A DNA stretch of 64,000 nt from Ascidiella aspersa (lineage: Eukaryota). The translations under genes were made by a program, and so were the position numbers. The stretch spans positions 13,206,001 to 13,270,000 of the forward strand of contig OZ004613.1 of NCBI GenBank assembly GCA_963924565.1. The letters are read 5' to 3'. This document shows positions 1-64,000 of the stretch, piece after piece (position 1 is the first letter of the stretch; every line of letters starts with the position of its first letter). A model generated the notes under the pieces. It was not told the origin of the DNA, searched no databases, and worked only from the letters and a program-made list of their open reading frames with translations.

Positions 1-566
1 GGTATATTATTTTGTGTTGGTTACCATATTTACTTGTTTCAAATCTCTAGCGATACTTAAAAAAGCTTCCGAACTAATAAGTATGCTTTTTATTTGCCGA
101 TGGGTTCTTTAGTCTAAAATAACGTCTAATATATATTTATGTATTTTTCTTTGTCCTTGGCCAATTACGGTTTTCAGTTCTCGTTTGTTAACTATATTTA
201 TACCTTGTATATAAGAAAAACATCTGTAGTCAATTTTCAGTTTTATGATATTTGCTGCGTTTTGTTTGCCACTTTGTCTGTATAGGCTTTTTTCCGCTCT
301 TGTCTGGAAACCAGCGCAACCTAATTGGAAGCAAAACAGTGCCTTCGCCTTGTGAGTATTAGTTTGCTTTCGTACGCAAGAGCCTGCGTTCAAACCTCAC
401 TGAAGGGTTGTCCGTTTTTCATACGTACAATGCTCGTCTTGCGTGATTAGTTGAATGTCGTCCTAACCATGCGTTTTTGTGGTCGATACGTTAAAGTTGG
501 TTGTCGTTTATAAACACCGGAATAACCCGTTAGCATTTTGTCCTGTGCTGTTTCAATTACTTATCT

Positions 567-879
567 CAGTGGTTCTCAACCGGGTTGCCGCGGCGCTCTG
601 GTGTGCCATTTCCAACTCTCAAGGGTGTCGATAGGTATTTGAGAATTTTTAAGAATCTGATTTTTGCTCAATCGGTAAGCTTATTGATACAACTATTCGT
701 GTACGATTAGAGACCATTATACCAAATGACACTTTCTACATGTTTTAAGTTGATTGTGTTGTTCCAGTTCCATTTATAGTGACATTTTCAGTAAATTACG
801 AAAATTTCTGTCTGGGCGGCGAAAACCTATTTATTCTTTTTGCGGGGTGCCATAAGCCATAAAAGGTTGAGAATCACTG
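567..879. mobile_element. hAT (Charlie-like) MITE
   Basis: TIRs CAGTGGTTCTCAACC / GGTTGAGAATCACTG; 8-bp TSD ACTTATCT vs ATTTATCT (7/8). Confidence 0.85.
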
Positions 880-1769
880 ATTTATCTGTTAGTGACATAT
901 ACGGATTATACGCTTTGCTTAGGCAATTGTAGCGTTCTGTATTTTTCTTGCATTTTGTGTGCCCAAAAAATTACAATTATCTTCTGTTTGCTTAAATTTT
1001 CTGCATAGTTGCCGCGTTACATTCATTCTTCTTTAAGGTGTTTATTCCGCCTTAAAAACACGTTACCTGTGTGTCGCTGCAATACACCTAACTCGCGAGA
1101 AACATCTTACTTACAGTATTCCAGCCGTCGCGACTTTTCACTGCTGAATTGTGCTGCTGTTATTATCTGAATTCTATAGTACAGACGAAAGCGTTTAGCT
1201 ACATTAAACCACCCATCGTTTGTACGCGTGTACTTTTTTTGAACCTTTTCTTTAGAGCAGTGTTGCTACATGGACAGGTCTTCGCTTTTATTCGGTGAAA
1301 ATATTGTATTAAAGTAAATTTGAAACCACACAAAAAACGATAGTTGTATGTTGCGTACTTACAGCACAAATGTTAACAGTAGGCCTATGTATAGCCTAAC
1401 TATACTTTTTTTGTATTCATTATACTATAGCTAAGATTTACCCTGTCTGTTAAAACAAACTCAATTTACATATATTCAGATAGATTTAAAATAATTGTTC
1501 ATAATTTTGCGATTGATTCTCATTACAATGTGCACGCCACAGATATTGGCCCATAATATGATCTGCATGACAAATTACGTTTTCCGACCAAAAGACCGGG
1601 AAAATGTCATTAGAAAGTAGGCTTTTAGTACAACAAGTACACAAACTATACTGGAGATCATTTGGTGGTTAAAACTATCTGATGTTTTTTTTTAATTTGT
1701 TAGGACACATCTGTGGTTGTAGAAGTCTGTTTAAGATTTTAAAGTTGTTTTCATTGCAAAGCAGTTCGG

Positions 1770-4700
1770 TTATCCAAGGTTGGCCGAAAGTGTGGCAAGA
1801 ACCGGTTTCCTATTCTTCTGTCGTTTCTTCGACTTGCGTTTTCGGTGCCAAGCAGGAAAGAACACTCGCAGCGTCTCGCCTCTCATTTTTCTAAAAATAC
1901 CTGCCAGTTTTGTATGGCTTTATGTTCGACCTTAGTCGTTTGGTTCAACGACCTTTGACGTCTATTAAATCGGTTTCAATCAAAGACTAAACGATTTGTC
2001 AGTACAGTTAACTAGATTGTGTGCTATTATTTTTTCACAAATTAAAACTTTTTGAAACTGAAGTATTGCCCGAGAAACGAATAGTTAACACGTTTTTTAG
2101 AAGTGGACTTAAAATACGTTTGAAACACGCAAAAGATATACTATGGGTACCGCGTATGACATTACAGTTAAAACTAGCAAAGGTTTGACATAGCAAAGGC
2201 AGTGTAGTTCAATTTGGGTGGGTATTTTTCTAGTAGGCCTAATCCAGGGGTTCCCAACATTTTACGATCTCGTACCACATTGACGCTCTGTACGCCACTT
2301 CTTTTAGAAAAGTTGTTCTTAACCTTTTTTCTACCGCGCCCCTTTTGTAACTGTCCTGTGCCCTGCACCCCTTAAATATAAAACAATAATACTAAAAATA
2401 ATTCGGCGTTTTTCAAATAGGCCTACATAACAACCAGACAGCATGAAACTAGAAAAGTTAACTCTTCGTGGCGCGTAGCGCGATAAAAATTGCGTTTGGG
2501 AGACACACAAAAGTTGCTCGGGCTCGATATTGGTTTACATCGAGCTGATTTTGACAGTGATAACACGCAATGCAAAGGCTATCTACTGCAAATGGCATTA
2601 CAAATTGGCGCTAAAAAGATTAAGTCCCCCCAATCAGTAATCCGCAAAAAAAGCATTTTGTTTACGCAAAACTGCAAAATTTTTTCGTAGTTTAGTTGGT
2701 AAAATTGACAAAACACAGTTTGTGGAGAGGGTGGCATGGTGCACAATTCAGATCTTCTTCAATCATATCATACTGTTCAGACTAAACACAGTCCAAATAG
2801 GCCGTAATAAGTAGCAAATATTGGCCCGAAATTCGAGAAACTATATTAAAACATTACTAGCCTCAAAGTTCGCAAATCGCAAAACTACGAATCATTTTCT
2901 TCAATTACTTTTCTAAACATATGTAAATTTTATGTTATGCTTAGGGCAGCATAGAAGCAGATTTAATAACTAACGCAACATGGAACTGATAAAATCAATA
3001 TAAAAAGTAAAATATTGGAGTAGAGCTTGCGCCCAGCTAAGATTTTAAGAAACAACTGTTGTAGAACAACTATTTTAATCGAATCATGTTTTCATTTATT
3101 TTAAGTTAACAATGGCACTATTCAATGCTATTTGTAGATTAAGCTTTTAAATATTAGATGATATCTAACACAATAATTTGATATAATTAACGTCCACTGT
3201 CCCACAGCGTTGTATGGCTTTTTAAGGCAACTGATGTGCTCATCGTTGACATATAAAATGACCTGTATTTTTAAGATCGTAATCGTACGAAACAGTAAGG
3301 ATAGTTACGTAACAATGAAAAAACAAAATATAAAAGTTGTGAATCCAAGTTTTTGTGAAAAAAACGTAAGCTACTCGCGTACCACCTGAAAAACCTTCGC
3401 GTACCACTAGTGCAGGGGTTCTTAAACTGGGGTCCATGGACCCCTTGGGGGTCCGTGAACTAGTTTTAGGGGATCCATGAAGGCCTAATTAAAGAACTAG
3501 TGTATACTTAAGAAGCAATTATTTTTTCAAAGAAAACACTTTAATTAAAAATTGAACGGTTTTGCACTGAATGTATAGTTAGACTCCATTTAACTTTCAC
3601 ATATTTCGGACCGAAATAAGCAGAGTTATGAAGTCTATTTGTATTGTGACGTCATATTATGACATCATTTTGGAGCATTTATCGCCTACCGGGGTCCGTG
3701 CAAAGCAAAAAAAAATGTTAGGGGTCTGCGGTAAAAAAAAGTTTAAGAACCCCTGCACTAGTGGTACGCGTATCACACCCCTGGCCTAATAATTTCCTGC
3801 CAGGAACGTTGTAGTATAAAATCGGAAATTCAGCTTGTTGCATCACACAGCCGTTTGATTCCCAAGTCAGTGCTCCCAAAACCCTTCTGGTCGAATACCA
3901 CCTATAAGGGCATTTTACTGTCTCCGCGTTCACTCGTTATGAAAAATACATTTGCTTAATATTCTCGCTTATTGCGCTAGCCTATATGGTCGATGTATGG
4001 TTGTGAAGACAACTTACGCCAGCCGCAATACCACTACGTATAAGTTTTAAAACCTGATTGTGGGACAATTGAAGTCATATGCGAACACTGGTTTACTGAA
4101 ACTCGTATTAATTCACGCCAAGTACTTACCCGGATGACAAGTAATAAAACACTGGATTCAGGGATTCGCTCAACCGCATTGCGGTGTAACTGGAAACGCC
4201 GAACCACCAATCACGCTTGTATTCTTCGTCTTTTGAAATCGGGATGTTTAATGTGTAGTGGTGGTACGCTGTTACAAACGGTCATATTTATAAATTGTAA
4301 TGGATCAGACATATATTAATTTACTTATTTTTGGGGTTCACGGGTAATTTAGGATCAATTAGGCAGTTAGGGCGAATACATTTTTAGTACTTAATCATTA
4401 AATCCAATAATGCGAAAAAATTTTTCAACTGCAACATTTTAGTCACTACGATTTTGCTTCATTTAAATATGTACTTTTATTTTTTTCTATTTTACATCGG
4501 TCGTTGTAAATTTCTCGCTTCAGTTATTTTATTTTACGAGATCGCTAATATAACTATAAAAATTCAAGCGATCGCCACGTCGTTAGTTTGTAAAGCTTGG
4601 TAACCACAGAATTGGAGAAACAAGGTATGCGTTGTTAGAAAGTTGGTCTTCATTCAGTCACAGTTTAGAAAAAAAATAATTTTAAGTTACTACTTATTTT

Positions 4701-7700
4701 TAAGGTATTGTTTTTGTGTAGAATTTTACCTGCTGTTGGAATGTATCCGAGCAAGAACGATCCCACTATCAGAATTAACTGAAAAGTAATTTGACCCTCC
4801 TTCTTTCTTCTTTTCACCTCAGATTTGTTAGGGACAGTTCTGAACCCTGCAGAAAAGGCAAAATATGCGCAGATAATTAGCTATAATCTCTCTTCCATGA
4901 TTGCTAAAATGCAGCACAGTGTCAAGCCTTAAGTTAAATCTTTACAAACTCATAATATCTTATTTAGGTTAAAATGAAATAGATATAATCATTTGGGCGT
5001 TTTTCTTCACTAGGCGTAGAACGTGATAAATCTCTATTACCGGTACATTAGATTTTACCAGTAGTGGAATTACATCTAGGTAACAAACAAGTTGCTCATT
5101 AAACATTTTTAAAAGGTCAACTTATTCCTTATTCGGGTATTAAACATACAAACAATTTGGGTAATGATTGTTATAATTAGCGTCATAAGAAATAATTAGT
5201 GGATAATTTAAAATATTTATTGTATTGCGTAATTTCTGATGTGCTGCTGTTTTCGCATTGGCGCTGTATGCCACTTTTGAATGCGCCGTTTAGTGATATT
5301 TCACATCCGCTAAGCTAAAAGTCGACCTAGTTCCCTTTGCCCGAGCTTTTTCCGTCACCCAAGATTTACAGTTCACATAAAACGATATGAGTAATCGCCA
5401 GGTGAAACATCCGCACCTTTTGAGAAGTAGGCCGCTGTAAAATATTACCATATTAGGACAATATTTTATTTCTGTGTCGCCATTTTTTCCTCCAAATTTG
5501 TCGATAAACAGAACAGTTGTGGCTTGCCGGCTTGCTGGCTGGCTTGCTAAACACCAGCCAACAAAAACTGTGTGGACTTGTAATCAGACTCTACAATTCC
5601 CATTGGAGAAGTAGGGAAGATTCATCGGGCAAGGACTTTAATGATTCTCATAATTAACCCGCTTGCTTCATAATCACTGCATATTAGCGCATTGGGTTAA
5701 AACTAACCACAAATGGTAACCCTGAAGAAAGTGATTTTATTAGCATAATTACAACTGTTCTAACTGTTCTAGGGAAGTAAGCCAGGTAGGCTACTGGTTC
5801 TGCAAACTTATGGTAGCAAAAGCGGTTCGCGCGAACCGGTTGAATCTCACCACTGGATTTTACCCATAAGTTGTTCTCTGTTTTTTCGTAGTTTCTTTAT
5901 AATGCGCGTAATAGCAATTCCGCAAACGATCATCAGAACAGCAGGTAAGTAGTAGAAAAATGAATAAGCCACTCTCGTATAGATGCGAAAGTCCTGTTTA
6001 CTGTAAAAACAAATGAAGTAATCTATATTAAATTGTTTGTATTATAATCAGCTATGTAGGAATATTAAAGTTTTATTCAAAGCTTAACCTCATCCCATAT
6101 TGGTAATTATTTTGTTATTTAACGTTAAAAACTAAGACCCTTGGCTTTACGTACAAGTAGTAGTCTGCCGTACCTTTAAACAATCCACCAGTATATTTTG
6201 CTATGCATTATTATTTAAATAAGGATGATATCTAAATCTTTTCTACATATTGTAAACTAACATTTCGGCTATAGCTAACAGCTCTAAGGCTATTGTGTTA
6301 TTGTTTAATAAAATCATGAAAAAAATGTGTTACCAAGCAAGCGTTATGGTACAATCTGGCCACTTTTCCGATGATATCTTCACTTCTTTGCGAGAACCAC
6401 TTGTACAGTTGGCACCACCTAACGTTCTTTGTCCTGTCCAAATCACCATGGGAACAAAACCAGAGCCAACTGCCAAGAACCAGGATGTAAATATAAAAAC
6501 CTAAATAAGATACAAACACCTTGATTGTATATTTATGTCGCATTAACCAACTTTTCCATCTAGTCTAGATTCTAGATCTATGCCCTTAACCATAGGCAAA
6601 CATGATTTCCTGTTACTTTTATTTTTCGTTATGTGTGTAGTAAACGGTTTCTATCAGTTAAGCATTTTTGTTGCCTACAGAAAAAACTCGAACCATGTTG
6701 TAAGGAAACTAACTTCATTTCTTTTCACTTTTAATCTGACAAAAGTTAAAACGATGCTAAAGTGGCAGATATACTCTGAAAGGTAAAGCTATAGGCAACC
6801 GACAAAAATAATAAAAATAATATTCAAATATTTCGCTTTGAAGCACAATACACCTCACAATGGCCAGCGTAGAGCCACAACCAGCGAAAATATAATTTAT
6901 TTAATCGTCGGGTCGCGAAACAATTCTTTTTATAGTGTATAGGCCTAATCGCTTTTCAGCTATGACAAACGATAAATCAAAATTGTATCTTTGATACCTT
7001 CGTGCCGTGGCTTGTAAGTTTGATGAATGTCTTCGGTTGCCAAATCGATAAAAGTCGAATGATGCTGAAAGCGCAGATGTGGATAGACGTGACGAAAGAT
7101 GTCAGATAGTCCACGCCAAAAATAAACTTCGAAAATAAAAAAATTCTCAACAGTTTCGATTGAGGTCATTAGGAAACGTTTTAAGTTATCGACAACAAAC
7201 ATAACAAACATTGCCGGATTACCAGTGAAAAATTGGACGTGATAACAATACTGTTTTTCTGTTTGATCGCAAAAGTAATTACCCTGGAAATGCTAACAAA
7301 TCTAAACCGAAAGAATCACCTTATAGATTCATTGTAAAGGACCAGTTTAATTCATAGTTATTCGCTGTATTTGCAGATAACACATACCAAACATAAAAAC
7401 ATTTCGAAGTGTGATTTCAGCTAAAGGATGAACTATCGCATGCTTAAATGCGTTAGATTTTTTCAGCCTTTAAAGCAGTGGTTTTCAACGTTTTTGTTGT
7501 CGCGATCGACCCCCGTTTTAGTTTTCAAAAATGACCCCAATTTTGGTGGATTGAACGTAAACCAGATTGCAATCATATAACGATTAGAAAAAATGTTCGC
7601 ATTTCTAGACAACTGGTTTCGAAATTGGCATAAATGTTCGGATTCAACTAAATATTACGACTCAAGTTATGTTTGCGTTATAAGATTTATTTGGCCGACG

Positions 7701-8865
7701 GAAAACAAAAATGTTGTGCAAATATGTCATAACTCATAACAATAAAAAATCGACTTCCCGTATACTTGTAAGACTGGTTTGAACAAAAAAATGTATTGCT
7801 TTATTTCGGTTTTTAAAACAGATAATGTTAACAAAGAAATAATGATTATTATGTATAAATTGTTCTAGGCCTATATAGTGGGTAAAATATTGTTACATGG
7901 AGTTTTTTTGTCGGGTGTGTTAAAACGTGTCTTCGGTGGTCGTATGGCCACAATTCGTATTTATATTCGACAGGGCCGTCAGATTAGATAGAATGAAATC
8001 CCTATTTTAGCCATTGATTGAACACAATACTGGTGGTGACTTCATAAACACGAATGGTTCACTGAAGTAAATCACGTCAACTAATTATTAAAATGTTAGA
8101 TTGGCGTCTGTTCTTGCTCAATTTACTGCCATCTTTCAATTTATATTGTTTTTTTTCTCGTTTAACAAATAGTACACGGCGATTACCTGCCGCGACCCAA
8201 GTTTAGGAACGACTGCTTTAAAGTATACAGACTTGTAAAGTGTGGTAAAGAATATATCGGAGTAACCTTGCACGTAAATTGTCCCAACTGCCACTTGCTT
8301 TGTCCGAAAGTGCGACGATAGGCAAATAAAGGACTGACCAGAGCAGAAAGAAAATCCGATATGCAAAGGCTTAGAATAATGCGATTGAACACCGATCTAA
8401 AAGAAAAACCTATTGTTAAATCGCTAATTTGGTGACATTATAGGCATATTTGATGCTACGTTGTGGGCAGAAAATTAAACGACGTAAGAATAACACTTTA
8501 ATGAATCATAATTGCTCAAAAGTTTTGATAAACATTAACGTAGGTTATGAAAAAACATTTCCAATAAATTTATGATGTACTAATCCATAGGTTTCGCACA
8601 TATACTTTTCCATTTACAAGAACATGTCCAACGAAAACAGACTGACAGAATGAACCACTGAACCATACAAGTCATAAAATTTGTGCGAAAATACTTAAAT
8701 CGTATATTACCGTAGTCTTTCGGATTTCCAGAGTGTCACTATTGCCAACAGGTTCGATCCAATACCGAATATGGCCAAGAGGATAATGACGGCCGTTACC
8801 GCTAATGACTCGGTCATGTTAGAACTGTCGTTTATATCAGTAAACAGTTGGTCTTGGTGCGACAT
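1770..8865 (-). CDS. Class A (rhodopsin-like) orphan GPCR, 8 coding exons, ~364 aa
   Basis: Phase-consistent GT-AG exons 8865-8711, 8396-8267, 7126-6998, 6500-6334, 6000-5864, 4846-4730, 4268-4130, 1890-1770 (1095 nt). Motifs: TM1 GSN, TM2 LCISD, ECL1 WQLGQFTCK, TM3 ending SIIRL, TM4 W, ECL2 Cys, TM5 FFYYLP, TM6 FLLGYIP, TM7 LNPVFY, basic C-tail. Confidence 0.9.
2310..3058. mobile_element. Older nested hAT MITE
   Basis: Ends AAGTTGTTCTTAA / TTAAGAAACAACTG; flanks TTTTAGAA/TTGTAGAA (7/8). Confidence 0.55.
3413..3755. mobile_element. Young nested hAT MITE
   Basis: Perfect TIR CAGGGGTTCTTAAAC; perfect TSD CACTAGTG (3405-3412, 3756-3763); related shorter copy at 24385-24611. Confidence 0.92.
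5059..5855. mobile_element. hAT-type non-autonomous element in GPCR intron 5
   Basis: Imperfect TIRs CAGTAGTGGAATT / AATCTCACCACTG; perfect 8-bp TSD GATTTTAC (5051-5058, 5856-5863). Confidence 0.75.
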
Positions 8866-9646
8866 CCTATAGCCTATAACCTTGTTATTCTTAAAAATAT
8901 TAAATGTGTAATACATTTTAAAGATTTTCTTAACAGTTAAAAACAGTTTTTGTTGGCAAACATTTCTAAGTTTTTTTTTTGAATTGCTGAGGCAAACCTC
9001 TTAAATTGGGTTTATGGCCAGTTTTTTTTTTTAAGGTTTGGTTTGGGTGACCGCTAAGTAGTTTTAAGAGACCGCAAGTGTTTCATTTAAATTCCAAAAA
9101 GTTGCAAGTCCAAAATTTGGGAAACCGCTGGAGAAATTTGTTTCGGTCCCCCAACACACCTTAAAAAAACACTGTTTATGTCTATTATTTAAAAGATAAT
9201 AAGTTCTTATTTTTCGCAACTTAAGCAATGAAACACCTTAGTTTCTTTAGATTTCTCTTTTTTTTTATAATGCTGCTATGTATCATATGAATTTACCAAT
9301 TTTAGTAGTTTAACATGGAATGTAAATATCAATTCACAAAATGACGTCCTAATCCGTAATAAAGTATACTTGGCATCCGACAATTAAACTATGTGATACA
9401 CTATACTACTGTGTTGATTGACCTACTGTAGCATATGTTTAGTAAATGCTTAATCAAGACTAATTATGAAAGCTTACCGTAATTTCACTAAGCCTGTATT
9501 AAGTCTGCAACAACACGTTTATTTTCTGTGACGTGCTTTTGCACATAAATTACGAAACGTTGAGGTGTTTACTAGAAATACCCGAGAATATCGGATCGGG
9601 TCCGATAGCAATACTAAGTAGAAGTATTTATACTTATTCTATAGAC

Positions 9647-10179
9647 CAGGGGTCGGCAACCTAAGGCCCGCGGGCCAATGTAATTTATCCGGCCCGCCAC
9701 TTCCTTGACAAACTGGATACGAGTCCATTTCAAATACTTTTTGACTATTTTAACTATACGTAAGTGCAAAACAATTGTGTAAGTCTAGTAATTCTAGTTT
9801 GTTTACGTTATGATGCTGTTTTTTGAAATAGTTCAGCGCTTCTTTTTTTGAAATAGTTCAGCGCTTCTTTACCGTTGCGATGTGGAGACGCCCAGCGCGT
9901 CGCGGACAAACGGAAAACGTATTTAAAATATATTGGACATATATTTTTTTTACTTTTTTATTTTTTATTTTCGGAAATGTAATAAAAGCTTGCAAAAAAT
10001 AAAAAATAAATCCCGGTATACCACACGTTTTTAAGTGCAAAAAAGATCTGAAACCCTCCTGATTCACAGTTGTTTTAACATTTCAATAACACAATTCTTA
10101 GTTATAATTTTGTGCGGCCCACAGGGACCTTTCTGAGTTTAGTTTTGGCCCGCGACTAGAAGAAGGTTGCCGACCCCTG
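9647..10179. mobile_element. hAT (Charlie/MER1-like) MITE
   Basis: Perfect 15-bp TIR CAGGGGTCGGCAACC; perfect TSD CTATAGAC; internal ~27-bp tandem duplication near 9820-9870. Confidence 0.92.
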
Positions 10180-12214
10180 CTATAGACTATAGAGTAAGTA
10201 TCGGTGATGATCCGATTCCAATTTAATAAAGTAGTTTAAGCCTAAATGATTTCTACCTAAAAAGGCATATTTATTAAAACATAGTAGGTTGATAGCTTGT
10301 TGGTATTAAACTTTTCATCGCTTAAGCAAATTGTGACCTAATAACCTGGAAAATTTTACTCGGAGTGTTTCAAATTTATCTATTTTGCTTGTTGAACGTA
10401 GTAATGGCGTCACTTGTTCGGTAACGAAATAAAGTGTCAAGTATCAGGCATCACAGTTGTTAATGTGATAAGTAAGATTTTGGGGAAACCTTGCTCTTTG
10501 CGAACTGAAATGGCACACATTTAAAAACGATTTGGTTGCATGATGTCCACATCAAAACTTAAATAAAACTTCCTTTTTAACCCTACATGATTCTTTTCGT
10601 CTCGAATCTGAATCAAACACTCCTTTATCTGAGAATTATTTTAATTGCAAATTGTCCACGTGAATTTTGTAAATTTCTGTTACCTTTTAATGTCATATAC
10701 TTACTAAGTATGACAAAGCTGTACCTGGCGGTTAATTGTCGTTCGCAACCATATTCCTTTAAAAACGTTGTTATCTGGAAAGGTACCTTTTAATGTCAGT
10801 CTGCGTTATATTCGCGGTGTTGGTTAAAATGCATAGATTGAAATTATGACGCCGAGGTTATATTTTTGTCCGATCCGCCTTTATAATTGTTTGCCGATTG
10901 AAGAAATGCAAATAGGGTAGGCATTGTAGGCCTATATAAAGTATTTGTGTGGTCAAATCAATGAAAAGGTTATATCAGGTGCATTGTTTTAAAATGTATA
11001 AACAAAACACATTCGGTCAATATAGCCTATATAATACAAACAATCTACCATCTCAATACCTATTTCTATAAAAGACAATGATATAACTTTTGAAGGCCAT
11101 CAGAGGCCATCAGAGCTCAATCGTTTTGGTCTTTAAACCAAATCAACCTACCAAATGGACGGTTGTCAAAAGGGGTGAAAGAAGAATAATTTTCTTACCC
11201 GGAACGCTTTATAATTTTCATAAATGACGTCAAACATTTTCGTCATTGCATGACGTCATAAAACAGGCCTTGTGCATCGGTTGCATTTCGCAGTATTGAA
11301 GTATTTACCTACATGACTCGAAACAATTATCTGGACGTTGCTAATACAAGTCGAGCCTCTGGTTTATTAGGTTCATTGACATTAAATATATAGAAGCTAA
11401 CCACATAAAACTTTAATTCAAAATGCAAAATGCGCACCTACAAAACTGTAATTTCAGAAAGGACCATGAGGAGCACTGACTGTCTAAAAAAACTTAAAAA
11501 AAAACATAATAGTTTTTTTACATCGCCTTGTGAAAACTGAATACATTTTTACCGGTACACGCTTTCGGCATTATATTTCTTTTACCTTAACGACGTTCCG
11601 GAAGTTCTGGCTTACATTCACCACTGCTTTAATTGTAATAATTTTACCTTTCCAGTGTAGAATAATTCAATTTTATTTCCAAACAACTTACGTGCACATA
11701 CCTATCAGAGCGATACATTTTTAGTAACAGCATGTCTAAAAACGACATTTCAAATTCGACTTCATCGAATAAAAATCAGTCCAGTAAGAAAAAAAGTTGT
11801 TGCGATTTTACTTGAAGTTCAAATTAAACCACGGGATATATTCATTTTTTGATATAAGTGGTAGATGTTAACAATTTAATTCATTTATAATTATTATACA
11901 TATTAAAATTTGAAAATAATCACTAAAATAAAACTATTGCAGTGAATTCCAAGTTGATCCAGTTGTCTAAAAATGTGTAAATGTTTAAAGAAAACCAAAT
12001 AGAACAGAAGTAATTTCACAGCAGGTAGGATTGGACATGAATTAAAAAAGCAATAAAGTGCTTTGTGAAAAACAACTACAAAAATTATATAATCACTGGT
12101 TATGGGTGATAAAAAAACGACCAAACGCTAAGGGGTGAGCGCTCACGAAAATAACCACAATGTGCTAGGCGTGATTCGTATGCAAACAAAAAGTGAATAG
12201 ATTTGTTAGTTGTT

Positions 12215-15200
12215 CTAAAGTTGGGTAGCAGTTTTGACAACGTCGTCAGCTTGAAAGGTTGGGTTTGTGTATGCCATTTCGTTTACAGTGTCCTCCGACC
12301 CAAGTTCGCTCCCTTCTTTTGATAAACTGCAGAAGCGTATTTAGTTAAAGCGCTTAAACAAACGAACGAACTATCACTATTTTTAAGAACTATTTTAAAC
12401 GAACTATCAGAAGTAATATTTTTAGTATCACTCTATACTTTGGTCACTGCAAAAACATGACTATCGAATATGATTTACATGTAATCGTTTCAGTAAAAAT
12501 ACTGTTGAATACATAGGACGGCTTACCCGTCAAGGTCTTGACCCTTGTAGAACAGCTCTGCTTCGTCCAATGTGGTGAACATCCTCACTCCAAGGGTTTC
12601 CGGAAGGGCGAAGGCCGCGAGCCCAGACACCAAAGCCAACACACCGAATATTGTCTGTATTTCAATACAATTTTCCTTCTTTGTGAAGGTTTTATATATT
12701 TACAGACTTTTTCACTGAACACTCTTGATTGAATCATATTCAAGCCCATCTACAGCACCACATTAAGACAATGTACACATACGCCTGCAACAACTGTAAC
12801 CTATCTTTTCTGAAGTCGCTTTGTGACCAGCGTTGACGGCTTACGTTTCAAAGTAGAATGAAAGTGTCAGATAGCAGTTATCGCTGGTTAAAACGCCACT
12901 TCATAAGAGGTATAGATCACGATTGTTGTATAGCCGCATCATAAAACCAACAACTTAATGCTTAAAAAAAACTTAATAAATTATCGAAAATGGTTATGCC
13001 GAGTGCCATATGCTAACTACATTTCATGGAGTTAAAATCTATTCCTGTTACTGAACTTACCCCAGTGAGCCACGGCACGATGTACTGCAATTGTATTGTG
13101 TATGGAGTTATGATGCTGCCCACCCTAGCTGCCATTGATCCAACTCCCACGGCCGTACTTCTGTTTAAAAAGGTAAGAAGAATAAAATCTATTTTTTCGG
13201 CAAAATATGAGGATAATTTTGTGCAACAACACTAAAAATGACATTATGCCTTGTACTTAACACTTACCTCACAACAGTAGGATAGAGCTCCGCTGTATAA
13301 TTGTACACAACGGCGAAGGCTCCTGCCACCGCACTCTTGCCGATAAGAGCGAAAGCAGTTGCAGCGTTTACCATATCTAAAAACGGTGTAATAACCGTGA
13401 CTTTGAAAACAAATGCTGTTTACAATCATGCACCTAAATGCTTTATACAAATACAAACATTTAACAAGTATAAAACCCTCACGGCTTCCAAGGATAGGAT
13501 ATTTGTTACAACATTCCCCCAATGATTAGATTACAAGTGTTGAATGTAAGGTTTTGAAAACCAGTTGATTTTCGATGAAATATATCTGTATTTCTAGGCC
13601 TAACGTGATTCAAGGTATCGGGTTTTTTTTGTGTGTTTTTGATTAATAACTATTGGTTTACATTTTACGCTACACTATTTGAGGCATGGGGAATTTCTGC
13701 TAAAGCCGAAGGTCCCAACTTATTAAATCCACGTTGACCCCTGGAATCAGTCCACCTGAAATCATTGTGTTTATAGGATTACCAGCAGAGAGATAAAGCA
13801 AAAATACACCCGATTGTAAGGACACTCGGAAAGCTATTGTGCGCCAGTACCTTGGTTGCCTTCGGCGAACTGGTTCAAGACCGTGGAGATTAGGCATCCA
13901 ACTCCTCCGACCAGGAGGCAGGAAGCAAGAAGGATCCTTCTTCCAATGCGGTCCATTGTGAGGATGACGACGGCAAAGGCGAAGAACTCGACCAGGCCGT
14001 TCAACGTGTTGTTGACAAAATCGTCTCCTGAAAGCGGAAAAGTGAATGAATGAAGTAAAACCTTGTGCTGTATTGAATTGAGAGACCTATTGTTTTGAGT
14101 TAAGAGGTTAAAAGATAAACGAGTCTTGGCTTGACCACAATCTAGGTTAAATGCTACGTCTGCCGTAAATTATTTTGGTTGTCATACATAGGCCTAAGTA
14201 ACATAATAGTCATTCAATTGGTTGGATGAAAGTTTAACTCAATTGCCATTCTAAACATCAAAGAAAAAATAATACAGTGAAACAAAATTTGAGTAGGTTT
14301 ATAACAACTTTTTTATGCTTACCTGCCAGAGCACCGGCGTTAAGTGAAAGCCCATAGTAGACTAGTGAACATACGAACCAATTGAACATAACATTTAGAG
14401 TTATAAGGCGCATTCTGGGTCTTTTCAACAGGACGAATGGTGATGGATTGGTCTTTACCTCGCTTTTCTGAAAAGAAATTAAACCTAACAAACAGTGATT
14501 TTAAAGTCATTCAACAAACTAGTGAGCGAGATAAATTATACAATTTTCGTAAGACGTGTAATGTCTCTATTTATTTATTTATTTACCTTCATAGCTTCCC
14601 CGGCTTTTTCAGCCTCTTCCCAAACCTCGGGTGTCAATAAGTTTCCGTTTCTCCTGGCCATCGTCTCCGATACCTCTTTAGCTTTTGCGACTTTTCCTTT
14701 CGTAAATAACCACCTGAATTGTATACGGATGTTGGTATGTAGAACCTTTTTAAACAGTCCATTCTTGTATCTTTATGAATTGCAATCAATCAACATTAGC
14801 TAGATAAATAAATTCCAACTTTGGAAATAAAAACAAGTGATTTTACGCAGATACACAACATTACCTATCAGGCAGCAATAAATATATACAAATACTATAA
14901 TAGTGAAACCACATGCGCAACATTCTAAAACCACATGCGCAACATCTACTCCAGTTTAGGTAAGTTAGGTCATATTCGTTGAAGGGTTCATTCGTATTCC
15001 TATTGATGCCCCACTCCAGTTTACCTCGGCGATTCGGGCAGAAAGAACCAAAAGAGTAGAAACGGGGCAGATACGAAGCTGATGGCAAACTGGAGGTCCC
15101 GCCAGTCTCGAAGCCAGTAGGCAAACCCGGAAAGGGCCATGTACCCCACAGCAAACACAGCCTGGATGTTAATGCCAATGAAGGTCCTCCATTTTTTGCC

Positions 15201-18200
15201 GGTGATCTCCATTACTGCCAATACACGTTTGTTTTTAATTGTTTTATGCGAACTTTCATCGATAAATTATGTCAGATCGGTCGAATTGCACTGATAGCTG
15301 ATGCCAATAGTACACCGAAAGCCATCGCAGACTAACCGAATCTGTCGATCAAAGATATAAGCAAGGCACCAGGCTACCAAAACACTAGCTTGTAGTGAAA
15401 TTCGAAATGGTCGCTCTACCAGCTTTTTAGCTACGTCAAGCGACGGTACCGGTACGGCAGGATGCCTGAGTTGAAACCTCACTGCAGGCTAGTTGTTTTT
15501 CTAGCCAGCTTGCATCATGATCCACAGATTCGGTTAGTCTGCGATGGCTTTCGGTGTACTATTGATAAGTACGCTGTAATCGTTGGTCCAAAAGCGGTTT
15601 CAGAAGGGCTCAGTTGTTGAAACACATTATTATGTATGTGTATCTTTCTTTACCTGATGCCAAATGATAACATCTTGTCCTGTAGTCGGCTGGTATCGGT
15701 GCCGATCCAATCCAACATAAATTAGTGCACTACAGCTATTTTTGCGATCCACCAAAGAGTATTCCACTTTAAAAGGTAAATTTCCCAAAAGTATTGCATT
15801 AAAAGTCGAAATATATGCTTAACAAAAGTCAAATTTCGGCCAGATATGCCGCAAATGTTCACCATTCCACTTATAAAATTGATCACATTTGAGTATTTGA
15901 CTATATTGATATAATCATTTCTTTTGGATCGCACCGCGGAAATTTTGGTCAAATAACGGGTATCGCTATCAGAGTATAATTCCATATCAGACTTCTATAT
16001 TGATACTTGGGCGCCGATTGTATACATCGCGCGACGTGACAATTGTAAACACGATAACGACGCGTTCAGACGCCGAACAAACATAACGATTCACGCGGTT
16101 TGGGCGCTAAACGTGGTTCGGCGATGTCCACGTGAAAACTGCGTGATTGGAATAACCATTTGAATGGAAAATGGAAGAGAGGGCGACGTAACGCGAAATC
16201 ACACCCGACCAAGTTTGCTTAAGTATAGGTCAAGCTTTATAGGAACACCAGCAAAGTCCTTGCTGTGGGTCACTCGGTGCTTGTTTTGCAACGTTAGTGT
16301 TAAATAGGTTTTGTTGCAAACAAAGCTGCGTGACTGGAGCCCTATTCGGTAAGAAAGGGTTGTATACCCATTACGACCATAATCCCTTTGGTTTGGGTTT
16401 GAAGACCACTAAGAAATTTTGAGACCGCAAATATTTCATTAGAGTTTACTGACTAGTATTTCGCAGCACTGTACTGCATAGGCCATGGGTCGGCAACCCC
16501 TGGCACGCATGCCAAAAGTTGCACGCGAGATGATTTTTCAGGGCACGCCAAATGATTTAAAGCGCACGTTATATCACCTTAAGAAAGGGCAACGATTACA
16601 TCACTATCACATCATTAACATTACATCACTAACACTAGCGCTAACTAAATGATTGCACAAATTTCCAATTCGTGTCACAAAATAGTCTCTAAAGTGTACA
16701 ATTTTTGTTGGCGTTAAACTTGTTGTATACGACTAATCAGATCACAGCAGGGCTGCGGAGTCGGACTCGGGTAAGACTAGGTAAAACTACCGAGTCCGAC
16801 GTATGAGCATGCGCAGCACCAAATTTCGAAACTGAAAAGGTAGCAAACTGGAAATTGTTAAGGTGGAATAGCATATGTTGAATATTTTTCATTGCCCCAT
16901 GAGCGGATCGCTGAATACCTTATTTTAGATACGAAAATGGGTGAAATACAGGTTTGTAGAGTTTGAGACTCGGGACTCGATGAAATTGCACATTTGGCCG
17001 GAGTCGGACACTGGTTGTTTTTAACCGACTCCGGAACTTGATAGTGCAAAACAAAACATAGAAAAATGTTTGGCACGCGTGTTGTTGATATTACTTTACA
17101 TTATTAATAAACTGACACACTGCATATGAAAGGTTGCCAACCCCTGGTATAGGCTATATTTTAAAACCATTGCAGAAATTTAAAAAAAACGTTTTGGTCA
17201 CAAAAATTAGCTTATACCACACTGGAATGTATATTTATTTCTGCCTAATGTCGTTTCGCGATGACGGGTTTTTCATGCTTTGATCTCTGGTAGGTCTTTA
17301 TTTGTGTTGCTTATAGGTTACGTTGCTGGGGGTGTCTCGGCAACAGGCACCACCCTTTTTTATAAATAGACTAATTCGGGTTTGCCTTTCGAGGGTCAAA
17401 TGTACAACAAGCACGCAACCTAAATTTGAAGTGGTTTGCCGTCTCAGCCCTGCCTGTTTCAGTCTATACAGGTGAGGCGCTGTTCAAATCAAAGCGCTGA
17501 ATACAATAAATAAAGCCGCATGACGAGCAAACACCAGTATTTAATTCTTTAATCAAATTTATTCACACGTTATGTTCAGCAGAGCAGTGGAAATTAATCG
17601 TCGAGACTATTTGCTCACTGACAAGTGGGGAGTGCGCTGGCACAACATTTGTGTTAAATTTCTATATGTCGTTTGACGTCATTCATACAAACCGAAAATG
17701 TCCAAATTAAACGGCGCTCTAAATAGTTTTGCCTTCCCAGCATTCAGTAAACCTTCTACCAATTTTGTCATCTTATATATTTGACCACAAATTTGTAAAT
17801 CAACTATACTGCCGAAGTGGTTGTAAAATATAATATTGTACTTTTTTTCTGTAGTATATTTTAGTGGTATGGCCTCTCTTTAATCGGAATGCGTGCTAAG
17901 TTTCCAAAACTTCTTATGAACACATTTCGTTTGCAATGTTGCACTGTAGCTCGTTGTTATGGTAAGACAGAGTAGTAGGAAAATAGATACGCACCCCCTG
18001 AAATTTTTGTCTAGTGGCTAAAATATTATGGATTTGATAAAATTGACAAAAAATTTGCACCTAAATTCGCATATCGAAACCAAATTTACACGCGTGTCTT
18101 CATATTCGTTCATTAAGATGATTCTAAAACTGAAGTTCGCAAACCATCAGGAATTCATGGAAACGATTTTCTTTACTGCTTTACCCCCCTTTTTCCTACT

Positions 18201-21200
18201 AGTAAGCAATACTAACGAACCATCAAGGGCATATTATTTGCTACTTGAAATAAAATAATTTAAGAAGAAGAAGAAGAATATTTGCTATTCTGGTGCTTAA
18301 TGTCGTTCAACCTTCGGTAACTTTTCATTATTCATCGGAATATTTGTTTTGCTTTTTGTTAGTCAATATAATATGAAATAAGTTTATTTGGTGCAGGTTT
18401 AGTTCGCTTTGAAATAACTCGGGAGTACTTCACAGGATTAAGGTTCCCTGGTTTATTGTACCTTACATTCAAGAGAACGAAGCGTGTTACAGGCACAGCT
18501 AGCTTGCATAATAATTTTAAAGTTTACCTTTTAAATGGAGGTCAACAGTTTTGTTGACCAATAACGTCGCGCATGTCACAATCAATATGTTTGTGCAGTT
18601 CATCGCGAGCCAGCTAAAGAGTTCTTATAGGTAAAGGGACCACTGCATGCATTTTAAACAACGAACAAACAAAAGCTTACTGCGCACCGTCGCGTGTAAA
18701 CATGAAAAACGTTGCTTCAAGTCAACATGTTGATTGTCTCGAAACTACTTGATATGAAAACTGGTTGGTAAACAGAATTGTTCAACCACAGTCCTACATC
18801 AACATATTGTTGAAAGATTCAACGTATTAAAATGTTATCAAACTGAATTGTAATAAAAAATAAAATGAATTTCCGATATTATTGTTGTGAGCAAAATTAC
18901 ATGCTTTGTATGAAAATACTCAATGTCACATTGTTACGTTCAATGTTTGCCATGAAACAATAATTGTTAATTTAAATAGCCTAAAGCATTTCACCAAAAA
19001 GGTTTTTACAGGTTTATTAACTGGGTTAACGCATCGACAGTAACTAATTTTGATTAACCAGGTTGACATTCATACTTAAACCTAAATGTTTTTATAACGA
19101 GGTCGGATGTAGCGATCTCTCATGCTTCGTATTTAATGTTTTTAAAACATACGTATTGGCTTTAATAACATACCATATACGAAGCAAGCGATATAGCCAG
19201 CTTGTAGGAAAAGAGCAATGCAAAACCGAAGAGCAGCGAATCCAACAAGGTTTGGCGCGAAAGAACACCCGATACCGAAACCAATCATCCCGATTTGACT
19301 CAGTAGCATGGTGGGACATCTTCCAATGCTAAAACACGGCGAATGTTATATTTATAGATTATTATACCTAAAAATACATTGCATATATTCATTTTGGGTA
19401 AAGTGTCATTGGCTTTGTAAAATATCGGATGATAAAGATAATAACAGTTTTAATTCTTACATATTCTATGACAGCACTTTTATTAATAAAAACTAATGGT
19501 TGCTGTATTCAGATGCGTTTCTACGACCTACAAATGTGCGCAGTAATGATATATTATTCAACTAAAGTTCATGAAAGTTGATAATAGGTGGTTATCTGGT
19601 TCCGGTTTTTGTCAATTCTTTTTTTATTTTGTAATTAAAAAACGGACCCCTTAAAGGCGCACTCACATGTCTGCAACGTTGCCTCCAATCACGGAACTGA
19701 AGAGAATTCCGCAGAAGTATATCGCCGTAACAGTCGTTCCGATGATCAGGTCGTCGCACACTAAATTCCACTGCAATACAGAATGATAAAATAGATAACT
19801 TTTTTGCGCAATGCTCTTATAGATATAGTTATAATTAAGAATAATGGATAATGTGTTCATTCAAAAGCGACTAAAGACAGAAGAAAATCAATAAGTCAGT
19901 AGTCACCTCGCTGGTTACAGTGTTGGTGTATACGCTAGTATCAAACCAAAATCCTTTGTCGCACTTGATCGAAACCACTTCCGGGCTTGTTGGAGGGTAA
20001 GGCGCAATACAGTCTAGCGAACCTCCCGTGCAGTCTGTTAGGGTGTAGTTGTACCTGCGGCACTGATCGTAGTCCTGCAAATCAATGGAAAACGTGTTAA
20101 GCGGTAGAATTTTCTACTAAAGATTCATTAACATGCAGATTAACAGCAATCTCAGTCATACAAATTAATCAATTTTATGCTACAAGAAGAACAACATCGT
20201 TTATCATCTCGGTGGAATTATTGACTTTCGAATTGTTTTGTTAAAGCCGGTTTAGCCTCATAGTATTGATATTGACATGCGATCCATTTTAAACAGTACA
20301 CGATTTGGACACTATTAAATCTTCGAAAATCGAAATAGGCCATAATTTTTTTTTTAACTGTTTTAATATACAGTTGGTCGATGTCTTGATAAAGTGTTTG
20401 ATGTTTTCCCATGCCATGATGGACGTTAAATAAATCTTAAATTAGGACGACCCTTCCAAGACTACGTTCATATCGCGCCATGCACGCCAAGACACCGCGA
20501 AGTGCTACGTATCGTGTCACGTTTCCGTTCGCCAAAAAAGTGTAACCTCGGTAACGCTGGAGATTGGCAAAGTGAGATTCCGCAAGTCTTCCTCGTCCAG
20601 ATCGGGATACAGGGTCTTGTTATCTAAAGGAGGCAGGGCACACCTGGAAGTGGTCACATTTTTAGAGGGCGCGAATCACTTGTTGTCGACGGCAAAAGCA
20701 CGAGAAATTCAACCCTTGCACATTAGGTCGTTTGCCAGATGTATCGCCCATGCAAAATCTATCGCATCATTGCTGACCACAAAATCGATTTCCGCGAAGC
20801 TTGGGTCAAGTTTGTAAACCAAACTATCCTACTTTGTTTATAGAGGGTTCTTTGTATTTCAGTAGCTGTTCTCCTATCTTTATGCGAATGTTTAACATGC
20901 GTTGTCGACAAACAACGCATAAACAATTATTTGTTTCGTTGACTACCTATGTTATTTATCAAGTTTTCCTAATTTGACAACGTTTATTTTTCTCGACCAG
21001 CTTCCACTTCGAAGCTCAGTTGGTAGATCGACGGTCCCTCCGACTGGAGATCGTGAGTTTCGAACCTCCCCGCAGGCGAGTTGTTTTTTCTAGTCTGGCC
21101 TTGCTTGCACGGAAATCTTGATCTGGCCGACTAATTTCAATAAGCCTTTTTATAATAATGCATAATTTGTACAGTTATGATTTTTTACTCTTTTAATGTT

Positions 21201-21920
21201 TGATGAGTAAAGTTTTACACCTGCGTTTCTATGGCTGCCTTCTAAAATGTGTAGGAAAATGGAAAATTTTAAACCTAACATCCTTAATTGACATTTTACA
21301 CCCATATCATTAACATCAATAAACTTAGCTAAAAGCAAACATTGTTTTGCTTATTTAAAGCTGAAATTGAAATTACCTAGGACAAAACGTTTTGGTTTAC
21401 GATCTGAGAAGATGAAAGTCTGTTATACAAAAGTGATCGAAGATACCACCTTTAAATCAAGTTTATTTCAAATTTCCAGTAAAATGATTTATCCCAATTT
21501 CTAAGGCTAAACGGAATCTTTCTACCACAAATTTGAGCCATATAAATTCGAGTTGTTTCAATGTAATAATTGGAGTACAACCAAAAACCAATTTTCATCA
21601 ATTTAAGTTAACACAATACAAGACAACGGACAGTATGATAGGGCAATAACCTTTTATAAGCGTTGGTTAAATTTGAACGTTAACCACTTGTTTGTTTTAG
21701 CCTACCTGTGGTCGGGGATAGGCGCCAGAAACACCGATGCCACCTGCGTCATTCCGCTCGGGATTGTGACCCAGTAGGCCAGGGCGACCAGCAATATCTG
21801 GTACTTGCCCAAGTCTCCAATCTTCTTCAAGACAACGCTGAAGTCGATGGCGTATCCTGGACTTTCGGCGTCGCCGCCTCCCGGCGGTTTTGATGCTGTT
21901 TCGACGTCGGCGTTCGGCAT
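12215..21920 (-). CDS. SLC22-family organic cation/anion transporter (MFS), 13 coding exons, ~608 aa
   Basis: Exons 21920-21706, 20643-20547, 20074-19907, 19770-19667, 19328-19174, 15214-15025, 14713-14587, 14467-14323, 14027-13851, 13376-13268, 13160-13061, 12654-12527, 12326-12215 (1827 nt, in phase). Motifs: GDLGKYQ, DHRC, TVTSEWNLVC, PESPRWL, YYGLS, DRIGRR, AELYPTVVR, LPET. Confidence 0.95.
15310..15559. mobile_element. MITE with ~42-bp TIRs and a probable TA target duplication; internally two inverted tRNA-like arms
   Basis: TIR GTACACCGAAAGCCATCGCAGACTAACCGAATCTGT(C/G)GATCA with one mismatch; TA on both sides; reconstructed empty site CAATATTG is palindromic. Confidence 0.85.
16484..17146. 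mobile_element. hAT MITE with a nested CAGGGCTGCGGAGTCGG-type element (16748-~17040)
   Basis: Ends CATGGGTCGGCAACC / GGTTGCCAACCCCTG; TSD GCATAGGC/GTATAGGC. The nested element has an inverted homologue at 45183-45573. Confidence 0.8.
20992..21125 (+). repeat. tRNA-derived (Pol III A/B box) repeat, truncated relative of the 15310-15559 element
   Basis: A-box AGCTCAGTTGGTAGA, B-box-like GAGTTTCGAACC, then T6; no acceptor stem; alignable to both arms of the 15310 MITE. Confidence 0.65.
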
Positions 21921-24384
21921 GTTAATGCAATTATCAGCAGCCTAGTGAATTATTTTAACTATAAAACGACGGTACCTGATGACTAACGACGGTATCTGAA
22001 AGTGTTCAGACATCTTGTTATAGGATTCGAAAAAACAAATAAGTTGCACGACGTACAATAAATTTTCTTAGATACTTTTATTCGGATTCACAACAAAACA
22101 AAAAAGATCTGCACAATTTTAAATTTTTCGTACTGCACAGGTTTAGATTTTTTAAGTCTTTGACATTTCGACTGTATTTTTTACTCATTATAATATTGAA
22201 CTTTTAAACCGTTGATTTATAGTTTCCTGACGATCAATTGCTACCATATAACTGTGCTTCTCGTGTAAGGCTGATCTTATTGCCTTTACAAACGCGTCTA
22301 ATTAGCTTTCGGTGCAAGTGTTAATTTCCACTTACCGGTGTCGGGTAATGCACTTCTTAGCGCGACAATGTTAAAAGCGCAGTGTACCCGTTATGTCAGT
22401 AACTAGAATCCATTCATAACGTAGTGTTGACGCAAGTAACGCTGCATAATCGCTGTGTGTGCTTTTGCGGCTTCATGTACAAACATTGGCACACCTTGCG
22501 TCATACCCGAAGAGAATGGAAAATTCCATGCATGCGCCAAAAGTCGACAGACATAACGCAGTTGCGGTCGTTCTTTTATAATTTTCCGTGGATTACAAAA
22601 GTAACCTAACCCAGTTACTGATTCAGGTTGGTACCTGTCTATAGGACTCCGATTTCAAACTTTGCCATGCTAAACAACAATTGAAATAACTTTTCAATGT
22701 AATTGAAAATATTGTTTTGTAACATATTACATTTTCACGCTTTTACTAGGAAAATGGTTATAGGCACGATTAAACTATAAGCTTTTTCGATACCGTACTA
22801 GTATAAACATTTGTTGCCGTATCATGGCAGCTTTCTTCCTGTTTATTCCTAATGGACCCACAAAATTTTAGTCGAAGTTGTCGTATTGAATACCGAAAAA
22901 ATAACAAAAAAACATATTGAACGCTTTGCATATGTAGGCTGCTTACTTTCATGCAACTATACTCTGGTTGATTAACAATTAATGGGCAAAAAAGATTTGG
23001 TATTGAATTAAGGGTCAATATTTCCCAGTTTGGTAGGTTAAGGCTTCAATTTTTTGTATTCCATTCTGGCGCTTTAAAACCCCCCCAAAAAAATTGTGTC
23101 TTTGTGTTGTGTTATGCGAAATCTTTGCAGCGGCATCTAACTATTGGTGTACCATTAACACATGCCAAATGGCTAAACGCAAGCATAATTTTTACCAGCT
23201 CGGCTGTCTGAAACATATAGCTGAAACTTACATCGTAATTTTTTTTTTTTTTTTGCGGTCGATCAGATCACATTTAAACATAACAATATTTATAGGCCTA
23301 GCTAAGGCACAAATCCTGCGACAATCATAAATTTCTAAATAATACTAATCTTTTATTTTATTTGCTTTTTTTGAGTTTTGATGTTACTAAAAAGCCAAAA
23401 AAATAACGAAAAGTTTTTGTGTTTGTATATGCGCAACTTTCCTATGCTGAAAGCAAATTAACACCTTGATCTCATTTACAGAAACAAGTGGTTTTATTAG
23501 GTTTGTGGTTCCGAACCATTGATTCAGCACAACCACATAAGGGTATAATACTAAAACATGAGATTAAAATGAAAATTTTAACCAATTAAACACATTTTTC
23601 GGAGGTTGATGTATATGTTTTGGAATCCTTTACCAAGTTAGTTATAAACATGCATAATGTTTAACGTTATCTTGATAATAAAATTTGATTAAGTCGCAGT
23701 CGCACACAGCAAGTTATCTGCGTTGCGTGGTTGTTTCCACTGTGTTTGTTTTAAACATCATCATCTCGTACAAAACGAAATTAAGTTTTTGACTTCAAGC
23801 CCTCATACAATATAAACATTCATAAACTCTTAGCAGAAGGTGTTTGTTTCAGGAAACCTATAGTCCTTGGTGTTTTCTCCTAGCCAATAACACATCCCAC
23901 AGTACTTACAAATATAATGTTTTTCTCATGTCAGTCAGGATTGCAATCGTCAATACGAAAAAATTCTACAGAAACGCAGAACATTTAGGCCTATATATTA
24001 ATATCCTGGTTATTTAGACAAGGCTTCACGTCGCCGATGAACAACGGTTAAGATGTAAAGCTTTTCTGGTTCCCGCAGCTCTCAAAAAAGAAATATTAAA
24101 GCACCGCAAAGTTTTTAACCGGTTTTAGTATCAAAATTGTTTCTGTTAAACAGAAATCTAAACAACTTGTTGTTGTATCACTATAGGTCTTTTTTTTCAC
24201 AAATTTACAATTTTTAAATCTTTTTCTAATTTTGTAATATTAAAAGAGGGAAGAAAGGATATGTTTTTATTGGAAATTATTATTACTAAATAAGGTAATT
24301 ATTAATCCAGGTGATTTGCCTAACTTGAACCTTTAGAATTGTCGTAATTGTTTATAAATGGTCATCAAACTTTTGCTCTTATTT

Positions 24385-24611
24385 CAGGGGTTCTTAAACT
24401 GGGGTAGGCTACATGGGCCCCTTGGGGGTCCTTGAACTAGTTTTAGGGGTTCCATGAAGGTCTAATTGAAATATTAGTGTTTATTTAAGAAGATACCAAT
24501 TTATTAAAGAAATCAATTTAATTAAAAATACTTTTTTTTGCCTACAGTGGTCCACACGAGATGAAAGAAAATTTTAGGGGTTCCGCGGTAAAAAAAGTTT
24601 AAGAACCCCTG
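24385..24611. mobile_element. hAT MITE, internally deleted copy of the 3413-3755 family
   Basis: Same TIR CAGGGGTTCTTAAAC and homologous subterminal sequence; decayed TSD TCTTATTT/TCTTGTGT. Confidence 0.85.
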
Positions 24612-26900
24612 TCTTGTGTGATGGCTTAGAAAGCGAGCGCGAAAGACTCACTTGGATTTCTATATCTAATGTTTTTGCAACTTTTACCATATAAACTCTC
24701 GATTTTTTTTTGCCTTTCCATCGAACGTTTGTTTATGTTTTACTACATTTATACCTGTTTTAAGCAAATATTTTCCACCAAAACGCACCGTGCACATACA
24801 CGGCATGGTCGGCATGTTGTACTGCATGAAATCATATACTCTAGATTAGCATTTTTTGTCAATTTAAAGTATGCCAATATAATGAGCAATATTGTGTGCT
24901 TCAAACGTAATAGTTTGGCAACTTGAAACAAATACATGCAAGTTTCTGTGCTTGCCGCTATGCACGCCATAGATAACTTCAGTTATATATTTTTACAGGA
25001 TTTCGCTTCAGAACAGCAGGTTAAAGACTTTGTGGCTTGCATGGTTGCATGTTGTTCACGTGGCTACTGTGTGTTTCTAATCGTGTGTGGTGTTGCGCTG
25101 CGTCTGTTTGATCGACGCATCAGCTAATGAACATTAAACGCTTCAACTTCTGGTTATGAAACAACTTTGTGTTGGTATTTTTAAAAAATGTTATGATCCT
25201 CTCCCCCAAAAAAATCCTGGATCCGCCCTTCTATGTCCAATTGGGCTACTTTTTATTTGTGTCAATTTTCTTTATGAAGCAAAGACTATACTATAAATGG
25301 GTTATCACAGTAATTAACTTAGCATAAGGGCCCGTTCAACCACTGGTTCGGGTACTATCGGGTACAAAGAACTTTGATCCCACTTTCAAAAATTGAAATA
25401 TCCGCTTGCCCACGGCACATATCTTTCCACAAGTGTTTATTTCAATTTGGAAAATAGTTTTGATCAGTCGTAGATATTTGGTTTGTTACAATTTTCAGAG
25501 ATTATAAAATCAACATGCTGTGTGTAAGGGCTTTTTGTCGTGCTGTAGCAAAGCTATAAATATGTATATGCCACAAATTCTTGGCTTAACACAATTAACA
25601 TGTGGTGCTGCGTTGGTTCATGGGCCATAAAAAGTGCTTCTACGCTGAGTCATCTGTAAATCGACATTTCTGAGTGTTCCACAGTTCGTGGCACAACCGG
25701 GGAGCAACAAATTCAATTTAGTGCCTCGAGCTACTTTTGTGCTGTGCCATTGGCTTCAAGCCAAACCAGATGTCTACCAGTGAAGTGTAGTTCATCTTTG
25801 CCAGTATCAGTATGTTAAATAAAGTTCAATTCAGCGCACTATATAAATTTTAGAAGTGAAGTACGGAGTAACAGTTGTTTTAAAACAGATTTAAACAAGG
25901 GTTTAAAATGGACTTCAATAGTTGTGTTTTATAAATGTAGGTCACTCTCAGTGTCGTACAATAGGATTAAAGAAAATAATCTTATTTATGTTCCTTCCTA
26001 AAACCAAAGAATTCAAAACTTCTTAAATCGTTCTATTTACCCCTAAAATCTGCATTCTTGTAAATTGGGCGGCACACTTAAAAGTCTATGATTTACAAGT
26101 TCAGCTTATATAATTTGGGTCGATAGGTACTTGCAGCATTGTCTTGCAGCATGGTCTTTGTTTATTAGTTGATTAATTGAAGGAATTAGAGAACGTCTTT
26201 GAAAATATTTCAATTTTGTTGGACAGTGATAAAATAATATAGTGTTAAAATGAAACGATTTAGTTTTATACAGCCCATACATCTCTATCTGCAGACAAAT
26301 GACCTACTGCGAGAAATGACTTAAAGCAAATACCGTTATGTCCGATTTTATAAATACCGGTATAGCCTTACGGGTTTGACCAAGTTACCATGGTCAGTCA
26401 TGTGTGTGTATGTCATACAAACGCGGCAACTAACCTAAATATTACAGTTAAGAAGACCAACACTAACCGCGTATATAATACAGAAGGAGCGGATCTCGGA
26501 TAAGTTTTCCCGGCACAAAATAATGCCATAGTATTAAATTATAGTTTACAGTATTTTTCAATGCTACAATGGTCAAGTTATTTTAACTTTTACGTAAACT
26601 TTTTACCAACTAAAATAAAAGCCCCTGGGCCAAAACACGTTGCACTGCTTTGTCTTAGATTGACAACCATTTAGCTTTTTGAAAACTGTTTGGCCAAATG
26701 GGAAGTGGTTTACTGTGGTTATCGCTAAACGTACGAATACAGCAAGGAAAAATAAATTTGCTGAAAACAATTTACATCCAACCACTAGTTTAAATGACCC
26801 TTTTATCTGATTTTTAACGCCGGAGTGCTGATTCGGGATAAAATTACTTATTTGTATATTTGTTGATGAACCAATGATAACCTTTACTATATAGTAGAGT

Positions 26901-29900
26901 ATGGAAGCCATATTGGATCTGTTTTCTGTAACAACGTGGTGCACGCTAATCGCGTGTGCCTTGGCGGCTTTGTACCTTTGGTGGAAAAGGCCCCACTCTA
27001 ATTTTCCACCCGGTGCCAGAGGACTACCCTTCCTTGGCGTTCTTCCTTACTGCAGCGACTTACCCCACGAAGACTTCAAGAAATGGAGCATGGAAAAGTA
27101 CGGCCCTATCATGTCTGTTCGATTGGGATCAAAAGACATTGTGGTGCTCAACACATACGATGCGATATATGAGGTATATTTTCGCCTAGCTATAGTAGTG
27201 TTTAGGAGGACATTTTAACTGGTCGCATACATTTACTAACAGCACGTTTTATTATTTTAAGGAGATTATAGCTCGCCTTGTTAACAAGCAAATATTAAAT
27301 TTTACAGCTGCACAAAAAATATGTTAGCCTTACCTAAATTATATACTTGATCTCCGTATTTCATACAAAATCCGTCTGAAATGAAGACCAAATACATACC
27401 ATGCATTTTCGTTTCGTGATGATGTATACCCAACAACGTGTACAATTCATGTTTAACTGCAGGCATTTGTCAAGCAGTCGAGCGAGTTTTCCGGAAGGCC
27501 GAATCTACACGTGTACACGCAAAAGACACAGGATTTGGGAGTTATGTTTGTCGACTACAGTGATACCTTTAAAAGGCAGCGACAGTTCGGAATGCAAATT
27601 CTCAAAAAGTAAGAACATGTGGTTGATTATATATCTCCGCGTGTCTTATGTACATTGATTCATTTCGTGACACAGATTTTATATGCCTGATATTACTCGC
27701 TCAAACACGTTAGCTTAATAAAGTCTCTGGTATTGGTTGAGTTCGTTCATTACTGTTTTGAATAAAGATGCTTATTTTGAATTACCACACTTCTAAACAC
27801 AAAAATATTTACTAAAAATGTTGCGTAGTTGGTTGGTAGGATGCTTCATACTAACGCTATATTTATTAGGGATTCGGAAAACCGTGGAAAATGTTAATGA
27901 TTTATCGCTCAATGTAAAACTAAAAATGTTCAAAATTTTAAATTTAGCGTACTAAAAATGGTAATTAAAACTTCAACGATTGCAGTGGTGGCTTGGAGAA
28001 AGCAAAAATGGAAAAGATTTTGCTGAGCGAATCATCGATACTTATCGAAGTGCTTCGAAAGAAAGGGAGCTCCCCATTTATTTTAAATGTTGGTGAAATG
28101 TCAACTGATATCGGAAAAACTAACACCAATGTATTATGTTATTTTTTCAATGATCTAAGAAGAAAATAAGGCCAAGCATTTGCGTATATTTTTTTATATG
28201 TACCTATTTTGTAACCAGTAATCTTAATAAAAAAATTATTTATATTAATGCGTAAAGCTCAACACAATTTCTCAGACTTTGGGGTTAACAACTTTTTGGT
28301 TTTAGATGTGACGTAAAAGTGATACCATCACATTTGGTTACTTGTTTACAGCCTGTGATATCTCTTTCGACTTCCAACATTGCATCTTTGGTGATTTTGG
28401 GAAAACGGATCGACGAAACAAATCCTCAATTTAAACGATTGTTTAAACTCTTGTATAATGTGTAGGTGCTTTTACTAAGGACTTTCAAACAGTAGCTATT
28501 GTCAAAGATAAATTGTAAACCGTTCATAAGGTTAGTTGTGAAGAATGTAACTAATTTCCTAAGGATCATATTATAAATGAAAAAATAAAAACAGGTAAGA
28601 GATTTAATGCATATAAATCCATACAAATAACAATAAATAGCAATGGGTTAGTCCAACCAATCTTCTGCTTAAACTCACTGTACTTTTATATTTTAGTAGA
28701 ATCACTATGGTTTACATTTATTTCTACTAAGCACTCATATAGTAGTTATAAATAACCCAAACATTTTGTTAAGATTTTATGAACCAAAAATGGCGTACAA
28801 AACAATGCTTCTTATTCTGTTCTGGAATCTTCGACATATTCCTTCTTTCAAGAAGGCTAACCAGCTTGTCAGTAATTATATTAGTGAAATGACGGGTAAT
28901 TTTCGTTTCTATTATTTGCTTTTTACGCCGCTGTCCTAAATGTGCCTGTTATATATATATACGTTAAAAAAAGTTTTATTTACAAGTTTTTCTGCCGACA
29001 CAAAACTTACATCGAAAAATCAACCTTCTTGGTTGATCTGTTCGTAAGAATTTGCATTTTTTTTTCGGCTATTATATATTTCGTTAGTGCGAGTTGCTAT
29101 AGGTTTTATATCTATTCTATATAGGCTTTTCGAAATCCATCCTATAGAGCAGGGTATATTTTATTTTGCGTATACTTGGGTTGCATTCTTAATTGTTTTG
29201 ACTTAGGCCTACGCTTTGTACAGAGCTATTCCAAAAGTTTATCGACGAACGGAGGCGGGACTTTGATCCGGAAAACGCAACCGACTTCTTAGGAGCTTAT
29301 ATCAAGGAACAACTTAATGGAGCGCTGGATCGAGATCCCTCTTTTTCAGTAGGTTACTTTTATTGTTTTTGCCCTATTACCAAAAAACGAACAGGCGGAA
29401 TAAACAAATGATGGTATGTTGGGCGCCTTGCAAAACACCCTATAACAACATCTGTTGGCTGCGAAACGCACAGTCAGGTAATCATTTAGAAAATAGTTAT
29501 CACACTTTCTCTAAATCAATGATCTTTCGAGGATACAGAAAAATGTCCAGATGCATTCCTTTGTTTAATTTTTCGTTTTGTTGATTATATTTTCTATACA
29601 TATTATATGTTATCGAAACTTGTGCATTTTTCCAACTTCTAGGCACCATGTTCAAGTTAAGCTAAATTTACCTAAATATGCGTAATTATCCAGGTTAAAA
29701 CATATACAAACGGATGGTCACAACAACACTAAAATTGCTACAGAAAAATACCTCACTTACATTTTACATCACTTTAACAGCACTGTTTCCAATTTACAAA
29801 AAAACAATTACATATATTGTGAGAGTATACAAATCGTTTTTCAAAAATTGAAAAGCTCTACGATTCAACTGCATATTCAGGACGACCAATTGAAAGTGTA

Positions 29901-31372
29901 TGCCCGAGATCTTTTCGTGGCCAGCACCGAGACATCTTCCACCAACCTCTGCTGGTGCCTAATCTTGCTCCTAAATCATCAGCAATATTACCAACCTATA
30001 GTTGACGAGATACTAGGCTTGTTGGGTGAGAGTGACGTTAAGTTAAGATTCAAACAATTTTGGTTTGTTAACGATGTGCTGTGTTTGGTTTGTTAAACGA
30101 ACGAATTAAATTCCCACGGCACAGATGACATATATTTTTGGCTGCATAGTTTTTTCGAAGATACCGAAGCGTATTTTGTAAAATATTATGTAGGCCCAAA
30201 TTACTTGCACAACATTTGATGGCACTGATGCTGACAAGCGATTAACAAATAACCGATTCCAGCAGCAAAAATATGTAAGTGTAGTAGAATATTAGCTAAT
30301 ATTTTTGCTACGATAAAACATATTTACTTATTCAAATTTAATTGCCCATGGATCCTGACAAGTAAAATGTTTACATGCAAATACTATAAAGTTGTGTGAA
30401 TAAACTATTTGATCGTTGCGTTGATTTTTTTCAAAGGATCCGGAGTAAAGTTTACCCTTTCGATGAAGGATGACTTGCCGCTGACATCCGCGTTTCTACA
30501 AGAGGTGCTGAGATTCCGTATTCCGGCGCCTATCTCTCATCACAAAACCAACTCCAACGTCAAATTGATGGGCTACGACATACCCGAGGGAACTCAGGTT
30601 TCCAACTATTGTTTTGCTTTGCGATAACGGTCTTAGATATATATTTATTGAAGGCAGCACAAATACTAACTTTAAGCGATTACCTTTAATGATCATTATA
30701 TACTGTAAATAGAGTAAACGATTACTACAATGGTAGAAATGTAAAACAGCAACAATAGCAACGACAAAATTACTGCAAAAAAGTAGTAAAACTTTTTATA
30801 CTTTATAAATGTAAACCTTGATCACCCTTATAAACCATGTGCAAAAAGTATTATCAAACACAAAACACAAAATCATTGAAATAAGATATAAATTGTTGAA
30901 ATAACATTCATATCATTTGGATCGGGTGGAGGACGACCGAGTTAGGGCGAGGGTTGGTTAGCTATTAGGTTTGTTGTTAGACAAATATTGTTTAATGTTA
31001 TTCCGAAGGGTTTAATTTGTATTTCGGGGGCTTGTATTTGTCCACGCTCTATAGGCCTCGTTACGTTTTTAGCTGCACTAAAATCCGATGGGTATTTTAA
31101 TGGAATTTGTATTTTTAGTGTTTTAACAAGACGGTATTAGTTTGAAATAAGACTTATTGCAACTTACATTCGTCTATTTAGGCCCTATTTCAAATAATGC
31201 TTTATTCGCTTTTCTATAGCCAATTTAGAATGTTACAAAACTGGTGTTTAAACGTCTTTAGGTCGAAGATCATTTCTTAACGAGAGCAAATTTCAACGGT
31301 ACCCTGTATTTGTGTATCCGATTGAATATCGCATTTTTAACCCGCATTGTTACTTTCCCTATCAAGGTAACT
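26901..31372 (+). pseudogene. Cytochrome P450 (CYP2 clan) copy A: exons 1-8 intact, heme-binding exon 9 absent except 6 nt
   Basis: Exons 26901-27173, 27463-27608, 27986-28088, 28352-28461, 28774-28895, 29224-29348, 29881-30025, 30437-30597, all open and the same length as in copy B. Remnant acceptor ATCAAG|GTAACT at 31366-31372; no FxxGxRxC seen before copy B. Pseudogene status is uncertain. Confidence 0.75.
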
Positions 31373-33829
31373 TGTAGAATAGTTACCTATATACTTATGA
31401 CCTACAAATCATCCGAACCAAAATTTATTTGAATAAAAATAATCCTGAACGCTGGGTGAAAAATCCATCTTAGAGCCAAAATAGATAGAACCTTGTAAGT
31501 TTAGTGAGATTGAAAATAAAGTTCGTTTTACTCACGTGTTTTTATGCTTCGCACTTCTGTTTACAATTGAGCTAAATCACTATTATTGCTCAATTAATTA
31601 AACGCACGTAGAATAAAGTGACAAAATCCAGCCATATCATTATATACTATTATCTACCATCAGAGTCGCACCTGACTACTGCTCGGCTTAATGACCAGCA
31701 ATGATGAATGACTTTGACCTTACCTAAATCCATACAAAGTGAAATGGTAGTGCGTGTTGTTTCTTTTGTTTGCACACTCGAAAAAGGGCAGAAAAAGTAT
31801 TGCAGCCTACGGAAATACACCGTAGTATAAAACGGTTAAGTGTTTATCTTATCATCGCTTTTTCTTCTGACGTCTCAATCGTATTGAGATTTGCCATGGA
31901 TAGTAATATTGAGTTATACCTCAACCTGATAAAATGTCAATTTCCATAACTGGCAGGGACATTTGCGTTACTAAATCTTCTCAAGAGAGGATACTGTGCT
32001 TTATTTGCGTTAATTGTCGTTCGACTTGTGCATGAGCTACATTAAGTTTGTTTAGTTGTGTTTCATATAGGTGTACTTTTTGCAATCTCTTTTATATCGT
32101 ACAATTAGTAAACGCGTTTGCTTCGTTTTCCATAAGTCTGTATCTTTTTTGTCGCAAGATCGCCTAATTGTTGAGCAACAGCCCGTTGATACAATGCGCC
32201 AATTTCGTTCTACTTACATGTGAGATGATCCTGGTGTGACTTTTATTCAATGCTTGCCTCTAATCGCAACTGTTTGCATTAATTGTATAGTCTGTGGTAC
32301 CTGAATGCGAAACAAATTATTTTGCGTAACAAACTTACGTCGGTAATAAACGATTATTGCCCTTTCCCCGAACATTCTTGACGTAACACAAACAATGCTT
32401 TAATTTAGCGTATTTTAGCCTTGGTTGGATCAGCTGCTGTAAATAAAAGGGGCATCACCAAAAACGACGTAGATGGATACTTCGATGACTTGTTAAAAAA
32501 ACTATCCAACATTTTGCACAAAAAAACACAAAGAACAAAACAAGTCGCGTAATAGATATAAATATATATTCCAAATATCAATATATATACATAATATATA
32601 TTAAATCGTTTACACGTGCACTCGTGGACTAAATATATAACGCTGCGTCATCACTGGCCTTTCTGTCATCGGCGCTGTGGACAACGGTTCTGACTCAGTG
32701 CCTCGAGCAACGAACGTTCATGCATGAAAGGCTACTCGCGTAAAGCCGAGCAAACGGTCAGTTGTTAGTGTGAAGTTAGTGTCAGTCGCAGTGTATTTAG
32801 TTGTTTACGAAACGGATGGTACCAGAACGCATTGCTAAAATGAACACAAGCAAGACTTGCAGAAAAAATCGCATTGCTACATTCTTGAACAAGGTTTATA
32901 AATTGTACTTGTTAAATTTGGCAGCACGGTAGCGTATGCCTTCAAAACATAAAATGAGATTTATTTACAAACCTAGTGGGCCAGATAAAAGAAAGGTACT
33001 GTTTGAATACGACTAAACTGTATAAAAGTTTATTAAATATTGTGGATTCAACTAACTTCCCAATTGTTTGTTTTATAACAATTCAACTTATAACTTATCA
33101 GGTTAACAGCTACAAACTGTGCAACATCGGCATGGTAAATGTCTCACTAATGTAGGAACCATTCTTGGGTAACTAGAAAATGTGCGATTTTATTCAGCAA
33201 ATGTTAAGAAAGAAATAAGCAGCATGGTTTAGCTCAAAGCCCTGTAGACTTTACATCGTGACAAAGCACTACGTAAGAAACGTTGTGCCGTGACAATTTA
33301 TAATGCAGCACTTCCTGTGTGACAACGTTGTAATGGTTCATATGGTGCGATAGCGTATGTCGTATACACCGACCGCAGCGGTCATAAATAAAAACATTGT
33401 TGCAAACAAAACTTTCAGCACTGGCGTCCGAATATTGAAGTGGATTAACAAGAATTTTCTCTTAACAAAATACGCCATAATTTTAGGTCATTTAACAATA
33501 GTTCAAAATTTGCACAAAGACAAGTGGTATTTATTTGCGCACTCAAAAATTTCTTGGCGTTTTTCTCATGTTGTCCTCGATTCCGTGAACGTTATCTAAC
33601 AAAACTAAGATTTCCTTTATGCCAGAATGCGTTTAAATTGCTTTATTTTGTGTTGGAGAATGTTGTGTTTTGGAAATGTTTGATGTGATTATTACATGTG
33701 ATCACATGCAATAGAAACGGCTTGTTATGATGACCACTCCAATAAGCACAGTGATGGTATAGATTTGCGCAAATGTAGTAGTGCTATACAATTTTTCTTT
33801 ATATTTGCCAACCTATCAGAGCCGGTAGT

Positions 33830-36800
33830 ATGTTAGCCATTGTTTATCTGTTTTCTGTAACAACGTGGTGCACGCTAACTGCATGTGCCTTGGCGGCTTT
33901 TTACCTCTGGTGGAAAAGGCCCCACCACAATTTCCCACCCGGTGCCAGAGGAATACCCTTCCTTGGCGTTCTTCCTTACTGCAGCGATTTTCCCCACGAA
34001 GACTTCAATAAATGGAGCATGGAAAAGTACGGTCCTATCATGTCCGTTCGATTGGGATCAAAAGACGTTGTGGTACTCAACACATATGATGCCATTTATG
34101 AGGTAGATAATTGCCCCAGTATAGGTAACGAAGTGCTTGGAATTGTTTTTATCACTCTCGTGTATCTATTATAGTTTACTTGTTTGTGGTTTTGGCGGTA
34201 GACTACAGCTTGCACCCTAGCCAATGTTGCAAGACACCTTGCTGTTTAACAATTTGTAACGTTTAAGTTTATCACGCATTAGTAAGACAAATGAGCTAAG
34301 GCTACCATACTATATGTTCTTCTTTTATACATGCTTATATTTTACTTAAATAGTTGGGTCTTCCTATTGGTAACAGCACTGTATTAGTATTGCATACCAT
34401 ATAAGTGTCGCACCTTTTCAATATAATAAAAGTGGAAATGCGACGCAATATATAAATCATAATTTGATGTACTTTTAGGCAAAACGACTGTTTGCCTAAA
34501 ATATACACCCATTTTTAAGTTGTGTGATCACCACACCTGTCATTTACACAAATCATTTAAAACATCCAGGCGTTCGTCAAACAATCCAGCGAGCTCACTG
34601 GAAGGCCAAATTTGGCTGTCTACACGCAGGTTTCACACGATTTGGGGATCATGTTTGTCGACGACAGTGATGTATACAGGAAGCAGCGTCAGTTCGGAAT
34701 GCAAATCCTCAAAAAGTGAGAACATGTGTTTTATTTAACATTTAGTTTCCGGCAATTCATGTGTACCTATAAAGCTTGTTGATTATGTTTCACTCCATGA
34801 AACCGTATTTTAGTTAGTAAAATTATGTTTATTATTAATGTACATCTTTCGCAAAATTGTTCCAAAATATATTTTTGAACTGGTATGAAATGTTTTTTTG
34901 ATTTTATTTTATATCGATCTTCTAATGGTAAAATGCTGATCGTTGCAAATGACCATTAAAATGTTGCATCAAGTGTATCTCATTAAATTTATTGAAACAA
35001 TTGCAGGGGTGGTTTGGAAAAAAACAAAATGGAAAATATTTTGCTGAGCGAATCATCCCTGCTCATCGAGGCCCTTCGTAAGAAGGGGAGTTCCCCTTTC
35101 ACTATTAATGTTAGTAAAATATACTTTGTAACAAATAATCAAACATTAGTTTTATGTAATTGAGATAGTTTCTATTCTAATTATTTTGAGCCTACAACGT
35201 TTTGACAAACTACACAACCTTCTTAAGGACATGAATTGTACGCAATAGCGTTTAGTGTAACCAATCCTGATGAGCATAAGAAGACGACCGTAATAACCAC
35301 TAAAACTTTGAAGAACCATAATTACAAAGTAACTATTTTAAATAAAAATGGGATTGGAAAAAAACAGTTTATGTAAACGTCTAGTTATGGAGATAATGTA
35401 TTTTGGTAGATTTACTAGAAAATATTGGTCTATATTTCTACTAGTTACGTTTGAAAAATGTATTTTTTCTGTACTTATGTCCCTTTGGTTGAAATAATTT
35501 TCTTTTTTTAGGTTTGTCATAAACCACCTATAAACATTTTTTATCCGCAGCCTGTTATTTCTTTATCTACCTCGAACGTCGCATCTCTTGTGATTTTGGG
35601 AAAGCGGGTCGACGAATCAAATCCTCAATTTAAACGTTTGTTCACAGTTCTGAATAGAGTGTAAGTGCTTGCTTTACGGAATACGTAGGCTTCCTAAAAT
35701 ATAACCTGTAAAATGCATTAAAATACTTCTTCAAAAGGAGAAATTTTTTTTGAAATATAATTTGAAAGACAATACAGCTAATCAACATGTATACTTGAAC
35801 ATACATTGGAGTAAAAACTAATGCATAGTCAAGAAAATAATCGAATTGTACACATTTGTACCTCACTGCAATTCCATAACAAAAACAATCTAACATAAGG
35901 TATATTTTACTCTTTTTGTTTAAACCTAACGAAAAATGTGTGTTAGATTTTATGAGCCGAAAATGGCCTACAAAACAATGCTTCTTATTCTCTTTTGGAA
36001 TCTACGTTATATTCCTCCATTTAAGAAGGCCAATCAGCTTGTCAAATCCTATCTTGGTGAACTTTCGGGTAACTTCATTTTACGTATTATATTTATTAAC
36101 CTGTTTACAAGCTATGCAACAACCTTGTCGCCTTGGAAACTTTAGTAAAACGAAACGTATTCCTCCTAGTAATAACAAAAACTTATAGTCTGCGGATTTT
36201 GTAAATACTTCGTCAAATGAACAGTGAACACTGAACCTGCTTGTTTATATTTAATGCACTTTAAAAAATCTCACATAGGACATGTTTATTTTTTATGTTT
36301 GTCTTCGATATGGTTATTCATTAAAATCTTAGCAAATGTGAATATGATTACTTTTTTGATATACCGACATGTACGTATAGTTTATCCCAGGGAGAGATTG
36401 TCAAGTGTGCGGCGAAACTATTTGTATTTTTGGAAAGGTTATTTGTATTACCAATAGGCAGAGACTTAAATACGCCTTACATATTACGAATTATTCATAT
36501 TGAGACATACATATAGTTTGTCGTGTGTTAAAGGGCGATTGTAAAAATGACTCTATTGTTGTTCTGTTAAAAGTGTACCGCGAAATATTTAAGATATTTT
36601 TAGTGTGCCGCGAGCCAAAAAGTTTGGGAGCCATTGGCTTATCCGATAGCATGCCAACATACATTAAGCACCAACATTTATTCTTTTGTACTGTGCAACA
36701 GATTTGTTTCAGGAGTTTGTTGACGAACGAAAGGAGAATTTCGACCCGGAAAATGCAACCGACTTTTTGGGAGCTTATATTAAGGAACAGCTCAACAGAA

Positions 36801-38577
36801 CGCAGGAACAAGAAACCTCTTTCTCCGTAGGTTGACTTCTGTATTTTACTAATTTTGTTATTTCAAAACAAGCAAAGGGAACAATCAGATACCTGTGTTA
36901 ATTAAATACCTGTGGTGATCAAATACCTGTGGTGATCAAATACCTGTGTTGATCCAATTCACGTGGTTATCCAATTCCTGTGGTGATCAAATACCTGTGG
37001 TGATCCAATACCTTAGGTGATCAAATATCTGTGGTAATTAAGTACCTGTGATGCAGTACTAGTTGCGATACTAGTCGTCGTTTTCATGATTGATGCGCCA
37101 TATTTAGAATAGGTTTTTGGTGAGAGACGGTTTTCAGGGGTCTCTGGCGAATTACCCCGTTTGGACAGCTCTTATAGTGACATCTTAAATAAATGAATTG
37201 TTGTCGTTTGCTTTCGTTTTTATAAAGGTTTTCCCCAATTTTTTTTCGAGTTTTCGGAAAACGGGCAAACTTATTTTTCACGACAAACAACTTTAAATCG
37301 CAAAAGAAAGCTAAAAAGACATTTCAAAGTTGTGCACAACTATATCCAAAACTTTTTGGCAACATTTCTGAAATGTGCGGTTAAACCGTAGCTAAACATT
37401 AAAAATAACTAGTTGTTCACTGCATTTTTAGGACGACCAACTGAAGGTGTACACCCGAGATCTTTTCGTGGCCAGCACAGAAACATCTTCCACTAATCTC
37501 TGCTGGTGCCTAATCTTGCTCCTAAACCATCCACAATATTACCACCCTATAGTTAAAGAGATCCTTGATGTTTTGAGTAAGTGGAGCTTTAACTTAAGTG
37601 TATTTGCATTAACTTTGGTTTGAGTTTATTTTGTGTTTAGTTTATTTTAAGCGAAACACCAGCCACCAAATACATTTCGGTTCAATAAGCTTGCATAACT
37701 ATTTTTTTCTCTGTTTCGCATAATAATGATTTGATTCAACAGGATGGATCAAATTTAAAGTACAAACAAACAATAACAATTCTGGCTTTCCAGTAAAAAA
37801 CAAAAATGTGGTACAAGAGTAACTTAAATTATTTCAAATAACCCATCGTATGATCCTAAAATGCGAAATATTTTATACATGCCTGACAACAATTTAGAGT
37901 TTAGACCGAAGTTCGAAAATAAAGATAATGGTTCGTGTAAAAGGTTAAACCTTGTCTCACATTTTTAAAAAGAACCAGGAGAAAAGTTTTCACTTTCGAT
38001 GAAGGAAGACTTGCCACTTACCTCCGCGTTTCTACAAGAGGTTCTAAGGTTTCGTATACCTGCTCCCATGTCTCACCACAAAGCCGCCTCCAACATAAAA
38101 CTGCTTGGCTACGACATACCCAAGGGAACACAGGTGTGGCAATATCCTTCTATTTATCACGTCCTTGAGCGAAAAAAACAGAAAAACTTTTTATTTTTTT
38201 AAATGGTTAAACCTATCTTGCTCTCCCCGGCCTCACATAATATTGTTGTACATTTCCACACCAAGGTAACTGCAAACTTTTACGGCGCCTGTATGGATCC
38301 CGATCTGTGGCCAAAACCTGAAGTGTTTAACCCCCACCGGCACATCGACGAACAAGGCAGGTTCGTGTTTTCACCTAAAGTAATGGTCTTCTCCGCCGGA
38401 TTTCGCTTTTGCATGGGCGAGCGCTTGGCTAGAGCCGAAGTCCTTTTTCTATTCGTGGAGATCATCAGGAACTTCCACATCGAGTCGGTGAATGGAGCGC
38501 CATCTATGGTTCCTGGCAGTAGCAATATCGTTCTTCCGCCTAGAGAGTTTCAGGTTGTGCTTACTGAGCGCAAATAG
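33830..38577 (+). CDS. Cytochrome P450 (CYP2 clan) copy B, 9 exons, ~498 aa
   Basis: Exons 33830-34102, 34570-34715, 35007-35109, 35551-35660, 35947-36068, 36702-36826, 37432-37576, 37973-38133, 38266-38577. N-terminal anchor and FPPG, I-helix DLFVASTETS, K-helix EVLR, IPKGT, heme motif FSAGFRFCMGERLA. Confidence 0.95.
36884..37052. repeat. 17-bp minisatellite (AAATACCTGTGGTGATC) x ~10 in CYP-B intron 6
   Basis: Degenerate tandem units seen directly, with no unique spacers. Confidence 0.85.
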
Positions 38578-41500
38578 GGCGACAGTTATCCTCTTCTGGT
38601 CGACCGCCTATTTTGAATACTTGTTATGTAAACAACAGAAAAGATGTAGACCCAAAACGTTACCTTGTGTCTGTACCTACTACTTGTGAACCTGTTATGC
38701 TGCGCGACTTCTTGCTGAAGCAATACTTTTACTCGTTTGAAACGTTATAAGTTTTTCTTCTAGAACTCGGGTATATCTTATTTAACTCTATTTGAATTAC
38801 GGCACTATTATTATCCCTCAACGCGATATGGAATATGTGGGACGAGTGGATCCTACGGACCAGTGACTCAGGAGTTTTTTCCTCTTTCCATTTTAAATTA
38901 ATGTTTTGAAATTTCGGATGTTGTATCGAGATGCAACGCCATCTTTGTTTACAAGTTTTCAAACAAGACGGAAATCTGTGTAAGTTTGAGATAATAAAAC
39001 AATTTTTAAGGCAAAAAAGTAAAACTTTCACATCTAGAATTTGTATTTTGTACTAGAGCAAAGTGCATACGGAATGTTGTTTAACAGTAAAAATTATACT
39101 TCCATTTTAGTTAGGTGATGGCAAATAGTAAACCTAAAAAGCTAGTCAAGTTTTAATTCAGGCCATGCTAAGTGCAAATGGCCGCCATAGGGACCAATGG
39201 TTCACAACCCGGTGGGGACAAGTGGATCAGTTATTCAGCAATGTTGTTCGCCTACCGAGTAAACAAATCACAGAGATAATTTACTTACCATCTTCTACGG
39301 CAGCTCTAAAATTAGAAGTTGGTGGTAGCCTTGCGATGAGGTCAATTTTGTCTATAAAATGGGCCATAGTAATTTCCTAATTTTCTTTTGGTTTGCTAGA
39401 AATATATATTGAACTGGAAAACCATGTTAATAGTCCTAAAAATATATTAGCAAATAATGCAGGCGAAAGTTGAATTTGTATTAGACGATGCTTGAGTTAT
39501 TTTTCTTCAATAAGATGTTGTGAACAAATGGTCCCCAACCCTTGAACCAATGGTCCCCATGGGTGTGGACCAATGTTTCACAAGAGTAGTATTTTTGGTC
39601 ATGCAAAATAAACAACTTTTCTCTCCTTAAATGTTGTGCTATGTTGAAGGATAGATTAACGTTGATTGAGGCAAACAAAACCTGCGCATGCATAAACGTA
39701 AAAAGTGACTCACTGGTCCCACATCTCCCCACCTTTTCAAACGTCATCTCAGATACTTAGTCGCGCTTCAACCTCAAGAAACGGGGGTATTATTGTATGT
39801 TGGGCTTGAAAGTGCGTTTTTGTTTTGTGATTGTGATACCAACTGCGCTTTAAGGTTGCAATGTCTAGTTGCCAGCTGTTTTTAAGACGTTCGCTTAATT
39901 AACCCTTAAGCTTATCCAGTTTATATATTTATTCGGGTCCCTATGATTGCTCAGCAGCTAACCACATTTACCCGTGAAATATATTTAGTCAGTTAAATCT
40001 AACGGCTGTTAGAACTAAATATTGTTTGCTTTGATCGCAACAATTTACTTGCATGTCTGTGAAAGTTCACATTCTTTCAAATTTGTGAACTGCATATAAA
40101 TATCTTTTCAACCCTTGAACTTGTCTTGGAGGTTTGATTTAAATCTGGCTGTTAAAATGAAATTAAGTAGCCTTTTCCATGAGTTGATTTGTGTGAGATC
40201 GCTATTTGGAGGTGTTAGTTATTAGGTCGTCTAAGTTGGTCGTAATACGTTAGCTTCGCATTAACAAAAGCTTTGCGTATACTCGCTATTTATGAATAAA
40301 CAGTGCTGATATCTGCGCAGACCTTCGTGCCTAATGAGCTTTCCGTATATAAAAGATCATTATCCTTGCTAAAATTCTTTCTTACCATTTACTGAAAAAG
40401 GCTTGCTAATCAAGTAAACGGTCTCCATAATGCAATCTGGCAAGTCTTCAATTTCGTATCACCTGCTATAAACGTAGTTTCCTTGTATGTTTGAGTTGTC
40501 AATAAATTTAAACGTATATTATCCATGGCTTATTATCCACTTCTGAAATATTACTGTTTAAAGTTTAAATAATTTTTCAGCTGTCTACACAAAAGAAAGA
40601 TGGTTATATATAACAACATTCATCTAAACATAAGTCAATATAAGAAACTCAAATATCGCTTGCTGCGCGAAATCAATGCGTCTAGGCTTACCTATAGTGA
40701 GTTAACACCTTACTACTAAATTTATTGAACGTCAATATTGCAAAACATTATAGGCTGTTTCCAACTATATTTTTTAAACAAAAGTTTGCCGTACTTTAAA
40801 ATAGAATTTGCGATTATAAATCCGTTTAAAACCACCGCGTCACGAAACATTATCTGGACATATCGATTTCGTTGCTCCGAGATCAGCAGGAAAATAAAAT
40901 TCTGCAGCGTTCTATTCCATTACGGTTCTGCGATCAAACTTGTAGGTTTTCAATTATTCATCTTGCGTTGGATTCAGGTGAAATTCTGCCGTGCTCAGAC
41001 ACACGGATGACTCACGTAGCAGACGTTCTGGTTCCCAGGTCAGATTTTTTACATTTTTGAATTTGAAGTAGGTCTTTCGAAATTAACCTTAAAATGCGAA
41101 TGGTATCGAATGTGTTTGCAAAATTATAAATGTCGTCGGTTTAAATTACTTCATATCAAAGGCAGGATATTGCAGAAATTATAAAGGGATTTAGAAATTC
41201 CGATTCCGATAGGTGATATTTATTAAGCTAGGAATAAACGCTTTTACTTTTTCAGTCAGTTACTTTGTTCCTAAAATTGCTATAGCCGCGTTAAAAAATT
41301 AATTTTGGACCGCTATGGTTATGTGGATTAACGTCATTTAAATCCGCTCAATGAATAGCAAACAACTAAACTACGGCGAACTGCCTACTCCATTTTCGGA
41401 TATTAGTGTTAAACAGGCTTAAAGCGTAATAAAATCACCAAGTTATAGTTTAGAGCAGGTGTATGGAATAAGACAAAGTGTGAAATCCGCTGTAAATTAA

Positions 41501-41625
41501 CCTCAGCTTCGCAAAACGAAAACTTGTCGTATAATTAAGAAATAAAAATAAAATGATCTTACAATTTATTTGATATTTTATTACATCAGTTACACAACTA
41601 CTCGCCAGCAAAACTAGACGCTATC

Positions 41626-44249
41626 ATGCGCATCGGCTTAACACTGTTGCTTATAGTCTTTTGCTTATATTTGCTGGCTGAAGTATGCCAGGCTGGCAAA
41701 AACAAAAATGATCCGAAGGGGACTAGCAAGAAAAGCAGCGGAAAAAGCAAAAGTAATAAAATAAACAGGGCGGGTCCGTCGAGCGGTTGGGACAAACGCA
41801 AGAAAATGAAAAAGAAGACAAAGAAACGTGGCAGCTTCAAGACAAAGCAAGTTTTACCTTGACACTAACTTCAGTTGCTAGTTTTCTGTTTTGCCTATTT
41901 GTTTAGGCTTAACATGCTTTTCAACAATATAGAGTATGCTGTGTATGTTTTCCGATGTCACGTATACAGTACAGACTGTAAACAAGTTTAGACTAATGTT
42001 GTCCGATATTTTGTTTATTATTCCGATCGATAACCATTCAAGACCAACGTAATTGGTCTACTGTACTATATACTTGGCATGTGTTAATGGCAGTCAAATA
42101 CTGTCAAAGACCCCAACCTACACTCCGACGCATGTCCTTAACGTATTTTTAAATCAGTTGGAGTTTTGCATAGTTTTATAATTTAACCGTTTATTTGTTC
42201 AAGGCTTGCACTGACAAGTACGGTCGTCTTGGCTGGTGTTCTTTATACGACGAGGCCGCGATTCCGCACTCACAGAACAACGCCCGAACTTGCGTCGGAT
42301 TATTTGTAAGTAGCAGCTAAAATTAAATCTCCTCGGCATCCAGATCGAAAAGGCATTTCTTCGTCGTTACGTCCACTTTCGTTTATGCTAAACTGCCTGG
42401 AAATAAGTTCTTAGTTGTTATACTGTAAGCGCTACCATGTTGCACAACTAAACAATGAAACAATAATCTACTATAAACGCTTTCATTATTAAAAATTCTA
42501 ACAAACTAGAAAAACCTTAAATTTTCAGTACAACTACAAATGTTATAAGGGACAGGTGCAAATTTGTTAAATTTTACCAAATATATTCTGCGCAAAACAT
42601 ACATAGAACATTTGTATTTAGATCAGGGCGTTGATTATTTCTTAACGGTTTGTAGGCCCAAATAGCACATTTCAATAAAATTTGCAATTCAAATACGTGC
42701 TTAGTCTGGGTTTGTTTCCTTTTCTTAGTCATATCAACTTAAATAATTCAAAAACCCACATAGCAAGGAGCAAAGTATATCAATTATTTATGGGCGTTTG
42801 GTCGAAACCCTTTAGAAGGTGCGTGCGATTTCTTATCGATGCTTTCAGGTATTACCAGTCACGTGACCTCGATCCACGTTTTAACGTCAACGGCAACCGA
42901 CTTCACACAGCCTTTATTTTGCCTTTGAACAACGACACAATGTACGATTGCTTGATCGTATCCCAACACACCAGTAAGTGCCTGATGAATTGTTTTTGAT
43001 TCAGTTAAGTATACATTACCTTTCCTACTACATTTTTTAATTTTCTCTTATTTTACTATTAAACTGATAAAAGGGTATGATTAAAAAAAAACTACTGAAG
43101 TGGAACAAACTTGTTTTCGTTAAAGGCATAATCCAATACTCATATCTGTCCACATATTGTGTGTTTTTGCCAGTGTTGTAAACAAGTCGTTTTTAAATGA
43201 CTTTAGTCCCAGTCAAGTAATTTGAAAAATACCTTAAGTCCAAGTCAAGTCTTTTGCAAAAATTACAAGTCAAGTCCAAGTCCCAATTAATCGGTTACCC
43301 AAGTCAAGTTCCAGTCAAGTCATTATGCAAGCCAGTCAATTTCAAGTGTTAAACCATTAAAATTTGTAAACTCCGCCGATAATGCGCAACAGTTTAACTA
43401 AAAAATAACACAAACCCAATACACAACAATAAAATTGTTTAATGTGCAAAACTTAAGATACATTTTAATAAAAATCTCTTTATTTAACTTAAGTCCAAGT
43501 CGAGTCATTTTCCAAAAGACTTAAGTCAAATCAAGCCATTACAGTGACTTAAGTGCAGTTAATTCTATTCACTGATTTAAGTCATTACAACACTGTTTTT
43601 TGCTGCTCCTTTGACCTACGGAGATGCGATACATAATTACGGACTAATGCGAACTTTTTTTTTAATATTAGGGATATAATATTAGGGTAATAAGGATTGT
43701 GCTAGAGCCAACAAAGCAGGTTGAATTAGCTGTTCGTCACACCTTTTCGACTAATACGCCAACAGCTTTGGAAAAGTAATTCAGATTAGCTACAGCGGAA
43801 TTGTGCCCAAACCGATAAACCCACACAGCGCCTTGATTTCACACGAAAACTAATTAAAACTATTATCGGGATAAAAACTCTTTAAAACCAATCAGGACAC
43901 AGCATTACCATATTCGTGTTTTGTTTTGAAACAAAATCTACATTTGGGTTGCCCATTTGTATACCTTTTGAGACACCGACCTATATATTCATTTTGCATT
44001 TTGTAGTGGTTTTACTTTGCTATAAATAGCTTTCTTGTTACAGAGAAAAGTGACTGCCCAAACGCCTTCAGGAGCCATATCACCAATACAACCAAGTTTC
44101 GTTTTCCAAACGAGTTTAATGCCACCAATTTGCTTCAGCCACGCAGTTACAAAGAGATCGCCCTGTGTTGTGGTGCTATGTCTCTGCTACCATCCATTGG
44201 AAATGTGCTGCTTTTACTGACAGTGACAGTACGCTATATTCTCCTTTAA
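41626..44249 (+). CDS. Small secreted, probably GPI-anchored protein (~217 aa) with PrP/Shadoo-like layout and Shisa-like motifs
   Basis: Exons 41626-41846 (GC donor) or -41850 (GT donor), 42204-42305, 42849-42973, 44044-44249; AATAAA overlaps the stop. Signal peptide, Lys-rich region, hydrophobic stretch, 4 mature-region Cys, 3 N-glycosylation sequons, C-terminal CCGAMSLLPSIGNVLLLLTVTVRYILL. Confidence 0.7.
43171..43595. mobile_element. hAT-like MITE with internal CAAGT(C) repeats
   Basis: TIR CAGTGTTGTAA / TTACAACACTG; TSD GTTTTTGC/TTTTTTGC; relatives at ~59824-60240 (inverted) and 63698-64000. Confidence 0.8.
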
Positions 44250-44866
44250 TAAAGGGTGTGTGTGTGTAAAGCTAAGGGTTCAATGATTTTGTAGTAAGGT
44301 TATACGCACAATGTTGAAAAAAATTCTCATTTTTGTCGCTCCAAATCGACAACAAATTATACTGTACCAAAATGTGGGGCAATTTGTTTTGTTTTTTGCA
44401 GATAAAACTGATCATTAGGCTTGCTTATAAACCTTAGTCACGATAACGCTTATCTAAAGCGTTGTTGAAGTGTTAGAGCTCGTGTCCTGTGTAAGTGATA
44501 TAAGCATGCTTGTTGGAAAACTTAATGAGTAAAGTATGAAGATATTTCCTCGCCCGTACATGTGAAAGACGAAAATGACTTCAAATGGGAGCAAATATTT
44601 TTAAATATTTTTCTGAAAAGTCTAAAGACTATTTAAAAGCATGCTTGTTATCTGATAATTGCGGGAGTACATAGTGGTGAGTGTATACTTGTATGTTGTG
44701 CAACTGTGTGACAAAATGGCAACTTTGCACAACAAGATGTTTTATTAAACAAACAGGAAATTTATTCTATTAAAAAGATTTCGTATGACGCTTCATAATA
44801 TTTTTTCGGTAAAAGTATTACGCTTATTGGTTTTCCAATTATACAATTTTGTATCCGTATGTAAAG

Positions 44867-46610
44867 CAGTGATTCCCACCCTTTTCGTGTTTGCTTTCAC
44901 GTGAACTTAAAATAATTGCGACTCGTACCTCTTCCTTCGAGAAAAATCTAATTCCAATCTAATATCTACTATTTCATGTACAAAACATACTGAATATAGA
45001 ATCCGGCGGAGATCGTTTTCTGGTTTATGTCATTTGAAAGCGATGGCAAGCAAATCAAACACTGCGGGAGAAGCTCACTTTTTTGTTGATTTTAAGCCAC
45101 ATATTAGATATTCCAGGTCGTACTTTCGCTTCGACGTGCTCCAAAGATAAAACAGCTCATTTGTAATTGACTCAGTTTCTAGCAGGGTTGCGGAAACGGT
45201 CAAAAACAACTCAAGTCCGAATCCCGAAGTTAAATCCGGCAAAATGAATGAATTCGAGTGCGACCTTGGTCAAATTTGCCGATTCTGATTAGTCCGGTTC
45301 CATCCCCGACTCTATAACCTGTATTCCGTCCACGTAACTAAAAGACGGTGTATACAGTATGTAGGAATCCACTCATAATCGTGTCTTACATATTACTCAG
45401 CCACATAAAGCGTTTCGAAAACATTCCACCATATAGATCTAGATTTCGTATTGCGCATGCGCACGTCGGACCCGGGAATCGCGAGTTAAGAATTCTTACG
45501 TAGCCTTACTATGACTGCAGGGTAATAAACTGACTCCATCGAGTTTTAATATAAGTCTGATTTCGAAGCCCTGCCTTTGACTGCAGTACGCCTCAAATCC
45601 TTAACTGACAAGAAGAGATGTAGACGTATTAGCATCTCCGTTAATAATATTTTTATGACATAATAATATTCAACTAATTATTGTTCGCAAAAGTTGCTGT
45701 CCAACCGGGGTTACCAGATCGGTCATTTTACGACCACAAATTAAAAATTTGACATTTTTAGAATGCAATGCAATTCGTTTTTTTTTTTGTTTGGCCGTTT
45801 GCTCTTTTTAGCGTTTATAGAAAAATTAGCAAGATATGCACTTTTAGTAATAATATTAATAAAATAGTAGTCATTTTTGTAAATATTACTGTTTTAATAA
45901 AGTAAATATTACAATTTATTAATATTTTTTGCCTAAAGTGTGTGCGCTGTGTTGCTAAAACGAATACAGGGAATGTGAAAACAATTCGTAGCTCTTACGT
46001 AAATATGAGATGCAGCTGTGTGTGTCTGCTAGATAGATGAGGTTTGTGCGTTGTTTGATCTTAGTAGTGGCATCACTTCCGAAAATATTACATTCTGAAA
46101 ACTTAGCGTACGTGTTCCGCCGAGTTCCGCAAAGGCACTAAATAAATATATACGCCATTGCTATCAGATCGGAAAATTTGGCCTGTTGCACTATATAACG
46201 CAGCCCAACTCTCCAAATTAACTATAATACAGCCACGTAATTTTAAACGTTGATCAATGTCTTCGTAGCGCAATAAATATAAAGTTTCCATCTGTCAAGG
46301 ATTGAATAAGCAATATGTTCTTATAATACCCGAAATCCATAAGCAGTATTTTAGTTTTAAATTCATATTTTACCTGTATTTAAGAAAGTCTGACCTTTTT
46401 AAGTTTTTGCAACTGGCCGTCGTAACCCTCTGATTAACTTAGTTTTACACTTTAAATAGATCAGTTGAGTGCAACAAGGGACCTAGCGGATAAAATAATA
46501 AAGAAACAAGGATTTTGAGATCACATTGATGGTCCAATTCAATCTATAGACTATGACCACAAATTACGGAAAGGTGCTCGCGTGCTGCGAACGACTGGTT
46601 GGGAAAAAGT
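44867..46610. mobile_element. Degenerate hAT MITE cluster including a nested element at 45183-45573
   Basis: CAGTGATTCCCACC start, GGTTGGGAA end, flanks ATGTAAAG/GTGTAAAG; internal CAGGGTTGCGG...GCCCTG homologous to 16748-17040 (inverted). Confidence 0.5.
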
Positions 46611-47166
46611 GTAAAGTATATCCGTGATTTAAACTATGTGCCTATAATCTAAACTCAAAACTGGGGTCCTAGTAATTTTTGTGGCAACGGTCACTGTGAT
46701 TAAAGCAAATTCGTAGCTAAGTTATGCAAAACGAAATACAAAGATTAAGTGGACGATACACTTAAAACAAATCAGGCTTCAACCACTTTAGGCTGTAACG
46801 TAAAACGAAATTTATCCGTTTTTTTACGTTTTTGTAAGAAATGGCTAGTACTGTGATGCACCATTGCAATTCAGCTCTAACGGGAGCCCAGTAACAAAAA
46901 TAGGAATGTGGAATCGCTCTATCAAAGCGTAGAAAAGAACCCGGGCCTTATAACGCAAGAGTTTTTATACAAGAGTATTTTTAACTTGCCGCGGCGAATT
47001 CCCCTTCAAGAGAAACCGCAGGAAACTCCCAACGCTGACAAAAAGCAGTCGCGACGGGGCCTGCTACGGTTAACCTGTCACCCCGAATAGGCGCACTATA
47101 TATATTGACCTGCTAAGTTACCAGCACTATATGTTAGATGTTACCGTAACGATGACTGGATAACCG

Positions 47167-50100
47167 ATGCACACTGCCATGTCGCTGTTGAAGACATGCA
47201 AAATGCGCAAAGCGAATGCTTCTTTATTTTCTTGTTTCACAATTCTGATATTGGTGGCCCACGTAGAAGCAAATCGCCAAGGTAAGATAATTATAATTAA
47301 ACGTTTTACGAGACTTTATTTGATTGTAAAAAGCTTTACGAGACACAGGCACATAGTGGTCTTAGACTTAAAACACTTAGCCAGGTTTTTATTTCGGAGG
47401 ATTTAAAAGCTTTAAAAGTACCGAAAGGTAGTTTTGTTTGTGTATTTTAAGGTATTAAGCTGAAACACTTCTATTTGAATAAGAAACTGACGATGCCTTA
47501 TAGGGGTAATATATATTTCTGAAAGATTTTAGGAAATGATTTTATGTTTTATCTGTTTTAATAAATAAACAGTTTTAAGATCTTTTAAGGTATTACAAGC
47601 AAATTTCGGTGCACAGGAGTATCTCGGAACAACAACTTTTCTTAAATAGCAAGGCATTGATGAATCTCTAACAATTACTATTTGTTTAGAGAAATTAACT
47701 GTCGAGATTGAGTCAAACCCAAATCATATTCTTGGAAACATTTTCTCAACAATAGAAGTGTAAGTAACAAAATTGTAAAAATGTTCACACAGATTGTTTG
47801 TTCTTTTTCAAAAACTATAATTTTCGTTGTATTTTATGGTAATAACTTGCCATAGCATTTTTTTTTTTAATTTTCTTAAAAATAATATAGATTTTATGTG
47901 GCATATGAGCCATATTAAACACGTTACTATCAGAACAGTAAGTCATTCATACTTAAAAAAAAAGACTTCCAAATATCGCCGTATTCCAACAAATGTAAAC
48001 CAACAACCTAAATCAAAACAGAAGCGTTCAATTGATTTGCCTTGGTTTGGTTTCAGTTGTTTAAATAGTTAACGTACGGTCCTCAAATATAATCTTTAAC
48101 AAACCAGTGCCACTGCAACTGCTTTAGTCACTTGGGGTTTTGCGTTACGTTTAAGCATCGGGTAACAATTTCTTTTAAGCTGTTTTTCAATTCGTTCGAG
48201 TTTTAATTGGAGAATCGGAACACCGTATAATGCCTTAAAACTGACAATTTAACGTCGTTAAGAAATTGAAGCAAACTTAAAAGGCCTGAACGTACTACAT
48301 ACTTTTGTCTAACGTAAATTTACAAAACTAGTTTTTAAAAACAAAAAATATTTGATCGATTAGGTTGAACACGCAGTTTGAAATTTTGCTGTGTTCCTGT
48401 GCATTTCGTCAAATATGGCGAAAAGTGTGGCTGGGACGCCCAACGTGGGCTGCCTAATGTAATCATACAAGTTGAATAAATTGATAAGACCACCATTACA
48501 AGTTTTCTAACACAATTTACGCAATAATATTGCGCGTGCAGAATTTGTATCACAAGTAATATCGCAGTCTGTGTTGAAAAGCTAATCAAATGTACTGTAC
48601 TTTACGAAGAAAAATTAAATTAAAAAACAATAGAATATACTACAAATTTACTAAAAATAGAAAATATTGTGTTGCATGATTTTGTGTCTTATCAAAATGA
48701 TTTATTTGTTTGATACGATTTCAATATTTAAAAAAAAGGAAATACAAAAAAGAAGCCAGTGAGATCATTGGAGATTCAACATTTTCATTTGGTGAGTGTA
48801 TCTCACAAAGGGTAATATTTTAATGATTGCATCAACATAATAATCTAACCTGAGATCACATTTACCTTGCAGAGTTGAGTATTTGCTATACGAGAGTATC
48901 CAATGAAATGCAAAACCAACAAAACATCATTTTGAAAGGTAATAAAATCAAATTCATGTTCAAAACAAGATGCGCAAATAAAAAAATCGCAATTTATACA
49001 TTTCAGGTCAAATTACTTGTCCAACCACAAAAACTTGCAACAGTAAAATTGACAATGTGCTAGAAATGGCAACACCATGTCCAAGTTCGACGACCCTAAA
49101 ACCAACAACAACAGCCACCACAGATTTAACTACTTCACCAGATCCAACAACCACCGCAGAATCTACTACGTCATCAGATACAACAACCATAACACGATCT
49201 ACTACGTCACCAGATCCAACAACCAACATAGGTTCTAGTATGTCACCAGATCCAACAACCATAAGAGGATCTACTGCGTCACCAGATCCATCAACCATAA
49301 CAAGCTCTACAACGTCATCAGATCCAACAACCTTAACAGGATCTACTACGTCATCAGTTCCAACAAGCATAACAGCTTCCACTACGTCATCAGATCCAAC
49401 AACCATGACAGGTTCTACTACGTCACCAGATCCAACAACCACTACAGGTTCTTCTACGTCACCAAATCCAACAACCACCATAGTTTCTGCTACGTCATCA
49501 GATCCAACAACCATAACAGGAGCTACTACGTCATCAAATCCACCAAACATAACAGGGTCTACTACGTCACCAAATCCGACAACCACAATCGGTTCGAGTA
49601 CGTCATCAGATCCAACAACCTTAACAGGATCTACTACGTCACCAAATCCAACAACCACTACAGGTTCTACTACGTCATTAGATCCAACAACCATAACAGC
49701 ATCTACTACGTCATCAGATCGACCAACCATAACAGGATCTAATACGTCATCAGATCCAACAACCATAAAAAGAACTACTACGTCACCAGATCCAAGAACC
49801 ATAGCAAGTTCTACTACGTCACCAGAACCTACAACCATAACACGGTCTACCACGTCACCAGATCCAACAACCAACACAGGTTCTTCTACGTCATCAGATT
49901 CAACAACCACCATAGGTTCTTCTACGTCATCAGATTCAACAACCATGACAGGATCTACTATGTCACCAGATCCAATAACCATAACAGGTTCTCCTACGTC
50001 AACAGATCCAACAACCACCATAGGTTCTTCTACGTCATCAGATTCAACAACCATGAAAGAATCTACTACGTCACCAGATCCGACAACCACAATAGGTTCG

Positions 50101-53100
50101 AGTACGTCATCAGATCCAACAACCACCATAGATTCTACTATGTCATCCGATTCAACAACCATGAAAGGATCTACTACGTCATCAGATCCAACAACTATGA
50201 CAGGTTCTTCTACGTCACCAGATCCAATAACCAAAACAGGTTCTACTACGTCATCAGATCCAACAACTTTAACAGGATCTACTACGTCACCAAATCCAAC
50301 AACCACCATAGGTTCTACTACGTCATCAGATACAACAACCACGATAGGTTCAACTACGTCATCAGATCCAATAACCACAACAGGATCTGCTTCGTCATCA
50401 GATCCAACAACCACCATAGGTTCTAGTACGTCATCAGATCTAACAACCATAACAGGATCTACTACGTCATCAGATATAACAACCATAACAGGTTCTTCTA
50501 CGTTACCAGATCCAACAAAGACCATAGGTTCTAGTACGTCATCAAATCCAACAACCATAACAAGATCTACTACGTCATCAGATATAACAACCACTACAGG
50601 TTCTTCTACGTCACCAGATCCAACAACCACTAAAGGATCTACTACGTCACCAGATCCAACAAACAACATAGGTTCTAGTACGTCATCAGATCCAACAGCA
50701 ACTACAGGTTCTTCTACGTCAACAAATCCAACAACCACTAAAGGATCTACTACGTCACCAGATCCAACAACCACCATAGGTTCTAGTACATCATCAGATC
50801 CAACGACCATGACAAGATCTTCTACGTCACCAGATCCAATAACCATAACAGGTTCTTCAACGTCACCAGATCCAACAACCAGCATAGGTACTTCTACGTC
50901 ACCAAATCCAACAACCACTAAAGGATCTACTACGTCACCAGATCCAACAACCACCATAGGTTCTAGTACGTCATCAGATCCAACAACCATGACAGGATCA
51001 ACTACGTCACCAGATCCAATAACCATAAGAGGATCTACTGCGTCACCAGATCCATCAACCATAACAAGCTCTACAACGTCATCAGATCCAACAACCTTAA
51101 CAGGATCTACTACGTCATCAGTTCCAACAAGCATAACAGCTTCCACTACGTCATCAGATCCAACAACCATGACAGGTTCTACTACGTCACCAGATCCAAC
51201 AACCACTACAGGTTCTTCTACGTCACCAAATCCAACAACCACCATAGTTTCTGCTACGTCATCAGATCCAACAACCATAACAGGAGCTACTACGTCATCA
51301 AATCCACCAAACATAACAGGGTCTACTACGTCACCAAATCCGACAACCACAATCGGTTCGAGTACGTCATCAGATCCAACAACCTTAACAGGATCTACTA
51401 CGTCACCAAATCCAACAACCACTACAGGTTCTACTACGTCATTAGATCCAACAACCATAACAGCATCTACTACGTCATCAGATCGACCAACCATAACAGG
51501 ATCTAATACGTCATCAGATCCAACAACCATAAAAAGAACTACTACGTCACCAGATCCAAGAACCATAGCAAGTTCTACTACGTCACCAGAACCTACAACC
51601 ATAACACGGTCTACCACGTCACCAGATCCAACAACCAACACAGGTTCTTCTACGTCATCAGATTCAACAACCACCATAGGTTCTTCTACGTCATCAGATT
51701 CAACAACCATGACAGGATCTACTATGTCACCAGATCCAATAACCATAACAGGTTCTCCTACGTCAACAGATCCAACAACCACCATAAGTTCTTCTACGTC
51801 ATCAGATTCAACAACCATGAAAGAATCTACTACGTCACCAGATCCGACAACCACAATAGGTTCGAGTACGTCATCAGATCCAACAACCACCATAGATTCT
51901 ACTATGTCATCCGATTCAACAACCATGAAAGGATCTACTACGTCATCAGATCCAACAACTATGACAGGTTCTTCTACGTCACCAGATCCAATAACCAAAA
52001 CAGGTTCTACTACGTCATCAGATCCAACAACTTTAACAGGATCTACTACGTCACCAAATCCAACAACCACCATAGGTTCTACTACGTCATCAGATACAAC
52101 AACCACGATAGGTTCAACTACGTCATCAGATCCAATAACCACAACAGGATCTGCTTCGTCATCAGATCCAACAACCACCATAGGTTCTAGTACGTCATCA
52201 GATCTAACAACCATAACAGGATCTACTACGTCATCAGATATAACAACCATAACAGGTTCTTCTACGTTACCAGATCCAACAAAGACCATAGGTTCTAGTA
52301 CGTCATCAAATCCAACAACCATAACAAGATCTACTACGTCATCAGATATAACAACCACTACAGGTTCTTCTACGTCACCAGATCCAACAACCACTAAAGG
52401 ATCTACTACGTCACCAGATCCAACAAACAACATAGGTTCTAGTACGTCATCAGATCCAACAGCAACTACAGGTTCTTCTACGTCAACAAATCCAACAACC
52501 ACTAAAGGATCTACTACGTCACCAGATCCAACAACCACCATAGGTTCTAGTACATCATCAGATCCAACGACCATGACAAGATCTTCTACGTCACCAGATC
52601 CAATAACCATAACAGGTTCTTCAACGTCACCAGATCCAACAACCAGCATAGGTACTTCTACGTCACCAAATCCAACAACCACTAAAGGATCTACTACGTC
52701 ACCAGATCCAACAACCACCATAGGTTCTAGTACGTCATCAGATCCAACAACCATGACAGGATCAACTACGTCACCAGATCCAATAACCATAACAGGTTTT
52801 ACTACGTCATCAGATCCAACAACCATAACAGGATCTACTACGTCATCAGATTCAACAACCATAACAGGATCTAGTACGTCATCAGATCCAACAACCATAA
52901 CACGATCTACTACGTCACCAGATCCAACAACCATAACAGGATCTACTACTTCATCAGATTCAACAACCATAAGAGCATCTACTACGTCATCAGATCCAAC
53001 AACCTTAACAGGATCTGCTACGTCATCAGATCCAACAAGCACTCAAGAATCTACTACGTCACCAGATCCAACTACCATAACAGGTTCTTCTACGTCAACA

Positions 53101-56100
53101 GATCCAACAACCACCATAGGTTCTACTATGTCATCAGATTCAACAACCATGAAAGGTTCTACTACGTCATCAGATCCAACAACCACAACAGGATCTACTA
53201 CGTCATCAGATCCATCAACCATGACAGGATCTACTACGTCACCAGATCCAACAACCATAACAGGATCTACTACGTCACCAGATCCAACAACCACCATAGG
53301 TTCAAGTACGTCATCAGATATAACAACCCCTACAGGTTCTTCTACGTCACCAGATCCAACAACCACTAAAGGATCTACTACGTCACCAGATCCATTAAAC
53401 ACCATGGGTTCTAGTACGTCATCAGATTCAACAACCATAACAGGATCTACTACGTCATCAGATCCAACAACCGTACTAGGTTCTACTACGTCATCAGATC
53501 CAACAACCACCACAGGTTCTTCTACGTCACCAAATCCAACAACCACTAAAGGATCTACTACATCACCAGATCCAACAACCACCATTGGTTCTAGTACGTC
53601 ATCAGATCCAACAACCATAACAGGTTCTACTACGTCATCAGATCCAACAACCATGAAAGGATCTTCTACGTTACCAGATCCAATAACCATAACAGGTTCT
53701 TCAACGTCACCAGATCAAACAACCACCATAGGTTCTTCTACGTCACCAAATCCAACAACCACTAAAGGATCTACTACGTCACCAGATCCAACAACCACCA
53801 GAGGTTCTAGTACGCCATCAGATCCAACAACCATAACAGGTTCTACTACGTCATCAGATCCAACAACCACCACAGTATCTACTTCGTCATCAGATCCAAC
53901 AACCATAACAGGATCTACTACGTCACCAGTTCCATCAATCACTATAGGTTCTACTACGTCACCAGATCCAGCAACCATAACAGATTCTACTACGTCACCA
54001 GATCCAACAACCATAACAGATTCTACTACGTCATCAGATCCAACAACCAAAACAGGTTCTTCTACGTCACCAGATCCAACAACCAACATAGGTTCTAGTA
54101 CGTCATCAGATCCAACAACCATAACAGAATCTACTACGTCATCATATCTAACAACCATAACAGGATCTACTACGTCATCAGATCCAATAACCATAATAGG
54201 ATCTACTACGTCATCAGATCCAACAACCTTAACAGGTTCTACTACGTCACCAGATCCAACAACCATAACAGGTTCTACAACGTCATCAGATTCAACTAAC
54301 ATGACAGGTTCAACTACGTCACCAGATCCAACAACTGACACAAATTCTACTACGTCACCAAATCCCCTTAACAATTCATCGAGTCTGTCATTGCCTGATA
54401 TTTTCGTAATGATCAATCAATCCCAAGTTATTACACTAAACGTGAGTACTTCGATCGTTTTTTATCTGTTTGTAGTTGATCATGAACATTTACGGATGCA
54501 TTAACTAAAATTCTATATGACACAAGTTTGCATTTACGAGCCGTATACAATTATTACAGTTTAGAGTGGATATAACAGAAGTAGGTTTCATTTTCAACGT
54601 TTCGATATAGATATTCGTAACGATGGAAATGATACCTATTTCGATATGGGCTTTCAAATTTTTACTAACATTGTAAAAATAATGCGAAAACTAAGTATAA
54701 GCACTAATTCCTAATAGTTTGAATTAGACCTCAATGGGAACAAAACCTCAATTTGTTTGCCACGATGTAAGTAATCTATTACCTAACACCAACTTACATC
54801 CCTCACTTTATATAAAACATTTCAACCGTTACCCTAATTCTAACCTTCAACGTTCGTCCGTTGCCAGAAGAGCGGCGCCGAAAGCACGATATCATATCTT
54901 TGGCAGACCAGTGGCTTTAATCGTCCTACCCCCTTTACCCGTAGTTTTATGCGTTATTTAGGCGATTTCCATCTTATTTAGGTCTTTTTGGTTATGTCAC
55001 TGTTCTTCATACTGTAATAAATCAAGAATTCTGATTTGCATATTATTGAATTTTAGGTCTTTACGTGTGTTTTCGTTGATAACCGTTTTCTACCTAAATA
55101 TATTTCTTCACAAACTCCATTATAAAATACTTTTTAATGAAACCATGGCATTATATATGTTTAGGTATACTGATACCCAACGTAATTTTTTTTTTAATTT
55201 TTTTTTTTTTTTTTTTTTTTTTTTAGCAAGCAGAAGAATTTGTTGGCAATTTATCTAATATACTGGGAAGTTCATTAAATCAAAGTGATGCAAGAACGTA
55301 AGTTGCTTTAAATGTTTTTTACAAACTTTGGTTGCATTTATTTACAAAACTTGGTGCATCTATTACTCTTTTAGTCAAAAACACGTTCGGCAATAAATCA
55401 GCTTGTCTTTTTGTATCATTCGAAAATAAATGATGCACAATGTTTTAAACTGTTTCCATATGTATTTCAGATTTCTTCGTTCTGTCGATGATATCGGTGC
55501 TAAATTGACTCTTTCTACTGGAAAAAGTTTTCAGACTGTAAAATCTAAAAATTTAATAGTGGTCATAGTGAATATACCAGGTAGATGTTGGTCGTCAATA
55601 ATCATTAACTTAGAATCAGTATAACATGAATTATTTCCATTGCCTTAAATGAAAAGTTTGGTGATTTATTAAAAAAATTGAACCGTTTTAATATAGAAAA
55701 CCCCACTCCATTGGGTCTTGGAAATTCTTCCAATGGAATGCAGGTCACCGAGTACAATTTATTTAACACCAGCCAACCCCCAACAAACACAACATCGTAT
55801 ATTCAAGTTACAAAAGACTTTATCGAAAAACTTAACGGTACTTTGAACATCGGGTAGACTCCTATGATGTATTTAAAGTACTATATATGTTGAACTTAAA
55901 CGGACCCTAACAATTATTTTCGACACTTACTAAGAGTGCTTAATGGAAGTTTTAGTGTAAACGCTTATGTGTTTCTCAACACTAATATTTATTTTAGTTT
56001 AAAATTCACCATATGCCGTTAGGTACCCGGATCGGCTTTTATGCAATGTCCAAAGAGGTATTTCCAATAAGGTCGAACGAAGATTATGTTTCACGCAACG

Positions 56101-59100
56101 TCCTATCTGCTACTTTGTACAGAAACGGCTTAGTTGTTTCTACAAATTCAACCGAAGCTGTTACTTTGCGTTTTGTATATGATCGGGTAAACCTGTTAAC
56201 AGTTTATTTTTTATTTTTTTTTGTGGATTTAGCACTCCATGTATTGCCTGTGAAGAACTATTTTGTTCGGCTGATCTAAAAACAAATGGACTTGGTTAAA
56301 GACTTTACCACTTGTTAATGTATTTTTAAGATCACAAACTATTTTTTACAGAATATATATGCACCGTAAAGCCTTTGAATTAATTTTGGCTTCAGACGTT
56401 GTTCATAAAGTCTTTTTTGTTACTTTATGCTTTACGATTGAGTACATTTAACTCGGCGTGCGCCCCATGGGGCCTGGAAAACTTTGGGGGGACAAGGATA
56501 TGTTTGTAATGACAGAGAAAATAGGAGCGTATCCATACGGCTACGTGACCATGTCCACCAAACTTTATTTGTGTCCTATTTAACTACTTGAACTCAATTT
56601 GTTTTCACGCTCGGAAACAAATTTTATGTACCGTAATTTTAAGTTGTCATAATAAATTTCTAGAAAATCGTATTATCCATTGGCACCGTGCGTCTCATTT
56701 CCTTCAATAAAATGAAAGTTTGGGCAACTTCAACGATATAAAGGCGTTTGTTGCCATTTTGCCAACGGATAAAATTTACCCAACTAAAAATCCCGAGTCG
56801 ACGCCAGAAAGTACACATTCTTATGGCATATTTCTGTTGGGGCGTATTTTGAAACGTCCTGGTAAAAAATTTAGAAAATTAGTGAAACCAATTTTAGTTA
56901 GTTAAAAGGTTCTTTTGCCAAAATGATGTTGCCCAAGCCGACCGCTTGAATTGCGCACCTATGGATTACACGCAGTACTCTTGTTTTATCTTAGAGTAAT
57001 AAAAATATATTAATTTCTATTTTCCTGAAATTTTCTGTAAACTGTCAAAGTCATTAGGTGAATTACGTTTTTCTTCTAGGAAAATGTTGCCAACGCAAGA
57101 TGCGTTTTTTGGGATACTTTGACCAACAGGTGGTCTACCGAGGGTATATCTACAGTAAACAGAACGACGGATTATATTAAATGCCGATCATCGCACACCA
57201 CCAGCTTTGCAGCACTCTTTGTGAGTAACTAAGTATGCTTCGGGAGGATCTCTTCTGTAATAAGACGTAGACCATCCACATACATCAAACCCAATAAAGG
57301 GTTGGGTAACTTAATTTAAGTGTTTGTTATAATAATAAACCACCTTTGTAATGCAATTTAGCATTGCTTTCTAACAAACTTGCCGCTAAATTTGTACTTA
57401 GCAGGATCATGGATTTTTGCCATTAGGTATCACAGTATTTAGAAACTAAGTCGTCAATAATGAAAAGAACTGGACATATTACCTAATTAATATTTTTAAA
57501 GCTAACACTTCCGGTGCAAATATTTCTGCTTTAGCAATTGAAGTCGTTAAGCGGGATAAACTTCGAGGAATTTTCGGGTTAAAGTTGGGTTAAACGACGG
57601 TACATCGAAGTATTTTGAGATTGCAAACATGTTGGATAACGTTATTTTCCCATGTCGGTAACGGTGCAACTCAAGTTTTGGGATGCTTTATAAGAAAAAT
57701 TAGGAATTTTTTTGAAAATATATTTTATTGCAGTTCTGTAATTTGCTTGGCAAAGAATAGTTTTCGCCTAAATGGTCTCTTTTCGCAATATGAGTACGCT
57801 CCCAGATACTATAAACTAAACCGGGGCTTACGTAGTTTACGTGTTGGGTCAACATCCAACTGAAAATTGTGTAAATCCCAATGTTTATTTTATTAAAGAG
57901 CTTGGCATCTGAAGAGTGCTCCATATCGAGATCTGCCACCGGAGTAATCACAACGGTCGGAAGTTCAATTTCGGCATTTTTTCTTCTCCTTACTATCGCT
58001 GTGTTCCTCTTAGTCCCGTAAGATATTGGACGTGGAGAAACGTGGATAAAAGAATTCGAATAGTTTAGAACCTACTGTAACTATTTAATAGCTTACCAAA
58101 TTAATGTTACTAGCAAACCATCAATAGCTTATTGGCTACTTTCTATAAAAAAAATGTAAGCTAACAACGATTAATAAATCCAAAAAAACGCTGGAGACTT
58201 CTTTATTTATGTACCAATACCCTTAAAATCAGTTTTGATAGTCATAAGCTAAGTGCAAATCTTTTCAGTTTTTTCTTTAAACGTCAATGCCGGAAAATTG
58301 ACATAGGCTACGTTTTAGTGCGTTTTTATGCCAATTTTGCCATTACTGACGAACTTTAATTGTTTTATATTTTGACTAAAAACAAAATAAATCAAACCAG
58401 ATATGTTTGCTTGGAAATGTTCCTTGAGTAACACAGCAGTAACGTTTATGGCAGCGATACCTATTCATTTTGTACTCTTAATCCTCGTCATTACTCCAAA
58501 CTTCCTATCTATGTGTAGGAACAGGTAATTGCTTGAAAGGTAAAGAAAGAAACCGTAAAACATTTGATTACGATAAACTGTTGATGTACGGTTAATTTTA
58601 CCAAACTTGCAAATTCATTACAGTTCCATTTTTAATCCAAAAGTTAGCCAAAAGTTAATGAGCTGACGTTTACGATCACGGTATACACCAATAGTTAAGA
58701 TTTGCTTTTAACTCGTAACGCGCAGAACTACGAGAAGCGGAGGTAGACTGAGAGGCGCGGTGCTGCTGGTCAATTACGCAACCGCGTTGCTTCTCCTAGA
58801 CGTCTTCATCATTGCCAGTCAGGCCCCCGCCGTCAAGGCACACACCCTTGCGTGCCAGAGCATAGGCGTTCTCCTCCACTACTCTCTGCTCGCCACATTC
58901 GGCTGGATGCTCGTGGAAGGAGTGACCTTTTTCCTCTCCGTAGTTTTCGTGAGTATGGAAAGACGCTTTCGGTATCGATCATATAGGAAGCAAGACTCGC
59001 CCGTATTATACGATCTTGCGGGTAACGAGTATTGTTCAACCTTTCTACAATTGTACTCACGTTAACTTTAGTTGACAAAAAGCATTGTTTTCTGAATTGT

Positions 59101-61570
59101 ACTCTATTTAATAAAAAATCAAGGTAATATTGAGACGTATAGTTTTTTTTTTCTTTTTTTTTTTTCTTTCTTTTTTACTTTTTAGGGAAAAAGCAGTCAG
59201 ATATGTTTTTTTCATTTTTGGGATACCATCATACCAACTTAGCCTCTACGGCTAACTGCCGGTGAATTAACACGTTTGATATTATTGACACCAAATTAAG
59301 ATGAAAATAAAGCTTTCCTCACTCATATGGAATGTAAACTTAAATGGATAAGTTATAAGTTTGTTACTATAGCCATTAGAAAATTATCGGAACCCTTGAA
59401 GAAGTTAGGTAAATTTCTGAACTGTTAGTTAGAATATCTCCATATTCATTTTCAACATGCTAGTAAGGCACTGATTGTTTCTATGTTTAACTAAAACCTC
59501 CAACCATTTTGATTCAAGGTAATATTAATGCACAATCTGTAAATAAATCCATCTAGTTTTTTATATCATTAATTGCTTCTAATCAACATTATTTTACTTT
59601 GTGTAGCCTATTTTTGTCCACAATCAGCTGACCAATAGAATCATTTTTACTTTTGGCATAATTGTTGGTTGGATTATCCCCGGAGCAATTGTTGCAGGAG
59701 CAGCTGGATCAGACCCTAGCAGATACATTCGCAACGATAACGAGTAGGTTTCACATCCTCGTATTTCTTAAACTCTAAGATAAGTATATTACGCGTTTTA
59801 TGAGTTGATTAAGTATGAGTGTGCAGTGTTGTAATGACGTCACTGACATGACTTAAATATATGTAAGGTACTGTGTTCAAATGGCTTGACTTAACTCAAA
59901 TCGTTTAAGTAAATGACTTAAAATAGGCTAGGGTAGTTTTGCTAGGCAAATTTTTAATGGACTACTGTAGTAAGTTTTGCACATCAAATCATTCGCTTGT
60001 TATGCTTTTGTTTAGTTAATATTCATAATCGGACGAGTCTGCAAAATTTAAACAGTTTTACAAATTTAATGGTTTGATGTTTTATTTTGGTGACAAGGAC
60101 TCTCCTCGGAGTTGACTTGTTTTTTTGATTGGAACTTGACTTGAACAAATGATGGCTGGTACTGGAGCTTGGCTTGCTTTTTTATTCAAAAATATTTCAG
60201 TTGAACTAAAATTATCTCACAATGACTTTACCGGGACTTAAGTTATTACAAAACGATTTGCTTATAAAACACTGAAAGAGATTGTTGAATTGAAATTCAA
60301 AACTAAGCATAGAAGTATGATTTTGACTGGATATATTATTTCTTGACTGTCCGCTTTTAACAGGTGCTGGATGGTGGTGGGAGATATTCCTTTCTTTGTC
60401 ATTATTCCGACGGCGACCGCTATGGCCGCTAATCTTGTCATGTATTCCTTGATAGTTAGACATACATTGTGCTCGAAATCAATCGAAACAGTAAGTCCTT
60501 GATTCACTAAATTCTGTTTGGCAGACTTAAGCAGAATTAATAAAATTTTCGCAATTGAAATATTCTTTGTTTTTGTGTTCCGGGAGCCTAATAATTTGAA
60601 ATAATCGTTTGTTTCTATTGCAGAAACGCTCGTCGTACAAAAACTTGTGCTTTTCCGTTTGTCTTTTTTTCACCCTCGGCTTGACCTGGGTCTTCGGATT
60701 CATTCTTAGTGGGTTATCCTGCAAATCTGGAACTGCTTTGGCCATTATCTTCACCGTTTCTAACTCTCTGCAAGGTGGAGATTATTGCATAAATATTGTT
60801 GCACGTGTTTGGAAATGGTCTATTACTTAAATTTAGCGCAAATAAGATTTTTTTTTATAAGATTGGTGCGTTTTAGAACTGTTGAGGTAGAAAATCTCTA
60901 TCGAGATTAAAAAAACTGACTTGACTTGAACTTACTTTTACCAATTCCAATAATGCCTTTTAGGATTGTAAGGTGGAGATTATTGCATAAATATTGTTGC
61001 ACGTGTTTGGAAATGGTCTATTACTTAAATTTAGCGCAAATAAGATTTTTTTTTATAAGATTGGTGCGTTTTAGAACTGTTGAGGTAGAAAATCTCTATC
61101 GGGATTAAAAAAACTGACTTGACTTGTACTTACTTTTACCAATTCCAATAATGCCTTTTAGGATTGTATCTCTTCCTAATATTTGTGGTGAGGAATCAGG
61201 AGACGCGAAATGAGGTTTCTTCAGGGATGTTCGGCAGAACAAGGCCTTTGTCGTTTTTCACACTGAGGTTAGTGTCTTTGTAAAGTACCTACTATATTTT
61301 AAGAGAAAAATAAAATGCACAGCCCTGCATATATAACAATAAATGGAAGGCACAGCTAAAACGATGATTTCGACTTGAAACTTGTTTCTTATTTTGCGTC
61401 TCAGTTTAAGCATGTCGCTTTTGATGCTCTTGTCAGCTGACTTCATATTATTTTACAGTTCCGGTCACAGAGGTGTGTATGAAGTGCACAAGAAAGCTGC
61501 CAGCCTTGATCCTTCGTTATCTCCCAGGCGACAAGAGGATACTTACAGCACTATTCAGCGGCGTCTATAA
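47167..61570 (+). CDS. Adhesion GPCR with very long Ser/Thr mucin stalk, GAIN/GPS domain and 7TM
   Basis: Signal exon 47167-47281; small N-terminal exons tentative (e.g. 47690-47759, 48873-48938); mucin exon 49007-54441; GAIN exons 55227-55297, 55471-55580, 55697-55837, 56023-56186; GPS exon 57080-57220 (CVFW..WSTEG..CRSSHTTSFAALF); 7TM exons 57899-58017, 58726-58948 (LHYSLLATFGWMLVEG), 59607-59743 (GWIIP), 60364-60490 (CWM), 60624-60774 (LGLTWVFG, NSLQG), 61162-61267, 61459-61570. Confidence 0.9.
49130..54360 (+). repeat. Coding 36-bp tandem repeat (12 aa, consensus TTS[S/P]DPTTITGS), ~145 units
   Basis: ACTACGTCA(T/C)CAGATCCAACAACCATAACAGG(A/T)TCT repeated in frame with no frameshift. Confidence 0.97.
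60772..61167 (+). repeat. 198-bp tandem duplication spanning an entire aGPCR intron
   Basis: 60772-60969 vs 60970-61167; two substitutions seen (CGAGATT/CGGGATT, TTGAACT/TTGTACT). Confidence 0.95.
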
Positions 61571-63697
61571 ATCCGGCCTTAAACACACGCGAGACACAAT
61601 ACAAAAGGATGGAGCGTGAACACAGCCCTTATAATCAACTGCACGCGATGACACATCCTACATTATTACGTATACTCGCACAGAGATTTAGCTTTGATCT
61701 CGCAATCATGTATAGCAGCGGACATAGTGTGTATATTGCTTTAGCAAAAGGCACTTTGCATATTTTGCTCACTTTACACTGGGCCATCTCCTAATTTAAT
61801 GTTTTTCAAAATTCTAACATATTAAAATTCGTTTTTTTAGGCAGAGCTTATAGACTTATGTGTTAATTTTATCGCAAAAGAAAATGTTTTAGATGAGTGC
61901 CATCACCAGGGTTATGGCTGCCTATTAAAGTCACTGTCTGAGGTGGTAGGCTGGACAAAGTATTTACGTCATTAATTCTTATAATACTTAACAAAATATC
62001 ACGTGATAACAAGGCGTGGTCTAAACCTTTTTCTCTCGACTCTTATAGACGGAAATAATATTTTTGTCCCAATATGGCTTGAACAAAAGCGCTTCGATCT
62101 ACATTGCGACGTAACTGGCGTTCGATTCTAAAAAATACCGGATAGTTGACAATAAGGCGAATTTCAAAACATGCGTTAACTTTAAACGGATGTTCGTATG
62201 AGCCGGCGAGGCCTGACTCAGTGAAAAATGATGTCTTTGCAAAATCTTGCTAGATCGGCATTTGATGTTTTTTACAGAAAAATTTCCATGACGAAATATT
62301 AAAACGGTGATACAGCGATAAAGCAAAAATTATCTGTGTAAACAACAATATGACGAAGTGGCTGCTTATAACTTCTTGCATTTTTCTGTGGAATTTTATT
62401 CATATAATATACCATAACTGTAATAAAGTTGTGATTTCAGCGTTCTAAGTATGGTTTGCTTGAAGAGCCCATCTAACCCTTTCCACATATTTGGCGATGT
62501 ATTGATTGGGGTTGAATAAGTCTACTTATTTAAATCGCTTGAAATTAATTTTGATTAAATCAACTTAACATGCTCCGTTAATTACTCTAAACATGACTTG
62601 TCTAACTTTTAATAAGGTCTTTTGTGATTTGACTTGGTAACCTTTGGAACACCTTGCTTAGGATTTGTTTACTAGGAAAATGAACCAACAAAATAAACTT
62701 AATTTAACAATTGCTGTCAATTTGTCGACAATTAATGTAGCTTTGTAAGTTTTCCAAAAATATTCTTTCAGTTTTATTATTATTTGAATATCAGTAGATT
62801 CAGTACGTTCAAATTTACCGACATTAAAACGTTTTTCCTACATTTTTAGGAGAAGTAAATTTCTAAAACCTTTGGGTAGTAGCCCAGTGTTTTTGTTTAG
62901 GGTTCTAGCTAATACACGTTTCAGCAATTTTAGAAATAAAATTTTCGCGCTATACTTTCTGTTTATTCGTTATTTAAATGTTTTCTGTTTCTAACATCGG
63001 GGGTATACCGGTGCTAATAAATAACAGTTTAGGCTAACTAACTATGAAACATATATAGTACTTTTTCAAATAATTTTATTAAACATTTTTGTGGTACAAT
63101 AGGCGTCGTTGTATATTTTAACACATATCCAGCTCAAAAGTTAAAGAAGTTTTTAACATAAAATAAATAATTATAAAATTACAGACGAAATTTTACTTGG
63201 TATACCATGGGTGGTTGTTCTGCCATACAGCTTTGGAATGAAACAAACCTCACAACTTTGTTTGACAACAACTTTTTTATGCCATTTAGCAATTTGTGCA
63301 TATCAAATCCTTTTCGCGTGATCACTACTTAAATTGTATCTACGTTTTGTCAATGTAAACTAATAAATGTAAGTAATAAAGCTGTTTACTTAAGACGTAA
63401 ATGTCTGTTTTATTGGAACGATAATCTACATCTGTGCGACCCAACCTTTTTCCGTTTGCAAACTCAGTTGTATTGCTATTTTGTTACACGAACCACTAAA
63501 CGATATTGATATATCAGAAGAAAGGAACCACATACAGTTTACTCTTAATGCCAAATTCGAGCTTGCATATATTGGATATTAACATATTATGTCGAGCATT
63601 GTAGGACACAAGTTATATACTTAGTATCAGCACAAAGAATGCCCAAACTTAGGCTCACTATGTTTTAAAGCTTAAAATCGGAACGATTCCAAACAGC

Positions 63698-64000
63698 AGT
63701 GTTCTAACCAAGTCATTTCGAAATATCTTAGGTCCCAGTCAAGTCATATGCCAAATAAGTTAAGTCCAAGTTAAGCTTTTTTGAATAAATTAGAAGTCAA
63801 GTCCCAGAGAAGTCATAATTAAAGCAAGTAAATTCCAAACCAAGTCCTTGTTACAAAAAATTACGTTAAGCTAAACAATTAGGTAAAATCATCCGATATG
63901 AGAAATACCTTAACTAAAAAATACCAAAAGGCAACAAAGGGCAAGCAAATTGTTTTATGTGCAAAAATTAAAATAAATAACCCAATTTTACAAAACAATC
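63698..64000. mobile_element. Left part of a CAAGTC-repeat hAT-like MITE, cut by the window end
   Basis: CAGTGTTCTAACCAAGTC start; homologous to 43171-43595. Confidence 0.65.

Follow-up and report, generated by a model that had tools for sequence, protein, structure and literature searches.

A four-exon ascidian gene for a likely GPI-anchored protein with a prion-protein-like layout and a predicted beta-rich core

The 64,000-nucleotide stretch of Ascidiella aspersa DNA analysed here (the window; positions are counted from its first letter, and all features described lie on the forward strand) contains a spliced four-exon gene for a protein that shares the order of its parts with the prion protein (PrP). 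It is likely a look-alike and not a prion protein, because its C-terminal domain is predicted to be different and mostly beta-sheet. We favour, with a probability of about 0.58, the reading that this 217-residue protein belongs to an ascidian family and is likely GPI-anchored and N-glycosylated, with a basic polyanion-binding tail and a predicted beta-rich core unlike the prion domain. A 'convergent PrP-like surface protein' was among the options raised in a first-pass annotation of the window, and it is the best reading of the data.

Gene structure and expression

All four peptide pieces from which the protein had been assembled lie in the window where they had been placed, and the exon-junction check bears out the proposal of four in-phase exons: a single Logan contig (run X3, record 15, 1386 nt) consists of 41588-41846, 42204-42305, 42849-42973 and 44044-44926, and agrees base for base with the 217-residue model across all three exon joints. 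The four-exon gene is real and is spliced. When 107,800 splice combinations were tried, this model was one of nine that kept an open frame and had GTAAGT at donors 2 and 3; a rival exon model of 210-225 residues, which uses a GT donor at 41850 and reads exon 2 in a different frame, is ruled out by the X3 contig. Depth in X3, a sequencing run of a kind not on record as RNA, is 11-18.5 in exon bins and 0-0.7 in bins wholly or mostly inside introns 1 and 2. No run carrying the sequence is listed as RNA in the index searched. The raw RNA run X4 gives a trace depth of 0.75 on exons 2-3 and zero on the coding portions of exons 1 and 4, such that expression rests on one X3 contig and trace raw reads.

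The X3 contig and the splice-model scan together place intron 1 at 41847..42203 (GC-AG, phase 2; the GC donor is a detail absent from the first-pass annotation) and intron 2 at 42306..42848 (GT-AG, phase 2). Intron 3 (42974..44043, GT-AG, phase 1) carries a high-copy repeat near 43170-43600, and its position and phase are identical in the related locus L002. The 5′ UTR part of exon 1 occupies 41588..41625, as far as record 15 reaches, and the 3′ UTR in the contig covers 44250..44926, with further X3 pieces extending to 45385. One allele, seen in X2 and X3, has an in-frame 9-base insertion behind 41773.

Parts of the protein

The signal, Lys-rich tail, hydrophobic stretch, glycosylated cysteine domain and hydrophobic C-terminus are all present as first described. 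The coding sequence opens with a signal peptide of 23 residues (41626..41694, start codon included; Kyte-Doolittle peak 2.5 over 19 residues, with a putative cleavage point), followed by a basic, low-complexity tail (residues 24-74, 41695..41846) that has 18 lysines among its 51 residues and a net charge of +19. Exon 2 (42204..42305) encodes a Val/Leu-rich hydrophobic stretch (residues 75-88) and an Arg-rich linker (89-106). Exon 3 (42849..42973) encodes residues 108-150, which form the first half of the conserved core and include predicted strands and Cys142 (42949-42951); exon 4 (44044..44171) encodes the second half, running from Cys154-Pro through a predicted helix to a predicted last strand that ends at Cys191-Cys192. 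The protein has three sequons and four mature cysteines; the core N-glycan sequons of exon 4 are at residues 164 and 175. A GPI-signal-like tail (residues 193-217), to which GPI addition is putative, and the stop codon take up 44172..44249; this end consists of small residues, a Pro-bearing spacer and a hydrophobic terminus, and lacks a cytosolic part. The product is likely a GPI-anchored, N-glycosylated cell-surface protein, with both the anchoring and the signal read solely from sequence pattern.

Relatives in other ascidians

The source had appeared to be an invertebrate, and the relatives are indeed ascidian. Two are full length, Phallusia mammillata CAB3263252.1 (48% identical over 152 aa, pairwise E 2e-53) and Clavelina lepadiformis XP_076804218.1 (42% identical over 121 aa), from two orders of Ascidiacea; the others are three last-exon fragments. 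Neither full-length relative has a functional name, and both are likely to be orthologues of the window protein: each has a signal with its N-terminal hydrophobic stretch, a basic tail, an inner hydrophobic stretch, a glycosylated core with the same four cysteines at the same spacing, and a GPI-signal-like end. By sequence comparison these proteins form a new ascidian protein family with a conserved core.

Conservation is uneven along the protein. Core identity to the window protein is 43/84 for Phallusia and 40/84 for Clavelina, and tail identity is 8/37 and 7/39 in the two relatives, no better than in shuffles; the relatives' tails are RGG/Gly-rich, whereas that of the window protein is Lys/Ser-rich and longer. 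Net tail charge is +19, +11 and +10 across the three full-length proteins. The hydrophobic stretch matches the window protein at 7/14 positions in Phallusia and 1/14 in Clavelina. It would appear that the tail is kept as charge alone and the hydrophobic stretch as hydrophobicity alone.

A word-based homologue search returned none of 31 candidates at E<=10 for exon 4 and no candidate for exon 3. P0003, one of the five matches in another homologue search, was discarded as a repeat artefact, as it has no pairwise match. A profile search of 2331 candidates, restricted to lengths up to 272, returned just the four already-known proteins; the same search gave no profile match in Ciona, Styela, Botryllus, amphioxus or vertebrates, which is not evidence of absence. 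In the literature surveyed, which comprised titles and abstract openings with few subscription papers, no PrP- or Shadoo-like protein is reported from tunicates or any other invertebrate group, and neither CAB3263252.1 nor XP_076804218.1 is mentioned.

Predicted fold of the core

AlphaFold was run twice on the Phallusia relative and both times built a core of four strands and one helix, with 10-residue blocks over most of it at pLDDT 79-92 and 83-94 and the lowest core blocks, near its end, at 56 and 61. These models are of the Phallusia protein and not the window's, from alignments of 6-7 rows with only two full-length relatives, and the five models per run spread widely (mean pLDDT 46-65 and 52-74); the basic tail falls below 50. 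The core is predicted to be beta-rich and unlike the prion-protein domain, and a PrP-type helical domain, as the comparison with PrP had invited, does not emerge. The Atlas protein language model's own structure model is poor (pLDDT 0.38).

The best Foldseek matches to the whole model had E values of 0.49 in the PDB and 0.2 in the viral library, and every VIA fold match fell on the signal helix. Pfam gave zero families at E<=10 for both full-length relatives and, for single exons, sub-threshold matches to signal and tail only; an NCBIfam search gave no match. Sequence searches of the PDB returned nothing for exon 4 and, for exon 3, one CEA chain at E 0.12 that we take as chance; two profiles run against the PDB at E<=10 gave 2 and 46 matches with no PrP or Doppel chain among them. 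In the Pfam and PDB searches alike, HMMER filters discard most matches above E about 0.1.

Relationship to Shadoo and the prion protein

The PrP/Shadoo-like layout that was first noted has gained weight, in that the relatives even have a Shadoo-type RGG tail and PrP and Shadoo are among the Atlas neighbours. Ranked second in Atlas is PrP at 0.89 with 172 shared features (bar 170), and Shadoo is fifth at 0.87, scores that, being below 0.9, are leads only. The top match is a cnidarian cluster of 194 members at 0.93, and the other neighbours include fungal DUF7732 (0.85), nematode CX (0.80) and arthropod DUF4813 (0.80); exon 4 alone gave no usable match. The cnidarian cluster, DUF7732 and DUF4813 probably have the same overall layout, as judged from Atlas score and not from comparison of the sequences, and DUF7732 and DUF4813 are named in no paper found in a literature search with few subscription papers. 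Because cnidarian, fungal, nematode and arthropod clusters also appear among the neighbours, the layout seems to be widespread.

Shadoo and the ascidian family have in common a signal, an RGG-rich basic tail (in the relatives), a hydrophobic stretch, an N-glycan site and a GPI-type end, and this raises the question of whether the N-terminal module, from the signal through the RGG/basic tail and hydrophobic stretch to the Arg-rich linker, and the GPI end share true ancestry with Shadoo and the PrP N-half, the family being a pre-vertebrate Shadoo-like precursor whose own core sits where PrP later took a ZIP-derived domain; the old module would then perhaps be common to the large cnidarian cluster as well. 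Ascidians are chordates, and as tunicates they are the sister group of vertebrates. Such a precursor model is laid out in section 11 of PMC2745754, where early-chordate sequences are requested. RGG-type repeats follow the signal in both full-length relatives, in the GGRGG form also found in mouse and pufferfish Shadoo and zebrafish PrP, while the window protein has Lys-rich sequence instead. The hydrophobic stretch begins with a Val-Arg pair in the relatives, as it does in mouse and pufferfish Sho1 Shadoo (by eye, PMC2745754 Fig S2), and Atlas placed PrP clusters at 0.89 and 0.88 along with Shadoo at 0.87. The parts in common are low-complexity, however, and their sequence is not conserved even among ascidians. 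The Shadoo hydrophobic tract is a well-conserved Ala/Gly repeat that matches the PrP poly-Ala segment (PMC4324250) and is homologous to PrP 106-126, whereas the Val/Leu/Ile stretch of the family is not conserved in sequence and has only 1-4 Ala or Gly among its 14-15 residues. Shadoo has no globular domain, and the ascidian family has a conserved 85-residue cysteine core; there is no Shadoo Pfam match, and the three coding introns differ from the prion-gene pattern. The Atlas family agreement was only 3/10 of the best family matches, a result that the tool itself reads as probably the wrong family. We regard homology to Shadoo as unlikely, although it is the best placed of the alternatives.

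The CX module (PF01705) is a six-cysteine module, and a second alternative, which we consider improbable, derives the core by degeneration from a Shisa/STMC6- or CX-like cysteine domain, with loss of cysteines and with the transmembrane and cytosolic parts swapped for a GPI signal. Such an origin would fit the small size, extracellular position and predicted beta-rich fold of the cysteine domain and the CC pair that directly precedes the anchor, as well as the nematode CX cluster among the Atlas neighbours at 0.80, but that row is at rank 22 with 148 shared features. All three full-length proteins have four cysteines and not six, and none of them has a cysteine at the positions where the Shisa register of the first-pass annotation would put the lost ones. 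The STMC6 definition, as given in PMC6125347, includes six or more conserved cysteines, a proline-rich cytosolic tail and PPxY; the family has neither such a tail nor PPxY, no cytosolic tail of any kind in five of six sequences, and no Shisa or CX Pfam match. The faint PrP and Shisa echoes are present in the window sequence and mostly absent from the relatives, and in the YDC..QHT echo of PrP the QHT is lost in both full-length relatives.

The window protein and PrP itself share the order of signal, basic disordered tail, hydrophobic stretch, glycosylated disulfide domain and GPI-like end, and PrP and Doppel are also like the window protein in length (about 200-220), in a cysteine pair 35-37 apart and in having two or three sequons; Doppel, too, has four cysteines. 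One could propose remote homology of the entire protein to PrP/Doppel, with Cys154/Cys191 as the PrP disulfide and Cys142/Cys192 as the second bond of Doppel. The Cys154-Cys191 distance, for a putative pairing, is 35-37 in all five sequences that have both cysteines, and mouse PrP has 35 and Doppel 34 (PMC4324250 for Doppel); the full cysteine spacing of the family, 12 / 35-37 / 1, also recalls the 14 / 34 / 5 of Doppel. An ungapped by-eye comparison with mouse PrP from Cys154 finds 7 identities in 36 positions, of which three (two Thr and one Arg) do not vary across the four rows of the family alignment, and directly after Cys154 come a predicted helix and then a Thr-rich loop with a sequon. 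Three of the seven identities are, however, Thr in Thr-rich stretches, and two others, both Asn, are lost in the Phallusia relative. The would-be helix 3 of PrP has prolines in all members (2-5 between the second cysteine and CC) and is predicted as loop plus strand.

Several further differences weigh against membership of the prion family. The PrP globular domain is built from three helices and two short strands (PMC4324250), compared with the four strands and one helix of the ascidian core in the AlphaFold model of the Phallusia relative, made from a shallow alignment. C-x-N-x-[TS] stands right after the first core cysteine in 7/7 domain-bearing PrP/ZIP rows (PMC2745754 Fig S2), and in the ascidian family in 0/3 at the Cys142 equivalents and 0/5 at the Cys154 equivalents. 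The coding part of prion genes occupies a single exon or, rarely, two (PMC3203146), unlike the four coding exons and three introns here. His is absent from the tails of all three full-length proteins, which are without PrP-type His/Trp octarepeats. The prion-like ectodomain (CFC) of ZIP has a PALLY-type motif with cysteines on either side and continues into a multi-pass ZIP domain; in the ascidian protein the helix is opened by Cys-Pro, but there is no PALLY-like motif and the chain ends after one hydrophobic segment. Prion membership is disfavoured because of the core fold, the absent C-x-N-x-T and the three introns, and also because the stretch is not Ala/Gly, Pfam and the PDB give no prion match by sequence, and the relatives retain little of the PrP and Shisa echoes; descent of the whole protein from a PrP/Doppel ancestor is very improbable, and the prion link holds as one of layout only.

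Equally improbable is a protein without GPI, with its C-terminal helix as a membrane anchor, its inner stretch transmembrane, or simply secreted: the C-terminal hydropathy maximum over 15 residues is 1.95-2.65, an Arg at or near the end of the window protein and L002 could serve as a stop-transfer charge, and the PrP hydrophobic stretch is reported to span membranes (PMC4324250), but small residues follow CC in 6/6 family sequences, a cytosolic tail is absent in 5/6 (the sixth, P0004, resembles exon read-through), and the inner stretch spans just 14-15 residues, its hydropathy over a 19-residue segment being 1.15. The tail after CC is 23-26 residues long in five of the six.

Proposed function and significance

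Returning to the preferred reading of a GPI-anchored ascidian look-alike, the signal would be cleaved after about residue 23 and the C-terminal tail beyond the double cysteine swapped for a GPI anchor. Two disulfides would fix the core, which may keep the basic tail clear of the membrane and probably has a binding partner. The floppy tail could bind sulfated glycans, nucleic acid or microbial surfaces, and the hydrophobic stretch may mediate self-association or membrane contact. Polybasic PrP and Shadoo tails are described as nucleic-acid binding and antimicrobial (PMC7024060), and Shadoo, like PrP, rescues PrP-null neurons from the toxicity of Doppel. The family likely works like the N-terminal half of Shadoo, in polyanion binding at the cell surface, and the window protein may act like Shadoo or the PrP N-terminal half while standing outside the prion family.

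Two models exist for the origin of the PrP N-terminal half and Shadoo, and early-chordate sequences are needed to decide between them (PMC2745754). The ascidian family joins the layout of the PrP N-half and Shadoo to another domain. If the shared parts are homologous, they support an independent Shadoo-like precursor and make the roles of the basic tail and hydrophobic stretch accessible to tests in a tractable invertebrate chordate; PrP would, if the precursor reading is true, have arisen by a ZIP-derived domain being put into an old module (model 1, Schmitt-Ulms et al. 2009). If they are analogous, the prion-protein layout is a recurring design of GPI proteins across animals, and a warning that neither layout nor language-model similarity is proof of kinship. 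In both cases, an ascidian family with a conserved, previously undescribed four-cysteine domain is defined.

Genomic surroundings

A paralogue was sought within the 64-kb window and none was found. The neighbouring genes are P450s, a sugar/SLC22-type transporter and a secretin-family 7TM gene.

Gene structure and expression

The four peptide pieces placed by the first-pass annotation at 41626-44249 (+) are all found there. Because nine open-frame models with GTAAGT at donors 2 and 3 were recovered (among 325 open-frame models from 107,800 splice combinations tried), outside proof of the gene model was needed. A 1386 nt Logan contig (record 15 of sequencing run X3, which is not on record as RNA) aligns to 41588-41846, 42204-42305, 42849-42973 and 44044-44926; the exons it joins encode the 217-residue protein originally proposed, and its joints require a GC donor for intron 1. 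Depth in X3 tracks the exons and falls almost to zero across introns 1 and 2, and a raw RNA run (X4) gives a trace only, on exons 2-3. The gene is real, and support for its expression consists of one contig that spans the splice joints and a few traces of reads in X4. A 9-base in-frame insertion in the basic tail is an allele present in runs X2 and X3.

The 5′ end of the X3 transcript contig falls on an AG that follows a T-rich run; it lies 38 bases 5′ of the start codon, and one base beyond it is unmatched (41560-41589). This AG may serve as an acceptor for trans-splicing or for an upstream exon; spliced leaders occur in ascidians.

The protein and its ascidian relatives

The protein comprises a signal-like segment (residues 1-23), a basic tail (24-74; 18 Lys and 3 Arg versus 2 acidic residues), a hydrophobic stretch (75-88), an Arg-rich segment (89-106), a core (107-192) with four cysteines (142, 154, 191, 192) and three sequons (136, 164, 175), and a C-terminal tail (193-217) in which small residues precede a hydrophobic end; the signal peptide and GPI assignments are made by sequence pattern only.

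With exon 4 as query against 1.84 billion representatives there are five matches at E<=0.001, including two full-length proteins, of Phallusia mammillata (CAB3263252.1) and Clavelina lepadiformis (XP_076804218.1), both annotated by NCBI as uncharacterised, and two unnamed last-exon fragments; the fifth was discarded as a repeat artefact. The two species belong to different ascidian orders, and since both named relatives come from ascidian orders the window is likely ascidian. A metagenome scan adds one further family locus (L002), seen twice, with a last exon 61% identical and an acceptor that agrees with that of intron 3 in codon position and phase, bringing the distinct family sequences to six, three of them full-length. 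Upstream exons of L002 were not found within 2.7 kb. The last exons of L002 (2685-2879) and of the fragment P0005, both from JGI contigs, differ, so that paralogues or different host species exist.

At the sequence level, the conserved part of the family is the core, which is identical to the two full-length relatives at 43/84 and 40/84 positions, with a score reached by 0/500 shuffles. The hydrophobic stretch matches Phallusia at 7/14 positions and Clavelina at 1/14. Tail sequence is not conserved, and since the tails are nonetheless all net positive (+19 here, +11 and +10 in the RGG-rich tails of the relatives) their charge appears to be the property that is kept. The gene, the family and the conserved core are established, as is the conservation of charge and hydrophobicity. 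The Phallusia protein stood in for the spliced window protein in folding and whole-protein scans; two AlphaFold runs (alignments of 6 and 7 rows) agree on a core with four strands and a single helix (block pLDDT mostly in the range 79-94), and the core is predicted to be beta-rich and the tail disordered. Foldseek searches with the whole model give best E-values of 0.49 in the PDB and 0.2 in a viral library.

Relationship to Shadoo, Shisa and prion proteins

We favor the interpretation, with a probability of about 0.58, that this is an ascidian analogue, in which the protein would be secreted, N-glycosylated and GPI-anchored at its C-terminus, would have two disulfides in its core, and would bind through its cationic tail sulfated glycans, other polyanions such as nucleic acid, or microbial surfaces. 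The tail binding is proposed by analogy with the tails of PrP and Shadoo (PMC7024060; PMC2735946). The C-terminal pattern points to GPI, and another mode of anchoring is very improbable.

True kinship to Shadoo of the N-terminal module (signal, tail, hydrophobic stretch and Arg-rich linker) is unlikely, though the best-placed alternative. The RGG tails of the Phallusia and Clavelina proteins resemble those of Shadoo in Fig S2 of PMC2745754, and Shadoo stands at rank 5 (0.87) in the ESM Atlas with the Phallusia query; however, low-complexity modules converge easily, and descent from a Shadoo-like precursor is not demonstrable from the present data. Such a precursor is one of two models for the origin of PrP in section 11 of PMC2745754, which calls for early-chordate sequences, and the ascidian family is a candidate for it. 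The literature searched, with key subscription papers outside its scope, yielded no description of the relatives or of any invertebrate PrP/Shadoo-like protein.

It is rather improbable that the core is a degenerate Shisa/CX domain, the CX module having six cysteines. A distant tie through the CC before the anchor is conceivable, but the family has four cysteines and lacks a cytosolic tail, whereas STMC6 proteins combine six cysteines with a transmembrane helix and a tail rich in proline (PMC6125347). The Shisa register suggested in the first pass finds no support, with no cysteine at the proposed places.

Full homology to PrP/Doppel is highly improbable, although the PrP-type layout noticed earlier is present, its parts following the order outlined for PrP in PMC4324250. 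The Cys154-Cys191 distance is 35-37 in 5/5 family sequences versus 35 in mouse PrP, a register closer to PrP than the one first proposed, and mouse PrP aligned ungapped from Cys154 matches 7/36 positions (comparison with vertebrate prion sequences was by eye throughout). Cysteine spacing is 12 / 35-37 / 1, against 14 / 34 / 5 in Doppel (PMC4324250). With the Phallusia query the top Atlas neighbor is an unnamed cnidarian cluster (0.93, 187 features), followed by major prion protein (0.89, with 172 features shared) and a PrP fragment cluster (0.88); the prion scores lie below the 0.9 bar, 3/10 best family matches agree, and fungal DUF7732, nematode CX and arthropod DUF4813 are also neighbors. 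The first-ranked cluster holds 194 proteins, mostly cnidarian where known, and may itself be PrP-like in layout.

The PrP and Doppel domains are helical (PMC4324250), in contrast to the predicted four strands and one helix, and the segment matching the would-be PrP helix 3 is proline-rich in all family members. The C-x-N-x-[TS] motif, found in 7/7 PrP and ZIP domain rows of Fig S2 (PMC2745754), is absent at both candidate cysteines. Prion-gene coding sequence occupies one, rarely two exons (PMC3203146), versus four here. Pfam assigns no family to either full-length relative, PDB profile searches with and without the tail return no PrP or Doppel chain at E<=10, and the reported QHT echo of PrP is lost in both relatives. 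On the features tested, the window protein is not a prion-family member.

Neighborhood of the gene

Intron 3 contains a high-copy repeat (43170-43600), at a summed contig depth >100,000 in runs X1 and X2, that combines short tandem units with inverted arms and looks like a miniature inverted-repeat element; a weaker peak lies near 44464-44624, within the 3′ UTR. Just upstream of the gene lies a tandem pair of cytochrome P450 genes whose first exons are almost identical (26898-38577, +), and sugar/SLC22-type transporter exons, one with a Pfam Sugar_tr match, lie at 13834-15211 (-). A Ser/Thr-rich stop-free frame of 1840 codons with ~145 copies of a 36-base unit (48982-54504, +) and, 3′ of it, a secretin-family 7TM exon (58712-59065, +) likely form an adhesion GPCR whose mucin-like stalk would be very long. 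The pair of short frames at 46881-47282, to which Pfam gives no match, may be its earlier exons.
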